Assembly (NCBI GenBank): GCA_030431255.1
Contig: JAUIJL010000034.1
Location: forward strand, 5,909 to 69,908
Direction: 5' to 3'
DNA from: Thermoanaerobaculia bacterium
Lineage (GTDB): Bacteria > Acidobacteriota > Thermoanaerobaculia > Multivoradales > J023
Length of the DNA: 64,000 nt
Shown: positions 1 to 64,000 of the stretch, piece after piece
Numbering within the stretch: the stretch's first letter is position 1
Layout of the letters: the number at the start of each line of letters is the position of its first letter
The notes under the pieces: model-generated
Database searches by the model: none
Told to the model about the DNA's origin: nothing
Seen by the model: the letters and a program-made list of their open reading frames with translations, nothing else
Made by a program: the position numbers and the translations under genes

Positions 1-516
1 CTCCGGGTGGGTGAGAATTTGTTGGATCGGCTGGTTGTCGAGCAACAAGCGGAAGAGGGTGAGGAAGTAGGGCTCGAAAGCGCCGAGACCGCTGCGGGAG
101 TCGAGGCTGAATCCCACTCTGATGTAGGCCTGGGGATTCAGGATGTCGTCGAGGGTCAGGGTCGCTGAGTCGAGGCGATCGGTTTCGCGCACCAGCTGCT
201 CGTATTGGGGCATGCTGACCGTCGCACCGTAGTAGTCGTAAACCAGGCGCGCGGCGGAGGGGGCACGGCCGAATCGACCACGAAAGCCGGTGGGAGGAGT
301 CGCCGGAGCCGCGGTGTGCAAGTGGTGGTCGAACCACATCTCGCAATTCGGGTGATACGGCAAATTGGCGATGATGTCCGTCGGGCGGATCTCAACTCGA
401 TCCTCGGTCAAGTCCTGCGGGTGGACCAATAAGACGTCATCGCGCTTTTCATTCAGGCCGATGAGCACGGAACAAGCCAGGCCGTCGAGATCTCCACGGG
501 TCACGATACGCATAAG
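1..516 (-). CDS. DHH-superfamily phosphoesterase (NrnB/COG2404-like), C-terminal part cut by window edge
   Basis: Not in ORF track as a full ORF. My own translation of the minus strand from ATG at 516 (GAGGAG RBS 7 nt upstream) gives MRIVTRGDLDGLACSVL...EMWFDHHLHTA. This shows DxDG and DHH motifs and stays open to position 1. It lies directly downstream of argF on the same strand. Confidence 0.5.
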
Positions 517-608
517 AAGCTCCTCATCTCACCGGGATCATATCCCGACCGGGTGCCACGACGGGCACCCCTCCCGACATGCGGGAGGGGAAGGCGGGAA
601 TCGTGGCA

Positions 609-1610
609 TCAAGCGCCGAGGGTGGCGACCATCACGGCCTTGATGGTATGGACTCGATTCTCCGCTTGATCAAAGACCACCGAGCAAGGGGATTCAAAAA
701 CATCTTCCGTGACCTCGATGCCGTCGAGCCCCCATTTTTGGAAGACTTCCTCGCCCTTGGTGGTTTCCCGATTGTGGAAAGCCGGCAGGCAGTGGAGAAA
801 TTTGACCCGAGGATTGCCGGTTTTTTCCACCACGTCCATGTTGACTTGGAAGGGACGGAGCTGGGCGATGCGCTCTTCCCATGCCGAGTCGGGGTCGCCC
901 ATGGAGACCCATACGTCCGTGTAGAGGAAATCCACGCCTTTGACGGCCTCGGCCACATCGTCGGTGAGGGTGATTTTCGCACCGGAGGCTTCGGCGAGCT
1001 CCCGGCAAGTCGCTTCCAGCTCCGGGGTCGGTCGACAGGATTCCGGCGACGCCATGCGGAAATCGATGCCCAGCTTGGCGCTGCCCACCATCAACGAGTT
1101 GCCCATGTTGTTGCCGCCGTCTCCGAGGTAACACAGGGACATCTGATCCAAGGGTTTGGGGCAGAATTCCTGCATGGTCAGGAAGTCCGCGAGGATTTGG
1201 GTCGGATGGTATTCGTCGGTCAGGCCGTTCCACACCGGCACTCCGGCGTATTCCGCCAGCTCTTCCACCCGCTCCTGGCCGAAACCGCGATATTCGATGC
1301 CGTCGTACATGCGACCGAGCACGCGAGCGGTGTCTTTCACCGACTCTTTGTAGCCGATGTGGGATCCCGACGGGCCCAAATAGGTGATGTGGGCGCCCTG
1401 GTCAAAGGCGGCGGTTTCAAAGGCGCAGCGGGTTCGGGTCGACGATTTCTCAAAAATCAGGGCAATGTTCTTGCCGCTGAGCCGTGCCTGCTCGGTGCCG
1501 GTGTATTTGGCCCGTTTGAGGTCGCGGGAAAGATCCAGCAGGAAGTGGATTTCCTGCGGGGTGAAGTCCAACAGCTTGAGAAAGTGACGATTGCGCAAGT
1601 TGAACGCCAT
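609..1610 (-). CDS. argF: ornithine carbamoyltransferase
   Basis: 333 aa with the STRTR carbamoyl-phosphate motif, HCLP motif and DxxxG ornithine-binding region. AAGGAG RBS lies before ATG at 1610. Anabolic argF versus catabolic arcB cannot be decided from sequence alone. Confidence 0.9.
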
Positions 1611-1737
1611 GGCGTGGATCTCCTTTTGGGTTGCCCGCGACGGGAGGCCGGCGGGTCGCGCGGGATGATACGTGAAACGATCATCGATTCCGAGGGCGGG
1701 AAGGGATTCGCCTCTTCGGGGAATTTCCCAAAGATAC

Positions 1738-1749
1738 TTGACTAGTCAA
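1738..1749. promoter_or_regulatory. perfect 12-bp palindrome TTGACTAGTCAA (copy 1), putative MarR operator overlapping a -35-like TTGACT 24 bp upstream of the MarR start
   Basis: Seen directly. It is identical to a second copy at 2341-2352. TTGACT, a 17-bp spacer and TACTCT (1761-1766) form a plausible sigma70 promoter. Confidence 0.45.
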
Positions 1750-1772
1750 ATAATAACCTGTACTCTTTTTCC

Positions 1773-2324
1773 ATGATGGTCGACCGCGACACCCCAGCTT
1801 CTTCCCACCCAGCCCCCAACGGCAACACCGCAAGCCGAAAGCGAAGCGTGCTGCAGGAGGAGATCCAACAGAATCGTCCGTTCAAGTCCAAGGGGCAAGA
1901 AGCTACCCTGGCGCTGTTTCGGACCGCCGACATCTTGCGTCGCAAGACCTCCGAGGTCTTCAGCGACTCGGGCATCACCCATCAGCAATACAACGTCTTG
2001 CGCATCCTGCGGGGTGCCGGCGACGACGGTTTGCCGACCCTTTCGATCGCCGACCGCATGATCGAGCAGACTCCGGGCATCACCCGGCTGATCGATCGGC
2101 TGGTGGCCAAGGAGCTGGTGATCCGAGAGCGGGTGCCCAACGACCGTCGACGGGTCCAATGTTTCATCAGCGAGTCGGGTTTGGAGCTCTTGGCTTCCCT
2201 CGACGAGCCCGTGGACGGGAACGACGACCGCGTGATGGGCATGTTGAACGAGGACGAAAAAACACATCTGGTGGAGTTGCTCGACAAAATCCGCTTGGGA
2301 TTGCGCGAGTTGGAGCCGAAGTAG
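1773..2324 (+). CDS. MarR-family transcriptional regulator
   Basis: 183 aa with a winged-helix region ...QYNVLRILRGAGDDGLPTLSIADRMIEQTPGITRLIDRLVAKELVIRERVPNDRRRVQCFISESG typical of MarR. It is divergent from argF. Confidence 0.85.
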   Translation: MMVDRDTPASSHPAPNGNTASRKRSVLQEEIQQNRPFKSKGQEATLALFRTADILRRKTSEVFSDSGITHQQYNVLRILRGAGDDGLPTLSIADRMIEQTPGITRLIDRLVAKELVIRERVPNDRRRVQCFISESGLELLASLDEPVDGNDDRVMGMLNEDEKTHLVELLDKIRLGLRELEPK

Positions 2325-2340
2325 ATTTTTGGTCAGATAG

Positions 2341-2352
2341 TTGACTAGTCAA
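2341..2352. promoter_or_regulatory. perfect 12-bp palindrome TTGACTAGTCAA (copy 2) between the MarR stop and the DoxX gene start
   Basis: Identical to copy 1. It lies 59 bp upstream of the DoxX ATG (2411), which has an AAAGGAG RBS. Confidence 0.45.
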
Positions 2353-2410
2353 TAATCAATCAGACGGTAAATAGATCAGCAAACCATAGATATCGCGAAA
2401 GGAGCCTCCC

Positions 2411-2866
2411 ATGGCCAACGAGCTGTTGCAGAAACTCACCCGCACCGAGAACGACATCGCCCCGACCATCGCCCGGATCACCGCCGGAGTGGTTCTATTG
2501 CCCCACGGATTGCAGAAAACCCTCGGTTGGTTCGGCGGCAACGGTTTCTCCGCCACCATGGACTACTTCACCGGCACCGCCGGTCTGCCGTGGATCGTCG
2601 CCCTTTTGGTGATCCTCGGCGAATCCCTCGGGGCCTTGGGCATGATCACCGGCACCCTGTCCCGCTTCGCCGCCTTCGGCTTCGTGATGATCATGACCGG
2701 CGCCATCTTCATGGCCCACGCCTCCCACGGCTTCTTCATGAATTGGTACGGCAACCAGCAGGGGGAAGGCTTCGAATACCACCTGCTGATGATCGGTCTG
2801 GCGGTGATCGTGTTGATCAAAGGCTCCGGAGCGTTCTCCGTCGACCGCGCCGTCTTCAATAAGTGA
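2411..2866 (+). CDS. DoxX-family membrane protein
   Basis: 151 aa with 3-4 predicted TM helices and the DoxX-like pattern (LLPHGLQK..GW.....F). Confidence 0.75.
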   Translation: MANELLQKLTRTENDIAPTIARITAGVVLLPHGLQKTLGWFGGNGFSATMDYFTGTAGLPWIVALLVILGESLGALGMITGTLSRFAAFGFVMIMTGAIFMAHASHGFFMNWYGNQQGEGFEYHLLMIGLAVIVLIKGSGAFSVDRAVFNK

Positions 2867-2874
2867 TCCGCGGC

Positions 2875-4782
2875 TCAAATCAAACCCATCAAACCCGGTG
2901 ACGGCTCAACGGTGATCGATTCGCCGATCGCCGGCATGTCGAGCCCCACCAACTCGCCGTCACGCCAGGTGACGAGATGCCATCCTCGATCCAAGGAGCT
3001 CGAGACGGTGAAGCGGAGCCGGGTTGGTAGGGCCGCGGGGCCGTTGTCCAACGGGTCTTGCGCGTCCCGCGGAGCGGTCTCCAAGACCTCGATACGCAGG
3101 GGCACCGCGGATTTCGGCGGCTCGATGACCCCGCCTTCTACTGAAATCGCATCAGCGAGGTAGAAGGCGCGGTCGAGGGTGGCGCGAAGATATCGTCCGT
3201 CGAGGGCTCGGGTTTCCAGGGTGCGATCGCCGGTTCGGGTCAGCTCTTGGGTCACTGGGGTGGAGGAGATCACATTCCACGAGACGGTGCCCGGCCCGTG
3301 GCGGTGCTCCCACATGATGCTCGGATAGATGGTGGTGAAGAAGTCCGGCGAGTGGACCACCAAGAACCGGCTGATGGGCTCGCCGCCGTCGACCCGGTTG
3401 GAGCTCGGGCTATTCGGATCGAGCTCACCGGCTTCCACGGCCATGGTTTCCAGGGTCTCCACGATGGAGCTCGTGGTGCGGCCGAGCTCCGCCGTCCCCC
3501 TCTGCATCTGTATTCGGAATAAGGGCGCTAGGCCCAGGTGCAGCAGGAGCAGCAGGCAGAGCGCCACACCGGCGACGGCTTTGATGGCGGGTCGCTCGGC
3601 CCGGCGCAGAAGCTTCTGGGTGTCGAGGATCCAGGTGGCGATAATCACCGAAAAACCCACGGCCGGCACCAAGAGCTGGCGATCGGAGGGGAAGGCGGGC
3701 GCGACCGCCGGTAGGGCGCCCAGGGCTCCCACCAACCACATGGGCAAGAGGTCGTTCTCGCCTTTCGGATCATCCGCTCGCGGCCCGAATAAGCGGGCTC
3801 GATGCCACCAACACCACACCAACAGCCAGACCAACACCAAGCACCCGACGATTTCGAGGGCCAGCTGCGCTTCCGGACCCATCAGCCACAGGCTGGCGGG
3901 AAAAGCCGCGAGCCCGCCGGAGAGCAACGGCGGCAAGTGTCGACCCATGCCGACCACGAATCCCTTCGGATCTTGAAGGGGATTTAAATAGACCTCGAGG
4001 TCACGGGGACCGAGCTCGAGATATCCGTAAGCCACCACGTAGGCCACTGCGAGCGCGGCTATGGGCGCGATGGCCCGAAGCCGTTCGGACCATGCCTCGC
4101 GTCGACAGCAGAGCTCATACGCCAGCGGATAGGCCATCACCGGCACGGTGGTTTCGCCGAACGCCAGGGCCACGGCGAAGATCAGCGGCGCCAGCCAACG
4201 ACCCGTGGACCAACCGTCTTCTCGATATCGGAGGTAAGCCCAAAGTCCGGCAAAGGCCACCGTCGCAGTGACCAGAGAATGTCGGTTGCAGAGCACTCCG
4301 GCGGGCATGGAGTGGCTCTCGTCGAGGGCAAAGAGCAGTAGGGCCAAGCCGGCGAGCCGAGCCGGAAGACCTCTGAAACAAAGACCCACCACACCGATCA
4401 GGGCCGCCAGCCAGAGCAAGCTGTGCAAGTGCCAGGGGAGGGGATTGCGTCCGAAAAGGGCATGGTCCAGGCGCAGCAGGGCGCTCGACAGAGGACGCCA
4501 GAAGCCGGTGCGAGTGCTCTCGGAAGTCCACCAAGGCACGTCCGGAAAATCTAGGAACGAGCTGTAGAGGTTCAGGGCGGGACGCTCGAAATCGTAAAGT
4601 CCTTCGATCAAAGCGATCTGATGGTAGTCGTCGAGAAAGAAACCGATCTCCAACGACGGCAGGGAGAGCAGCACCGCCGCGGACATCGCCAAGAAAAACA
4701 TGCGCCGCGCTTGCACGGGCTGTGAGGAGTCGGCGAGGGGCGGCGGTTTGGATTCCTTCATGGCCCTAAACTTTATCGTCAT
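2875..4782 (-). CDS. polytopic membrane protein, GT-C-fold (PMT/ArnT-like) glycosyltransferase candidate
   Basis: 635 aa with more than 10 hydrophobic helices. There is a DD motif in the first extracytoplasmic loop (FFLDDYHQ) and a soluble C-terminal domain. Confidence 0.5.
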   Translation of the reverse strand: MTIKFRAMKESKPPPLADSSQPVQARRMFFLAMSAAVLLSLPSLEIGFFLDDYHQIALIEGLYDFERPALNLYSSFLDFPDVPWWTSESTRTGFWRPLSSALLRLDHALFGRNPLPWHLHSLLWLAALIGVVGLCFRGLPARLAGLALLLFALDESHSMPAGVLCNRHSLVTATVAFAGLWAYLRYREDGWSTGRWLAPLIFAVALAFGETTVPVMAYPLAYELCCRREAWSERLRAIAPIAALAVAYVVAYGYLELGPRDLEVYLNPLQDPKGFVVGMGRHLPPLLSGGLAAFPASLWLMGPEAQLALEIVGCLVLVWLLVWCWWHRARLFGPRADDPKGENDLLPMWLVGALGALPAVAPAFPSDRQLLVPAVGFSVIIATWILDTQKLLRRAERPAIKAVAGVALCLLLLLHLGLAPLFRIQMQRGTAELGRTTSSIVETLETMAVEAGELDPNSPSSNRVDGGEPISRFLVVHSPDFFTTIYPSIMWEHRHGPGTVSWNVISSTPVTQELTRTGDRTLETRALDGRYLRATLDRAFYLADAISVEGGVIEPPKSAVPLRIEVLETAPRDAQDPLDNGPAALPTRLRFTVSSSLDRGWHLVTWRDGELVGLDMPAIGESITVEPSPGLMGLI

Positions 4783-4906
4783 CCCGCCCGGTCAGGCCCA
4801 GCACTTGGAGCCTGCGCTCTGCGTTGCCGGTGGGTGGTGGCGAATCGGTGAATAGACGGTCGGCGCGTCGAGTAGTATGGATTTGGATCCCCGAGAGTGA
4901 AGACCG

Positions 4907-4990
4907 ACGGACAGGCGGTCTGTCCGTAAATCCTCAGTGAGGACAAGAAGCCCTCCATAAAATCCTCAGTGAGGACAAGAAGCCCTCCAT
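4907..4990. repeat. hairpin (ACGGACAG-GCGGT-CTGTCCGT) followed by two tandem 32-bp repeats, each containing the palindrome CCTCAGTGAGG
   Basis: Seen directly. Repeat units are at 4927-4958 and 4959-4990 (aaaTCCTCAGTGAGGACAAGAAGCCCTCCAT), preceded by an 8-bp-stem hairpin at 4907-4927. They lie in the 260-bp region upstream of the 5042 ORF. Confidence 0.7.
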
Positions 4991-5041
4991 GAGGCTAGAG
5001 CTCGATGGGAACCCAACGGAGCCGAAACTTGTCTGAGCCGA

Positions 5042-8000
5042 GTGAGCAACATGTTTAAAAACACCTCCGAGCGACCTGAGATATCCCTTTCGCAATCTTT
5101 TGGGCTAGCCCGCAAATTTCACCAGCCTCCTGCTGCGACACCGTATCCACCTGCATCTACGGCGTCAGAAGCCGATTCTGCTCCTCAACATACTGCAAGT
5201 ATGCCTGCGTCGCAGAATGCGCCTTCTTCCTTGTATCTACAGGCGTCTCCGGCGTCTCGCGACGAAGTTGGTGAAATTTCCGGGCTAGCCGGCAAGCCAT
5301 CCATTGGGCTTCGGCGAATGCTGCTTGCGGTTTGCCTTGTCGGGCTGTGCATCCCAGCCATGTCGGCTCCAGCCTCGGCGTCGATTTGGGTTCAAGGCGC
5401 CGTTTTCGATCCCCAAGGAAAGCCCTTGGCGGATGCGAAGGTGTCTCTCTACCCCATGGTGCCCCGCCACGTCACCGGGCAATATTTGCTCCAGGGCATT
5501 CCCGGGGTGCCCGGCATCAAGTCCGCCGAATGCTCTGAACAAGGGATTTTCAAAATCGCCGCGCCGGAAGTGGGCATGTGGCGGCTTCAGGTCACGGCGC
5601 CGGGGTTCGTCGGCGCCCAGATTCGGCTGACCCCGCTGCTGGATCCCGTCGATCTGGAGCCGGTCACCCTGGCGCCCGATCGTGGTTTGGAGATCAGGGT
5701 GCTGGACGAGCAGGACCGTCCGGTGGCCGAGGCTGCGGTGGTGGCTTATCGACGCACCCCGAGTCGACGGGAGTCCCATCAGGTGGGCTCGGATTACGCC
5801 GTGCCGGTGTGGCATAGCGCGCCGTTCCTCGGTCGGACCGACGAGTCCGGCTGGGCTCGGATTCCGGCGGCCGAGCAAGACGCGGTGACCCTGCAGGTGG
5901 TGGCGCAGGGCTTCATTCAACGGCTGACCTCGGTGCGACGGCTTTCGGATCGACCCTCGACCGTACGCCTCGAACGGGGCGTGTCGACGCCGATAAAAGT
6001 CCTCGACACGCAAGGGCGACCCGTTGCTGGCGTGTTGGTGTTCCAGCAAGGGCAGCCCTATCCCGTGGCGGAGACCGGAGCCGACGGCAGCGCGGGGCTG
6101 AGCATGCCGACGGAAGGGACCTCCGCGTTCAATTTGACCCTGTCGACCTTGAAGGGTCGGTGGGGGAGCTTTTCGATGGACGTCGCTCTCGGCGACCGAG
6201 GGGGTTCCGAAAACCAGGGGGAGCCGAACGCCATGGAGCTCGTGCTGAGCCCGCCGACCTCGGTCCGCGGCAAAGTGATCGAGCGGATCGACCAAGAACC
6301 GGTGCCGGGGGCCTTGGTCTGGGACGGTCGCTTTTACGGTCGGGCGATCCGAGCCGATCGGAACGGAGAATTCGAAATCCATTTGCCGTCGGACGAAGGT
6401 TGGCTGTCCACGGGTCTCAACGGCTACCGTCCGATTTCCGGCAGCACTGCGTTGAGACATTTGCGCATCGCCGGCAAAGGGGATCTCGCGTCCATCACCC
6501 TGGAGCTTCAACCCATCGCATTCGTCTCGGGCCAAGTCGTCAACGCCCAAGGGGAGGGGATGCCGGGGGTCAGGGTGGTTCCCATTCCTTTTCAATATCG
6601 GTTGGTTAAGGAACAACGAGACGGCAAAGGTATCACCACCGGCGAGGACGGTGCCTTCGTCTTGCCCCGGCTGCTCGCCGGGGCCAACTATCGGGTGCTG
6701 CTTTCCGACCCCGTCCCTCGCCCAAAGGGTGGTGATTCCGAGAGTGCCAAGGTGCTCTCGGCGGATACCTGGATCGAGCTCGGGACCCTCGAGCCGGGAG
6801 AGCGTCGAGAGGGATTGATCTGGACCCTAGACCCCGCCCGGCCCGGCGAAGGGTGGGTGGTCGACGAGCAGGGCTCACCGGTGGTCGGCGCTGAGGTCAC
6901 CCTGCTCCAGAGCTCGGGTTTTCGGGATTGGGGAGGGAATGTCGCCGAGCTGCCCCCCGATGTCTTTACGGCTTCCACCGACGTCGAAGGGCGTTACCAC
7001 TTTCCAAATTTGCCGGCAGCTCGCTACGACCTTGCGGTGAAGGCTTCGGGTCTCGCGCCGACCCGGGTGCCGGGTATCGAGCTGCCGGTTGAGGAGCTGA
7101 GCCTCGCGGGTCCTTGGGGTCTGGGAACCGTGACCCTCGGGCCTTCGGTTTCCTTAATCGGCAAGGTGCAAGACGAGCAGGGACGTGGCATTGAAGGGGC
7201 TGAGATTCAGACGCGTCCGACCTATTTGGAGATGCGGATCTGGCGCAACGACGACATGTCGAAGCTCGAGAGCGATGGGCAGGGAAGATTCAGAGTTGAC
7301 GACCTCGCCCCGGGTCAAACCCTAGGCCTTTCAGTCCAGGCCCAGGGATATATTTCGAAAGAGATCTCTATCGTCGAGGCGCCCCAGGACGATCTTCGGG
7401 TGACCCTCATTCGAGGCTCTCGCTTGACGGGCCGCGTGGTCGATACCTCCGGGTGGCCGGTGACCGCCGCCCAGGTTCAGCTGCAACAGGATTCGATGGA
7501 CCACATGGGACGGTTCGGTTCTTCGACGGCGGTGGACGACGAGGGCAAATTTATCTTCGAGGCGGTGTCGCCGGGCCCCGCGACCTTAGAGGCGCAATCG
7601 GATCACAAGCTGGGGCAGTTTCGCTCGATCGAGATTCCGCCGGCCGGTTCCGAGCCGCTGCATGTGGAAATCGTCTTGCAAGACGGCGCGGTGGTGAGCG
7701 GACGGGTCACCACCGATCAGGGCGATCCGGTCCCCGGGGCGTATTTGAGCGCCATGAGCAAAGAGCCGAATCGGCAAAGCCATTCGCCCAACTCCGGCAT
7801 GTCCGACGCCGAAGGCCTCTTTGAGCTGCGTGGTTTGCCGGAGGGTCGGATGGTCATCACCGCTTTTCGGGAGCCGTATCTCAACGCCAGCGAGGAGATC
7901 GAGGTCACCGGCGAGCCGAGCTTTGTCGAGATCGTCTTCGAATCCGGGCACCTGGTCACCGGTCGGGTCCTGAACGAAAGCGGCGAAGCCGTTGCTGGGG

Positions 8001-9553
8001 CGGAAGTGTCCTTTCAGAATGAGGAAAAGGGGCACGGAATCCAGGTGACGACCGATTCCGACGGGCTCTTCCAATCCAAGCAGCTTGCGGTGGGCAAATA
8101 CAAAGCCAAGGCCTCGATTGATTTCGGTCGGTTCAGCTCCGAGGAAGTGGAATTGGAGATCTTGGGGCCCATATCCGGTCTCGAGCTCGTGATCTCCGAA
8201 GACGGCGGAGGGGCCCGGGTGAGCGGTCGCATCGAAGGCCTCGAGCTGGACGAGCTCTCCAAGGTCACCATACGAGCCCAGGGGCCGAATTTTCGACAGG
8301 GTCGCGTGAGCTACGACGGCCGATATGAAATCTTGGGTCTCGGTCCTGGCGAATGGCGGATCGTGGCCCAGCTGAATGTAGACGGCCGAAGCGCCCAGGG
8401 CGTCGTGACCCTCACCGAAGGGCAAAGCGAGGGCACCTTGGATCTCGAGTTCCGGCCCGGATTCGAGCTGCGCGGAATCGTCCGAATCAACGACAAGCCG
8501 GCGGAGTCCATGGTGGCGATGCTGGCCGGCTCCGGTGAGCAGCAAAGTGGCAGGAACACATGGACTCACCACGACGGCACTTTTGTCTTTAGGGATCTGG
8601 AAGCCGGGGATTATCGTCTGACCCTATTCAACATGAACGGCTTTCGCGTGGAGCGGGATCTCACCATCGACGGGGACCGCGAGATCACCATCGAGCCGAG
8701 GACCGCTCGGGTCGCCGGCAAGGTCGTGGATGCTTCCGGTGAGGCGCTCGGCAACTCGGCGGTGATGCTCTATCCGGCCGCCGGCAGCATGCAGCCCGTG
8801 TCCCGCTCGGCCCGAGGGGATGGGCGTTTCGATTTTCCGGCGGTTGAGGAAGGAGAGTGGGTGCTGGTCACTCGGCGATCCGGTTATCGGGAGCATCGCT
8901 TACCTCTGCAAGTCCAAACCGGGGCCGAGGTCTCCGATGCATCGGGGCAAGCGGCCGATTCCGGCGGATTGCAGAACCTGGAGATCCGACTCGAATCGGC
9001 GTCGGTCTTTCGCTTTGAAGCCAAAGACGCTGCCGGAAACGCGGTCACTCCCCTGCATTATGTGGTCACCAACGATTCCGGAGAGCGGGTGGACGGTGGA
9101 TTTCTCCATGACGCCTTGGGTCGATTCCGGATCGACACCGTGCCCCCGGGCACCTGGCAGCTGTGGTTGCAGAGGGGCCTCGGGGCCCTGCAGGCCTTTC
9201 CCATGACCGTGCCCGCGGAGTCGGGCTCCGATGGGGCCCCGGAAGCAAGCCAGGCAGGGGCGTCTCCACTCTTGGTGCTGAGCACCGTCGCCCCGGTTTC
9301 TTTGACCTCGGCCTCCGGATTGCTCAACCGCTCCGTCACCCTCTCCGTGGTCGCCCAGGACGGTCGAGCTCTGCCGATGTCCTTCGACTTCCAGGGCAAC
9401 CTCGCCGAGAGCGGGGTCATGAAGACCGGCGGCGTCCTCTATCTGCCCCTAGGCACCTGGACCGTGCGTTTGCAAGGGGATGACGGCGCGGTGATCGAGC
9501 AGGTGCTGGTCCTGGGCTCCTCCGAAACCCCGGCCACCCTGACGGTGCCGTGA
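5042..9553 (+). CDS. large secreted protein with ~12 carboxypeptidase-regulatory-like (CarbopepD_reg) beta-sandwich repeats
   Basis: 1503 aa. Repeats of the type GRVVDTSGWPVTAAQVQL / GKVQDEQGRGIEGAEIQT / TGRVLNESGEAVAGAEVSF recur about every 90 aa. The track start is GTG 5042, but a signal-peptide-like MLLAVCLVGLCIPAMSAPASA begins at in-frame ATG 5318. The first 92 codons are low-GC, low-complexity and contain inverted repeats, so 5318 is the more likely start. Confidence 0.8.
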   Translation: MSNMFKNTSERPEISLSQSFGLARKFHQPPAATPYPPASTASEADSAPQHTASMPASQNAPSSLYLQASPASRDEVGEISGLAGKPSIGLRRMLLAVCLVGLCIPAMSAPASASIWVQGAVFDPQGKPLADAKVSLYPMVPRHVTGQYLLQGIPGVPGIKSAECSEQGIFKIAAPEVGMWRLQVTAPGFVGAQIRLTPLLDPVDLEPVTLAPDRGLEIRVLDEQDRPVAEAAVVAYRRTPSRRESHQVGSDYAVPVWHSAPFLGRTDESGWARIPAAEQDAVTLQVVAQGFIQRLTSVRRLSDRPSTVRLERGVSTPIKVLDTQGRPVAGVLVFQQGQPYPVAETGADGSAGLSMPTEGTSAFNLTLSTLKGRWGSFSMDVALGDRGGSENQGEPNAMELVLSPPTSVRGKVIERIDQEPVPGALVWDGRFYGRAIRADRNGEFEIHLPSDEGWLSTGLNGYRPISGSTALRHLRIAGKGDLASITLELQPIAFVSGQVVNAQGEGMPGVRVVPIPFQYRLVKEQRDGKGITTGEDGAFVLPRLLAGANYRVLLSDPVPRPKGGDSESAKVLSADTWIELGTLEPGERREGLIWTLDPARPGEGWVVDEQGSPVVGAEVTLLQSSGFRDWGGNVAELPPDVFTASTDVEGRYHFPNLPAARYDLAVKASGLAPTRVPGIELPVEELSLAGPWGLGTVTLGPSVSLIGKVQDEQGRGIEGAEIQTRPTYLEMRIWRNDDMSKLESDGQGRFRVDDLAPGQTLGLSVQAQGYISKEISIVEAPQDDLRVTLIRGSRLTGRVVDTSGWPVTAAQVQLQQDSMDHMGRFGSSTAVDDEGKFIFEAVSPGPATLEAQSDHKLGQFRSIEIPPAGSEPLHVEIVLQDGAVVSGRVTTDQGDPVPGAYLSAMSKEPNRQSHSPNSGMSDAEGLFELRGLPEGRMVITAFREPYLNASEEIEVTGEPSFVEIVFESGHLVTGRVLNESGEAVAGAEVSFQNEEKGHGIQVTTDSDGLFQSKQLAVGKYKAKASIDFGRFSSEEVELEILGPISGLELVISEDGGGARVSGRIEGLELDELSKVTIRAQGPNFRQGRVSYDGRYEILGLGPGEWRIVAQLNVDGRSAQGVVTLTEGQSEGTLDLEFRPGFELRGIVRINDKPAESMVAMLAGSGEQQSGRNTWTHHDGTFVFRDLEAGDYRLTLFNMNGFRVERDLTIDGDREITIEPRTARVAGKVVDASGEALGNSAVMLYPAAGSMQPVSRSARGDGRFDFPAVEEGEWVLVTRRSGYREHRLPLQVQTGAEVSDASGQAADSGGLQNLEIRLESASVFRFEAKDAAGNAVTPLHYVVTNDSGERVDGGFLHDALGRFRIDTVPPGTWQLWLQRGLGALQAFPMTVPAESGSDGAPEASQAGASPLLVLSTVAPVSLTSASGLLNRSVTLSVVAQDGRALPMSFDFQGNLAESGVMKTGGVLYLPLGTWTVRLQGDDGAVIEQVLVLGSSETPATLTVP
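5102..5290. repeat. pair of 21/22-bp inverted repeats (GGGCTAGCCCGCAAATTTCACC ... GGTGAAATTTCCGGGCTAGCC) separated by 146 bp; each has a GGCTAGCC palindromic core
   Basis: Seen directly; 20 of 21 positions are complementary. The pair lies inside the lower-GC, low-complexity first 92 codons of the annotated 5042 ORF. Confidence 0.7.
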
Positions 9554-9734
9554 AGCTTCAAGTCACCTGTTATTTTGTGATTTTGGCGGCAAAATTTAAA
9601 AAATCGGAAGGTGACCTTGACACGGCGTCGGGGATCGAGACATAAATGCTCAAGCTGTCCGATCCCAACTGCTCGATCCAACTTCTTGATGTAGATTTGA
9701 GCCGAATCCGCGCAGAGCTATTTGAGGTGAGCCT

Positions 9735-11084
9735 TTGAATTTAGATGCCCTCTACGCCGACCACCTTCAACAATTGGACCACTGGCTCGCGGATGCTCTG
9801 CAACGGGCCGGCCGAGCAGGATGCTCGGCGGACGCGGTCGTCTTCCACTCCGGACGACAATTGGAGTACCACCTAGACGATCGGCTCGTGATCTTTCAGC
9901 CTAACGGCCATTTTCGTCGCTGGGCGCCGCCTCTGAACGGACCGGAGCACGTGGTGTTGGCCCGTCCGGGTGCCAAGCCCATCGTCGTGCGAGTGCGACC
10001 CAAAGACTTTTGGTACGACACCTCTCCGACCCCGGAATCCCATTGGGAAGGTCACGTGGATCTGCACGAGGTGGAGCGTTTCGACCAAGTGCCGGACGTG
10101 CTCGGCAAGCTGGACCGAGTTGCCTTTTTTGGCGAGTGCGGGGAAGCGGCCGCGACCCTCGGCATCGATGCGTCGATGATCGAGCCGGAGGCCTTGCTCC
10201 TACCCTTGGATTGGCATCGGGCGACCAAAACCGACTACGAGGTGGCGCTGACCCGGGTAGCCTGTGAGGCGGCGGCCAAAGGTCACCTCGACGCCAAAGA
10301 GCGATTCCTGGCCGGGGCTGACGAGCGGCAGCTGCATTGGGGATTCCTACAGTCGACGGGGCATCTCGAGCACGAAATCCCTTACGAAACGATTGTGGCT
10401 CTCGATGCGAAGTCGGCCATTCTCCACTATCAATTCAAACGCGGACCCGAATACGGGCCTGGCAAGCTCTTGCTGCTCGACGCCGGAGCCGGCCATTGCG
10501 GTTATGCCGCCGACATCACCCGCACCTTCGTGCGTGACGACATCCATCCGGTGATGGCGCAGCTGAGGGATGCGGTCGACGCCATGGAGCGAGAGCTCGT
10601 GGCCATGGTGACGCCCGGGCGCTCCTATGTGGAGATCCATCTCGAGGCCCATCGCCAAATCGCCGGCATTCTCAACGAGCTCGGCGTGCTCAAGGTGTCG
10701 GCGGAGCAGGCTCTCGAATCGCGGTTGACCCGAACCTTCATGCCCCACGGAGTCGGTCATTTGATCGGTCTGCAAGTCCATGATGTGGGCGGTCATCAAG
10801 CGAGCCCCGAAGGCGGTGAGGCACCGCCGCCCGATAGTCATGTGCTGAGAAATACGCGCACCCTCGAGCCGGGGCATTTGGTCACCATCGAGCCGGGTGT
10901 GTATTTCATTCCCATGTTGCTCGAGCCTTTGCGCCGGGGATCCGATGCGAGCTCGGTGAATTGGTCGCTGGTGGACGAGCTCATCCCCTGCGGCGGGGTT
11001 CGGATCGAGGACAACGTGCTGTGCACCGAGGGTGAGCCCGATGATTTGACCCGTTGTCTGATCGAAGGCACCGACGGGGGCTGA
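9735..11084 (+). CDS. pepQ: Xaa-Pro dipeptidase (M24B)
   Basis: 449 aa, colinear with PepQ. It carries the metal-ligand motifs HGVGHLIGLQVHD, GHLVTIEPGVYF and GGVRIEDNV. A TTGACA-18bp-CATAAA promoter-like element lies at 9617-9646. Confidence 0.85.
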   Translation: MNLDALYADHLQQLDHWLADALQRAGRAGCSADAVVFHSGRQLEYHLDDRLVIFQPNGHFRRWAPPLNGPEHVVLARPGAKPIVVRVRPKDFWYDTSPTPESHWEGHVDLHEVERFDQVPDVLGKLDRVAFFGECGEAAATLGIDASMIEPEALLLPLDWHRATKTDYEVALTRVACEAAAKGHLDAKERFLAGADERQLHWGFLQSTGHLEHEIPYETIVALDAKSAILHYQFKRGPEYGPGKLLLLDAGAGHCGYAADITRTFVRDDIHPVMAQLRDAVDAMERELVAMVTPGRSYVEIHLEAHRQIAGILNELGVLKVSAEQALESRLTRTFMPHGVGHLIGLQVHDVGGHQASPEGGEAPPPDSHVLRNTRTLEPGHLVTIEPGVYFIPMLLEPLRRGSDASSVNWSLVDELIPCGGVRIEDNVLCTEGEPDDLTRCLIEGTDGG

Positions 11085-11225
11085 TCCTCCCCGATCCCGG
11101 TCTCGGCCCCGCTCGGCTCGTTGCGTGTGAAAACTCAGCGAGTTAAGATCTTTACTTCGAAAAAATTTGGTGGAGCGCAACGATCTTGGCGCTCGTTAAA
11201 TGCATGCCCGAGCCAGGAGACCGCA

Positions 11226-11603
11226 TTGTCGGGACAGAGAGTCTTCGTCGTGGACGACAACGAGATGGTGCGGGAGGTCGCTCGGGCTGTGCTCGAGGAT
11301 GCGGGCTTCCAGGTGGAGTGTTTCGGTAGCGGGTTCCAGCTGAACTCCGCGATTCGGGAGCAGCGCCCCGACCTCATCCTGCTCGACGTGATGATGCCCG
11401 CCCTCGGTGGCGAGAAAGTCGCCCAGATTCTCAAACGGTACGAATTCTCCAAGGACATTCCGGTGCTGCTCTATTCCGAGCTGCCGGAAGACGAGCTGCT
11501 TTCCCTCGTCCAGCTTATCGGCGCCGAAGGCTTTGTGCGCAAATCGTCGGCCACCATCGACCTAGCCGATCAAGTCAGCCACTACATCGCCCACTCTGTT
11601 TAG
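11226..11603 (+). CDS. single-domain response regulator (CheY-like receiver)
   Basis: Receiver-domain hallmarks are present: DD acidic pair (VVDDNE), phospho-acceptor D (ILLDVMMP), S/T (LYSE) and K (FVRK). The track ORF starts at 11121, but its first 35 codons are AT-rich. A TTG at 11226 preceded by GGAGA gives a 125-aa receiver-sized protein. Confidence 0.7.
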   Translation: MSGQRVFVVDDNEMVREVARAVLEDAGFQVECFGSGFQLNSAIREQRPDLILLDVMMPALGGEKVAQILKRYEFSKDIPVLLYSELPEDELLSLVQLIGAEGFVRKSSATIDLADQVSHYIAHSV

Positions 11604-11669
11604 TAAGCCTTCCTCCGTGCAGAGCTGGGCCGACCCAGCGAGGCGTGCTTCGCTATTCGTCTAGTCTAG

Positions 11670-13496
11670 TTACCAGTCGAGTTGGACCCAAATGGGATCG
11701 TGATCGCTGGCTTGTAAGTTGGCCGCGCTTTCGGCGCAGCAGCGTACGATCACGATTTCCGCGTTTTCTTCCAACGACTCGCTCACCAGCACGTGGTCCA
11801 GGAGCAGGCTTTGGCCCTGGAATACGAAGGAGTATCGATCTCCGGCCGGCAAGCGTAGGGCCAGGTCGTGGAGCCGCCGGGCCGGGTCGTCGGAGTGGCT
11901 CAAGGTGAGCACCGGCGGTCGATCCGAGGTTTCGTTCAAGTCTCCCAGAACGATCACCCTAGCGTCGGCATTTCGCTCGAAGAGCTGATCGACCCAACGT
12001 CGCACGGCGGCGGCTTGCAGGGTGCGTTGGGCCTCGCTGTGTCGGACCGGTGGCTGAATCGCTCCGAAGAGTCGGTTGTCACGTCCTTTGGACCTCAAAT
12101 GCAAACCGACGGCGTAGATCTCCTCGCCTCGAAATCGAAATTGCCCCAAGAGGGGTCGCCGGGTATTGCTCCAGCCTTTGTCAGGGTCGACCCGAAACGC
12201 TGGATCGTCCAGCCGTTCGAGCCGCCCGGCCTCGACCCGCTCCGGGTTGAATAGGAATCCGACGCGGATATTGCCCCCGGGTCGTCCACCTTCTTGGTTG
12301 TCGATCGGATCCAAGGAATGGGCGCGGTATTCCGGGCCCCCGAGGGAGGAGATGGTCCGGATCAATCGCTCGTAGGTGGCCGCGGCGGTGACGATGCCGT
12401 CGTCGTCGGCGCCGGAGTCGTCCTGTACCTCCTGCACGCATAGGAGGTCCGGCGAGGCCAGCTCTTCGACGATCACTCTAGCCAGGCGGTCGAATTTTTC
12501 CTGGTCGTCTCGGGCCGAAAGATTCAGCAAGTTGAACGAGCCGACGGTGAGCTTCTGAGGATCCACGGTGAGCCGAGCCGCCGCTTCTCGATGGTTAGGG
12601 GTCGAGGCGGTGGCCTTTGGAAGAGGTTCCGTGGCCATCACCCGGAAGGTTCCGAACGCGTAGCTGACCACGCCCACCACGCTTTGGTCCGCGGCCCAGG
12701 CGTCGCCCACATTCAGATCGGGGATGGTCGAGCCGGCGTCACCGGTGACGATGAAGCGCTCGGGGTTGGCGTCGTCCGGGCCTTCCAGCAGGCCTTGGCG
12801 AGCGGTTCGAAGCGAGGCACCGGCACCCCGATCGACGACCACTGTCACCTCGCCGTATTTCGAGGTCGGGCCGACCACGAACGGAGCGGGGATTTCGATC
12901 CGCATGCCCTCCAGGCTTTCGAAGAAATCGATGCCGTCCCGGTCCGGTTGAAACTCCTGTAGACCGTCGTCGTCCACCACCGAATCGGGAACGGCTCGGC
13001 CGCGCTTGCCGACCCGTACCGGCTCCGGCAGAGGCACGTCCTCGGCTAGGACCTCGAAGCTGTCCAGCTCCAGGCAAGTGACCGGCAATTCCCCGCGTCC
13101 CGCCGGCTCCGTGATCCGTCCGACCAGCTGCAGCCGTTGACCGATGGCGAAGCCGTGCAGACCGCCCACCCGTTCTGTGGACACGCACAGGCCCTCGGAA
13201 GTGTGCTCGTCGGCATCCGGTTGCTCGCTCTGCACGAAAAACCAGCCGGGCCGTTCCACCAGGGCGGTCACCACGCCTTGGGTGCGGGCCCTCGTCCCCT
13301 CATGGGGAGATCGGTGATCGCGCCCTTGGATGTCGTGGATGTTGAGCTCGACGGCAGGCTCGGTCTCCGCCTCCTGGGGTTGAGTCGCGGGCTCCGGCGG
13401 CGCACCGCAAGCGAGCAGGCCGACAACGAGCAGGGCAGAAGTGGCAAGGGCTGAGAATCCGAGTCGAGCGCTTTGACCTTGGGGTGAGAGAAACAT
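11670..13496 (-). CDS. lipoprotein extracellular nuclease, endonuclease/exonuclease/phosphatase (EEP) family
   Basis: 608 aa with a lipobox LLACG. The C-terminal half has EEP-like motifs (LTVGSFNLLNL..., VLGDLNE, SDHDPIWVQL). Confidence 0.65.
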   Translation of the reverse strand: MFLSPQGQSARLGFSALATSALLVVGLLACGAPPEPATQPQEAETEPAVELNIHDIQGRDHRSPHEGTRARTQGVVTALVERPGWFFVQSEQPDADEHTSEGLCVSTERVGGLHGFAIGQRLQLVGRITEPAGRGELPVTCLELDSFEVLAEDVPLPEPVRVGKRGRAVPDSVVDDDGLQEFQPDRDGIDFFESLEGMRIEIPAPFVVGPTSKYGEVTVVVDRGAGASLRTARQGLLEGPDDANPERFIVTGDAGSTIPDLNVGDAWAADQSVVGVVSYAFGTFRVMATEPLPKATASTPNHREAAARLTVDPQKLTVGSFNLLNLSARDDQEKFDRLARVIVEELASPDLLCVQEVQDDSGADDDGIVTAAATYERLIRTISSLGGPEYRAHSLDPIDNQEGGRPGGNIRVGFLFNPERVEAGRLERLDDPAFRVDPDKGWSNTRRPLLGQFRFRGEEIYAVGLHLRSKGRDNRLFGAIQPPVRHSEAQRTLQAAAVRRWVDQLFERNADARVIVLGDLNETSDRPPVLTLSHSDDPARRLHDLALRLPAGDRYSFVFQGQSLLLDHVLVSESLEENAEIVIVRCCAESAANLQASDHDPIWVQLDW

Positions 13497-13568
13497 GGAA
13501 ATCCTCGAAAGTATCGCCGGAAGTGCGCCGCAACGCGTCAGAAGGCGGGTCTGCGTTATGCTAAACCC

Positions 13569-14627
13569 ATGACGACGTCCGCGGACACCCCCACGTTGCG
13601 CTCAGAGACGCGCGAGCAACCCTTGGACCAGCTGGGTCGAGGCATCAGCGACCTGCGCATCTCGGTCACGGATCGCTGCAATTTTCGTTGCACGTTCTGT
13701 ATGCCCGCCCACCAAAAATATAAATTTTTACCGCGACCACAGATTCTGACCTTCGAGGAAACGGAGCGATTGGCGCGCATCTTCGTGGGTTTGGGCGCAC
13801 GCAAGCTCCGCCTGACCGGCGGTGAGCCCTTGCTGCGGGCGGAAATCGAGACGCTGATTTCGAGGTTGGCGGCGATCGACGGGGTCGAGGACTTGGCACT
13901 GACCACCAACGCCTATTTGTTGGCGGATCGGGCGAAGGATCTGGTGGCGGCGGGTCTCGACCGGGTGACGGTCAGCTTGCATTCCCTGGATCCCGTCACT
14001 TTCGGACGCATCAACGGCTTGGATCTGCCCCTCGATCGAGTGCTTCAAGGCATCGACGCCGCGGTGGCCGCGGGCCTCGGTCCGGTGAAGCTGAATGTGG
14101 TAGTGATCCAAGGCACTAACGACCACGAGCTGCTCGACTTGGCGCGCTTCGGCCGCGACCACGGCTGTGTGGTCCGCTTCATCGAGTACATGGATGTGGG
14201 CACGGTCAATGCTTGGGATCCGGAAAAGGTGATCTCCGCACGCCAGATCGTCGAGCGGATCGGCGCGGAATGGCCCCTCGAAGCCGTCGACAAAGATCAC
14301 GCCGGTGAGGTCGCCGACCGTTATCGTTATGTCGACGGCGGCGGTGAGATCGGGGTCATCACCTCGGTCACCCAGCCCTTTTGCGGCGATTGCTCCCGGG
14401 CCCGCCTTTCCGCCGAGGGCAAGCTCTTCACCTGCCTGTTCAGCGCCGTCGGCCACGACTTGAAATCGCCCTTGCGAGCCGGCGAAAGCGATCAAGAGCT
14501 GGCGACCCGCATCCGGGAGATCTGGTCCCGTCGTACGGACCGCTACTCTGAGGAACGCACCGCCGCCCTGCGAGCCGGTCGATTCGTGCCGGCCGACAAG
14601 GTCGAAATGTTTCGGATTGGTGGTTAG
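13569..14627 (+). CDS. moaA: GTP 3',8-cyclase (radical SAM)
   Basis: CNFRCTFC radical-SAM cluster motif, a C-terminal second cluster (CGDCSRARLSAEGKLFTCLF) and GGEPLL. Confidence 0.9.
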   Translation: MTTSADTPTLRSETREQPLDQLGRGISDLRISVTDRCNFRCTFCMPAHQKYKFLPRPQILTFEETERLARIFVGLGARKLRLTGGEPLLRAEIETLISRLAAIDGVEDLALTTNAYLLADRAKDLVAAGLDRVTVSLHSLDPVTFGRINGLDLPLDRVLQGIDAAVAAGLGPVKLNVVVIQGTNDHELLDLARFGRDHGCVVRFIEYMDVGTVNAWDPEKVISARQIVERIGAEWPLEAVDKDHAGEVADRYRYVDGGGEIGVITSVTQPFCGDCSRARLSAEGKLFTCLFSAVGHDLKSPLRAGESDQELATRIREIWSRRTDRYSEERTAALRAGRFVPADKVEMFRIGG

Positions 14628-15013
14628 CCCAACCGGCTCACCAGGTCCTTGACCCGACGCTCGATGTCGTCGCGGACTTGGTTGAAGGCTTCGGGCTCCA
14701 TGTCCCTAGGGTCCGGTAGCCCCCAATCTTCCCGCAGCTCACCGGGCATCCACGGGCATTGGTCACCGCAACCCATGGTGATCACCGCGTCGAAGCTGTA
14801 TCCCCGCAGATCCTCCACCGATTTCGAGCCGTGGTTGGTGAGGTCGTAGTCTTTCTCTGCCATGGCGCGGATGGCTTTGGGATTCACCTTGCCCGAAGGG
14901 GCCGAGCCGGCGCTCCAAGCCTCGATCTTGTCCTCGCCCCAGATGCGGGCGAAGGCTTCGGCCATTTGGCTGCGATTCGAATTTTCCGTGCACAAGAAGA
15001 CGACTTTTTTCAC
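14624..15013 (-). CDS. arsC: arsenate reductase / low-molecular-weight phosphotyrosine phosphatase family
   Basis: 129 aa with CX5R P-loop CTENSNRSQMAE, downstream cysteines GCGDQCP and an REDWGLPDP tail. It converges on moaA with a 4-bp overlap. Confidence 0.75.
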   Translation of the reverse strand: MKKVVFLCTENSNRSQMAEAFARIWGEDKIEAWSAGSAPSGKVNPKAIRAMAEKDYDLTNHGSKSVEDLRGYSFDAVITMGCGDQCPWMPGELREDWGLPDPRDMEPEAFNQVRDDIERRVKDLVSRLG

Positions 15014-15052
15014 GCTGGATCTCCGTTTTTCACCTTGGATCTCCAGTCCGAG

Positions 15053-16453
15053 TCAGCGCACCACGTGCCAGCGGGTTTGACGGCCCGCCAGGTAGTAGAC
15101 CTTGTCGCCGTCGAAGAGGGCGCTCTGCTCCAATTTGATCTGAACCCAATGGCCGTCCCACTCCGGCACCTGCACCTTGACGTTACCTTCAATGGCGTAG
15201 CCGGTGTCGGCGTAGAGCGGCCAGTCGCCGCGCACGGGGGTTTTACCCTGGTTGTCCCACATGCCGATGGTCGGCCCAGGGGCGTGGCCGAAGACGCCGA
15301 GGGGATGGGTGTAAATGCTGTGTTGGATACCTTCGGCTTTAGCGGTCTCTTGGGCCGCGGCCAAGATCTCGTTGCCGGTGCGACCGGTGACGAAGGCGTC
15401 GGTCAAGAGGTCCTGCCAACGGTTGCCCACGGCTAGGGCTTTCACCAGACCTCCCGGCACATCGGCCTCGTCGAGCTTGGGCACGTAGGCCATCTCCTGG
15501 GTGTCGGTGCACAATCGTAGGTAGCAAATGCCGACATCCGTGTGCAGGACGTCCCCGGGTTGGATGATGCCCGAGGTCCCGCAGAAGGGGCTGTCGGGCT
15601 CGCAATCCTTGTCCGGTCGTTGCAGGTTGACGTCGGGCATGAACCAAATCGGCAGCTCGAGCTCGGTAAAACGTTGACGGATGAACCACCGCACATCGTC
15701 CGTGGTGGTGGCTCCCGGGGTGATCACCCGCGACGAGAACGCCTCGCTGATGACACCGCGCGCCAGGGCGACGATTTGCGGATAAACCGCGATCTCCGGC
15801 TCCGTCCGGGTTTCGAACCAACGCACCACCAGCTCCTCGGCCGACACCACCCGCTGCTTGAGAGAATCGTCGAGCACTTCCATCAGCCGTTCGTGCAGGC
15901 CGTGGGTCAATCCGTCGGCCACCGGCCAGTGTCGGGAGACGTTGATGCCGATCTTCTTCGGCTGCCGTTCCTTGATCAGCTCCCCCAAAGCTTTCCATTG
16001 GGCTTCCAAATCCCCACCGGCCCAGGCGGATTCGTAGAGGGTGCCCAAGGGGTAACGGTTCACCGTCAAGCGATCCACCCCGCCGTCCTCCCCGTCGCCG
16101 CGATCGTGGAAAACCAACATGGTGGTCCGACGGGCGGCGAACACCGGCTCCGGGGCAAGGCTGAAAAACACCGGATCCTCGGCATATTCGCGATTGATCA
16201 CCAACCACATATCGATACCGGTCTCGCGCATCAGCCGGGGTAAAAGCTCTTCGAGCCGATGCTCCAAGATCCGATTGACCGGCTCCACCCGCCGGCGCTC
16301 GGGCAATACCGCGCCGGGGCCGTGCAGCACCCGACCCTGATCCCAAGGAACTTCTGGATCCGAAGGAGCTTCCGCCTGCGCGGTACCCACCACGCACAAC
16401 AAGCTCAGGCAGAGGGAGAGAAGACAGATCCTGAAAACGGGACGATCGGTCAT
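15053..16453 (-). CDS. secreted M24-family metallopeptidase (Xaa-Pro aminopeptidase-like)
   Basis: 466 aa with an N-terminal signal peptide. There is a pita-bread-fold C-terminal region with conserved H/D/E ligand spacing (GDVLHTDVG..., HPLGVFGHAPGP, EGNV). Confidence 0.65.
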   Translation of the reverse strand: MTDRPVFRICLLSLCLSLLCVVGTAQAEAPSDPEVPWDQGRVLHGPGAVLPERRRVEPVNRILEHRLEELLPRLMRETGIDMWLVINREYAEDPVFFSLAPEPVFAARRTTMLVFHDRGDGEDGGVDRLTVNRYPLGTLYESAWAGGDLEAQWKALGELIKERQPKKIGINVSRHWPVADGLTHGLHERLMEVLDDSLKQRVVSAEELVVRWFETRTEPEIAVYPQIVALARGVISEAFSSRVITPGATTTDDVRWFIRQRFTELELPIWFMPDVNLQRPDKDCEPDSPFCGTSGIIQPGDVLHTDVGICYLRLCTDTQEMAYVPKLDEADVPGGLVKALAVGNRWQDLLTDAFVTGRTGNEILAAAQETAKAEGIQHSIYTHPLGVFGHAPGPTIGMWDNQGKTPVRGDWPLYADTGYAIEGNVKVQVPEWDGHWVQIKLEQSALFDGDKVYYLAGRQTRWHVVR

Positions 16454-16809
16454 GGTGGTACCTCGAATATTTCAATCGTTGATGGCGGGTTTCGGAGCAG
16501 CCGGATACTAACAGCCACGGGTAGCGTCTCCTGCCTCTCGAGACGAAGCGGGTGAATCGTCCGGGTTGGGCGACGCAGGCCGTCTGCCGGGTGGTCCCTC
16601 GGGGTGAGCTCTCCGTGTCAAGGAGTTGGGGATCTGCGGCACGGGGCCTGTGATTCGTACCCGTTGGAGATACAGTAAGGGCGTCACAATATTTGCGGAT
16701 TTTTCTCATGTGGTTGTCTCGCTGCGGTCTGATGAGCCTTCGGGTGCGGAAGCACTCGCCGGTGATCACGGGCCGGATCGCGTCTACTGAATCCTGAAAG
16801 GACGTCCTC

Positions 16810-18888
16810 ATGGCTCGAGGCTCGTTTCGATGCATTCGCTCCGCCCTGCGTCCCACCCTGCGTTCCTCCGTACGTTCCACCCTGTGTCGGCTCCGTCCCT
16901 TTCTCAGCTCATCTCACCCCGTATCGACTCTGCTGATCTTGCTCGCCATGGTGGCAGTGCCTCGATGGACCGAGGCCCAGGCTGCTGAAAACACCGAGAT
17001 TTTCGGCGGCGAGGTGGAGGTTCGTTTGGTGGAGGTGGAGGTCCATGTTACCGATCGCAAGGGACATCCGCTGACCGGTCTCACCGTCGACGATTTCGAG
17101 CTCGAGGTCGACCGTGAAGAGCGGGAAATCGAGTTCTTCGAAGCCAAAACATCGGCTCGCCTCGCCGCCTCCGGCGACGGCGTGGTCGAGCGGAAGCCTC
17201 TTTTCTTGGCGGTGTATGTCGATCGTCGCTTCATCGAGCCCGGAGAGCTCGACAATGCACGCCCGATGTTGGAGCGCTTCCTGCTCGATCACTTGAAGAG
17301 CGAGGATCAGGTCTTGCTGGCCACCGCCGACGACGAGGGTTTGAGCGTGTTGCAGTCCTACACTGCGGATCGCCAAGCGGTGGTCGACCGCTTGGCCGGC
17401 CTCGACGGCAAACCCGGAGCCGGCCGATTGGCCGCGGCCATCGGCGCAGTGATGCGGGATTTGAATCAAGAGTTGCGGTTGCGCTCTACCTTGTCCATGT
17501 CGGCGGGCATCGATCCGGCCCCGCAGCTGGGCACCGATGGCGACGGTGGCGACCCGGACGGAGCTTCGGAGCGGGTTCAACGGCAGGGTGGGGATCCACG
17601 GGCGCTTCTGTCGCAAATCGACGGCTTCTCTAAGCGAGTCAATCAGGAGCTGGCGTCCGTTGCCGGCCAGCTCGGACAATTGGTGGGGTCGCTCTCGGGG
17701 CTGCCCGGCCGCAAGCAGGTGCTCTACGTCGGCGGCTCGTTGCCGGTGCGGGCTCCCCTCGACCTCTTCCAAGCCTGGCGGGACGTCTACGATCGCCCGT
17801 TTAACGATTCCGACTATTACCGCAGCAGTGAGCGGGAAGACGGCAACAACGAGCGCTTCATGCTCGACAACTTGGCGTCCAAGGGTCAATACATGGCCGG
17901 CATCGAGATGTTCGAGAATCTGGCCCGGGCCGCGAGCTCCGCCGACGTGGCCTTCAACACCATCAACGTCTCACCCGGGCGCAAGGCCCGTCGCCTGTTC
18001 TCGTCCGGCGCCGATGTGGAAGTCGGCTCGGGCGGCACTCACCAAAGCAACCTCTCCGCGGGCTCGGGCCGGGAGGTGGTCTCGGTGGACGACGGTTTGG
18101 AATCCCTCGCCTTGATCACCGGCGGGCGTCATACCTCGCGACTGAAGAAGCTCGACGACTACTTCTCGGGCTTAGCGAACGATCAGCAGACCCGCTACAT
18201 CCTGGGATTCACCCCTGATCCAAAGGCCGGTGAAAGCCAGAAGATCACGGTGAGCTTGAAGAAATCCAAGGATCGATCCGTGCGCCGGGCCAAGCTGCGA
18301 CACCGGACACATTTTTCGGTCAAGAGCAAAGTCATGGAGCTGGCGGAACGCACCCTTTCCCACCTGATGGTGGACTCCGCCACCGAGAATCCCTTGGGCA
18401 TCTCGGTGGAGGTCGGCGCTCCAGAGGCCAGGGCCGAGGATTGGCGCTTGCAGATCAAGATCATGGTGCCCCTTTCCGAGCTGGTGTTGGTGCCCGATCG
18501 GCGGAGCCATTCCGGTCAGCTGTCGATTTATGCCACCGCGGGTGGCCTCGGCCAAGGATTTGCCCCGATCATGCAAACCAAGGTGCCGGTCCGCCTGAGC
18601 AACAGCAATCTCTTGACCGCCATGGGTCGCCAGGCGGAGTACGAGCTCGACCTGAGGGTTCCGCGGGATCCCCAGCGGGTCTCGGTCACCGTACGCGACG
18701 AATATGGGCCGGTGGAATCCACGATCACCGCCGCGGTCGGTCTGCCGGAGTGGCTGCCCGAGGGTGATTCGGCGGCAGCCCCGGCGGACGGAGATCCGAA
18801 CCTTGACTCGAGCCAAGATGCCGCGACCGGCGAAACAGAAACATCCGCAACCACAGACGCCGCCACCCAGGAGGGCTCTCTCCCTTGA
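16810..18888 (+). CDS. VWA-domain protein with 'VWFA-related acidobacterial' N-terminal domain
   Basis: After the signal/TM region the sequence FGGEVEVRLVEVEVHVTDRKGHPLTGLTVDDFELEVDREEREIEFFE matches the TIGR03436-type signature, followed by VWA features. It is first in a three-gene overlapping operon. Confidence 0.75.
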   Translation: MARGSFRCIRSALRPTLRSSVRSTLCRLRPFLSSSHPVSTLLILLAMVAVPRWTEAQAAENTEIFGGEVEVRLVEVEVHVTDRKGHPLTGLTVDDFELEVDREEREIEFFEAKTSARLAASGDGVVERKPLFLAVYVDRRFIEPGELDNARPMLERFLLDHLKSEDQVLLATADDEGLSVLQSYTADRQAVVDRLAGLDGKPGAGRLAAAIGAVMRDLNQELRLRSTLSMSAGIDPAPQLGTDGDGGDPDGASERVQRQGGDPRALLSQIDGFSKRVNQELASVAGQLGQLVGSLSGLPGRKQVLYVGGSLPVRAPLDLFQAWRDVYDRPFNDSDYYRSSEREDGNNERFMLDNLASKGQYMAGIEMFENLARAASSADVAFNTINVSPGRKARRLFSSGADVEVGSGGTHQSNLSAGSGREVVSVDDGLESLALITGGRHTSRLKKLDDYFSGLANDQQTRYILGFTPDPKAGESQKITVSLKKSKDRSVRRAKLRHRTHFSVKSKVMELAERTLSHLMVDSATENPLGISVEVGAPEARAEDWRLQIKIMVPLSELVLVPDRRSHSGQLSIYATAGGLGQGFAPIMQTKVPVRLSNSNLLTAMGRQAEYELDLRVPRDPQRVSVTVRDEYGPVESTITAAVGLPEWLPEGDSAAAPADGDPNLDSSQDAATGETETSATTDAATQEGSLP

Positions 18889-21206
18889 CTAGGCCAATCG
18901 TAAACAGGCCAAGCTCTTTCCGGCTTTCCCGCGAGGGAAGTCTCTTTTTTTCCGCTCTTCCCGCTTCTTTCGCTGCGCTGCTTTTATGGTTCGGGTTCTT
19001 CGGCGTCGTGTCGGCCGGGGTCGTGCGAGCGCAGGAACCCACAGGGGAGGAGACCACTGCTTCTCCGGCTCCGACCGAAATCGAAGCCCTGCCGGCGGTG
19101 GTCAAGCTACGCACCGCGGCCCTTTTGCTCAGCGATCAACAGGGGGGTGAGCTGGCCATGGTCAGCTCCGTGGTCCGCAGACCCGGTGACAAGAAGTCCG
19201 TGGACGCCTTGCTGACGGTGGAAATCGACGACAGCTCCCTGCGGCAAGCGTTGCCCGAAGGCGGGGCGGTTGAGGGATTCGTTTACCTGGTCGACCGGCG
19301 GCTGGAAATTTTCGATTCCGTGAGCGTGGCATGGACGCTACCCGGGCCGCCGGACCGGCCTGGGGTCGAAAAGCCCGGGGGGATTGAGCCCACGGTGCCG
19401 AGCGATGGCTCAGAAGCCTCCGCTGCGGGAGCCCCCGCACCCTCCCCGGAAGCGGAGCCGACCACAGGTCCTGAAGATCCGATGGCGGATGGCTCCACAG
19501 AAGAGGCGAGCCCCGAGGTCCAATTCGCGGATTCAGAAAGTGAAGACTCGGCATCCAAAGACCTGGGCACCGGATTGGATCCCATTCGATTCACCGCGGT
19601 GTTCCCGGCGCCGGCCGCCGGTGACTATGTGTTCAGGATTCTGTTCCGGGCGGGGGAGCATTTCGGCTTGCGATCGGTGCCCCTTTCAATTCCCGCGGCC
19701 AACGATTCGGTGGCCTCGATGTTGGAGCCGATCTTGGAGGTCCCGCCACCGGAAAACGATCGATGGCTCCGGGTATCCCCCGCGGGCCGTGGTACGACCG
19801 CGGATCACCTGCAACCCGGTCTCTCCATCTTGCGTCCGGGCACCCAAGTTCCACTGACCTTTGCTCGATCCTCCAAGTCGGACGTCGGCGAGGTGCGCTT
19901 GGAGCTCGCGCGAGACGGCGAGGCCCGCGTGGTGCCGGTCACGGGCTCGCGCTCCGCCAATGGGCTCTTCCATGGCCAGGTGGACCTTCCCGCGGACCTG
20001 GAAGTCGGCCAATACCAGCTTCGGCTCCTGGCGGACAGCGCTCGACCGTCTCTCACCACCGATGTCCTGGTGCTCGATGATTCGCTGCCTGCGATTCGTT
20101 GGACGGAGCTCGATCGCCTGGCCTCCCACGAGACCACCTTCTCCGGCGAGGCATTGCGCATGCCCGCCAGCGAGCGTCAGCGGGTGATCGCCACCCGCCG
20201 TGAGCTCTTCCAAGTGGTGGTGGATATGGAAGAAGGCGTGGAGACGGCCCTGGCCCGATTCCGGGCCCTTGAGCAATCCCTCGACGAGCAGCTGGGCACT
20301 GACACCATTCCCTTCCTGGAGACCCAGCTCTCCAAGGTGGTCACCCGACTGATGCGCAAAACCCGCAAGCAGCCGGAGCTGACCATGGGGCTCGCTTGGT
20401 TGTTTATGGAGCACGCCGAGCAGCATCGAAGGGGCGGCAGCTACCGGTTCTCCCGCTTGGGCCAGGATATGTCACTCGAAATCCTGCGGAAGCTCGGTGA
20501 GGACTCGAAGAGCAAGACCCTGGCGGCCGAGGCCATGGCGATCTTAGGCGGCTGGTTACAACGACAACGGTTCCTAGATCCTGCGGAAGCGGTCTTGAAG
20601 GAAGCCCTGGCGCTCGAGCCCGAGGCCCCCTATGCCCTGTCGTCTCTGGCGGCGATTTACGAACGCTACGACCGGGTCAAAGACGCGGCAGAGGTTCTGG
20701 AAAAGTTGGTGGAGGTGGAGCCGGATCGTCCCCTCGCTCGGGTGCGGTTGGCCGTCGCCCTGCATCGATTGGGCGAGCTCGAGCGAGCGAGCAAAGAGCT
20801 CGATCGGGTCCTCCAGGCGGCGCAACCGTCCGGAGCCGGCGAGCCGGCGAGCACACCCTGGTGGCTAGCGTTGGCCCATCAAGAAAAGGTCCGGCTTGCC
20901 GTGGATCGCGGGCAGATCCAACAGGCCCAACAAGCTTTAAACGAGGGCTTGAAAGTATTGCCCGAGGATCCGGTCCTACGCTTCGCGCAGCCCTGGCTGC
21001 TGTCGCTCAAAGGCCAACCGGACTCCGCACGACAAGGCCTCTTGGAGCTGGCCTCGTCACCGGACGGCGAGAATGCGCGGAATCGTTTCCACGCTTGGCC
21101 GCGAGCCCATTTGGATGCCTTGTCACGGAAAATGAGACAAACGACCCGAGCGGCGAGCCCCGAGCTGGCGGCCCTTGCCCGCACTGCTTTGGAGAAGACC
21201 CAATGA
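18885..21206 (+). CDS. secreted TPR-repeat protein with acidic disordered linker
   Basis: 773 aa with a TTG start overlapping the upstream stop (TTGA). There is a TM/signal segment, an Asp/Glu/Pro/Ser-rich region, and C-terminal TPR-like repeats (EAPYALSSLAAIYERYDRVKDAAEVLEKLVEVEPD...). Confidence 0.6.
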   Translation: MTRPIVNRPSSFRLSREGSLFFSALPASFAALLLWFGFFGVVSAGVVRAQEPTGEETTASPAPTEIEALPAVVKLRTAALLLSDQQGGELAMVSSVVRRPGDKKSVDALLTVEIDDSSLRQALPEGGAVEGFVYLVDRRLEIFDSVSVAWTLPGPPDRPGVEKPGGIEPTVPSDGSEASAAGAPAPSPEAEPTTGPEDPMADGSTEEASPEVQFADSESEDSASKDLGTGLDPIRFTAVFPAPAAGDYVFRILFRAGEHFGLRSVPLSIPAANDSVASMLEPILEVPPPENDRWLRVSPAGRGTTADHLQPGLSILRPGTQVPLTFARSSKSDVGEVRLELARDGEARVVPVTGSRSANGLFHGQVDLPADLEVGQYQLRLLADSARPSLTTDVLVLDDSLPAIRWTELDRLASHETTFSGEALRMPASERQRVIATRRELFQVVVDMEEGVETALARFRALEQSLDEQLGTDTIPFLETQLSKVVTRLMRKTRKQPELTMGLAWLFMEHAEQHRRGGSYRFSRLGQDMSLEILRKLGEDSKSKTLAAEAMAILGGWLQRQRFLDPAEAVLKEALALEPEAPYALSSLAAIYERYDRVKDAAEVLEKLVEVEPDRPLARVRLAVALHRLGELERASKELDRVLQAAQPSGAGEPASTPWWLALAHQEKVRLAVDRGQIQQAQQALNEGLKVLPEDPVLRFAQPWLLSLKGQPDSARQGLLELASSPDGENARNRFHAWPRAHLDALSRKMRQTTRAASPELAALARTALEKTQ

Positions 21207-22453
21207 GCCCCCAACGCTTCGGCTTGCTCGCAGGCCGCACACGTGACGCCTCGGTGGTCAGGAAACCGTCCGCCGGCACATGGGTTCGGGTCGCTGTGGT
21301 TTTGGCGTGGCTGCTGACCGCTTCGGGCTTGATCGCGGCCGACGACATGATGGTCACAGTGCTGAAACCAGAACCCGGACAGCTGCTCTTCGGCGAGGTG
21401 GAAATCAGCGTCGATATCTTCGAAATCGAAGGCGACCCGTTGAGCACCGTGGATTTCTTCGTCGACGATCAATTCATCGATCGCTTGCGATCCGCGCCGT
21501 GGTCCACCCGCCATGACGTGGGAGATAAGCCGATTCCCCACCGCTTCGAGGTGGTGGCCACCACCGAGAGCGGTAAGACCGCCTCCGCGGTGCTGGTCAG
21601 CAAGGGTGTGCGTGTGGACCTGGAGGTCGAGTCCGCGCTCCAGCAGCTTTACATCACCGTCGAGCGCAATGGTCAGCGGGTGAAGGACCTGACCCGAGAC
21701 CAATTCCGGGTCTTGGACGACGAGGAAGAGCAGCAGATCGTGACCTTCGAAGGCGGCGACGTGCCGATCACCGCCCTGATCATGGTCGATGCCAGCGACA
21801 GCATGCGCGGCTCCCGGTTGCGGTCCGCCCTGGCCGGCGCGTCGGCCTTCGTCGACGGCATGCACGCGTTGGATCAAGCTCAGCTGTTGCTCTTCTCCGA
21901 TCGCATCGTGCACCAAACCCCGTTCACCAATTTTCCCGAGGTGCTCAAAGCAGGGCTCTCGGGGGTCAAGGCCGACGGTGGCACCTCCTTGGACGATCAC
22001 CTCTACGTGGCCATGGAACGCCTCGAAGCCCATCAGGGACGGCGGGTGATCATCCTCTTGTCGGACGGGATCGACGTCTCCAGCCTGCTGCGCATGCAAG
22101 ACGTGGAGCGCAGCGCCCGGCGCAGCCAAGCGCTGATCTATTGGATCCGTCCGGGCACCCTAGCGCCCGGGGGCCGTTTGTACTCGGCGTGGCGCGGAGA
22201 CAAAGAGCACCGCCAAGAGCTCGATATGTTGGAGACCATGGTGACCCGGAGCGGCGGTCGGATCGTCGGCGTGCGCACGGTCAAGGAAGCCCGACCGGCG
22301 TTCGAGAAGATTCTGCAAGAGCTGCGAGAGCAATACGTCATCGGCTACTACCCGACCGTGGATCGCGGCGACGGATCTTGGCACGAGGTAGAGGTCAAGA
22401 CCCGTCAACGGGGTCTGGACATCCGGGCTCGAGAAGGCTACCTCGATGAATAG
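21203..22453 (+). CDS. VWA-domain protein with 'VWFA-related acidobacterial' N-terminal domain
   Basis: The ATG overlaps the upstream stop (ATGA). A signal peptide is followed by LFGEVEISVDI..., RDQFRVLDDEEEQQIVTFEG, and the VWA MIDAS-like DASDSM plus ...SDG motifs. The track ORF begins earlier at 20861, but the coupled ATG 21203 with a signal peptide is the likelier start. Confidence 0.75.
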   Translation: MSPQRFGLLAGRTRDASVVRKPSAGTWVRVAVVLAWLLTASGLIAADDMMVTVLKPEPGQLLFGEVEISVDIFEIEGDPLSTVDFFVDDQFIDRLRSAPWSTRHDVGDKPIPHRFEVVATTESGKTASAVLVSKGVRVDLEVESALQQLYITVERNGQRVKDLTRDQFRVLDDEEEQQIVTFEGGDVPITALIMVDASDSMRGSRLRSALAGASAFVDGMHALDQAQLLLFSDRIVHQTPFTNFPEVLKAGLSGVKADGGTSLDDHLYVAMERLEAHQGRRVIILLSDGIDVSSLLRMQDVERSARRSQALIYWIRPGTLAPGGRLYSAWRGDKEHRQELDMLETMVTRSGGRIVGVRTVKEARPAFEKILQELREQYVIGYYPTVDRGDGSWHEVEVKTRQRGLDIRAREGYLDE

Positions 22454-22551
22454 GGGTGAGGGCGACGGTCGAGCTGTAAGAACCCTGTAAACCTCTCGAC
22501 AGCCGGCAACCCCTGGATGGGGGCCGCGTATCATGGAAAGACTCAGCTGCC

Positions 22552-22583
22552 TCAGTGGAGCTCGAATCCACTGACTTCTTTTT
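22552..22583 (+). terminator. intrinsic terminator: TCAGTGGA-7nt loop-TCCACTGA followed by CTTCTTTTT
   Basis: Seen directly; 8-bp stem plus T-tract, 100 nt after the VWA stop. Confidence 0.5.
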
Positions 22584-22628
22584 CGCGAACGAATTTGTCG
22601 CGAACGCTTTCTGTGAGAGCGCCTTCAA

Positions 22629-23834
22629 GTGCTCGGGACCTCAGGCCTCGAACGGCCAGGAATGCTTATGCTGTTACGAAAACTTGCCCTTCTTTTGGTG
22701 CTCTTGCTCACCTCCGCCTGTGGCGGCGGTGGCGAGGCCGACCCCGACCCCGCCTCGCTGATCCGGTCTTCGACGGATTCCGAGCCTCGCCCGGCCTCGA
22801 ACGGCAACCCCCAAGGGGCGTCCGGCTCCCGGGGATCGTCCGCCTCGACCTCAGGGGAGCCCGCGGCGACAGAGAGCTCGTCGTTGCCGGTTCGGGTGTA
22901 CCGGGTCAGCGGCCGAGTCGTCGACGATGCCATTTCCACCACCGGCGAGCTGCGGGCCAATGAGGAAGTGGATCTGCGAGCCGAGGAGGAAGGACGCATC
23001 GTGGACCTGCGGTTTGAGGAAGGTCAAGCCGTGCGCAAGGGTGAGCTGTTGGTGAAAATCAACGACGCGGATTTGGTCGCGGAGAAACGCCGCCTAGAGG
23101 TGCAAAGGGATCTGGCCCAGCGTCGGGAGCAGCGGTCGAGGGCCCTGCTGGAAGAGCAGACTCTGAGCCAGGACGTTTACGAAGAGGCCCGAGGCCGTTT
23201 ACAGGTCTTGGAAGCCCAGCTCGAGCAGGTGGCGGCTGAGATCGACAAAACCGAGATTCGGGCGCCGTTCGCGGGCGTCGTCGGCCTACGCCAGGTGTCG
23301 AAGGGCAGCCTGATCAACTCCTCGACCACCATCGCCCGATTGCAGAACCTGGATCCGATCAAATTGGATTTCTCGGTGCCGGAGAAATACGCCGGTGAGC
23401 TGGGCGCCGGCGACACGGTGACCTTCACTGTCAGCGGTAGCGATCGGACCTTTGAGGGCAAGGTGTACGCCGTGGAGCCGCGCATCGATCCCAACACCCG
23501 CACGGTGCAAGTGCGGGCGCGGGCCGCCAACAAGGAATTTGCGCTCTTTCCCGGAGCGTTCGCCAAAGTGCGGGTGGTGCTGAATCGCCAAGACGGCGCT
23601 TTGATGGTGCCCTCCATCGCCTTGATCCCCGGCGCCCAAAGCACCAGCGTGTACGTGGCGAAGGACGGCAAAGCCGAGCGCCGTTCGGTGGACGTGGGCA
23701 AGCGGACCGAGGATCGAGTGCAGATCCTGAGCGGTCTCGAAGAAGGCGACAGAGTGATCGTCTCCGGGATTCAGCAAATGCGCCCGGATCTCGACATCGA
23801 GGTGCTCGAGGCGGCCGAGGAGCCCGCCCCATGA
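22629..23834 (+). CDS. RND efflux periplasmic adaptor (membrane fusion protein), lipoprotein
   Basis: 401 aa with lipobox LLTSACGGG, coiled-coil hairpin, lipoyl and beta-barrel segments typical of HlyD/AcrA-like MFPs (...IRAPFAGVVG..., TVQVRA). Confidence 0.85.
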   Translation: MLGTSGLERPGMLMLLRKLALLLVLLLTSACGGGGEADPDPASLIRSSTDSEPRPASNGNPQGASGSRGSSASTSGEPAATESSSLPVRVYRVSGRVVDDAISTTGELRANEEVDLRAEEEGRIVDLRFEEGQAVRKGELLVKINDADLVAEKRRLEVQRDLAQRREQRSRALLEEQTLSQDVYEEARGRLQVLEAQLEQVAAEIDKTEIRAPFAGVVGLRQVSKGSLINSSTTIARLQNLDPIKLDFSVPEKYAGELGAGDTVTFTVSGSDRTFEGKVYAVEPRIDPNTRTVQVRARAANKEFALFPGAFAKVRVVLNRQDGALMVPSIALIPGAQSTSVYVAKDGKAERRSVDVGKRTEDRVQILSGLEEGDRVIVSGIQQMRPDLDIEVLEAAEEPAP

Positions 23835-26800
23835 CCCTCTACACCCTGAGCATTCGACGGCCGGTGCTGGCGATCGTCATGTCGCTGGTGATTCTGATTT
23901 TCGGTGCCATCTCCTTCAAAGAGCTGGGCATCCGCGAGTATCCCTCGGTGGAGCCGCCGGTGATCACCGTCAGCACCAATTACACCGGCGCCAACGCGGA
24001 TGTCATCGAGTCGCAGATCACCCAGGTGCTCGAGGAGAAGATCAACTCGGTGCCGGGATTGGAGACCCTCACCTCCACCAGCCGCGAAGGCCGCTCGACC
24101 ATCACCGCCGAGTTCAGCCTGGGAGTGGACCTGGAGACCGCCGCCAACGACGTGCGCGACAAGGTCAGCCAAGGGGTTCGCGAGCTGCCGCCGGAGGTGG
24201 ATCCACCGTCGGTCTCCAAAGCCGACGCCGATCGCGTGCCGGTGGTGTTCTTGAACGTCAAAGGCCTCGAGGTGGACGGCAAAGCCCGCAGCCTGCTGGA
24301 GCTCACCGATTTCGCCGACAATGTGCTCAAGGAGCGTTTGCAGACCATTCCCGGAGTCGCCGAGGTGGATATCTGGGGCTCTAAACGCTATGCCATGCGT
24401 CTGTGGCTCGATCCCAATCGCTTGGCCGCATACGGGCTCACGCCGGTGGACGTGCGCACGGTGTTGCAGCGGGAGAACGTGGAGCTGCCGGCCGGCCGGA
24501 TCGAAGGGGTCGACGTCGAGCTGACTGTGCGGACCAAGAGCCGTCTGCACACGGTGCAGGATTTCGAGGATTTGGTGCTCAAACAGGACGAGGGGCGGGT
24601 GGTGCGGCTTTCGGACGTCGGATACGCCGAGCTGGCGCCCGAGAACCTTCGCACCCTCTTGCGGCGCGACGGCATTCCCATGGTCGGAGTGGTGTTGCGG
24701 CCGCAGCCGGGTGCCAATCAAATCGAGATCGTCGACGAGTTCTATCGCCGGGTCGCTCAGGTCAAAGAAGAGCTGCCGAATGACCTGGAGCTGGGCATCG
24801 GCTTCGACATCAGCCAATACATCCGCCAATCCGTCCGAGAGGTCAAGCAGACTTTCTTCATTGCTCTGTCCCTAGTGGTGGCGATCATCTTCCTTTTCTT
24901 GCGGGATTGGCGCACCACCTTGATTCCGGTGCTGGTGATTCCAGTCTCTTTGATCGGCGTGTTCTTGATCATGAACCTGGCCGGGTTCTCGATCAACGTG
25001 TTGACCATGTTGGGCATGGTGTTGGCCATCGGCTTGGTGGTCGACGACGCGATTGTGGTCCTGGAGAATATCTACGCCAAGATCGAGCAGGGCGAGCAGC
25101 CCATGGCCGCCGGTGTCGAGGGCACCCGCGAGATTTTCTTCGCGGTCATCGCCACCACCCTGGCTTTGGTGGCAGTCTTTCTGCCGATTCTCTTCTTGGG
25201 CGGGCTCACCGGGCAGTTGTTCCGCGAATTCGGCGTGACCATCGCCGGAGCGGTGGTGATCTCATCGTTCGCCGCCCTCACGTTGACCCCCATGTTGTGC
25301 ACCCGGCTGCTCAAAAAACGTCAACGCCAACCGTGGATTTATCGCGTCACCGAGCCCTTTTTCCAAGGTCTGACCAGCGCTTACCGCAAGACCCTAAAGG
25401 GCTTCATGGGTGTGCGCTGGTTGGCGCTTCCGATCCTGTTGGTGTCGTTCGCCCTCTCCTGGTGGATCGGCACGGGTCTGCCGTCGGAGCTGGCGCCGAT
25501 GGAGGACCGCGGCTCGATTCGCATCATGTCCACGGCGCCGGAGGGTGCGTCGTACGAGTACATGGACGAGTACATCCAAGACGTGGTCCAGGTGTTGAAG
25601 GAGAAGGTGCCCGAATCGGTGGGTGTGATCGCCGTGACCTCACCCGGCTTCGGCGCCTCGTCGAGCGTCAACTCGGGATTTGTACGGGTCAAGCTCACGG
25701 ACGCCTCCGAGCGAGATCGCTCCCAAAGTGAGATCGCGTCCGCGATCACCGCTGAGCTGAGCGCCAAAACCGGTGCCCGCTCCTTCGTCACCCAACAGCC
25801 GACCATCGGCCGTGGACGTCGCGGCCAGCCCGTTCAATACGTCATCCAAGCCCCGAGCTTCGAGCGTCTGCGGGAGATCCTGCCGGAATTCCTCTCCCAA
25901 GCCCGCGCCGACGAGACGTTCTCGGTGGTCACCGTCGATCTCAAATTCAACAAACCGGAGCTTGTGATCGACATCGATCGAGATCGTGCCCGGGATCTCG
26001 GGGTCTCGGCCCTGGATATCGGTCAGACCCTGTCGGCGGCGTTGTCGGGTCAACGTTTCGGATACTTCTTGAAGGACGGCAAGCAATATCAGGTCATCGG
26101 TCAGCTCTTGCGTGAGAATCGCGACGAGCCCTTGGATTTGGCGTCCCTGCATGTCAAAGGCGGCGACGGCCGTCTCGTGCAGCTCGACAACCTGGTGACC
26201 CTGCGGGAAACCGCCAGCCCGCCGCAGATCTATCGTTTCAACCGCTACGTGTCGGCCACGGTATCCGCCTCGTTGGCGGACGGTCACACCATCGGTGAAG
26301 GCATTGCGGCCATGGATCGGGTGCGCGATCAAGTGCTCGACGACACCTTCCAAACCGCCCTGGCCGGTGAGTCCAAGGATTTCGTGGAATCGGCGTCGAG
26401 CCTGGGTTTCGTCTTCCTGTTGGCCGTGCTGCTGATCTACTTGGTGCTGGCGGCCCAATTCGAAAGCTTCCGCGACCCCTTCATCATCATGCTCACCGTG
26501 CCCCTGGCACTGGCCGGCGGATTTCTCGCCCTCAGCATGACCGGGCAGACCTTCAACATCTTCAGCCAAATCGGCCTGATCATGTTGTTGGGTTTGGTGA
26601 CCAAAAACGGCATCTTGATCGTGGAATTCGCCAATCAACGACGCCTGCGGGGCGATGACATCCTCGAAGCCGCCCAACACGCCGCCGTGGCCCGGTTCCG
26701 ACCCGTGCTGATGACCAGCATGTCGACCATGTTGGGCATCCTGCCGATCGCCCTGGCCCTCGGTGCCGGCTCCGAAAGCCGCCAGTCCATGGGCATCGCG

Positions 26801-26956
26801 GTGATCGGCGGCCTGCTGATGGGCAGCCTGCTGACCCTCTACGTGGTGCCGGCCATGTACACCTACCTGGCGAGCCGCGAGGTCCGCTCCGTGGAGGTGG
26901 AAGAGCTGCAACCCGTTTCCGATGGCCTGGCGGGAGGTCTGCCGGAAACTGCTTGA
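23831..26956 (+). CDS. RND-family efflux permease (HAE1/AcrB-like)
   Basis: 1041 aa with 12-TM architecture and two large periplasmic loops. The N-terminus MTLYTLSIRRPVLAIVMSLVILIFG...EYP is typical. It overlaps the MFP stop (ATGA). Confidence 0.9.
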   Translation: MTLYTLSIRRPVLAIVMSLVILIFGAISFKELGIREYPSVEPPVITVSTNYTGANADVIESQITQVLEEKINSVPGLETLTSTSREGRSTITAEFSLGVDLETAANDVRDKVSQGVRELPPEVDPPSVSKADADRVPVVFLNVKGLEVDGKARSLLELTDFADNVLKERLQTIPGVAEVDIWGSKRYAMRLWLDPNRLAAYGLTPVDVRTVLQRENVELPAGRIEGVDVELTVRTKSRLHTVQDFEDLVLKQDEGRVVRLSDVGYAELAPENLRTLLRRDGIPMVGVVLRPQPGANQIEIVDEFYRRVAQVKEELPNDLELGIGFDISQYIRQSVREVKQTFFIALSLVVAIIFLFLRDWRTTLIPVLVIPVSLIGVFLIMNLAGFSINVLTMLGMVLAIGLVVDDAIVVLENIYAKIEQGEQPMAAGVEGTREIFFAVIATTLALVAVFLPILFLGGLTGQLFREFGVTIAGAVVISSFAALTLTPMLCTRLLKKRQRQPWIYRVTEPFFQGLTSAYRKTLKGFMGVRWLALPILLVSFALSWWIGTGLPSELAPMEDRGSIRIMSTAPEGASYEYMDEYIQDVVQVLKEKVPESVGVIAVTSPGFGASSSVNSGFVRVKLTDASERDRSQSEIASAITAELSAKTGARSFVTQQPTIGRGRRGQPVQYVIQAPSFERLREILPEFLSQARADETFSVVTVDLKFNKPELVIDIDRDRARDLGVSALDIGQTLSAALSGQRFGYFLKDGKQYQVIGQLLRENRDEPLDLASLHVKGGDGRLVQLDNLVTLRETASPPQIYRFNRYVSATVSASLADGHTIGEGIAAMDRVRDQVLDDTFQTALAGESKDFVESASSLGFVFLLAVLLIYLVLAAQFESFRDPFIIMLTVPLALAGGFLALSMTGQTFNIFSQIGLIMLLGLVTKNGILIVEFANQRRLRGDDILEAAQHAAVARFRPVLMTSMSTMLGILPIALALGAGSESRQSMGIAVIGGLLMGSLLTLYVVPAMYTYLASREVRSVEVEELQPVSDGLAGGLPETA

Positions 26957-26978
26957 TCGGCTGTGCCTTCGGAGTGAA

Positions 26979-27611
26979 TCAAGCCGGCTCCGCCAACCAC
27001 GACTCTACGGCCACCCGGGTGTCCTGCTCGAAACGGCGAAAGGCCGAAAGTCTCCGCAAGGGCCGGAAGTCGCGGATCAGCTGGCTGACCCGTCGGCGGT
27101 GAAACGCCAGTTTCTTCTTGAATCTGTGATGACGACGGCCTTGGGAGTCGTTGGCCGCCAATAGGCACTGATCGAGGACGTCCTTGGGGTTGGGTAGGCT
27201 GTCCAGCTTCGCGATGCTGGGCAGGGATAGATTCCGCCGGCCATACGGATTATCGGCGGCCATACGGATCGCATCTTCGTCGATCAGTAACCAAGCTTCG
27301 GTCATTCTTACAGGGATAATCGGCACCGTCGGAGGAAGCTCGGGAGCTTCGGCGGCAGCTTTTTTGATCTCGTCAAGCCGTTGTTCGAATGGTTCTCGCT
27401 CAGCGTCACGATGAACAAAAAATAGATCACTGGGAAACTCTTGCTGTGCCCTTCGGAATCGCTCGCCCAAGTCCGTATGGGAGACGAAACTCGGTTCAAG
27501 ATGGGAGTCGGGGGGCAGGATTCCGGCGAGCGTCCATGTGATGATCGGCTGTAGGCTTTCGTCACTGGTCCCGTCGCCGAGCAAGGTCCAACGCAAAGCT
27601 CTATGACTCAT
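26979..27611 (-). CDS. DUF4276-family (Toprim-like) protein, partner of upstream ATPase
   Basis: 210 aa with an acidic N-terminal motif LLGDGTSDE, VHRDAERE and a C-proximal ...PVRMTEAWLL motif that I recall as characteristic of DUF4276. It lies 12 bp downstream of the ATPase gene on the same strand, in a lower-GC segment. Confidence 0.55.
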   Translation of the reverse strand: MSHRALRWTLLGDGTSDESLQPIITWTLAGILPPDSHLEPSFVSHTDLGERFRRAQQEFPSDLFFVHRDAEREPFEQRLDEIKKAAAEAPELPPTVPIIPVRMTEAWLLIDEDAIRMAADNPYGRRNLSLPSIAKLDSLPNPKDVLDQCLLAANDSQGRRHHRFKKKLAFHRRRVSQLIRDFRPLRRLSAFRRFEQDTRVAVESWLAEPA

Positions 27612-27623
27612 CGGAGGGCCGGC

Positions 27624-29024
27624 TCATTCGGTGGGAAAGGGCAACCCGAGCTGTTGGGGCAGATTTCCGCTCATCTTGAAGTAAGGGTGGAGATGACCGA
27701 GGCTCAGCCTGGAGGCCTCGCCCGCGGCTTTGCCGCGCCAGGAATTCGTCGGCACGAGGTATTCGGCGAAGCGCCCCAGGGTATATCCATCTTCGCTATT
27801 TTGGCCCGAAGAACGAAGGCGACGGGAGACGAAGACCAGATCATCAGGATCGATTTGGTCGACGACTTTCGGCGAGTGGGTATTGACCATCACTTGGCGC
27901 AACGGATTGTCTTCTCCGATGGGGAAATCGGGGTCACAAGCGATCTCACGCAGGAGATCGAGCATCGCCGGGATTCGGCTGGGGTGGATGCCGTTTTCCG
28001 GCTCCTCCAAACAAATCAAACCTTGGGCATCGGGATCTTCCAGCAGGGTCGCCAGGGCGACGAAGCGGAGGGTACCGTCGGAGAGGGCTCGCGCGGGCCG
28101 GAACACCCCGTCGTCTCCCAAGATTTCCAGGGTCAGGGTCTCGGTGCGCTCGTCGTCTACTACCCGCAGCTCGCGGACGTCGTCGATCAGCTCTGCTAGA
28201 CGATTGGCGAGCCGAGCATAGGTTCGACCCTCCTGTTTTTCTTGTTTCCGCAGTCGCTCGAGGGTCGACGGCAAGTGAGCGCCCCGTTCGTCGAGCTCTT
28301 GGGGATCAGCGTAATAGGACGGCGCCCGCATGGCAGACGGCTCGAGCAAGAGGGTGCGCCAGGATTCCATCTCCCGGTGGACCGCGAGCAGGGTGGGGTA
28401 GTCGCTCAGGGCCAAAGCTCCGAGCACCGTGCGCGAGGATTTGGGCGCGGCCACCCGGCGGCCGCCGTGACCTTCCTGATGGACTTGGATTTGCGGCGAG
28501 CCGTTCTCCATTGAGGTGGAGATGAAGGGCGCAGTCCTGCGGCCTTGGATCACCGACTGCTGAAAATCGGTCGAGGTCTCGAAGCCGATGCTGCGCCGCG
28601 CTTCTTTCTGCGTGATCGGGACCAAGCTCTCCTCGATCAGAACCAAACGTTCCGGGGTTTCATCACGGGTCCGCTCGAAGGCGACCGTGTAGCGGACCGA
28701 AGAAGTAGCGGCTTCCGCCAGAGTGCCGAAATCGTCTTCCACCTGCCTTCGCACCAGCAGATCGGCGACGATGCGGATCTCCGGGGCCTCATAGTCGCCG
28801 ACCGACGAAAAGAGGCTGCGCGCGTCCACTCGGCCTCGGGTTTCTCGAAGGCCTTTGACCGCTTCCATGATCGGGTGTTGGGTCAAGAGATGTAGAAAGC
28901 GGATGACGTCGAATAGATTCGACTTGCCGGCGGCGTTGAGGCCGGCAATACACGTGAACGGGCCGAATCGAACGTCGACGTCGAGCAGGTTCTTGAAACC
29001 CTGGATTCGGATCCTGGTGAGCAT
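27624..29024 (-). CDS. AAA/ABC-type ATPase (AAA_15/AAA_21, SMC-like N-terminus), OLD/Gabija-ATPase-like
   Basis: 466 aa. The N-terminus ITRIRIQGFKNL...GLNAAGKSNLFDVIRFL is a Walker A of the SMC/RecF-like ABC ATPase type. A C-terminal signature-like LSDGTLRFVALATLL and a Walker B LICLEEPENGIHP are also present. Confidence 0.75.
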   Translation of the reverse strand: MLTRIRIQGFKNLLDVDVRFGPFTCIAGLNAAGKSNLFDVIRFLHLLTQHPIMEAVKGLRETRGRVDARSLFSSVGDYEAPEIRIVADLLVRRQVEDDFGTLAEAATSSVRYTVAFERTRDETPERLVLIEESLVPITQKEARRSIGFETSTDFQQSVIQGRRTAPFISTSMENGSPQIQVHQEGHGGRRVAAPKSSRTVLGALALSDYPTLLAVHREMESWRTLLLEPSAMRAPSYYADPQELDERGAHLPSTLERLRKQEKQEGRTYARLANRLAELIDDVRELRVVDDERTETLTLEILGDDGVFRPARALSDGTLRFVALATLLEDPDAQGLICLEEPENGIHPSRIPAMLDLLREIACDPDFPIGEDNPLRQVMVNTHSPKVVDQIDPDDLVFVSRRLRSSGQNSEDGYTLGRFAEYLVPTNSWRGKAAGEASRLSLGHLHPYFKMSGNLPQQLGLPFPTE

Positions 29025-29111
29025 GGGGGAATCCTATCAAGGGTGAGACCATGAAGCTCGGTAGCCGCCCACCCTGTAGCTCCGTCGCTGAGGACGGCGT
29101 ATGCTACGCCC

Positions 29112-31493
29112 ATGGCGAGGCCGGGAAAGTCAGTCAGGTCAGAAAATTCAGTGAGGTCGGCGAAGGCAGGTGGCGACAGCGCAGGAAAAGCTCTGCGCCC
29201 TTGGTGGGTTTGGCTCGGGGCTCTGCTGACCTCGGCGTGGCTCTTGCGGGCGCTCCACGGGTTCGGAGGAGCGGGCGCCCACGACCTACGAGGTTATGGC
29301 TCGGACTTGGCGATGGCGTGGCTGTGGCTGGTGCTCGGCGCGTGGGCCTTCCGGAAATTCTGGTTGGGGCTGTCGGCTGCGCTGCTTTGGACGGCGATTC
29401 AGGTGGCCGCCTACGAGCATTTGACGGCGTTGGGCGCGCTGCCACGTCTGGCCAATATCCACTACCTTTGGGATCCGATGTTTTTTCGCGGCTCGGTGAT
29501 GCCGACCCTCTCAGCGCCCGCGACTTTGGGCATGTTGGGGCTGACCGCGGTCGCCGCCTGGATCGCCTACCGATTGAATCGCGGACGGTTGACCGCCGGC
29601 GGCTGGGCGCCTTGGATCATCGGTGTGGCTCTGGCGATCGTTTTGGGTCTGTGGCCGATCTCTGAGCACGCTCCGGGTTGGCGGCAGGCCAACGCCGTAG
29701 AGCTGGGGCTCAGGGAGCTGGGCGGTGGGCTCGTGGGCGCCGGCGGGACCTCCGAGACGACGGTGGATCCGCGGATCGGTGCCGAGCTGCCGCCGGACGA
29801 CACGGGGCCGGATCTTTCAGGTCGCCTCCTGCTGCCGAGAGCCGAGGGCAAGAACGTGCTGTTGATCTTGGTGGAGAGCCTCGGTGGCGGGGCCTTTCCG
29901 TCGTTGCTCGAATCCCAAGGCCTTGACGAGCCCGGTCTCTTGCCCCAAACCGACGCGCTTTTCCGCCGGGGCTGGGTATATTCCAACTTCATCAGCATGC
30001 AGCGACAGACCCAACGGGGCACCTATGCCTTGCTCTGTGGTCGCGCGCCCCGTCTGGCCGGTGGGCTGTCGAAGATGACCGAGCTGATCAAACAGCGGGG
30101 CGAGGAAGTGCTCGATTGCTTGCCGGAGCGGCTGCGTCGCGCCGGTTATCAAACCGCCTATTTGCAGGCGGCCCACCTGCCGTTTTCCCTCAAGGACCAA
30201 TTCATGCCCAAGGCGGGTTTCGAGCGGATCCTCGGCGAGCGTTGGTTTACGGACGCCCACATCTGGGGCAAATGGGGCGTGGACGATAGGACATTTTTCG
30301 AAGGCGCTTTGCAGACCGTGGAAGAGATGGACGCGGAGCCACAGCCCTACTTCCTCACCCTGCTGAATGTCGGCACCCACCATCCCTATGCCGTGCCCGA
30401 AGATCACGAGTCGTCCCATGAGAAGCATTCATTCCCTTGGTCCATGTCGTACCTCGACGGTCAATTGGTGGATTTCTTGGGGCAGCTCAGGGATCGCGGC
30501 TTGCTTGACGATACGGTGGTGGTGCTGACCTCGGACGAAGCGGTGGGCCTGGATCGGGGACAGGGTGATGCTGCCCAGATGCTGGATCAGGCCTGGGGTT
30601 TCCTCGGGGTGCTGACCCCCGACGGCAGCAGCGGCTGGGTGACGGAGCCCTACGCCCAAAGCGATCTACCGCTTTCCTTGCTCGATCTGCTCGGCGTGGC
30701 GTCGGACCTGCCGGACGATGGGGATTCGCTGCCGTTTTCGGGCCGCAGCGCATTCCGTGAATACAGCAAGCCGCGCACCCTGGCATTCGGCAATGTGTTC
30801 TTGAATCGGGTCGCGGGCGTCGGGCTCGACGGTCGGCTCTACGGCTGTAAAGTGGACGCTTCGGAATGCACGAAATGGCGCGTGCCGGCGGGCAAGCTCT
30901 TCTCCGACGAGAGGTCCGAGGAGCCGATCGCCGACGGCGAGCTGGGTTTCCTCTTTCGCCACGTACAGTCGAGTGATCGCTTGCCGAGATCCAGTCGGAG
31001 CCAGGGTTTCGGCTCGCGGTCCAACGGTGCAAAACCGATCGCTTACGAATTCGGATTGGCGCGTTTGACGTCGATCTCATCTTCCGACGCGTTTCTTTCC
31101 GAACGACCTTGGATCTTCGACGGACAGCGGTATACCGTGCCTCCGAGGTCTTTGGTGGAGGTCGATGTGCAAGTGAAGCTGACCGGTTCTTCGCCGGATG
31201 GGATCCGAGCCCGTCAGGAGCTGATGGTGGCCGACGGGCCGGTCCTCTTCGGCGAGGAAGCGTCGTTGATCGATGGGCAAAGCGTGCGGTTCCATGCCGT
31301 TTATCGGGTGGGGGAGGAGCCGCTACGGCGATTCGAGTGCCGGTTCGGGGTGGTCGACCGCGGAAAAGGGTCCTGGAAATTGACCTTTGAGCGGGCTCGA
31401 TTGCGAATCACGCCTTTGGTCGGTGAGCAGGGTGCTGGATCGGCGGATGGTGTTTTAGTGAGCGGCAGCGCGAGCGTCCGAGGAGGGAGCTGA
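29112..31493 (+). CDS. membrane-anchored sulfatase / LTA-synthase-like (alkaline phosphatase superfamily) protein
   Basis: 793 aa with about 5 N-terminal TM helices, followed by a sulfatase-like domain (VLLILVESLGG..., NVGTHHPY). Confidence 0.7.
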   Translation: MARPGKSVRSENSVRSAKAGGDSAGKALRPWWVWLGALLTSAWLLRALHGFGGAGAHDLRGYGSDLAMAWLWLVLGAWAFRKFWLGLSAALLWTAIQVAAYEHLTALGALPRLANIHYLWDPMFFRGSVMPTLSAPATLGMLGLTAVAAWIAYRLNRGRLTAGGWAPWIIGVALAIVLGLWPISEHAPGWRQANAVELGLRELGGGLVGAGGTSETTVDPRIGAELPPDDTGPDLSGRLLLPRAEGKNVLLILVESLGGGAFPSLLESQGLDEPGLLPQTDALFRRGWVYSNFISMQRQTQRGTYALLCGRAPRLAGGLSKMTELIKQRGEEVLDCLPERLRRAGYQTAYLQAAHLPFSLKDQFMPKAGFERILGERWFTDAHIWGKWGVDDRTFFEGALQTVEEMDAEPQPYFLTLLNVGTHHPYAVPEDHESSHEKHSFPWSMSYLDGQLVDFLGQLRDRGLLDDTVVVLTSDEAVGLDRGQGDAAQMLDQAWGFLGVLTPDGSSGWVTEPYAQSDLPLSLLDLLGVASDLPDDGDSLPFSGRSAFREYSKPRTLAFGNVFLNRVAGVGLDGRLYGCKVDASECTKWRVPAGKLFSDERSEEPIADGELGFLFRHVQSSDRLPRSSRSQGFGSRSNGAKPIAYEFGLARLTSISSSDAFLSERPWIFDGQRYTVPPRSLVEVDVQVKLTGSSPDGIRARQELMVADGPVLFGEEASLIDGQSVRFHAVYRVGEEPLRRFECRFGVVDRGKGSWKLTFERARLRITPLVGEQGAGSADGVLVSGSASVRGGS

Positions 31494-31495
31494 GG

Positions 31496-33163
31496 ATGGC
31501 GGAGACGAAGGCAAGGCTAACGTCCGGATTGGATCCCAGGTGGATCCCGGCTTCGGTGGCGGCGGGTCTCGCGGCGATCTTTATCTACCGGTTCAGCCAA
31601 CACCTCTTTCTCTCCGACGACGCCTTCATCAGCTTTCGCTACAGCCGGCATTGGGTCGAGGGTTTGGGTCTGGTGTGGAATCCGGGCGAGAAAGTAGAGG
31701 GCTATACCAATTTTCTGTGGATGGCCCTGATGGCGGCCGGCCTTCAGCTTGGAATCGAGCCGGAGATATTCGCGCCCTTGATGGGGCTGTTGTCGGGTCT
31801 GGGTGTGCTGTTCCTGGTCTCCAAGCTCAGCCCGCCGGAATCCCATTGGCGTTGGCTGACGCCGGGCCTGCTGGTCACCAACTATTCCTTCATCGCGTGG
31901 TCGTCCGGTGGGCTGGAGACCCAGATGTTCTCGTTCTGGGGTTTAGCGACCGTGGTGCTGGCGGTGAGCGGGGCTCATCCCTGTCTTTTCGGCCTGTGTG
32001 GAGCGGCGGCGGTTTTGACCCGCCCGGAGGGTTTGCTGTGGGCCGGCGCCGCCGGTCTTTGCTGGCTGATCGACCTGTGGCGACGGCAGATGTCGTGGCG
32101 TCGCGCGGTTTGGTTTCCGGTCGCTTTCGTCACGCCGGTGGCCACGCACCTGCTGTGGCGTGTCGACTATTACGGCTTTTGGCTTCCCAACACCTTCTAC
32201 GCCAAAGTCGGTGGCACCGAGTGGGCCGACGGTTGGACCTACCTCTCCTATTTCCTGAGCGAATATCGGATCGAGCTGTTATTACCTTTCGCGCTCTTGG
32301 CCCTACGCCATCCCGTCACGGAGGGTTCGGCAGGCTTGAGCTGCCGATGGACCCGCTCCATCTTGATCTCCGCCTTGATCGTTGGGGTTTACGGCGTTTA
32401 CGTGGTTTCCGTGGGCGGCGACTTCCTGGAATTCCGCTTCATGGTGCCGTGGCTGCCCTACTACTTTTTCTTGGTCGTGGCGGGCGCGCGGCAATGGTGG
32501 GTGTGGCTCGCGCCGGAACGGCTGGGCTGGTCTCCGCGGGTGGCGGGTACGGTGCTCGTGGCCTGGGTGGTGGTGTGGGCGGCCGCGGCTTGGGGCGAAA
32601 GCGAGGCCGAGCAACCCAGGGGGTTCGAGGCGGTGCCCGCCATCGGACACTATGCCAATTTCCGCACCGAGCAGGGGTTGATGCTCCGTCAGTGGGTGGA
32701 CGAAGGCCTGCTGCCGGAGGATTTCAGGGTGGTGACCGGCGGGGCCGGTGCCTTACCCTACTATTCCCGGCTTTACGTGCTCGATCGCAGGGGGCTGAAC
32801 GACGTCGAGGTCGCCCATTCCGACTACGTGCCCGGCAAGGGTTATGTGGGGCATCGGCGTTGGGCCTCGCCGGGCCTGATCCGGCGCCGGGAGATGACCG
32901 CGGTGATCCTCGGCCATTTGATCGTCTACGACCGCCGGGTCACGACCCCCGACCAACAGCTCGAATTCGGTCTCGGCAAATGCGAGCAGTACTCGGCCGG
33001 CGCTGAGGTGCCTGAGGATCATTTACGCTTGGAATGTCGCTGGATGGACGAGAACCTTTATTTGCTCTTCGGCACCAATTTGGATCCGGCTGCTTTTCAG
33101 CGACAGATGGGACACCTGAGGCCGTGTTGGCCCGGTGGAATCCCGACTCAACCGTCGAAATAA
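31496..33163 (+). CDS. polytopic membrane protein, GT-C-like glycosyl/arabinosyl-transferase candidate
   Basis: 555 aa starting 3 bp after the sulfatase stop. It has the first-loop motif DDAFISFRY..GLVWNPGEKVEGYTNFLW and about 12 TM helices. Confidence 0.55.
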   Translation: MAETKARLTSGLDPRWIPASVAAGLAAIFIYRFSQHLFLSDDAFISFRYSRHWVEGLGLVWNPGEKVEGYTNFLWMALMAAGLQLGIEPEIFAPLMGLLSGLGVLFLVSKLSPPESHWRWLTPGLLVTNYSFIAWSSGGLETQMFSFWGLATVVLAVSGAHPCLFGLCGAAAVLTRPEGLLWAGAAGLCWLIDLWRRQMSWRRAVWFPVAFVTPVATHLLWRVDYYGFWLPNTFYAKVGGTEWADGWTYLSYFLSEYRIELLLPFALLALRHPVTEGSAGLSCRWTRSILISALIVGVYGVYVVSVGGDFLEFRFMVPWLPYYFFLVVAGARQWWVWLAPERLGWSPRVAGTVLVAWVVVWAAAAWGESEAEQPRGFEAVPAIGHYANFRTEQGLMLRQWVDEGLLPEDFRVVTGGAGALPYYSRLYVLDRRGLNDVEVAHSDYVPGKGYVGHRRWASPGLIRRREMTAVILGHLIVYDRRVTTPDQQLEFGLGKCEQYSAGAEVPEDHLRLECRWMDENLYLLFGTNLDPAAFQRQMGHLRPCWPGGIPTQPSK

Positions 33164-35484
33164 CCGGCCACGTGGCGTAGGCGAACGCCGAGACCGCGGG
33201 CCTTGACGTTGACCTTGCGCCAGCTGCCGTCGCCCCGAGACGGGTCCGCGTAGTAGCCGATGGCGACTTGGTTTCGCAGGTCCTCGAGGATCTGGGTGAA
33301 GGCGTCGGTCACTTGATCCACGCCCGTAATCTCCACTACATCGCCACCGCTATCGTGAACGGTCCGTTCGAGCATGGAGAGCTGTTTTTGGGTTTCACCG
33401 ATCGGTCGCCAGCCCGTGGACGGCACGAAGTCCTTCTCGTGGTCCCTACCCTCCCGCAAGCGCAACCAATAGAGCTGGATTTGGCTCCGGCGGATGGCCT
33501 CGCGGACGGATTCCATAGGCACGGCGCTCATGATGTCGAAGCCGTCGGAGAGCACGATCACCACTTTGCGGCCGTGCTCGGGCTGAAGGGCGTCGGTGGA
33601 GAGGAATAGGAAGTCGAAGAGGGCGGTGCCGCCGCCCGCCGAGGTGCGATCCAGGCGCTCGGTCAGATCGTGGAGCGTGGCGTCTTCGGCGTTGACGAAG
33701 GAGCTGACCCCCCGCAGACGGTCGGCGGCGATCACCAATCGCGCGCGGTCGTGGGGTGTCATGCTCTGCATGAACGTTTTGGCGCCGGTCAAGGCGCTGG
33801 ACATACGCGGGCCGACCATGCTGCCGCTGGCGTCGATCAAGAGGGTGGCGGTGAACGGCACATCCCCTTGCTCGAAGGTGACGATCTTCTGTTCCTTCCC
33901 CTCATCAAAAACCTGTAGATCCGAGGCCTTGAGCTTCAAGCCCTTTCGACCGAAGCGCGAGGGGGTCACGTAGAGCTCGGTCAGCTCCAGGTCCAGAGTT
34001 TCGTCGACCCGGATCGGTTGGCCCGTGGTTTCGTCGTAGTAGACCTGCCGGCTCGTTTCGATCGCCGGTCGGTGCTCCGTGGGTTGGTTGGCGGGACCGT
34101 CCGCCGTCGGCAGAATGGGGTCCTTGACCTTTTTCACGTAGCTCGCCCGGACCGCGGTGCCAGTGGACGCAGGCGAGGCATCGCCGGTCGGCTCCTCCGC
34201 GACCTCTGCCACTTGAGGGGGGGCGTCGAGCGGTAAGAGCCTTCGCCACAAACCCGCACACCGAGACGAGCCGCTTTGTTCTCCCGCTTGAAGGCGTCGT
34301 GCACCCGCGCTCAAGGCCGGTGCACGGAAGCTCGCACGTTTCGCCAGCCGGGTGCGATTGGCTTCCATCTCGGGCAGGGGTCCTCGCAAATAGCGAAGGC
34401 GTGGGGTTTCGCCGAAGTCCGAGTCCCATGCGTCGAGCAGCGCGCGGCTGCGCGGATCGGGCCGGTGGGTGGCCCGCCGGTGGAGGTCGATCTCCATCAG
34501 CTCGAAACGTTTGTTTTTCGGATAGGTCGCTTGGGCCTGGTCCAAGATCTCGCCGGCCCGGCGCCACTTTTCGCGTTCCATTGCCAAGCGAGCCGCCTCC
34601 TGAAAAGCCACGTGGTGGACCCAATCCTCGATACGCGTGTGTCGTTCGATCAAGGTGTCGAGCAGCTCGGCGGCCTGATCTTCCTTGCCCTGTCGAGCGA
34701 GGTTGACAGCTAGGCGTAGGGTGATGTCCCCTTGCAGAGGTTTCAGTCGATGGAGGTGCTCCAGATCCCGGAGTGTCTTGCGATAGAAGCCACGCTTTTC
34801 GGAGATCATCGACCGCAGATAACGGGCTGCGATGTGGTCGTCCTCGTAGTTGACGGCCAGGTCGAGCGCGGAGTCGGCCGAGTCGAAGAGATTGAAGTAT
34901 CCGGAATCCCAGATCCGCTCAGCCATGTGGGTCAAAAAATCCGCCGCTTCCGAAAGCGCCTCCGGCGACCGCCCCGTGTCGTCCACATGGGCTTTCATCA
35001 AACCTTCGAGACGTCGGGCGTTGGCTTCGAGACGGCTGAAGTGTTTCCGGCCGAGGTCGTAATGCCAGGCGGAAAGGTGCAACATGGCGGCCGGCAGAAT
35101 CGCTCCCTGGCCGGAGGAGGCGATTCTCCTCAGGGACTCGTATTGCTCGCCAGAGAAGCATTTGTCGCTGTGGTAGAGCAAATACTCGTAGTGGGAGAGG
35201 AGCTGCACCTCGCCGATCCCCGGAGCGTCGGCCCAGCGCTCCAGAATACCCAAATAGGCGTCGCGTACGACCAGGGAGTCCTGACGGTAGGTGAGCGCTT
35301 GGTTGGCGTAGTAGTAATGCCAGAGGGCCACGGTCTCGTCGCTGGACGGTGGAATCTCTACGCTCTTCTTGGGCACCGATCTGATTGCCAAGAAGTCATT
35401 GCCTTGACCGGCAGCGTCTTCGGGAGCCGAGCCCATGATGCAAGCTGTGACGAGCAGACTGCTGAAGATCTTTGAGCAACGCAT
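33148..35484 (-). CDS. secreted TPR-repeat protein fused to C-terminal VWA ('VWFA-related acidobacterial') domain
   Basis: 778 aa with a signal peptide and long TPR-like helical N-terminal half. The C-terminal half has LKASDLQVFDEGKEQKIVTFEQ, the MIDAS DASGSM, SDGFD, and ends ...GYYAD..GDGSWRKVNVK as in the other paralogs. Confidence 0.7.
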   Translation of the reverse strand: MRCSKIFSSLLVTACIMGSAPEDAAGQGNDFLAIRSVPKKSVEIPPSSDETVALWHYYYANQALTYRQDSLVVRDAYLGILERWADAPGIGEVQLLSHYEYLLYHSDKCFSGEQYESLRRIASSGQGAILPAAMLHLSAWHYDLGRKHFSRLEANARRLEGLMKAHVDDTGRSPEALSEAADFLTHMAERIWDSGYFNLFDSADSALDLAVNYEDDHIAARYLRSMISEKRGFYRKTLRDLEHLHRLKPLQGDITLRLAVNLARQGKEDQAAELLDTLIERHTRIEDWVHHVAFQEAARLAMEREKWRRAGEILDQAQATYPKNKRFELMEIDLHRRATHRPDPRSRALLDAWDSDFGETPRLRYLRGPLPEMEANRTRLAKRASFRAPALSAGARRLQAGEQSGSSRCAGLWRRLLPLDAPPQVAEVAEEPTGDASPASTGTAVRASYVKKVKDPILPTADGPANQPTEHRPAIETSRQVYYDETTGQPIRVDETLDLELTELYVTPSRFGRKGLKLKASDLQVFDEGKEQKIVTFEQGDVPFTATLLIDASGSMVGPRMSSALTGAKTFMQSMTPHDRARLVIAADRLRGVSSFVNAEDATLHDLTERLDRTSAGGGTALFDFLFLSTDALQPEHGRKVVIVLSDGFDIMSAVPMESVREAIRRSQIQLYWLRLREGRDHEKDFVPSTGWRPIGETQKQLSMLERTVHDSGGDVVEITGVDQVTDAFTQILEDLRNQVAIGYYADPSRGDGSWRKVNVKARGLGVRLRHVAGYFDG

Positions 35485-35660
35485 GCGTGGTGATTATGCG
35501 AAATCCCTGCCGGCAACATCAGGCCTTATCTAGCGGCAAGGTTGGTTCTTCCGTCTCCTCGCAGAGACGCGAGTGTCCGTCGAGGACGACGGCTGGGATC
35601 GAGGATCTGGCTTCGAGGACGGGACGGATCAGTCCGCCGGATAGGCAGTCCCTCGGAGAG

Positions 35661-36188
35661 TCAGCCCGCCGGATAGAAGGTGTCGTGGTAGCGCGCGATG
35701 CCCGAAAGGCGAGACGGGTCGCTGTCCATGGGGTGGATCATGAAGTGGTCGTCCGGCACATCGGGGAAGTCGGATCGTACGCCCAGGGTCGAGGCTTGGA
35801 GGAAGCCGAATCTCGGGTAGTAGCTGGGGTGCCCCAAGACGATCACGAAAGGTACCTTTTCCGTCCGTAAGCGTTGGATCCCATCTCGGATCAGCTGGGA
35901 CCCTACTCCCCCTTGTTGCCGATCGGGTAAGACCGAGACCGGTGCCATGCCCATGCCGATCCTTGGCGGGTCTTGTCCATTGTCGAGGGTCGCTCGGGTG
36001 AAGAGAGCATGTCCGACGATGGAACCGTCCAGCTCAGCCACCAAGGAGAGGCTTTGGTCGCAGGAGGCGCGAAGCGTGTCCACCAGCTCGGCTTCGCCGT
36101 GGTGGCCGAGCTCGCTTTGGCTGAAAGCACGCTCGACCACCCGGTGAATCTGAGGGATATCGTGGGATGTCTCAGGCCGAATGATCAT
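35661..36188 (-). CDS. GNAT-family N-acetyltransferase
   Basis: 175 aa with the acetyl-CoA binding motif Q..GVGSQLI..G (R/QxxGxG/A). Confidence 0.8.
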   Translation of the reverse strand: MIIRPETSHDIPQIHRVVERAFSQSELGHHGEAELVDTLRASCDQSLSLVAELDGSIVGHALFTRATLDNGQDPPRIGMGMAPVSVLPDRQQGGVGSQLIRDGIQRLRTEKVPFVIVLGHPSYYPRFGFLQASTLGVRSDFPDVPDDHFMIHPMDSDPSRLSGIARYHDTFYPAG

Positions 36189-36213
36189 CTGAGGTCTCGG
36201 ATAGGCGGTCTTC

Positions 36214-38733
36214 TCAATCGTGCCGTAGGGCGGTCATGGGGTCGACACGGGTGGCTCTCTGGGCCGGCACGGCGATGGCGACAAACGCGGTGGCCAGCAG
36301 GAGGATGCCGACCTTGAGCACGATCGACGGCTCGGTGCCGGACATGCCGTAGAGGATACCGGAAAGGGCTTTGCCCACGGCTAATCCGGCGGCGAGACCG
36401 AGGCCGAGACCGACGACCACCAGGGTCAAACCTCGACCCAGGAGATGCCGGAAGATGTCGGCGCCCGCGGCACCCAGAGACATCCGGATGCCGATCTCGT
36501 GGGTGCGGCGGGCCACGGCGTGGCTGAGCAACCCGAAGAGGCCGATGGCGGCGAGCACCAGGGCCAGACCACCGAAGAGGCTCACCAGCTTGGCGCCGGC
36601 TCGGGCCGGCATCAACGAGGCGTCGAGATGTTGGTCCATGGTGCGGACGTTGTAGACGGCGACTTGAGGATCGAGCTCGGCGATGATCGACCGGACGGCG
36701 GGCTCGAGGGCCGTCGGCGAGCCTTCGGTGCGGATATGGAGTTGCTGCTTGGGCTCCCAGGCTTGGCGCATGGAGATGTAAACGTGGGGTTTGGCGGCCT
36801 CCCGGCGGCTCAGATATTTGCCGTTGGCCACGATTCCGATCACCTCTCGCCAAGCGCCGCTGGTCCAGAGTCGGCTACCCAGGGCGTTGCCGTCCTTCCA
36901 GAATCGGTCCGCCAGGGCTTGGTTGATCACCACCACCGGAGCACCCTCGGCGTTGTCGTAACCCTCGAAGCCACGGCCTTGGAGCACGGGGATGCCCAAG
37001 GTCTCGAAATATCCGTCGGAGACCACGTTGTACTCCGGATTCATACGCTCGCCTTCGGCGGGGGTATAACCCTCCACATCGATGGTTTGTTGTTGGCTGC
37101 TGAAAAGGGTCAAGGGCGCGACCTCGCCGAAAGAAACACTGGTCACACCCGGCAAAGCCGCGGCTTTCTCCCGCACTCGATCGAGAAAGGCCAGGCCGGA
37201 AGCGTCGTCGTAGCCGTGCAGGGAGGGATCCATGGCCGCCAGCAATAGGCCTTCGGATTGGAAACCCAAGTCCACGGAGCGCTCGTTTTCCAGCGAGCCC
37301 AAGAAGAGGCCGGCGGTGATCAACAACATCATGGAAACAGCGACCTGGAAAGCGACCAGCAGACGTCGCACGGGAATCCTCGGCTTGCCGATGGAGCTGG
37401 TGCCTCGCTCGCCCTTGAGCACCGGCACCAGATCCGGGCGGGTGGCCTGCAGGGCAGGCAGCAAGCCGAACAACAGGCCGGTGAGCAAGGTCAGGCCGAG
37501 GGAGAAGAGGAATACCCCGAGGTCGGGCGCGGTGTCGACCACCACGGGCATGCCGCCGATCAATGGGGCTTTGGCGGCGAAAGCTCGAGTCGCGCCGAGG
37601 GCCAAGAAGCTGCCGAGCACGCCGCCGATGGACGCCAGGGTGACGCTCTCCACCAGCAGCTGGCGCACCAAACGCATGCGTCCCGCGCCGATGGCGAGGC
37701 GGATGCCGATCTCCTTTTGCCGCTCCTCGGCACGGGCCAACAGCAGCCCCGCGACGTTGGCGCAGGCGATCAAGAGCACCGCGCCCACCAGCCCGAGCAT
37801 GGCCCAGGAGCTGAGGTCGATCGCTTTCTTGACATCGGGAGGCAGAGGCGAGACTCCGGCGTGCACGTCGACGCCCCAACCCTCGTTTCGATCCGGATAT
37901 CTCTCCTTTAGCGCCGCCACGGAGACGTTCAACCGCGATTGTGCCTGCTCGATGCCGACGCCGTCGGGCAAGCGAGCGGCGGTCATCAACCAGCCGGAGC
38001 CACGGGAATCCAAGACGGTGTCCTTGGCCGGCTGCAAGACGGGCTGCATTTGGAGGGGAATCCACAGGTCGAGGATCATGCCCGGAAAGGTGCCCTGCCA
38101 TTGGGGCTGGGTCACGCCGATCACGGTGAACGGCTCGCTGTTGATCAGGATCTTTTTGCCGACCACCGCCGGATCAGCCCCGAATCGCAGCCGCCAGAGA
38201 CGATCACCGATCACCGCGACCGGGTGCCCGGAGCGGATTTCGTCTTCCTCCGGGCCGAACACCCGTCCGAGGGCCGCGGACACTCCCAGGGTGTCGAAGT
38301 AGTTGCCGCTGGCGACCACCGTCGGTAGGCGCTCGTGGTGACCGTCGATGGAGACGTTCGCCGGCAGCACGCCGTAGGCGGCGATGTTCTCAAAGGCGGG
38401 CGCATCGGATTGACCGTTGAGGTCCCGCAGGTCCGCGTAGTTGGGGTAGGAGAGGCTCGCCAGGTTGAAACCCGGGTAGGTGCCGTAAAGGCGAGCCAGC
38501 CGCTCGGGCTCCTGCACGAAAGGCTCGCGCAGGGTGACGGCGTTGACCAGGGTGAACACGGAAGCGTTCAATCCGATCGCCAGGGTGGCGCAGATCACTA
38601 CCAGCACGCTGGTGCGCGGGCGGTGCAGAATTTGTCGAAAGGAAAATCGAATATCGCGCAAGAGATCGTCCATGGGGGTCTCCGAAGATGGTTTCAGCCG
38701 TGCTCCTCGAATAAGACGTAGATGAGCAGCCAT
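36214..38733 (-). CDS. ADOP-family duplicated orphan permease (two FtsX/MacB-like domains)
   Basis: 839 aa. The N-terminus RDIRFSFRQILHRPRTSVLVVICATLAIGLNASVF is typical of ADOP/MacB-type permeases. There are two repeated 4-TM FtsX modules, each preceded by a large extracytoplasmic domain, and no adjacent ABC ATPase. Confidence 0.8.
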   Translation of the reverse strand: MAAHLRLIRGARLKPSSETPMDDLLRDIRFSFRQILHRPRTSVLVVICATLAIGLNASVFTLVNAVTLREPFVQEPERLARLYGTYPGFNLASLSYPNYADLRDLNGQSDAPAFENIAAYGVLPANVSIDGHHERLPTVVASGNYFDTLGVSAALGRVFGPEEDEIRSGHPVAVIGDRLWRLRFGADPAVVGKKILINSEPFTVIGVTQPQWQGTFPGMILDLWIPLQMQPVLQPAKDTVLDSRGSGWLMTAARLPDGVGIEQAQSRLNVSVAALKERYPDRNEGWGVDVHAGVSPLPPDVKKAIDLSSWAMLGLVGAVLLIACANVAGLLLARAEERQKEIGIRLAIGAGRMRLVRQLLVESVTLASIGGVLGSFLALGATRAFAAKAPLIGGMPVVVDTAPDLGVFLFSLGLTLLTGLLFGLLPALQATRPDLVPVLKGERGTSSIGKPRIPVRRLLVAFQVAVSMMLLITAGLFLGSLENERSVDLGFQSEGLLLAAMDPSLHGYDDASGLAFLDRVREKAAALPGVTSVSFGEVAPLTLFSSQQQTIDVEGYTPAEGERMNPEYNVVSDGYFETLGIPVLQGRGFEGYDNAEGAPVVVINQALADRFWKDGNALGSRLWTSGAWREVIGIVANGKYLSRREAAKPHVYISMRQAWEPKQQLHIRTEGSPTALEPAVRSIIAELDPQVAVYNVRTMDQHLDASLMPARAGAKLVSLFGGLALVLAAIGLFGLLSHAVARRTHEIGIRMSLGAAGADIFRHLLGRGLTLVVVGLGLGLAAGLAVGKALSGILYGMSGTEPSIVLKVGILLLATAFVAIAVPAQRATRVDPMTALRHD

Positions 38734-38776
38734 TTGTTTCAGGGTTTGTCACACCCGAGGTGCTCGGAGCGCCGCC

Positions 38777-41020
38777 GTGATACCCTCGCGGCGCCTGTCA
38801 AGCGAGCTCCCAGGCCGAATCGTGGTCTCTGGGCAGAAATTCTTCCGCGGACACCGAATGTTTCGATCCCACCGCTCCGTCCAACACCTGCCTTCCTGCT
38901 GTCTGATGCTGCTCGGCTTAGCCGTGGCATGTGGCTCGCCGTCGAGCGATCCCGCGGGCGAGGTGCCGTCGGAGTCCGCCTCGACGACCCTCGGTGTGAC
39001 CACCGAGGCATCCGACGGTCGAGGCCAGGCGCGGGATGTGGTGCTGATCACCGTCGACACCCTGCGCTTCGACGCGGTCGGTTTTTTCGACGCCGCCGGC
39101 GCCGAAGAGAGCCCGTGGCGGACGCCCACGCCGTCACTCGAAGCGATCGCGGAGGAGGGAAGGGTTTTCACCTTCGCGGTGGCCCACGCTCCCTTGACCC
39201 TGCCGTCTCACGCAAGCATGTTGACGGGCCTCTACCCCTACCAACACGGTGTGCGCGAAAACGCCGGTTTCGTGTTGCCCGAGGAGGCGCGCACCCTGGC
39301 GGAGATCCTGAAAGCCGAGGGATTCGCCACTGCCGCCTTCGTCAGCGCCTTCGTCTTGGACGGTCGTTTCGGGTTGAGCCGGGGTTTCGACGTCTACGGC
39401 GATCGCATCGCCCGCGGCGGCTCCTTCCAAGTCTCCGAGCGCCGCGGTGACGAAACCGTCGCCAAGGCCCTGGAGTGGTGGCAATCCCAAGCGGGACAGC
39501 GGCGATTCCTATGGCTGCACCTTTTCGACCCCCACGCCCCCTACGACGCCGGCTCACCCTGGTCGGAGCAGGCGACGACGCCTTACCAGGCCGAGGTGGC
39601 GGCGGTCGATGCCTACTTGCGTCCCCTCCTAGATCTCTTCGCCGCCGCCGAGCCCCGTCCGTTGGTCGCGTTCACCTCGGATCACGGCGAGGCTTTGGGG
39701 GACCACGGTGAGCTGACCCACGGCATCTTTGCCTACCAATCGACCCTGCAAGTGCCGCTTTTGGTGTGGGGCCCAGGGGTCGAGCCCGGGAGCGACGATC
39801 GCTTGGCTCGCCACATCGATCTCATGCCGACCCTGCTCGAAGGGGTCGGTCTGCCGGTGCCGTCGGATCTCCCCGGACGCTCCTTGTTGGGGCCCGACGG
39901 CGATGTCGGTGAAAGCTATTTCGAAGCCTTGTCGGGAGCCCTGAATCGGGGTTGGGCACCGCTTCGGGGTGTCATCCGCGACGGCAAGAAGTACGTCGAC
40001 TTGCCCTTGGCGGAGCTCTACGACTTAGAGGCGGATCCGCGGGAGACGAGCAATCTGGTCGCGGACCGGCGGCGAGAGGCCCAGGCCCTGCGTCAACACT
40101 TGCCGGACGCGTCCGAATGGCCGCCGGCTCGTTCGGAGCTGTCGTCAGAAGACCTCGCGCGTCTGCAGAGCTTGGGATATTTGACCGGTGATGGCGACGC
40201 CAAAGATCACTTTACCACCGACGACGACCCGAAGCGCTTGATAGATTTGGATCGCGATATCCACCGCTTCAGCGAGCTCTTTGCCGCCGGTGATCCAAAG
40301 TCCCTCGAGGCCGCCGTCCAGCTGGCGAGCTCGATGGTGGAACGGCGACCTACCATGGGAGTCGCCCACACCCAGCTGGCCCAAGCCCTGTTGGAGAGCG
40401 GCCTCCGCGACGAGGCCTTGGCGGCCATGGAGCGAGCCCGGGCGATGGATGTCGCCGGCGTGTCGTTGCTACGCCAGCTGGGGTTGTCGTTGGTCGAGGC
40501 TGGGCGGACGCTGGAGGCGCTGGAGGTCCTGCGACCCTTGGCGGACTCCGAAGACCCGGAGTCCATGGGTGCCCTGGCCATGGCTTTGTCGGAGCTGGGG
40601 CGGCTCGAGGAGGCGTCCCGATGGATGGCGTCGGCCCTGGAGCTGGCGCCCGAGGACGGCAGCTTGCAAGAGAACGCCGCGGTTTTGGCCTTGCGCCGTC
40701 AGGATGCCGCCGCCGCCATGGTCCACGGGCGCAAAGCGACGGAGCTGCGGCCGAGCTCGGCGCCGGCGTGGAACCACCTGGGGGTCGCGCTCTTCATGCA
40801 GGCCCGCCCCCTGGAGGCCCTGGAAGTGTGGCAACGGTCCGTCAGCCTCGACCCGAATCAATTCGACACCCTTTTCAATTTGGGGGTGCAAGCCGCGGAG
40901 CTGGGTCGACCCGATTTGGCGCGGCGCGCGTTGAAAGACTTCGAGGCTCGGGCGCCCCGCGACCGCTACGCCGACGACTTGCCCAAGGTGCGGGCGCTGT
41001 TGGAGCGTTTGGGGCGCTGA
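38777..41020 (+). CDS. secreted sulfatase-family protein with C-terminal TPR repeats
   Basis: 747 aa with a lipobox-like LGLAVACGS. The sulfatase core is VVLITVDTLRFDAV...PNLEA...HAPLTLPSHASMLTGLYP. TPR-like repeats follow in the last ~300 aa. Confidence 0.7.
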   Translation: MIPSRRLSSELPGRIVVSGQKFFRGHRMFRSHRSVQHLPSCCLMLLGLAVACGSPSSDPAGEVPSESASTTLGVTTEASDGRGQARDVVLITVDTLRFDAVGFFDAAGAEESPWRTPTPSLEAIAEEGRVFTFAVAHAPLTLPSHASMLTGLYPYQHGVRENAGFVLPEEARTLAEILKAEGFATAAFVSAFVLDGRFGLSRGFDVYGDRIARGGSFQVSERRGDETVAKALEWWQSQAGQRRFLWLHLFDPHAPYDAGSPWSEQATTPYQAEVAAVDAYLRPLLDLFAAAEPRPLVAFTSDHGEALGDHGELTHGIFAYQSTLQVPLLVWGPGVEPGSDDRLARHIDLMPTLLEGVGLPVPSDLPGRSLLGPDGDVGESYFEALSGALNRGWAPLRGVIRDGKKYVDLPLAELYDLEADPRETSNLVADRRREAQALRQHLPDASEWPPARSELSSEDLARLQSLGYLTGDGDAKDHFTTDDDPKRLIDLDRDIHRFSELFAAGDPKSLEAAVQLASSMVERRPTMGVAHTQLAQALLESGLRDEALAAMERARAMDVAGVSLLRQLGLSLVEAGRTLEALEVLRPLADSEDPESMGALAMALSELGRLEEASRWMASALELAPEDGSLQENAAVLALRRQDAAAAMVHGRKATELRPSSAPAWNHLGVALFMQARPLEALEVWQRSVSLDPNQFDTLFNLGVQAAELGRPDLARRALKDFEARAPRDRYADDLPKVRALLERLGR

Positions 41021-41053
41021 TGAAAACGTGGGCTCAATCGCCGAAAAAGGTCG

Positions 41054-41082
41054 TTGACAGGCCCAGAGCCCTTTGCTACATT
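41054..41082 (+). promoter_or_regulatory. sigma70-like promoter (TTGACA-17bp-TACATT) upstream of the tRNA-Val pair
   Basis: Seen directly; ideal 17-bp spacing, about 50 nt before the first tRNA. Confidence 0.35.
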
Positions 41083-41133
41083 TTGCCACCCTCGGCGGCA
41101 CGGCCCCGAAGGTTGGTTCTTTGCAGATCTTTT

Positions 41134-41210
41134 AGACCCGTAGCTCAGTTGGTTAGAGCGCTACGTTGACATCGTAGAGGTCAGCGGTTCAAGTCCGCTC
41201 GGGTCTACCA
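41134..41210 (+). tRNA. tRNA-Val (anticodon GAC)
   Basis: Folded by hand: acceptor AGACCCG/CGGGTCT, D-stem GCTC/GAGC, anticodon stem CTACG/CGTAG with loop TTGACAT, T-arm AGCGG-TTCAAGT-CCGCT, discriminator A, encoded CCA; 77 nt. Confidence 0.9.
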
Positions 41211-41256
41211 AGCTTGCACCCCCAGAACCGAAGAGGCCGGGGGAAAGCTCGGCTCT

Positions 41257-41333
41257 AGGCGCTTAGCTCAGCTGGTTAGAGCGCTGCCTTCACACGGCAG
41301 AGGTCAGCGGTTCAAGTCCGCTAGCGCCTACCA
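41257..41333 (+). tRNA. tRNA-Val (anticodon CAC)
   Basis: Folded by hand: acceptor AGGCGCT/AGCGCCT, anticodon stem CTGCC/GGCAG with loop TTCACAC, same T-arm as the neighbour, encoded CCA; 77 nt. Confidence 0.9.
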
Positions 41334-41444
41334 AAATCCTCTTCTCCCCTCAACAGCTCGAATCGCGATGGACCCTCATCAAGCCTGGGCCCGGCTCAAG
41401 GCTAAACAACGCGTTTCCGAGCCAACCCAAAGACGGTCGACACC

Positions 41445-43382
41445 ATGAGCAGTCCATCCCACGCGATCGAGCTGACCCTACCCGACGGATCCGTACGCAG
41501 CGTCGAGTCAGGGACTACCGCTCTCGACGTGGCGCGGTCCATCGGACCCGGGCTCGCCAAAGCCACCGTCGGCGCCCAATTCAACGGCGCCAATGTCGAT
41601 ATCCGTACGCCCCTGACGGAAAGCGGCAAATTTCGCCTCTTCACCACCCGCGATCCCGAAGCCGGCGATTTCATTCGCCACACGGCAGAGCATGTGTTGG
41701 CGGACGCCGTGCAGCGGCTCTGGCCGGGCACGGAGATCGACGCCGGGCGTCAAGATCACTCCGAAAAGTACCAATACGATTTTCGATTCCCGCGGGCGTT
41801 CTCGGCCGAGGATCTGGACAAGATCACGGCGGAGATGAAGAAGATCGCCAAGGAGAATCACGAGGTCCGGCGACGGGAGGTGACCCGCGCCGAAGCCGAG
41901 GAAATCTTCCGAGAGCGCGGCGCGGAGCTCAAGCTCGACCGGCTCAAAGACATTCCCGAAGGCGAGACCATCACCCTCTTCGAGCACGGTGAGTTTCTCG
42001 ACCTCTGCCGGGGTCCCCACGCCCAAAACACCAAGCAAGTGGGCGCCCTCAAGCTGATCGAAACGTCCGGCGTTTACTATCGCGGCGACGAATCCAACGA
42101 GCAGCTGCAGCGGATCTACGGCACGGCCTTCGCCTCGAAACAAGATCTGAAGGAGTACGAGGAGCGTCTGGAGCTGGCCAAGGCCCGTGACCATCGCCGT
42201 TTGGGCCAGGAGCTGGACCTCTTCAGCCTGCACCCCACCGCTCCGGCGTCCCCCTTCTTCCACCCCAAGGGCACCACCGTCTACAACGAGCTGGTGGACT
42301 TCGTCCGCGGCCTGTACGTGGAATACGGCTACAACGAGGTGGTGACCCCGCAGATCCTAGATGTCGACCTCTGGCATACCTCCGGGCACTACGCCAACTA
42401 CCGGGAGAATATGTACTTCACCGAGGTCGATGGTCGACAGTTCGCGGTCAAACCGATGAACTGCCCCACCCACTGCTTGATCTTCGGCACGCGCTTGCGG
42501 TCCTACCGCGATCTGCCGATCCGCTACGCCGACTTCGGTCGCCTGCACCGCTACGAGCGCTCCGGTGTGGTGTCCGGGCTGACCCGGGTTCGCACCTTCT
42601 GCCAAGACGACGCCCACATCTTCTGCACCCACGAGCAGGTGGAAGAAGAGGTGCTGGCGGTGGTCGACATGATCCGCACGGTCTACGAGACGTTCGGTTT
42701 CGACGACGTGGTGATCGAGGTGTCGACCCGGCCGGAGAAACGGCTGGGCAGCGACGAGCTTTGGGATCGAGCGGAAGGGGCGCTGATGAAGGCTCTGGAG
42801 CGGCGCGACATCGCCTATGAGGTCAACGAGGGCGATGGCGCGTTCTACGGCCCGAAAATCGACTTCCAAGTGCACGACGTGCTGGGTCGATCCTGGCAGC
42901 TGGGCACCGTGCAGCTCGACTATCAGCTGCCGGAGCGCTTCGAGCTCAAATACATCGGTACCGACTCGGAGGATCACCGGCCGGTGATGATCCACCGCGC
43001 CATGTTGGGCTCGTTGGAGCGTTTCTTCGGCATCCTCATCGAGCATACCGGTGGTGCTTTCCCGGCCTGGCTGGCTCCCGTGCAAGCGGTGATCTTGCCG
43101 GTGTCCGAAAAATTCCTCGACTACGGACGCAAGGTCGAGGCAGAATTGCGCGGCGCCGGCTTGCGAGTAGAGCTCGATGATCGCGGAGAGAAGCTGGGAT
43201 ATAAGATCCGTGAGGCCCAGCTGCAAAAAGTTCCCTATATGTTGATCATCGGCGCGCGCGAGGTGGAGTCCGAGACCGTCAACATCCGATTGCGAACGGG
43301 CGAGGAGCCCGGCGCCGTCAGTGTGGCGGAGGCCTGCGAGCGAATCACCGCCAAGGTGTCCGAGCGCAGCCTGGAGCTCTGA
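41445..43382 (+). CDS. thrS: threonyl-tRNA synthetase
   Basis: 645 aa with TGS, editing and class-II core plus anticodon-binding domains. Motifs include HRAMLGSLERFFGILIEH and FAVKPMNCPTHCLIF. Confidence 0.95.
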   Translation: MSSPSHAIELTLPDGSVRSVESGTTALDVARSIGPGLAKATVGAQFNGANVDIRTPLTESGKFRLFTTRDPEAGDFIRHTAEHVLADAVQRLWPGTEIDAGRQDHSEKYQYDFRFPRAFSAEDLDKITAEMKKIAKENHEVRRREVTRAEAEEIFRERGAELKLDRLKDIPEGETITLFEHGEFLDLCRGPHAQNTKQVGALKLIETSGVYYRGDESNEQLQRIYGTAFASKQDLKEYEERLELAKARDHRRLGQELDLFSLHPTAPASPFFHPKGTTVYNELVDFVRGLYVEYGYNEVVTPQILDVDLWHTSGHYANYRENMYFTEVDGRQFAVKPMNCPTHCLIFGTRLRSYRDLPIRYADFGRLHRYERSGVVSGLTRVRTFCQDDAHIFCTHEQVEEEVLAVVDMIRTVYETFGFDDVVIEVSTRPEKRLGSDELWDRAEGALMKALERRDIAYEVNEGDGAFYGPKIDFQVHDVLGRSWQLGTVQLDYQLPERFELKYIGTDSEDHRPVMIHRAMLGSLERFFGILIEHTGGAFPAWLAPVQAVILPVSEKFLDYGRKVEAELRGAGLRVELDDRGEKLGYKIREAQLQKVPYMLIIGAREVESETVNIRLRTGEEPGAVSVAEACERITAKVSERSLEL

Positions 43383-43465
43383 GCCGGACCCAGAGCCATC
43401 AGCATCTGAGAGTTTAAGAGCCCGCGGAGCCCTGAGGGATTCCGCTCAACCAAGGAGACCGACAC

Positions 43466-43660
43466 ATGCCTAAGCAAAAAAGCCATCGCGGGGCTGCGAA
43501 GCGATTCAAAGTCAGCGCATCGGGCAAAGTTTTGCGGCGGCGGTCGGAGACCAGCCACATCTTGACCAAGAAGACCACCAAGCGGAAGCGCAAGCTGCGT
43601 AAGGCGGCGCTCGTCGCTCCGGGCTTCGAGAAGACGGTCAAGAAAATGCTGCTCCACTGA
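43466..43660 (+). CDS. rpmI: 50S ribosomal protein L35
   Basis: 64 aa: [26 protein letters not shown]... Confidence 0.9.
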
Positions 43661-43849
43661 CGCCGGCGACACCGGTCCCAGACCGGAGGTCGCAGTGGTT
43701 GCGCCGAGTTGGCGTGATCATGTTTCGAAGGTTCTCAATTAAATAATGGCTGCTGCTGGGTCCAACCTGTCCAGTGGGGCCGCATCCGGATCAAGCCGCG
43801 AGGTGCCGGATGTCAACAGCTCCCTCGGGAGCCCCAACGAGGTTCTGAA

Positions 43850-44206
43850 ATGCCTAGAGTCAAACGCGGAAATAACCGCACCAATCGCCGCCGCAGGGTG
43901 CTCAAGCTCGCCAAGGGCTTCTACGGTGCCAAGTCCAAGGCGTATCGCGTAGCCAAGGAAGCGGTGGATCGGGCCTTAGCCTATTCCTACCGTGATCGCC
44001 GCCAGAAGAAACGCCAATTCCGTCGCCTGTGGATCACCCGGATCAACGCCGGCGCGCGCCAGCACGGTCTGAGCTACAGCCGTTTTATCGACGGTCTGAA
44101 GAAAGCCGGCTCCACCATCGATCGGAAAGTTTTGGCCGATTTGGCGGTCCACGAGCCCAAGGCCTTTGCCCGTTTGGCGGAGGTGGCCAAGGAAAACCTC
44201 GGTTAA
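43850..44206 (+). CDS. rplT: 50S ribosomal protein L20
   Basis: 118 aa: [39 protein letters not shown]... Confidence 0.95.
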
Positions 44207-44265
44207 ACACAACCGGAGCATTCCTGACGATGGCCGGCGCCCAGCGGTGCCGGCCACCGTGCTAA

Positions 44266-44301
44266 GAACCACCCGTCACCACGGCGGGTGGTTCTTTCGT
44301 T
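44266..44301 (+). terminator. intrinsic terminator after rplT: GAACCACCCG-9nt loop-CGGGTGGTTC followed by TTTCGTT
   Basis: Seen directly; perfect 10-bp GC-rich stem plus T-tract. Confidence 0.55.
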
Positions 44302-44355
44302 CGGCAAATCGCCGAACTCTGACGTTCGCAGGAAACCATCTCTGAGGAAGCATCC

Positions 44356-44619
44356 ATGAGCAAAGCCTGGTTACAGGATCTCGAAGAAAAAGTACAAGAA
44401 GCGGCGACCCGCCTAAAAGAGCAAAAGGCCCTGAACCAGGAGCTCGAAGAGCAGAATTCGCAGCTACAAGAGCGGATCGAAGAGCTCGAAGCCCAAGCCG
44501 CGGACGCGGGTGACGCCGGCCAGAGCTCCGAGTGGCAGGAAGAGCGACAGGAGATCCGTGAGCGGGTCGAGAAATTGGTCGACCATTTGTCGGATTTGCT
44601 CTCCGAAGAGGATTCCTGA
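44356..44619 (+). CDS. small coiled-coil protein, ZapB-like
   Basis: 87 aa, entirely heptad-like and acidic (LEEKVQEAATRLKEQKALNQELEEQNSQLQERIEELEAQ). It lies immediately upstream of zapA. Confidence 0.45.
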   Translation: MSKAWLQDLEEKVQEAATRLKEQKALNQELEEQNSQLQERIEELEAQAADAGDAGQSSEWQEERQEIRERVEKLVDHLSDLLSEEDS

Positions 44620-44836
44620 CCTTTCGGGGGCGAGGCGCGGGGCATCGAAATCCTTTTGCCGTATGCTATATTCCTCGGGTGTCTAACTCTCTGATAGGGC
44701 AGACTTTGCCAGATGCCTCACCGGAGACTCCCGAAAATGCGGTCTCGGGCGCTCGTGTAGGTCTCGGAATCTAGTGGAACGTCCAGAGAATTCAATCATT
44801 CCGAGCCTCGATAGGCCTGAGATGCGAGATAAGAGC

Positions 44837-45133
44837 ATGGAACCCAGAAGCACCACATCGGTCGACGTGGAGATCTTTGGTTCCGTGTACCATGTGCGAG
44901 GAGAGCAGGACCGGGAGTATCTGCTGAAGCTCGCCGATATCGTGAATACGAAGATGCGCGAGATTGGTGACCACATGCCGGTGGTCGATACGGGAAAGAT
45001 CGCGATTTTGGCGGCGCTGAATCTGGCGGATGAGCTGCTCCAATGTAACCAGCAGCAGGAAGGGGAACGGGTAGAGATCATGGAGAAGGTGAACGAGCTG
45101 ACCGGAGAGCTTTCCGCAGCGCTCGAAACCTGA
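44837..45133 (+). CDS. zapA: cell division protein ZapA
   Basis: 99 aa from ATG 44837: VDVEIFGSVYHVRGEQDREYLLKLADIVNTKMREI...AILAALNLADELL matches ZapA (V.I.G..Y.l....e...l...A..v). Confidence 0.75.
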   Translation: MEPRSTTSVDVEIFGSVYHVRGEQDREYLLKLADIVNTKMREIGDHMPVVDTGKIAILAALNLADELLQCNQQQEGERVEIMEKVNELTGELSAALET

Positions 45134-45208
45134 GCCCGATCCGCGAAGCGCTCGCACAAGAAAAGGGTCCCGTTTTTTAGGACCCGGACGAATTGAAAAT
45201 CTGATTTT

Positions 45209-45371
45209 CCCGCGTGGTTCGGGTGGCTCGCCAAGTACCTAGAACCAACATTTTGCTATCGGGAGTCTTAATGCGCGTAATCTGTGCCAGCCTCGCTCGA
45301 ACGAGGACGCTGAGGATTCGCGACGCGGACACCCACCTGGTTGGAACCCGGTTCTAACCACTTCGCGCGAC
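45209..45371 (+). ncRNA. ssrS: candidate 6S RNA (ssrS) in the 320-bp zapA-rny spacer
   Basis: Positional inference: ssrS commonly follows zapA. By hand, 45211-45224 (CGCGTGGTTCGGGT) can pair with 45347-45369 (ACCCGGTTCTAACCAC-TTCGCG) as a closing stem around a ~120-nt interior containing a small hairpin CCTCGCTCGAACGAGG (45291-45306). No covariance-model test was possible. Confidence 0.25.
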
Positions 45372-45454
45372 CTCCCTCCACGCGGGGATTCAGCTTCGAG
45401 CTCTCCACCCATTCCCACCCCTGTTATCGATCTGGGGGTGGCCCAGTGAATGAA

Positions 45455-47008
45455 ATGATGATTCTGGCGGTGGTTCTATTAGCGGCCGTCGTTGGATTGC
45501 AGCTTTATTACCTCGTGGTCCGTCGCTCGGCCCAGCAGGTGGTTCAGGATGCCGAAAGAAAGGCGTCGGAAATCACCCAGACCGCGCGGGAAGAGCGAGA
45601 GACCCGAATCCGCGAAGCGGATCTTCAAGCCAAGGAAAAGCTGCTTCAGGCGCGCAACGAATTCGAGAAGGTTTCGCGACAGCGCCGCTCGGAGCTCGAA
45701 ACCCTAGAGCGACGTCTGCAGCAAAAAGAGGATCGTCTCGACAAGCTGCAGTCGGAGCTGGCATCCCGCGACAAAGACGTCGGTGAGCTGGAGCGATCCC
45801 TGGGGCGTCAAGAGAAACATCTCGACCAACGCCAAGAAGAGCTCGATCGGCTGATCAAGGAAGAGCAGCATCATCTGGAGCAAATCGCCGGCCTGACCGC
45901 CCAACAGGCCAAAGACGAGCTGATCCGAGTGATGGAAAAAGAGGCGATGAACGACGCCGCTCACCTGGTCAAGCGTATTGAGGACGAAGCGCGGGAATCC
46001 GCCAACCGCAACTCCCAACGGATCTTGGCCAACGCCATCCAACGCAACGCCTCGGACTTCGTCTCGGAAACCACGGTTTCGGTGGTGCTGCTGCCCAACG
46101 ACGAAATGAAAGGGCGCATCATCGGCCGTGAGGGGCGCAATATCCGCGCCTTGGAAATGGCCACCGGCGTGGATCTAATTGTCGACGATACCCCCGAGGC
46201 GGTGATCCTCTCGGGATTCGACCCCTTCCGTCGCGAGATCGCTCGCGTGGCCCTGGAGCGGTTGATTTCCGATGGTCGAATCCACCCGGCTCGTATCGAA
46301 GAGGTGGTGGAGAAGACCAAAACCGAATTCGACCAACGGGTGCAACAAGAGGGCGAGTCCGCCCTGCTCGAGCTGAATATTCCGGACTTGCACCCCGAGC
46401 TGATCAAGTTGTTGGGCCGTCTGCGTTACCGCACCTCCTACGGCCAGAACGTGCTCAAACACTCGAAAGAGGTGGCCTATTTAGCGGCCACCATGGCCTC
46501 CGAGCTCAAGGCCGACGTGCACGTCGCCAAACGGGCCGGTCTGCTGCACGACATCGGCAAAGCAGTGGATCGGGAGATGGAAGGCTCCCACCTGGAGCTC
46601 GGCATCGATCTGCTGCGCAAATACGGCGAAACCGAAGAGGTCGTGCACGCCATGGCCTGCCACCACGGCGACTACGATCCGGAGACCGTGGAAGCGGTGT
46701 TGGTCACGGCGTCGGATGCCTTGTCGGCGGCTCGACCGGGTGCCCGTCGAGAGGTGTTGGAGAGCTACATCAAACGCTTGGAGAAGCTCGAGGACATCGC
46801 CCACAGCTTCAAAGGTGTGCAGAAGAGCTTCGCCATCCAGGCCGGCCGTGAGGTGCGGGTGATCGTGGATTCCTCCAAGATCACCGACGAGGACGCCATC
46901 TGGCTGTCGAAAAACATCGCCAAAAAGGTGGAGAACGAGCTCACCTACCCCGGTGAGATCAAGGTGACGGTGATCCGCGAGACCCGTTCGGTGGAATTGG
47001 CGCGCTGA
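45455..47008 (+). CDS. rny: ribonuclease Y
   Basis: N-terminal TM helix [19 protein letters not shown], coiled coil, KH domain ([15 protein letters not shown]) and HD domain ([10 protein letters not shown]). The start is taken at ATG 45455 rather than track 45341. Confidence 0.9.
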
Positions 47009-47835
47009 TGTCGCGTGACTTCTATCAGGCCCCGGAGCGGGAGGGCACGGCTCGCATTCTCTTCGTGGGTGATGTGGTCGGTCGTCCCGGACGCCGTGTC
47101 TTGCAGCGATTGCTACAAGAGCTGATCGACGAGCGGCTGATCGACTACGTCATCGTCAACGTGGAGAACTCCGCCGGTGGCATCGGTGTGACCCCGGACG
47201 TGATCCGGGAATTCGACGCCTTGCCGATCCACTGCTACTCGTCCGGCAACCACATCTGGGACAAACGTGAAGGCCTGCCGCTGCTCGACAAACACGAGAA
47301 GCTGCTGCGGCCGGCCAATTATCCGGGCACCAACCCCGGCACCGGCCTGCACGTGGGCGAGACCGCCGCCGGTATCAAGGTCGCGACCTTGAACCTGGAG
47401 GGTCAGGTCTTCATGAAGAACTTGCACAGCCCCTTTGAGGTGGCGGAGCGAGTGCTCGAGGAGCTCGATGACGAGGTCAAGATCGTCATCGTCGACTTCC
47501 ACGCCGAGGCGACCAGCGAAAAGCAGGCCATGGGTTTCTTCCTCGACGGCAAAGTCAGCGCGGTCTTCGGCACCCACACCCACGTGCCCACCGCCGACGA
47601 GCGGATCCTGTCGGGCGGCACCGCGTTGATCACCGACGTCGGAATGACCGGCCCCTACGACGGCATCATCGGCTTCCGGGTCAAAGAGGTGCTCCAGCGG
47701 TTCGCCACCCAACGCAACGTATCTCTTCAGGTGGCGAAAAAAGATTTGCGATTGGCCGGCGCGGTGGTGGACGTGGATGTCGCCACCGGCCACGCCGTGG
47801 CCATCGAGCGCTTGCTGATTCCCGTCACCCTCTGA
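47008..47835 (+). CDS. ymdB: YmdB-like metallophosphoesterase (2',3'-cyclic-nucleotide phosphodiesterase family, TIGR00282)
   Basis: 275 aa with ILFVGDVVGRPG, VIVNVENSAGG, DFHAEATSEK and GTHTHVPTAD motifs. It overlaps the rny stop (ATGA). Confidence 0.85.
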   Translation: MSRDFYQAPEREGTARILFVGDVVGRPGRRVLQRLLQELIDERLIDYVIVNVENSAGGIGVTPDVIREFDALPIHCYSSGNHIWDKREGLPLLDKHEKLLRPANYPGTNPGTGLHVGETAAGIKVATLNLEGQVFMKNLHSPFEVAERVLEELDDEVKIVIVDFHAEATSEKQAMGFFLDGKVSAVFGTHTHVPTADERILSGGTALITDVGMTGPYDGIIGFRVKEVLQRFATQRNVSLQVAKKDLRLAGAVVDVDVATGHAVAIERLLIPVTL

Positions 47836-47931
47836 TTCTCAGCCTCGGTTCGTTGTGCGCGGTAGATTTCGCTTGGTTTGACATTCCCGATGGAGCCGGG
47901 AACAATTTCGTCAAATCTAGAGGAGAATTCC

Positions 47932-49341
47932 ATGAGCGATGCGAAAAGCCGCAAGATGCCCCTGCACACCAAGATTCTGATCGGAATGGCCGTGGGCATC
48001 GTGCTCGGATTGCTCGTGGGACCGAATTCCATGATCTTGCCCGAAGAAGGCACCTTCTCCGGTGAGGTCTTCGGTCAACGGCTGATCGATTGGACAGATT
48101 GGATCGGCCAGCTCTTCTTGCGCTTGATCAAGATGGTGGTGGTGCCGTTGGTGTTCTTCTCCCTGGTGGTCGGAGTCGCGTCCCTCGGCGATTTTCGCAA
48201 GCTCGGGCGGATCGGCGGACGCACCTTGGGTTTCTTCCTCGGGACCACGGTTGCGGCGTTGGTGATCGGTTTGACCCTGGCCAACCTCGTCGGACCGGGC
48301 AAATTGGTCGGCGAAGAGGATCGAGCTTTTCTGCTCTCCTCCTACGAGGAGTCTGCCACCGACAAAATCAACAGCGCGGCCGCGGCACCCAGCTTCTCCG
48401 AGCAATTGGTCGGCATGGTGCCCACCAATCCGCTCACCGCCCTCTCCCAGGGCAATATGCTGCAGATCATCACCTTCGCCCTGCTCTTGGGCATCGCCTT
48501 GACTTTCCTGCCCGGGGATCGAGCCCAGCCGGTGGTCGATCTCTTCGATCGCCTGAACGATGCCATGGTGATTTTGGTGCACATGGCCATGGCGCTGGCC
48601 CCTTACGGCGTGGCTGCCCTGCTCTTCAAAGTCGTGGGCACCACCGGATTCTCGGTGCTATTGGCCCTCGGCGCCTACACCTTGGTGGTGGTCGCCGGGC
48701 TCTTGATCCACCTGACGCTGGTCTACGGATCGGTGGTGCAATTCGCCGTCAAGCTGTCTTTCCTGAAATTCCTCGGCGCGTTGCGAGAGCCGTTGTTGGT
48801 GGCCTTTTCGACCTCATCGTCCTCCGCCACCCTGCCGGTGACCAAAGAGGCCTGTGAGCAGAACATTCGCGTCAGCCCGCAAATGACCAGCTTCGTCTTG
48901 CCGATCGGTGCCACGGTCAATATGGACGGCACCGCCCTCTACCAAGGTGTGGCCGCGGTCTTTATCGCCCAGATTTACGGCATGCAGCTCAGCCTCACCG
49001 ATCAATTGCAGGTGGTGCTCTCGGCCACCCTGGCGTCTATCGGCGCCGCCGGGGTGCCCGGCGCGGGCATGATCACCCTGGTGTTGGTATTGACCACCAT
49101 CGGGGTGCCCGCCGAAGGTGTCGCTCTGATCCTCGGGGTCGACCGCCTGCTCGACATGTTCCGCACCTCCGTCAACGTGACCGGCGATTCCACGGCGACC
49201 TGCCTGATGGCGGCCCTCGAAGGTGAGGATCTGAAAATCCTCAGCGATTCCGAGGACATGGCCGATCCCGACCACGGCTTCGAGGGACGCCTCGAAGGCG
49301 GTCCCCATCCCATCTCGACCGAGCCCGGTCTGGGCGACTGA
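47932..49341 (+). CDS. dicarboxylate/amino acid:cation symporter (DAACS, GltP/DctA-like)
   Basis: AGGAGAA RBS before ATG 47932. Conserved DAACS segments are SSSATLP, NMDGTALYQ and AAGVPGAGMITL. Confidence 0.85.
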   Translation: MSDAKSRKMPLHTKILIGMAVGIVLGLLVGPNSMILPEEGTFSGEVFGQRLIDWTDWIGQLFLRLIKMVVVPLVFFSLVVGVASLGDFRKLGRIGGRTLGFFLGTTVAALVIGLTLANLVGPGKLVGEEDRAFLLSSYEESATDKINSAAAAPSFSEQLVGMVPTNPLTALSQGNMLQIITFALLLGIALTFLPGDRAQPVVDLFDRLNDAMVILVHMAMALAPYGVAALLFKVVGTTGFSVLLALGAYTLVVVAGLLIHLTLVYGSVVQFAVKLSFLKFLGALREPLLVAFSTSSSSATLPVTKEACEQNIRVSPQMTSFVLPIGATVNMDGTALYQGVAAVFIAQIYGMQLSLTDQLQVVLSATLASIGAAGVPGAGMITLVLVLTTIGVPAEGVALILGVDRLLDMFRTSVNVTGDSTATCLMAALEGEDLKILSDSEDMADPDHGFEGRLEGGPHPISTEPGLGD

Positions 49342-49356
49342 TTTCTCTGGATCGAA

Positions 49357-49986
49357 TCACGATCCGCCGGCGGGGCTGAACGAGGTGATTTCGATGCAGA
49401 TAGGGCTCGTTTTCTGCCCACAGCCCGAGCTGGATTTTGCTTTGGAGCTGCCCACCAAGGGAATCTGATGCCGACGGCTCCATTCGGTGACTTCCCGTAG
49501 GGCTCGCTGCACGTTGGCGACGGTCGGCCTGCTGATGGACCAAGGCCCCCGGTAGCTGAACCGACCGGCGCGGGCGACAATCACCAAAACCGGCGGCCAG
49601 AATTTGGCCAACAGGCCTGCAGCCAGGGCCAGAGCTCCGTAGCCCATGGCGGTGATAGGGCTCGACATCGAAACCAGGGCCAGCACACCGAATATCGTCG
49701 CGCCACATGCGGTGGCGATGCGCTGAAACGGGCGGTGAGGTCGGGCTCGAACCTCGAGAATGTCCTCTAAGGGCGCCCTCGAGGTGACGAAACCCCGTTC
49801 CATGCCCACGGATTGCGGGCTCCAGGGTCGTCGTTGGACCCAAAGGGCGCCGCGATTGCTGAGGGTCATCACCGCGTCGAGACCTGCGCGGTCGAAGTGT
49901 CTGAAAAGAAAGCAGACCTGCTCGACGCCTTGGTCGGAGGGCTGTGGTTGTGTTGTCGGCTCGGAAGTCGTAGTGGGCTGATTCAT
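49357..49986 (-). CDS. hypothetical membrane protein
   Basis: ORF-track 230-aa frame. A likely start is at MNQPTTT..., with two hydrophobic segments. No recognisable family; the weakest CDS call in the window. Confidence 0.3.
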   Translation of the reverse strand: MNQPTTTSEPTTQPQPSDQGVEQVCFLFRHFDRAGLDAVMTLSNRGALWVQRRPWSPQSVGMERGFVTSRAPLEDILEVRARPHRPFQRIATACGATIFGVLALVSMSSPITAMGYGALALAAGLLAKFWPPVLVIVARAGRFSYRGPWSISRPTVANVQRALREVTEWSRRHQIPLVGSSKAKSSSGCGQKTSPICIEITSFSPAGGS

Positions 49987-50136
49987 GATGATCTCCTGCT
50001 GCCTAGTCTTGGGTTGGGCCCGCCGCGACGGGTCGCGGTGGCCCTTCACCCATAGAGCGCGATAGGAGGCGGTTTTAGATCATCTGAAACGAAAAAATCT
50101 CGTCGAGGCCCCGATCATGGATCACAGAGTCGTGGT

Positions 50137-51228
50137 CTAACCTTCAGAAGCAGCCATCGCCCGCTGACGCAGCATGTGATCGGCGAGGGTGAGGGCCATC
50201 ATGGCTTCGGCCATGGGCACGAATCGTGGCAGCAGGCAGGGGTCGTGTCGACCTTTGGTGGAAATGGTGGTGGCCTCGCCGTCTTGGGTGACGGTGGGTT
50301 GCTCCATGGGAATCGAGCTGGTGGGTTTGACCGCGCATCGCAGGACGATGGGCGTGCCGGAAGAGATGCCGCCCAACATGCCGCCGTGGCGGTTGCTGTC
50401 GGTGGTGATGCGTCCGCCGCGATAGACGAAGTGGTCGTTGTTTTCACTGCCGCGGGCGGTGGCGACCGCGAAGCCGGCGCCGTATTCCACCCCGACCACC
50501 GCCGGTAGGCTGAACATGGCTTTACCCAGGTCCGCCTTGAGCTTGTCGAAAACCGGCTCTCCCCATCCGGGAGGCACGCCGGTGGCGACCACCTCCGCCA
50601 CGCCACCGATGGAATCCCTCTCGCTACGCACCCGTTCGATCAGCTCGATCATCTGATCGGCGGCTTTGGCATCGGGGCAGCGCACCATATTCGCCTCGAC
50701 CTGGTCGAGGCTGATGTTGGCGGGATCATTGATGGAGGCGCGGATGTCGCCCACTTGCACGACATAACCCAAGACCTCCACACCGACCGAGGCGAGCAGC
50801 TTCTTGGCCACCGCGCCGGCGGCCACCCGCACGGTGGTCTCCCGGGCGCTCGACCGGCCACCGCCGCGATAGTCGCGAAAGCCGTATTTGGCGTCGAAGG
50901 TGTAGTCGGCGTGGCCCGGTCGATACTTCTTCTGGATGTCGCTATAGTCCCGGGAGCGCTGATCCGTGTTCTCGATCAGGATGGCGATCGAGGTGCCGGT
51001 GGTTCGGCCTTCGAAGACCCCGGAAAGAATGCGTGGTTGGTCGGCTTCTTTGCGCTGGGTGACGATGCTCGACTGGCCGGGCCGACGGCGGGCCAAGTCG
51101 GGCAGAAGATCGTCCACCGACAGCTCGAGACCGGACGGCACGCCATCGATGATGACCACGTTTCCCGGTCCATGGCTCTCACCCGCGGTGGTAATGCGGA
51201 ACGAATGACCCCAAGTATTGCCTGGCAT
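50137..51228 (-). CDS. aroC: chorismate synthase
   Basis: 363 aa with GESHGP, GRSSARETTVRVAAGA and GGISSG motifs. Confidence 0.95.
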   Translation of the reverse strand: MPGNTWGHSFRITTAGESHGPGNVVIIDGVPSGLELSVDDLLPDLARRRPGQSSIVTQRKEADQPRILSGVFEGRTTGTSIAILIENTDQRSRDYSDIQKKYRPGHADYTFDAKYGFRDYRGGGRSSARETTVRVAAGAVAKKLLASVGVEVLGYVVQVGDIRASINDPANISLDQVEANMVRCPDAKAADQMIELIERVRSERDSIGGVAEVVATGVPPGWGEPVFDKLKADLGKAMFSLPAVVGVEYGAGFAVATARGSENNDHFVYRGGRITTDSNRHGGMLGGISSGTPIVLRCAVKPTSSIPMEQPTVTQDGEATTISTKGRHDPCLLPRFVPMAEAMMALTLADHMLRQRAMAASEG

Positions 51229-53569
51229 GATGCATATCTATCAGACGAAGGGCGGCAGGTCACTGGTCATTGGGCGATCTCTGTCCGTGGTCCTCAGCCT
51301 TGGAGCTTTATTTCTGGGCTTGGTCGCATGTGGTCCCGAGCCCGAGATGATCGAGCTCGACCGCTTGGCCGAGGGATTGGCCACGGCGGAGATCCATCGG
51401 GAGCTTCCGATCCTCGATTTGGGTGAGCCCTGGGCCCGTAAGCACCTGGGACGCGGTTGGTCGTGGGACGCCGCGTCCGCGGACGGAACGAGCTACGTTT
51501 GGGTCGACGGTGAGCAGGCGGAGGTTGACCTCTTTCTCGCTTGGGGTCGAGAGCTGGAGATCTCGGCCCGTTGTTTGGCCTTCAGCTTTCCGGATGCTCC
51601 ACCGCAGCAGGTGACCTTCGAATGGGATGGACATGCCCTGGGCGAAGCGACGTTTCCCGGCGGCGGCTTCGCTGAATTCGCATTCAAGGTGCCGTCGGAG
51701 CTGGCCGGTCCGGGATTACATCATCTGACCCTGAGCGGCACCTACGCGCAAAAAGTGAGCGAGGTTCTGAGCAGTGAGGATCCTCGGTCCCTATCGTTCG
51801 CCTGCGACTGGATCCGCCTGAGCGACGGCCCTGAGCCCGAGACGGCCCGGGGAGAAGGGGACACCCTGTGGATTCCTTCCGGGGTCGAGGTCGCCTATTT
51901 TCTCGAGCCCAGCTCAGACGTGACTTTGGCGTGGGAGCAGCTTTCTTGGCGGACCGGGAGCGCCGATGCCGATCCAGAAAGCCCTACGAATGCGGTGCTG
52001 TCCGTGGTCTGGCAGGTGGAAGGGGAGGCGGCGCAGGTCACCGAGCTGACCGAGCTCGATCATCGGGGTGCCGACCATCAGGCGGCTGGCTCCGTGACCC
52101 TGCCCGTGAAGGCGGACGAGCCGACGCCGGCCCGGTTGGGGCTGCGGGTCTCGACCCGAGCCGGCTCGGGCGGGGTGGTGTTGAAACAACCCAGAATTCT
52201 TATGCCGTCCGGTTCGGAGCCATCGCAAGCGCACCCAAGCGAAAAACCGCCGGAGCTTGCGGCCCGAGCCGATGTCAGGGAGCCGTCAGCCGCTCCACCG
52301 ATCCTCATCTGGGTGGTGGACACCCTGCGAGCCGACCGCTTGGGTCTATACGGCCATGATCGTCCGATCTCACCGCACTTCGACGCCCTGGCCGCGCGCT
52401 CGACGGTCTTCGAGCGAGCCGTCGCCCAATCGTCATGGACCCGGCCGACCATGGCGACCCTATTGACCGGAGTCGGCCCCGAGCGGCACGGAGTCCAGGG
52501 CATCGAAGATGGTCTAAGCCCCTCGTTTGAAACCCTGGCGGAGCACTTTCAGCAATCGGGTTACGCCACCGGAGGATTCTCCACCAACGGCAATTTCAGC
52601 CCGGATACGAATCTCGACCAGGGATTCGATCGCTTCGAGTACCAAGTGGTCGACGCCGACCGAATCACCGAGCGTATGCTCGCGTGGCTCGACGAGCTTC
52701 GAGCCAAGGGAGATAGCCGTCCGCCGCTGATGGTCGTGCTGACCACCGAGCCCCATGCCTCCTTCGAGCCGGCCGAGCCCTTCCGCGCCCGTTTTGCCCC
52801 AGGCGTCGATGATCCGTGGTTAGGCACCAACGAGCACATCCGAGCCTTAGGCGACAAAAAAGCCCCGGCCACGGATGAGGTGGTGGAGCAGCTCTTCCAG
52901 CTCTACGACGCAGAGATCGCGTGGAACGATCATGCTTTCGGCGCCCTCCGGAGCTCCCTGGCGGACCGCGGCCTCGACCCACTCATCGTGGTCGTGGCAG
53001 ACCACGGGGAGGCCTTCCACGAGCGCGGCGCCTTCGGCCACGGCTGGGATCTCCACCGAGAAGTGCTGCACATCCCGTTTTGGATCCACCTTCCGGGTCA
53101 ACAAGAGGGCACCCGAATCACCCGTCCCGTGCAACAAGCGGATCTGCTGCCGACCCTTCTGGATTGGGTCACCGGGAAGCGCCCATCAGATCTCGACGGT
53201 GAAAGCTTGGCGGATCTGCTGGCTCGGCCGGGTGGCAAGGACGATTCCAGCATCGAGCGCATCGATCCCGACCGTCTCCTGGTGTCGACCATGGACTACG
53301 AAGGCCGCAAAGGCGCGTCGTTGATACGCGGTCGCTACAAGCTGATCGTGCCCCTCAGCCCGGGCTTCGCGGCGGGGCGAATGCTCTTCGATCTCCAGAA
53401 CGATCCCGAAGAGCGACATGACCTGAGCCGGGAACGCCCCATCCTGACGGGTTGGCTCGCCCAGCTCTTGAGGGAGTATTTGGCGACTCAAACCGCCGTC
53501 GAAGCGGAAGAGGTCGAGCTCGAGCCCGAGACCCGTGAGCAATTGGAGGCTTTGGGTTATCTGGGGTAG
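51218..53569 (+). CDS. secreted sulfatase-family protein
   Basis: 783 aa with signal/TM MHIYQTKGGRSLVIGRSLSVVLSLGALFLGLVAC. The sulfatase core is ILIWVVDTLRADRLGLYGHDRPISPHFDALAARSTVFERAVAQSSWTRPTMATLLTG, and the C-terminal region is sulfatase-like. Confidence 0.7.
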   Translation: MPGMMHIYQTKGGRSLVIGRSLSVVLSLGALFLGLVACGPEPEMIELDRLAEGLATAEIHRELPILDLGEPWARKHLGRGWSWDAASADGTSYVWVDGEQAEVDLFLAWGRELEISARCLAFSFPDAPPQQVTFEWDGHALGEATFPGGGFAEFAFKVPSELAGPGLHHLTLSGTYAQKVSEVLSSEDPRSLSFACDWIRLSDGPEPETARGEGDTLWIPSGVEVAYFLEPSSDVTLAWEQLSWRTGSADADPESPTNAVLSVVWQVEGEAAQVTELTELDHRGADHQAAGSVTLPVKADEPTPARLGLRVSTRAGSGGVVLKQPRILMPSGSEPSQAHPSEKPPELAARADVREPSAAPPILIWVVDTLRADRLGLYGHDRPISPHFDALAARSTVFERAVAQSSWTRPTMATLLTGVGPERHGVQGIEDGLSPSFETLAEHFQQSGYATGGFSTNGNFSPDTNLDQGFDRFEYQVVDADRITERMLAWLDELRAKGDSRPPLMVVLTTEPHASFEPAEPFRARFAPGVDDPWLGTNEHIRALGDKKAPATDEVVEQLFQLYDAEIAWNDHAFGALRSSLADRGLDPLIVVVADHGEAFHERGAFGHGWDLHREVLHIPFWIHLPGQQEGTRITRPVQQADLLPTLLDWVTGKRPSDLDGESLADLLARPGGKDDSSIERIDPDRLLVSTMDYEGRKGASLIRGRYKLIVPLSPGFAAGRMLFDLQNDPEERHDLSRERPILTGWLAQLLREYLATQTAVEAEEVELEPETREQLEALGYLG

Positions 53570-53594
53570 GTGGCTAGTCTACTGAGACATTCGA

Positions 53595-56500
53595 TCACGC
53601 TTCGGTACTACCGATAAGCCCGACATCCCCTTCGACAAAGTCTCGCCTGACGAGGCGTTCCTCACCGGCAATCTCTACGAGAGCTGCGAGCAGATCGGGG
53701 CGCATTACAACACCACAGCCAAAAGTCCGAGGCCACGCCAAATAGCGATCACTGACGTCATACTCTGCTCGCCAAGTCACGAGCGCGAGGGCTGGGCCGG
53801 AGTCATCCTCGTAGACAAAAGGGTCCCCGGGCGATAACCCAAGTGGCGCTAGGAGCGGTGCGGTAGGCGAGAGCAGCGAATCAGGCACACCGAGGCCCAA
53901 GCGACCATCACCTACCATTTCCAGCTCAGTGTCAATTCCAAGGAGAGGCTGAGACGAGCCAAAGGGTCGCCCACCTGCAGCTTGGTTGATCTCTGCTCTC
54001 CACCAGCGAATGTCGCCTCGTGTCACCGGCGGCAGAGTCAAGGCCTGTCGGTCGTTCAAATTACGGACTTCAAGAATTTGGAATCGAGTTGAATCAAGAA
54101 TGTTTTTGCTACGCCAATCCCGTGGTTTCGACCTGCGTCTCTCGAAAGTTCCGAGCCAGTACCAATTTCGATATGGACCGCTCGTCACGGTCGGTAGCTC
54201 GGAGATGGGGGCCAGCGTCAACGTTGCGAACAGACGGCCCTCTGTACTGGAGGCAGCTTCTATATTGTGGCTAGTGTCGCCCGAGATCCACTCCTGAATT
54301 CTTTTCCATAGCTCGTCTCCGAGCCCCGGTGGAGGCTGCAAAAAAGGTCGCGGGACTCGGCGAGCTTCGAGTAAAAGTGGCACGATTGGATCATCGAGCA
54401 GAGCTGACGCTAGGTAGTCTTCCCATTGAGCTGGATCCGTGACGAGCTCGCCCGCCACGAGCTTTGCCGCGCGACCACCGGCTGCGACGGTTTGTAGAAT
54501 TTCTTCCAGTGTTTGCTCGTGCGTGAGGAAGGCGTCTGGGCAACGCATAAGCGCTTGATCGCCGAGGTTTCTTAGCTGCTGCTGGAGTCGTTTTTGGAGG
54601 TAGTCGTTCTTTCGCGCATTTACCGCCCGCGTGCAAACGGCCTCATACAATCCTTCTAACATCGATTCGGCACGCTGAGCGCGGACTGCTACGGACTTGA
54701 GGAGAAGCTCTGGAGCTGGCGAATTGTCATCGTCTCCATTCGCCGGTTCCGGGGTCCAAAGGACTTGTGAAGGTTCGCGCAATAGAGCCTTGTCGGGCGA
54801 GGTGGGAGCAACGAGCGGGGGCGGCTCGCCCGTGATCATGCGTCGAGCAAGGGCACGTACCGTCAGGTGGTCGCGGCTCGACAGCTCCCGAAGCACATCT
54901 TGGCAGGCCTCGATCACTGAAGCCGCTGAAGATCCTGATGATTCGAGCAAGCTAAGTAGCCAGGAGAGTGTCGCAGGATCTGAAATCTGATCGAGCACGG
55001 CGGGAAGCACTCGCTCACAGACGGCCGGTCGCTCCTTGAGCAGCAGATGAGTCGCTAGGAATGCACGTCGCTTCTTCTCGCGACCCGCGTGTGCGATTCC
55101 GGCGATGGCAGCCAAAGCGAATGCCTCTTCGAGAGTGTTGGGCATCGGTGTCGCGACACCCGCGAGTGGAGGCTCATAGGGGATAGCAGGATCGTCGGAG
55201 TCGGCTACGCGGGGCGCCCTTGAGTTGATGACGTCGAAGGCTTCGTCCCACGCGCTGAACGCAAGGTCCGAATGCGTTTCATCGTCGGTGGATAGGGCTC
55301 CCACAACAAGCGCGTGAATGATTGCCTGGGAAATTCCATAGGTCCCAAAGCGAGAAGAAGAAACTCTTAGCTCGATCTCTTCAGCTACTAGAGCCCCAGC
55401 TGTCCCGGCATCCAGATCCATTGCCTGATTGAGTGCTTCTATTTCCGTTTCGCCACCGAATGCCAACCACCCCTCATGTCCACGAGTACGAGTCCATGTG
55501 AGCGAAAAGGCGATAGCGGCGAGCTTCACCTCTCCATGTCGTTGAAGCCCCTCTGCAATGGACCGCAAGATGTTGACCCTCTCTCCAAGGCCCGCCGATG
55601 CATCGGCCAAAGACCACAGAGCTGAGCGTGCGTCATCGAATCGGTTTTCAGCCAAAAGCTCAACCAACCGATAGCCGATGGCGTTGGCGAATCGCTCGGT
55701 TTCCCACTCTGGGGAGGCAACGTCATATGGTCTACTGCGCCAAGCTCTAATAGCCTGCGCAAGACCTGCCGAGCCAATCGGAAAATTGACGACTGGGTTT
55801 ACCTCCAGCTTTGTGGTTCCAGCTCTCGCTCTGGAGTAGCTCTCTCCGTCATCGCTTTCCTTTGAAGCGGTCTTACTGCGAACGGCTGAAATACTGGGAA
55901 GGTCGAGCTTTTCTGCGATGGAGTTGAGATTTTTGACATGTTGGTTGTCTTTCTCAAGCAGCTTGTCGCTATTCGAGTAAGGGTAAGACACGGACCGCTC
56001 GTCTATGCGTGCCAGCAGCAGCGTGAGCAGCTGCCGCCCCTCGGGTCCATCGGCCTCGGCAAGCCGCTCCAGTTGTTTCGGATCTGAGGGATCCAGTGGT
56101 GTGTCCAGGGTCAGGCGAAGGACGCCGGCAACCATCGGATCGGCATCTCTAAACCACTCGCGCCAAACATCCTCCAGTGCTTCGTTCAGGACTGAGTTCG
56201 GGTCGTTGCATTCCCTGAGAAGAGTGGGGACAACCAAGTGAGCCAAAGCCTTGGGATCTGCCTTGGCTAGAAGAGACCACCATCTGGGTATGGCGTGCCC
56301 GGTTTCTTTTCGATTGGTGTGTCGTAGCACTCGCTCGCATAGCGCCTGAACACGAGCTACCCGCAGACACGCCTTGGCCCGGTCCTTTACGATCAAATTT
56401 GGAAGGGGATCGAGCAGCTCAAAGATCGTGATGTCTTTATGCCGACCATAGCCTGCGAGGAGCGCGCAGGACTCTTGCCAAAGCCTCTCTGCCTCTTGGC

Positions 56501-59500
56501 GGTCGTCGGCAGCCAGTGCAAGTCTGGCGGCAAGAAGACGGTACTCGGCGAGATCGGAATAGAAGCGTCGACCGGATCCCTCAGCCAACTCGTCCGAGAT
56601 GAGTTGCTCGGCAACGTCGCGCCGATCTGGATTCGCACCTGCCACCGCCAGATGCAGGACCAAACGCGGAGGAACCGGCCCGCCGCCCTCTCCACTCAAG
56701 GTGGTCGTAATCGACTTGCTGACCTTCTTCAAAATAAGCAAACCTTCAGACCATTGCTCATCATCGAGCATATTTAAGGCATGTCTCAGACTTTCTTCAA
56801 TAACAGGCTCGAGTGAGTACAGGTCGCAGGCTCGGGGATCTCCTGCGAAAGGTCTGAGATCGTCGGTCAGCAGCCGAATCGCTTCCAAGGCATGAAAGCC
56901 TTGACTGTGCAACGTTGCGGTATCGACCCTGGAGAGCGCTATGGCGAAACGAAGCCAACATCGATACCAACCATCGCCTCCGCTGACCACGGCTTCAGCG
57001 GCGTTGAGTCCAACTGGATCTCTTCGGGCTGCCAGAGTGCAGGCATCCAACCAGGCGTTGACTTGTTCTGGCCGAACGAGTCTCTCCTCGACTTCGCGCG
57101 TGAGACCGATCAGCCGTTCTCGACTAGTCGCAATATCTGTTTTCGTGAAAACCGCCAAATCGACACCAAACGCCAAAGCACGACGGCGCGCCCCAAGCGG
57201 TAGGCCGTGAGCTACCGCAGCCTCAGCCCATTGACGTGGCGAGCTCCCATGTGGATCCAAGCCCGGTCGAGCTTCAAGCTCATGCGCCATCGCCAGATAC
57301 GCACTGGAAGGCTCTTGAAAAGCTTCGGCTAGGCGCACCACATCTTCCCAACCATGCGTATCGAGCACTGCGCGCACGACTTCTTTCATGGGTAACCCGC
57401 GATCTTCAATCCATTGCGCGAGCCCATTCAGATTGACGGTCTTATCGGTTTGAGGTGGTCCTTGATCACCGGAGCCGGGCGGCTCTGCAGATTGTATTTT
57501 TGACGCTAAGCGTAGCCAGCCGCGCAACCGGACTAGGGCTAATTTGAGATCGGATTCTTCTCCATAGGATGTATTGTCGCTGTCTAGCTCTCGCAGATAA
57601 CCGTCCAAATAAAGCTGCCAAGGGGCGACTGCGCCGAGTTTGTCCAAGGTCGCGCACAACTGCAAACCTTCCCTTGCAGGCATCACCAAACGGTCGCCAT
57701 TGAGTAAACGCGCAGCCAGTGTATCTGCACCGATGAGAGTTGCCGGGACATCGGCAAAATCCACCAATGTGGAGTCGAAGCGCTCCACATGGAAAGAATC
57801 CGCCGACCGGGACAGCTCAACATATCGAACAACAACTGGCCATTGCTCCAGCCGAGCCGCAGCGCGAACCGCAATCCCGAGGTTTCTTTTGATTTCAGAT
57901 GTGGGGAAACTTCCCGCAGCGGCTTTGACCACGAAATCGCCGTCGACCAGATCCAAGACCCGGCCGTTTTCACCGACTTCGGCAAGGAGCTGCAAAAGAG
58001 AGCGGAAAGCACGAGAGTCGGCGAAGAGACCTTTCTTCTCAAGCCAACTCGTAACTTTTTCTATGAGAGCTGCAAGAGCCGTGGGGTTGTCTTGGAACGG
58101 TGTCCTCAGATATCGGGCAAAAGACTCGTGGTAGACGCGTATGCCGCCTTGCGTCGCCTGTTCGAGTAGCACAGGCTTGAGATGCTCGATCGCGGTATTG
58201 ACCCGATGAGCAGCATCAGGCCTGATCTCGCACAGCTCAGCTCTGCTGACCGGAAAGTCGACAAGCGCTATAACGTCGGCAACCCACATTGCTTCAGATC
58301 CGAGAGATCGATAAAGATATTCGTAGTAGCTGGTGAGTGTCCCATCGAAAGAAGGGAGCTGGAGAACCATCTTCGCGGGATCGGGAGAGACGTCGATAGA
58401 TCGAAGGACTTCCTGGCACAAGTAGGTTGCATATAGCGCATTGCCGCCTGAGCGCTCGGCTAAGGCAGCCAAGAATTTGCTTCCTGCTTCCGAGTCTTCA
58501 ATCCGAGGAGAGCCCTTCCCCTCAACGTCCGCCTCGCTATCTGGAATAAGCTCAAGACGGCTGGCGAGCAAGCTCAGCTCGTTCCGGGAAAGCCCTTCAA
58601 GCGTCAGTAATTCGGCCCCGGCATCATTAAGCGGATTGAGATGGGCACCGGGCTGGCTGAGAACAATCACCACCGTCCCGAGAGGCAGGTCAAGCGATGC
58701 CAATGCCTCCGACATACTCCTTGAAGGATCGAACGAGCTGTTCCCCGAAGAACGGCGGACGCGCGTGATGTGATCAACCCCGTCGATCACGAGCGCAATT
58801 CGTCGGTCCGGCTCTAGATCACGGGAAAACTGAAGACAATTAACCAAGGCATCTTCATCGGCGGCAAAACGAGGGCGTTGATCCTGAACGAGCCGGAGAT
58901 CCGCGTCTGCGAGTCGAGCAACAAGACTCCCGAAGACTGCTTCCACCAAGACCCGTTCAAGGCGCTCACCGTCCGCATCTCCGAGATAGCAGTAGTGCTC
59001 AGCGATCAGCCACCCCTTATCGGACATTTCTTCTAGGATCTGCTGACAGATCCACGATTTACCATGCCCGGGAGGCCCTTGAACAAGTAGAAAGCCCCCT
59101 TCGGCAGCGCGTTTCTCCGCTGCGATCAGGAATTGTTGAACAGCACGTGGACGCCGGACCTCGAGACTCGAATCAACGGGATGCGAACGGGACACTGCTC
59201 CGAAGTCGCTTCTAAGCTTTGTTCTGCGCAGAAGCTCCTTTGGAGTTGGCTTGAGCAATTGCTGGCGTGCGGCTCGAGCCGCTGAAATCAACGCTGCTGC
59301 GACATCAATCGCTTGGCGGCTTTCGTTTGGAAAGCTCTCCGCACCAATTTCGGAGCGGGCGCGAGTCAACAGGATCTTCTCTGCTATTCCAGGATCAGTG
59401 AGGTCGAAGCTCGCTCGCGGAGCATCGACTTCAATCACAAGCCGATCACAACACCATCTGAGGTCGTTTTGGGAAAGAGGCGTGTTGCCAGTGAATAGGA

Positions 59501-60038
59501 ACCTGAACGAGGACTCCTCGTCTTGGTTCCGGCCATCCTGCTGCTGCAGTTTTGCTGCATCGAATCCGAATCTAGCAGTCTGGATTACTTGAAGGTAGGA
59601 GCCGGGATCTAGCTTTTTGGGCTGTAACACCTCCACTAATTTCGGGTCGGTCGCGGCCCTGTCCCGAAGCACAACTCGAAAGACTACGTCCTTAGCATGG
59701 CTTCCTGGTCCGTCTCGGTCGGCCAGCATCGATCGGAAGAGTTTGTCCAGCCGGAGGTCACGCTTGTCATTTGTAAACGTACCGAGGGTAAGCGGCCGAT
59801 CGTCGTTGTCGGTGTGTTTGAATTGGCAGCGCTCTCGTTTTCCGTCGAAGCTTGTTGTTGTCAGGTCGTCGAAACGATCATCGGGAAAGAGCTTCTCGTC
59901 ACAGTGGGCTTCGACCACATTTCCCAGAAGGATGTCTACGAATCGGCACGCGACAAGGAGATCCTGGAATTCATAACCGCGATGAGCGGGGACCAATCCC
60001 GATAGATTTGAAGTCGTTTTTGCAGTCTTGGTGGCCAC
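53595..60038 (-). CDS. giant (2147 aa) NACHT/STAND-type NTPase with nuclease-like N-terminal domain and ~1500-aa alpha-helical repeat region; candidate Avs-like antiviral protein
   Basis: GTG start 60038 with a weak RBS. Walker A GPPGHGKS is encoded at 59055-59078 and Walker B-like IALVIDGVDH lies about 100 aa later. The N-terminal 300 aa (GYEFQDLLVA...DEK..DD..DD...QFKH) resembles Cap4/DUF4297-type PD-(D/E)xK effector domains. Local GC is about 45-56% versus ~67% for neighbours. Confidence 0.7.
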   Translation of the reverse strand: MATKTAKTTSNLSGLVPAHRGYEFQDLLVACRFVDILLGNVVEAHCDEKLFPDDRFDDLTTTSFDGKRERCQFKHTDNDDRPLTLGTFTNDKRDLRLDKLFRSMLADRDGPGSHAKDVVFRVVLRDRAATDPKLVEVLQPKKLDPGSYLQVIQTARFGFDAAKLQQQDGRNQDEESSFRFLFTGNTPLSQNDLRWCCDRLVIEVDAPRASFDLTDPGIAEKILLTRARSEIGAESFPNESRQAIDVAAALISAARAARQQLLKPTPKELLRRTKLRSDFGAVSRSHPVDSSLEVRRPRAVQQFLIAAEKRAAEGGFLLVQGPPGHGKSWICQQILEEMSDKGWLIAEHYCYLGDADGERLERVLVEAVFGSLVARLADADLRLVQDQRPRFAADEDALVNCLQFSRDLEPDRRIALVIDGVDHITRVRRSSGNSSFDPSRSMSEALASLDLPLGTVVIVLSQPGAHLNPLNDAGAELLTLEGLSRNELSLLASRLELIPDSEADVEGKGSPRIEDSEAGSKFLAALAERSGGNALYATYLCQEVLRSIDVSPDPAKMVLQLPSFDGTLTSYYEYLYRSLGSEAMWVADVIALVDFPVSRAELCEIRPDAAHRVNTAIEHLKPVLLEQATQGGIRVYHESFARYLRTPFQDNPTALAALIEKVTSWLEKKGLFADSRAFRSLLQLLAEVGENGRVLDLVDGDFVVKAAAGSFPTSEIKRNLGIAVRAAARLEQWPVVVRYVELSRSADSFHVERFDSTLVDFADVPATLIGADTLAARLLNGDRLVMPAREGLQLCATLDKLGAVAPWQLYLDGYLRELDSDNTSYGEESDLKLALVRLRGWLRLASKIQSAEPPGSGDQGPPQTDKTVNLNGLAQWIEDRGLPMKEVVRAVLDTHGWEDVVRLAEAFQEPSSAYLAMAHELEARPGLDPHGSSPRQWAEAAVAHGLPLGARRRALAFGVDLAVFTKTDIATSRERLIGLTREVEERLVRPEQVNAWLDACTLAARRDPVGLNAAEAVVSGGDGWYRCWLRFAIALSRVDTATLHSQGFHALEAIRLLTDDLRPFAGDPRACDLYSLEPVIEESLRHALNMLDDEQWSEGLLILKKVSKSITTTLSGEGGGPVPPRLVLHLAVAGANPDRRDVAEQLISDELAEGSGRRFYSDLAEYRLLAARLALAADDRQEAERLWQESCALLAGYGRHKDITIFELLDPLPNLIVKDRAKACLRVARVQALCERVLRHTNRKETGHAIPRWWSLLAKADPKALAHLVVPTLLRECNDPNSVLNEALEDVWREWFRDADPMVAGVLRLTLDTPLDPSDPKQLERLAEADGPEGRQLLTLLLARIDERSVSYPYSNSDKLLEKDNQHVKNLNSIAEKLDLPSISAVRSKTASKESDDGESYSRARAGTTKLEVNPVVNFPIGSAGLAQAIRAWRSRPYDVASPEWETERFANAIGYRLVELLAENRFDDARSALWSLADASAGLGERVNILRSIAEGLQRHGEVKLAAIAFSLTWTRTRGHEGWLAFGGETEIEALNQAMDLDAGTAGALVAEEIELRVSSSRFGTYGISQAIIHALVVGALSTDDETHSDLAFSAWDEAFDVINSRAPRVADSDDPAIPYEPPLAGVATPMPNTLEEAFALAAIAGIAHAGREKKRRAFLATHLLLKERPAVCERVLPAVLDQISDPATLSWLLSLLESSGSSAASVIEACQDVLRELSSRDHLTVRALARRMITGEPPPLVAPTSPDKALLREPSQVLWTPEPANGDDDNSPAPELLLKSVAVRAQRAESMLEGLYEAVCTRAVNARKNDYLQKRLQQQLRNLGDQALMRCPDAFLTHEQTLEEILQTVAAGGRAAKLVAGELVTDPAQWEDYLASALLDDPIVPLLLEARRVPRPFLQPPPGLGDELWKRIQEWISGDTSHNIEAASSTEGRLFATLTLAPISELPTVTSGPYRNWYWLGTFERRRSKPRDWRSKNILDSTRFQILEVRNLNDRQALTLPPVTRGDIRWWRAEINQAAGGRPFGSSQPLLGIDTELEMVGDGRLGLGVPDSLLSPTAPLLAPLGLSPGDPFVYEDDSGPALALVTWRAEYDVSDRYLAWPRTFGCGVVMRPDLLAALVEIAGEERLVRRDFVEGDVGLIGSTEA

Positions 60039-60119
60039 TCGATGTTGTCCAATTCAGAAAGTTTCTATCAATCTCGATTGGCTTTACATCACTCAGGATG
60101 TTCCAGATGCTGGCTAGAT

Positions 60120-60500
60120 CTACCAGGAAGTTTCCTCGAACGGATTGAAGACCAACGCACCCGTTTCTTTGACGTCTTCGACGTTGCGGGTCACAAGGGT
60201 TAGATTGTGGACCTCAGCGGTCGCTGCCAGTAAGGTGTCGATGATGGGCAAGGAGCGGCCGGAGCTCATTCGACCTCAAGCCTCTGCCACGTATTGATCT
60301 ACCGGGAGTATGGACCCTTCGAAGGCGGTGAGGAGGTCGGATAGCCAGCCCTCGAGTTGTTCGGCCCTGCGCGGATCTCGGGATTTCGCCTTTTCGATCC
60401 CTTTGCGTATCTCTCCAATCACAAGTGAACTCAGAAAAAGGTCTTGATCCTCTACTAGTCGAAACCACTCGCCGACCTCTGGGTGACTTCGCGGCCCGGG
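60120..60500 (-). pseudogene. vapC: vapC/fitB-like PIN-domain toxin gene, disrupted (frameshifting indel near 5' end plus in-frame TGG->TGA)
   Basis: My own translation of the minus strand: ...EVGEWFRLVEDQDLFLSSLVIGEIRKGIEKAKSRDPRRAEQLEGWLSDLLTAFEGSILPVDQYVAEA*GRMSSGRSLPIIDTLLAATAEVHNLTLVTRNVEDVKETGALVFNPFEETSW*. This is colinear with FitB/VapC. The TGA at 60276-60278 sits where VapC has a conserved Trp. Upstream, the reading frame shifts by one relative to the N-terminal-like segment. Confidence 0.5.
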
Positions 60501-60751
60501 TTGCGGTGGAGGTCGATTTCTTGAGGAGTTGCTTGCAGCACTGCCTTCTTGCTGATGCCGGGGCTTGGATTTAGCAGATCTCTGAGCTCTGCCCGAACCT
60601 TAGTAGCGAGGTCCGTTTGCCCGCGAAGAGTTCGAGCCAGCTCTTGGACGAGCGGGCGATCCTGTGTCGAGGTCAGCACCTCTAAGGGTACGAGGTCCGG
60701 TGCTTCAAGGTGGGGCTGATTGTCAGAGGTGCTTTTTCGCGGCGATGTCAT
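60455..60751 (-). CDS. small ORF with strong RBS; N-terminal ~65 aa possible antitoxin, C-terminal ~30 aa look like the displaced N-terminus of the PIN toxin
   Basis: ATG 60751 is preceded by GGAGGAGGA. Its C-terminus (...AVLQATPQEIDLHRNPGREV) parallels the VapC N-terminal region (LLDTNVISEPLRPQPNERVV) in a different frame from the rest of the PIN remnant. Confidence 0.4.
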   Translation of the reverse strand: MTSPRKSTSDNQPHLEAPDLVPLEVLTSTQDRPLVQELARTLRGQTDLATKVRAELRDLLNPSPGISKKAVLQATPQEIDLHRNPGREVTQRSASGFD

Positions 60752-60848
60752 CTCGGATCCTCCTCCGACAATTATACCCGGTCGGGTCCGGAGAGCCCGG
60801 GCGGTTCGTAGGACCAGACGAGGTGCCAGGCATCTATTCGATGGCTGA

Positions 60849-63116
60849 CTACGGCAGCTCGACGGCGACCACTGAGCCGTTGCGATCCACGGTGACGACT
60901 AGCTGCCTGCCGTTTCGGTCGATGCCGATGGGGCTGCCGATGATCGGGCCGGACATGTGGAGGCGCCAGAGCTCTTCGCCGTTGACTGCGTTGACCGCGT
61001 GCAGGGATTGGTTTTGGCTGCCGGTGTAGACGATGCCGTCGTAGGCTTCGGGGGCGCCGGTGCAGCGGTGGCCGATGCTCAGGCGCCAGGCTTCCGCGCC
61101 GGTTAAGGCGTCTACCGAAGACAGGTTGCCGTCGTCGCCGCAGAGGAAGACCGCGCCGAAGTGGGTGGTTGGGTTGAGGCGGAATCCGGCGCCGATGGAG
61201 GACGTCCACCGATTGCCGCCGACGGCGGGCTCGAAGGCGTAGGCTTTTCCGCCGGCGTCGGCGGCGTAGACGGTGTCGTTTTCGAAGTGGAGCCCGGCGG
61301 CCACGGCGGCTGAGGTTTCCATGGACCACAGCTCGCGGCCGGTGGCGGTGTCGAGGGCGAAGACTCGCGCGGCGGTGGTGCCGAAGAAGACGACTCCGTC
61401 GCCCACGGCGGGTGCGCCGGTGATCGGACCGCCGAGGGAGCGGACCCACAGCCGGGTTCCGCTGGCCGGGTCGAACGCGGCCGCGCGGCCGTCGGCGGTG
61501 CCGACGAAGAGGTGCTCCGCCAGGGCGAGCGATTGCGCTTTGAGCCGATTCGGGGCTCCGGATTTGGGGGCTCCCCACAGCTCGGCGCCGTTGTCGAGGG
61601 CGAAGGCCTGGAGATCACCGCCGGCGATGACCACCACCAGATTGAGCTCTTGGGATGCCACTGGCCGATGTCGGGGTGACCGCTGACCGGAAGCAAGTTT
61701 CTTCGTCCAAAGGGTCTCGCCACTGCCCACGTCTAGGCATGAAAGCCGGCTCTGATGGTGTAGGAGGATCCGATCTCCATCCACGGTAGGTGGAGCGAGA
61801 GCGGCTCCCAGCGCTCGACTCCAGCGGATCTGTGGAGTGCCGTCGAAGAAGGTGGGGCCGACCCTGATTTCCGGTCGGCGCTCGATGGGTGGTATCGGCT
61901 CGAAGGCTGAAGATGGCAGGGTGACGCCGTAGAGGGCGCCGTCGACGCCGCCGAAAAGGACCCGATTGCCGTGGATCGGATGACCGTAGACCGAGAGCGC
62001 TCCGGTGATGAAGGCGTCGGTCTCGAACCGCCACCGCTCCACACCTTGATTCAGGTCGTAGGCGCTCAGCAGATGCTCACCGCTGCCGACCAGCACCAGG
62101 TCGTCAAAGCCCCTTGGGCCGGATCGGAAGGACCCTTCCAGCGGCCGTCGCCACAGCTCCCGGCCTTCGAGGTCGAAGGCAAAAAGGGTGTCTCCCCCGG
62201 CGACTAAAACCCGCGGCCCTTCCCCTTGACGACGGACGATTTCCGGCGCGGCGGAGACGAACTCATGGGTCAGGGCTCGCCACTTCTCTTGGCCGGTGTG
62301 GGCGTCGAGGCACCACAAGAAACCGTTGCCCACCAACAAGAGGTCCGAGCCCACCAGCTTGGGGGCGGAGCGTGTGTCGAGGCTCAGCTCGGCCAGCCAT
62401 CGCGGGGCGCCATCGGCGGCCTGAAGGGCGCGCACATGGCCTCCTTGGGTCACCAGGAAGGCTCGTTTCGGGCCCAAGACGGCGGCTCGCACGCCGGCAT
62501 CGTCCGCCGGCAGCTCGTAGGCCCAACGCATGGATCCACTGGCCGGATCGCGGGCTACTAGCCGACGCTGGGAGCCGCCGTGAATCAGGCGCTGGTCGTC
62601 GGCTGCCCAGGCCTCGGTGGCTTTGGGGTCCAGCTTTTGGGTCCAGCGTTGCTCTCCGGTGTCGGCGACTAAGGCGTAGAGCCAGCCCAGCTCATCGACC
62701 ACCAACACCAGGTCCCGGGACAGCATCGGCGCTTGACGCACGCGACCCTTGGCGCGGGCAGTCCACCGCTTGGTGCCGTCCCTGGAGTCGAGGGCGTAGA
62801 TCTGACGATCATCGCTGCCGAAAATGAGGGGGCCCGCTTCCGGCGCCACCGGATTCGACCACACCTCGCCCCCGGTGCGCGCGCGCCAGAATTCCTCCGC
62901 TTTGTCGGGAGCTGGTACCGACTCGCCCTGACCGGCTTCGGCGACCTGCCACGGACGGGTTGGAATCACCCGCCGGATCGAGTCTTCCGTCGGCTCCGGA
63001 CGGCCACATCCAAAGCCTGCCGAGAGGAGGGTGGCTAACGACCCGAAAAGCAGCCACCGACGGAACGGAGACTGGCTCCACCGGATCGGGTTTGCGGCGC
63101 GGGCGAGCGGTGACAT
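60849..63116 (-). CDS. secreted PQQ-like beta-propeller repeat protein (BamB-like repeats)
   Basis: 755 aa with a signal peptide. It has more than 12 repeats of the pattern ...G.VYAL(D)A.TG...W, for example QIYALDSRDGTKRWTA, RVFALDTATGRELWSM and SLHAVNAVNGEELWRL. Confidence 0.8.
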   Translation of the reverse strand: MSPLARAANPIRWSQSPFRRWLLFGSLATLLSAGFGCGRPEPTEDSIRRVIPTRPWQVAEAGQGESVPAPDKAEEFWRARTGGEVWSNPVAPEAGPLIFGSDDRQIYALDSRDGTKRWTARAKGRVRQAPMLSRDLVLVVDELGWLYALVADTGEQRWTQKLDPKATEAWAADDQRLIHGGSQRRLVARDPASGSMRWAYELPADDAGVRAAVLGPKRAFLVTQGGHVRALQAADGAPRWLAELSLDTRSAPKLVGSDLLLVGNGFLWCLDAHTGQEKWRALTHEFVSAAPEIVRRQGEGPRVLVAGGDTLFAFDLEGRELWRRPLEGSFRSGPRGFDDLVLVGSGEHLLSAYDLNQGVERWRFETDAFITGALSVYGHPIHGNRVLFGGVDGALYGVTLPSSAFEPIPPIERRPEIRVGPTFFDGTPQIRWSRALGAALAPPTVDGDRILLHHQSRLSCLDVGSGETLWTKKLASGQRSPRHRPVASQELNLVVVIAGGDLQAFALDNGAELWGAPKSGAPNRLKAQSLALAEHLFVGTADGRAAAFDPASGTRLWVRSLGGPITGAPAVGDGVVFFGTTAARVFALDTATGRELWSMETSAAVAAGLHFENDTVYAADAGGKAYAFEPAVGGNRWTSSIGAGFRLNPTTHFGAVFLCGDDGNLSSVDALTGAEAWRLSIGHRCTGAPEAYDGIVYTGSQNQSLHAVNAVNGEELWRLHMSGPIIGSPIGIDRNGRQLVVTVDRNGSVVAVELP

Positions 63117-63159
63117 CAGGAGCGATTACGAAAGTAGTGGTTGCGGCTCGGGTGGCGAT

Positions 63160-64000
63160 TCAGCGGACCTGATCCCACGCCAACACGGCTCGTACCTCGA
63201 CCTTCTTGCGTCCGGGGACTTGAATCTCCACATCCCGTGCGGACAGGTCGTCGACTGGTCGGTCCGTGTAGTAGGTGAGCAAATACTGGCTGCGCAGCTC
63301 GTCGGAAATTTGCTGAAACGCCCGGTCGAGACCGCCCCGGGCGCCGGTCCTCAACAATCGGCCACCGGTGGGATCCGTCAGAAGCTTGAGGGAGTGGATC
63401 GGTGCCTCATTTTGAATGCCGGCCCGGCCGCGGGACACATCCCGTTGCACCATGGCCACCACATAAACCGGGATGCCCAGCTGCTCGCCGAATTTCACCA
63501 CCTGATCGGGATCGCTGTGACTGCCGTAGTCCATGCCGTCGGTCAGCACCACCAAAGCTCGGCGACCCGGCTCGTTGCCGAATTGCAGCATGGAAAAAAC
63601 GATCGAGTCGTAGAGGGCGGTGATGCCTTCGGGTTTCACGTCCTCCATGGCTCGGTCGATGTCCATGGGGTCGTCGGTCCAACCTGCGGCTAGCTGGACC
63701 TGGTCCGAGAAGGTGGTCAGGAAGGCCCGATCCTTTGGACCCATGAGGGAGCCCAGGAACGATTGGACCGCCCCGCGCGTGGCCATCCAAAGGCGATCCA
63801 TGCTTTGGGAGGAGTCGACCACCAGGCCCAACGTCAGGGCGACATCGTCGGCGGGCTGTAAGCTGTCGACCGAGCGGTCCACGCCTTTTTCGACCAGCTT
63901 GAATTCTTCCTTCTTCATGCCCCGGATGGGCGGCCCGTTCTTGCGGTTGACCAGGACTTGGAGCTGGATCAGGAACGTTTCCCCGCGCTCGACGTTCTGC
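63160..64000 (-). CDS. VWA-domain protein with 'VWFA-related acidobacterial' domain, N-terminus beyond window end
   Basis: The frame stays open to the window edge. My own translation of the last 100 nt gives ...QNVERGETFLIQLQVLVNRKNGPPIRGMKKEEFK, the family N-terminal signature. It has the VWA MIDAS DSSQSM and TDG, and ends ...LRSQYLLTYY... like its paralogs. Confidence 0.75.
   Translation of the reverse strand, partial: QNVERGETFLIQLQVLVNRKNGPPIRGMKKEEFKLVEKGVDRSVDSLQPADDVALTLGLVVDSSQSMDRLWMATRGAVQSFLGSLMGPKDRAFLTTFSDQVQLAAGWTDDPMDIDRAMEDVKPEGITALYDSIVFSMLQFGNEPGRRALVVLTDGMDYGSHSDPDQVVKFGEQLGIPVYVVAMVQRDVSRGRAGIQNEAPIHSLKLLTDPTGGRLLRTGARGGLDRAFQQISDELRSQYLLTYYTDRPVDDLSARDVEIQVPGRKKVEVRAVLAWDQVR

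Follow-up and report, generated by a model that had tools for sequence, protein, structure and literature searches.

The window analysed here, a stretch of 64,000 nucleotides from a Thermoanaerobaculia bacterium, contains two adjacent genes on its minus strand that form a genuine two-gene operon. The first encodes an ABC-type ATPase of 466 amino acids (positions 27624–29024, minus strand), which is of the HEC-01A type of the PADLOC database and was characterised using Pfam, PADLOC, an AF2 model and Foldseek. The second encodes a small Toprim-like protein of 210 amino acids (26979–27611, minus strand), a divergent DUF4276 protein of the HEC-01B type. The operon junction is a 12-bp spacer (27612–27623, minus strand) that separates the stop codon of the ATPase gene from the start codon of the small gene. 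On one side the pair is convergent with an RND pump gene (23831–26956, plus strand), and on the other it is divergent from a sulfatase-family gene (29112–31493, plus strand; Pfam Sulfatase, 6e-29). The 87 bp (29025–29111) that separate the divergent ATPase and sulfatase genes presumably contain the operon promoter, judging from their position, and a scan for promoter and terminator consensus sequences found neither a sigma-70-like nor a terminator-like site around the operon. An earlier interpretation of this DNA, here called the sequence-only reading, had given the coordinates, strands, 210-residue length and 12-bp gap of these open reading frames and the orientations of both flanking genes, all of which were reproduced by our ORF check, and the motifs that it quoted (GLNAAGKSNLFDVI, LSDGTLRF, LICLEEPENGIHP and TEAWLL) were all found.

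The larger protein, intact and belonging to the OLD/AAA_15-21 group of ABC ATPases, agrees with the ABC/SMC-like ATPase proposed earlier. It matches the Pfam family AAA_21 over the full profile (4.1e-25) as well as AAA_15 (2.5e-14), and residues 1–394 align with positions 1–397 of the 464 in the PADLOC HEC-01A model PDLC04184 (4.5e-106, 353.6 bits). The nucleotide-binding motifs, all on the minus strand, are a Walker A or P-loop, GLNAAGKS (residues 28–35, 28920–28943, with the translation checked), an ABC signature-like motif, LSDGTLRF (residues 314–321, 28062–28085), a Walker B motif, LICLEE (residues 336–341, 28002–28019), which includes the catalytic E341, and an H-loop, NTHSP (residues 381–385, 27870–27884). 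G28, N30, G33, K34 and S35 of the Walker A are invariant among 35 homologues, as are all eight residues of LSDGTLRF in the ATPase alignment, and E340, E341, H383, S384 and P385 are invariant among the aligned homologues. The AF2 model of the ATPase (pLDDT 85.9) has its best Foldseek matches with PtuA (Septu/retron), SMC heads and Rad50, with E values of approximately 1e-11 to 1e-12, and the Walker B region in the C-terminal half aligns with the ATPase of P2 Old (hhalign probability 90.5%). The sequence-only reading had named a RecF- or RecN-like ATPase in conserved synteny as an outcome that would speak against it. What we found instead is a recF score of 26.6 bits (cutoff 172), an SMC score of 12.6 bits (cutoff 729), and a gene context that varies across phyla, and a RecF, RecN or SMC housekeeping ATPase is rejected because these models score far below their cutoffs and the flanking genes are unrelated.

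All six PADLOC matches of the smaller protein are to HEC-01B models. In the match to PDLC04210 (2.2e-20) residues 50–203 align with positions 63–210 of the 217 in the model, so the N-terminal β1 region that contains D13 and D17 lies outside it. The protein had been taken for DUF4276, which holds in that the two are related and Toprim-like, while its Pfam score for this family (PF14103; 1.2e-5, residues 47–121 only) is 26.1 bits against a gathering score of 30.2. Relatives score between 17 and 23 bits, the majority of family members have no precomputed PF14103 match, and the protein is best seen as a divergent sister branch of DUF4276 that falls below the Pfam threshold. The best 150 representative relatives are all standalone proteins of 192–269 amino acids. 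In the high-confidence AF2 model (pLDDT 94.3) a core of four β-α units, whose β-α-β topology is compatible with a Toprim fold, is followed by a helical domain, and the top four Foldseek matches are the C-terminal regions of BpOLD and XccOLD, which comprise a Toprim and a helical domain and match over the full length with TM scores of 0.41–0.46. No meaningful match was obtained when the family profile was run against PDB sequences with hmmsearch, and hhalign of this profile with the lone P2 Old sequence as target, too thin a profile, gave no signal (probability 0.2%).

A Toprim domain is defined by a conserved acidic position (Glu) where strand β1 ends, a DxD motif after β3 and an α/β core with the strand order β2-β1-β3-β4. 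In the small protein the end of β1 carries DGTSD (D13 to D17, 27561–27575), the region past β3 carries HRDAE (H67–E71, 27399–27413), the proposed equivalent of the Toprim DxD, and the region past β4 carries PVRMTEAWLL (P100–L109, 27285–27314), a hallmark of the family; all three lie on the minus strand. Throughout the family alignment H67, R68, D69 and A70 are invariant, as are P100, V101, R102, M103, E105, A106, W107, L108 and L109, and D13, G14, D17 and E71 are at least 90% conserved. HRDAE is present in 117 of 120 relatives and HRDAD in two, with HRDAD, HTDAD or HGDED at this site in distant relatives, while E105 is retained without exception even where identity falls to 24–32%. Position 13 alternates between Asp and Glu and is Glu in distant relatives, which thus have the canonical E and DxD where this clade has D and DxE; such an interchange at conserved acidic positions is expected of metal ligands. 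The metal-site residues of the class 2 nuclease BpOLD are E400, E404, D455, D457, T506 and E508 (PMC6755086), and the spacing of D13, D17, D69-x-E71 and T104-E105 matches this two-metal Toprim site. D13 and D17 would correspond to E400 and E404, an equivalence drawn from spacing and predicted secondary structure rather than from three-dimensional superposition, and T104 and E105 are the proposed metal-B ligands, comparable to T506 and E508.

The two genes constitute an autonomous, co-inherited module with no conserved third gene. The ATPase gene is directly upstream of the small gene in all 82 of the loci that have room for it, of 85 junctions 47 are 4-nt overlaps and nearly all fall between −17 and +34 nt, and the identity matrices of the two proteins are correlated (r = 0.82, Mantel p = 0.001). 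The pair occurs in at least 529 of approximately 185,000 species-level genomes and is spread patchily over more than a dozen phyla, and the clade defined by D-x3-D, HRDAE and PVRMTEAW comprises about 900–2,400 representative clusters. Its flanking genes are unrelated from phylum to phylum, which together with the patchy spread is typical of accessory modules that move horizontally. The family is nearly absent from plasmids and phages, and a family-motif scan of the IMG/VR viral contigs gave no relatives. Of 119 immediate neighbours, sampled one gene to either side, few belong to known defence families, and there is no further defence gene within the 64-kb window. Guilt by association with defence genes is therefore weak for this pair, whether judged by the neighbours, the window or the scarcity on viruses and plasmids.

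Within its own clade the pair is inherited vertically, as are the housekeeping-type genes beside it, and is under strong purifying selection, with dN/dS of approximately 0.05 for the ATPase and 0.06–0.09 for the small protein. In a relative of 85% nucleotide identity the pair is collinear with its flanks and has diverged at the same rate as they have. The operon had been described as visibly lower in GC than its surroundings, a difference that proved weak: its GC content is 0.604, the average over the whole window is 0.620, and stretches as long as the pair vary with an sd of 0.025, 19% of them being equal or lower. It is the small gene alone that stands out, with a GC of 0.58 and a GC3 of 0.645 compared with 0.73–0.82 in neighbouring genes, a range that includes the ATPase gene (0.732). 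The unremarkable GC, the collinearity and the flank-like divergence rule out the recent insertion of a low-GC island. A scan of metagenome contigs with the neighbouring sulfatase protein as the query, aimed at close relatives with an empty site, returned nothing.

We consider this locus to be a HEC-01-type operon in which an ABC ATPase is combined with a separate Toprim-like nuclease with a helical C-terminus in a gated defence system similar to OLD and PARIS, and assign this interpretation a probability of roughly 0.62. Its most likely role would be defence by an ATPase-gated nuclease. If the pair works like OLD, Gabija and above all PARIS, an oligomer of the ATPase may bind the Toprim subunit and hold it inactive. 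The ATPase would detect a cue associated with infection, for example a phage protein or an aberrant nucleic acid, and the binding or hydrolysis of ATP could then free or open the nuclease. The putative two-metal site formed by D13, D17, D69, E71 and T104/E105 would cleave nucleic acid (DNA or tRNA) and in this way halt phage replication, possibly through abortive infection.

A first alternative is that the ATPase and Toprim protein serve the metabolism of the chromosome or of DNA, in repair, recombination or the cell cycle, in a manner closer to housekeeping than to defence. There are precedents in RecF-RecR, where the ABC ATPase likewise has a Toprim partner, and in the archaeal OLD-family ATPase Cran1, for which PMC12796447 indicates that OLD-family proteins are capable of roles outside defence. 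The pair in this clade is chromosomal, vertical, strongly selected and without mobile or defence genes nearby, known defence genes are seldom adjacent to it in other genomes, and the family is missing from viral contigs and scarce on plasmids, all of which would suit such a role. However, a housekeeping function is difficult to reconcile with a patchy distribution (at least 529 of approximately 185,000 species genomes in more than a dozen phyla) among unrelated flanks or with recF, recN and SMC scores far under their cutoffs, and the close homologues HEC-01 and Mad3/Mad4 are found within defence systems. HEC-01 has given mixed results in published tests, which can be cited on both sides: the original assay in E. 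coli K-12 gave no protection (bioRxiv 2024.01.29.577857), whereas a cold-seep representative shielded E. coli B from at least one of T7, T5 and T4 (PMC12881386). On balance a housekeeping role appears unlikely.

The chromosomal location of the clade, its standalone organisation outside defence islands and its vertical retention suggest that it may instead form a branch of the ABC-ATPase/Toprim modules with a function of its own. Such a branch could take part in genome maintenance or nucleic-acid processing in the manner of Cran1, or could be an abortive system that targets tRNA and answers to a new trigger. Both options would depart from the DNA-cutting defence typical of HEC-01 and OLD-like systems, and we regard the idea as improbable.

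A further possibility is that the operon is a selfish addiction module resembling a toxin-antitoxin system, in which the ATPase restrains a Toprim toxin and the pair is kept by post-segregational killing and not by any benefit to the host. A small, self-contained cassette of two translationally coupled genes would fit this description, modules of ABC and TOPRIM proteins have been noted in toxin-antitoxin and Abi systems in the literature, and in MADS the loss of the methylase gene mad5 is lethal as long as mad2 and mad3 are both in place, which implies that toxicity is tied to the ATPase. The Pfam text for AAA_21, “putative AbiEii toxin, Type IV TA system”, could be added to these points but is a family label only. 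Against such a module are the scarcity of the family on plasmids and other mobile elements and the stable vertical retention in this clade, with dN/dS of approximately 0.05–0.09 for both genes. Addiction and abortive-infection defence are compatible with each other; as an explanation of the operon we find it doubtful. It is equally doubtful that the small protein is no nuclease, being either inert or another α/β domain such as a nucleotide- or phosphate-binding adaptor with the effector elsewhere or absent, since the Asp in place of the Toprim Glu, the DxE in place of DxD, the sub-threshold DUF4276 score and the silent comparison with P2 Old have to be set against five acidic positions at the exact BpOLD two-metal spacing with D and E interchanging across the family, a Foldseek top four made up of OLD nuclease regions matched along the whole length, HEC-01B models matching at 2e-20 and the OLD-like metal site reported by those who described HEC-01B (bioRxiv 2024.01.29.577857).

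Reading the operon as a candidate gated defence system adds a well-delimited and widespread clade to the candidate immune modules in which an ABC ATPase is paired with a Toprim protein, and defines candidate catalytic residues for mutagenesis, K34 and E341 in the ATPase and D13, D17, D69, E71 and E105 in the nuclease. It also indicates that such modules can lie outside defence islands and mobile elements and be inherited vertically, so that screens based on islands would miss them. No new kind of biology is involved, as earlier publications have described the architecture, placed DUF4276 among the Toprims and put forward the defence hypothesis.

In comparison with known systems, the sequence-only reading was sound in its ATPase, its Toprim-like partner and the likeness to a split OLD system, the last being supported by the HEC-01A and HEC-01B matches, the OLD regions that make up the Foldseek top four and the BpOLD-like motif spacing; it was not supported in its PD-T4-4 equivalence, in its DUF4276 assignment, which falls under the Pfam gathering score, and in its low-GC impression. 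PD-T4-4 (Vassallo et al. 2022) resembles the pair in having two genes for an OLD-type ABC ATPase and a nuclease. However, PD-T4-4_B is not a DUF4276 or Toprim protein but a PD-(D/E)xK nuclease (PMC12137116; bioRxiv 2025.07.10.664194), elsewhere in the literature called HNH, while the small protein matches HEC-01B models only and no PD-T4-4 model, so membership is rejected and the assignment corrected to HEC-01-like. The OLD nucleases (P2 Old in class 1, BpOLD and XccOLD in class 2, and GajA) combine an ABC ATPase with a Toprim-helical nuclease as the pair does, but in a single polypeptide, whereas here the ATPase and Toprim are separate ORFs and the 150 best small-protein relatives all stand alone, which excludes OLD class 1 and 2; the likeness of the small protein to OLD is also remote, given the low TM scores and the lack of a sequence-level PDB match. 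Gabija is rejected because the GajA models match only parts of the ATPase (E approximately 1e-11 to 1e-12) and no GajB/UvrD-like helicase adjoins the pair.

PARIS is similar in being split between an ABC ATPase sensor of the AAA_15/21 type (AriA) and a separate, adjacent Toprim effector (AriB), and its sequestration and subsequent release of a tRNA-cleaving nuclease offer the best mechanistic analogue; tRNA cleavage has been reported for the Toprims of both PARIS and OLD. The PARIS effector is a DUF4435 protein, whereas that of the pair is DUF4276-like, and PARIS is often found on phage satellites, in contrast to a family absent from viral contigs. Membership is rejected, as the “AriA” matches are generic AAA_21/AAA_15 profiles and the small protein has no AriB/DUF4435 match. 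In MADS, the methylation-associated defence system, the AAA ATPase Mad3 lies beside Mad4, a homologue of DUF4276, itself classed as Toprim (PMC12065111). The ATPase matches mad3 in PADLOC (5.8e-30) and MAD3 in NCBIfam (5e-38), the latter with 131 bits where the cutoff is 420. The small protein has no match among the MADS components, and none of the other 33 proteins in the window matches a mad model, the mandatory mad6–8 being absent from it, so the pair is not a MADS.

The closest known system is HEC-01 (Hma-embedded candidate 01; PADLOC-DB), an already catalogued candidate anti-phage system to which the pair belongs as judged by model matches for both A and B together with same-strand adjacency at 12 bp, and not by PADLOC's own system rules. 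This clade differs from HEC-01 in being standalone and not embedded in an Hma/MADS system, and in having D…DxE and not E…DxD. The architecture is the same, an ABC ATPase with a small TOPRIM-like protein after it, and HEC-01 has been described as consisting of an ABC ATPase together with a TOPRIM protein whose metal site is OLD-like (Payne et al., bioRxiv 10.1101/2024.01.29.577857).

The two genes lie on the minus strand of the window, with an ATPase ORF of 466 amino acids (27624-29024) followed after 12 bp by an ORF of 210 amino acids (26979-27611). The small gene converges on an RND pump gene (23831-26956, plus strand) across a gap of 22 bp, and the ATPase start diverges across 87 bp from a sulfatase-family gene (29112-31493, plus strand; Pfam Sulfatase 6e-29). 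Both ORFs and all the motifs quoted in the sequence-only reading were recovered. Its description of the pair as visibly lower in GC proved weak, as the pair has a GC content of 0.604 against a window mean of 0.620 (sd 0.025 among stretches of the same size, 19% of which are equal or lower), although the small gene alone is clearly lower, with a GC3 of 0.645 against 0.73-0.82 for its neighbours. Paralogous VWA-domain proteins and TPR proteins surround the locus (20861-22453, plus strand; 33148-35484, minus strand); the VWA paralogues are 38-40% mutually identical in the blocks that align. A "tRNA-???" called by ARAGORN at 31219-31310 falls inside the sulfatase coding sequence without Rfam support and is probably a false positive.

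PADLOC models identify the ATPase as HEC-01A (4.5e-106) and the small protein as HEC-01B (2.2e-20), with all six of the small protein's matches being to HEC-01B models. The locus is a further member of an already catalogued candidate defence system, HEC-01, which Payne et al. defined as an ABC ATPase together with a TOPRIM protein embedded in Hma systems and for which they described an OLD-like metal-binding site (bioRxiv 2024.01.29.577857). In their E. coli K-12 assays HEC-01 gave no protection (bioRxiv 2024.01.29.577857), and a cold-seep representative was later reported to protect E. coli B from one or more of T7, T5 and T4 (PMC12881386). The earlier proposal of a split OLD-like ATPase with a DUF4276-type Toprim partner was broadly right, but the small protein scores only 26.1 bits against Pfam DUF4276 (residues 47-121), below the gathering score of 30.2. 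The suggested link to PD-T4-4 was wrong, since PD-T4-4_B is not described as DUF4276 but has been modelled or treated as a PD-(D/E)xK nuclease (PMC12137116; bioRxiv 2025.07.10.664194) and elsewhere termed an HNH nuclease (bioRxiv 2026.07.10.737580). DUF4276 and RloB have been formally placed in Toprim, and Mad4 of MADS is a DUF4276 homologue (PMC12065111).

The ATPase covers the whole of the Pfam AAA_21 profile (4e-25), also matches AAA_15 (2.5e-14), and resembles SMC_N/AAA_23 at its N-terminus. In an alignment of 35 homologues (55-86% identity) the Walker A residues G28, K34 and S35, the LSDGTLRF motif resembling an ABC signature (314-321), a Walker B that ends in CLEE341 and the H-loop H383 are all invariant. 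In Foldseek its AlphaFold2 model (pLDDT 85.9) comes closest to the PtuA ATPases of Septu and retron systems, the head domains of SMC proteins, and Rad50 (E about 1e-11 to 1e-12). Its C-terminal half can be aligned by hhalign with the Old ATPase of phage P2 (probability 90.5%). Scores against housekeeping models fall well under their cutoffs, at 26.6 bits against 172 for recF and 12.6 against 729 for SMC.

Together with full-length relatives, also about 210 amino acids long, the small protein forms a coherent family, for which a word-indexed search gave 743 matches. An exhaustive profile search gave 2,370 representative clusters with E <= 1e-3, of which 887 reached E <= 1e-30; the best 150 of the 2,370 are all standalone proteins of 192-269 amino acids. 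The AlphaFold2 model is confident (pLDDT 94.3, pTM 0.90) and has a beta-alpha-beta-alpha-beta-alpha-beta core (beta1 5-12, beta2 37-44, beta3 63-67, beta4 95-98), with a helical domain at the C-terminus. Its top four Foldseek matches in the PDB are to the Toprim and helical C-terminal region of class 2 OLD nucleases (6NK8, 6NJV, 6NJW), spanning the whole length but weak (E 0.02-0.04, TM 0.41-0.46). Conserved across the family are D13-G14...D17, F65-x-H67-R68-D69-A70-E71, R78, E81 and P100-V-R-M-x-E105-A-W-L-L, which puts conserved acidic residues at the positions expected for Toprim ligands. The two-metal site of the class 2 nuclease BpOLD consists of E400, E404 (i+4), D455-x-D457 and T506-x-E508 (PMC6755086), and the equivalents by spacing are D13, D17 (i+4), D69-x-E71 and T104-E105. 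Position 13 alternates between D and E (DG..D 105, EG..D 5, DG..E 2, EG..E 1); the second motif reads HRDAE in 117 members and HRDAD in 2. Three distant relatives (24-32% identity), each with an ATPase gene immediately upstream, carry the canonical E at position 13, an invariant E105 and the DxD-type motifs HRDAD, HTDAD and HGDED. On the basis of the acidic residues, the BpOLD spacing, the D/E alternation and these canonical motifs we regard the small protein as a Toprim-like nuclease subunit on a branch adjacent to DUF4276, whose active site would be equivalent in three dimensions to that of BpOLD; a non-catalytic small subunit is a possible alternative.

The pairing is widespread and constant. 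One genome per species was scanned, giving at least 529 loci in Myxococcota, Nitrospirota, Chloroflexota, Cyanobacteria, Planctomycetota, Acidobacteriota, Spirochaetota, Proteobacteria, Bacteroidota, Armatimonadota, Poribacteria and others. In 82/82 loci with enough room, the gene directly upstream, on the same strand, encodes an ATPase homologue. The ATPase stop and the start of the small gene share a 4-nt overlap in 47/85 loci (nearly all junctions fall between -17 and +34 nt), and the two proteins' matrices of pairwise identity are strongly correlated (r = 0.82, Mantel p = 0.001). No third gene family recurs beside the pair in more than 5/66 loci; the adjoining genes encode a varied set of domains, metabolic for the most part, and known defence families are rare among them (at most 2-3/119). 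The small-protein family had no relatives in IMG/VR viral contigs and occurred in 3/72,556 plasmid records, each a replicon of 0.6-1.2 Mb. Among phage records, a relative of the pair occurred in one only (MT836135.1, "Bacteriophage sp.", UNVERIFIED), where a RuvB-like protein is encoded immediately downstream (ORF 4265-5314); the sequence is therefore probably bacterial and its phage label wrong.

Within the host lineage, one related locus (L001) is collinear with the window across 15.6 kb at 84.7% nucleotide identity, including the VWA arrangement, with amino-acid identities of 97.5% for the RND pump, 91% for the ATPase, 88% for a 555-aa protein, 85-88% for the VWA proteins, 84% for the sulfatase and 83% for the small protein. 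In a second (L084) the ATPase is 86% and the small protein 79% identical, and the sulfatase side is retained, the only side of the locus conserved in the clade; downstream of the pair (12847-14105) are a 218-aa ORF and then an IS3-family transposase (rve/HTH_Tnp_1), not the RND pump. Purifying selection on both genes is strong (dN/dS 0.05-0.09). Together these observations indicate that the pair is an old, functional, vertically transmitted resident rather than a fresh island. Against L001 the dS of the pair is 1.1-1.3 and that of flanking genes 0.5-0.75, rough values near saturation, despite similar amino-acid identities; this may come from a weaker bias in codon usage (lower GC3) or from earlier recombination.

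The rest of the 64-kb window contains CarboxypepD_reg repeats, MacB/FtsX permeases and VWA proteins, and no other PADLOC defence family except a weak radical-SAM/viperin-like match. This gene content, along with the closest homologues, points to a host resembling Acidobacteriota. An ORF of 2147 amino acids with GC3 below the window norm (53595-60038, minus strand) has Pfam matches only to AAA_16 (1.9e-9) and NPHP3_N (8e-8) at residues 298-425, leaving most of its length unannotated; it resembles a giant NTPase of the STAND class and could be of signalling or immune type. On the plus strand are a full-length 6S (SsrS) RNA gene (45204-45392; Rfam RF00013 at 53.7 bits, with the gathering score at 46.4) and tandem tRNA-Val genes with anticodons GAC and CAC (41134-41210 and 41257-41333; ARAGORN and Rfam).

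By homology, the pair is most likely an OLD/PARIS-like, ATPase-gated nuclease. Association with defence islands and mobile elements is weak in the clade and the experimental record of HEC-01 is mixed, so rival explanations are hard to dismiss. A non-defence role in genome maintenance, analogous to RecF-RecR, is possible, for which archaeal Cran1 is a precedent (PMC12796447), and so are a toxin-antitoxin-like addiction module and the non-catalytic small subunit mentioned above. The gated-nuclease reading draws on PARIS, in which the ABC ATPase AriA holds a separate Toprim protein, AriB, and upon sensing a phage protein frees it to cleave tRNA (PMC11464382). By this analogy the ATPase would form a complex with the Toprim-like subunit and hold it in check as AriA does AriB, a sensed trigger would activate the nuclease subunit, and the activated small protein would cut DNA or tRNA, presumably giving a defence phenotype. 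Both substrates have parallels among OLD proteins, as P2 Old (class 1) is a tetramer kept inactive until activation, when its Toprim cleaves tRNA (bioRxiv 2026.07.10.737580), and the C-terminal regions of class 2 OLD nucleases carry out two-metal DNA cleavage (PMC6755086).
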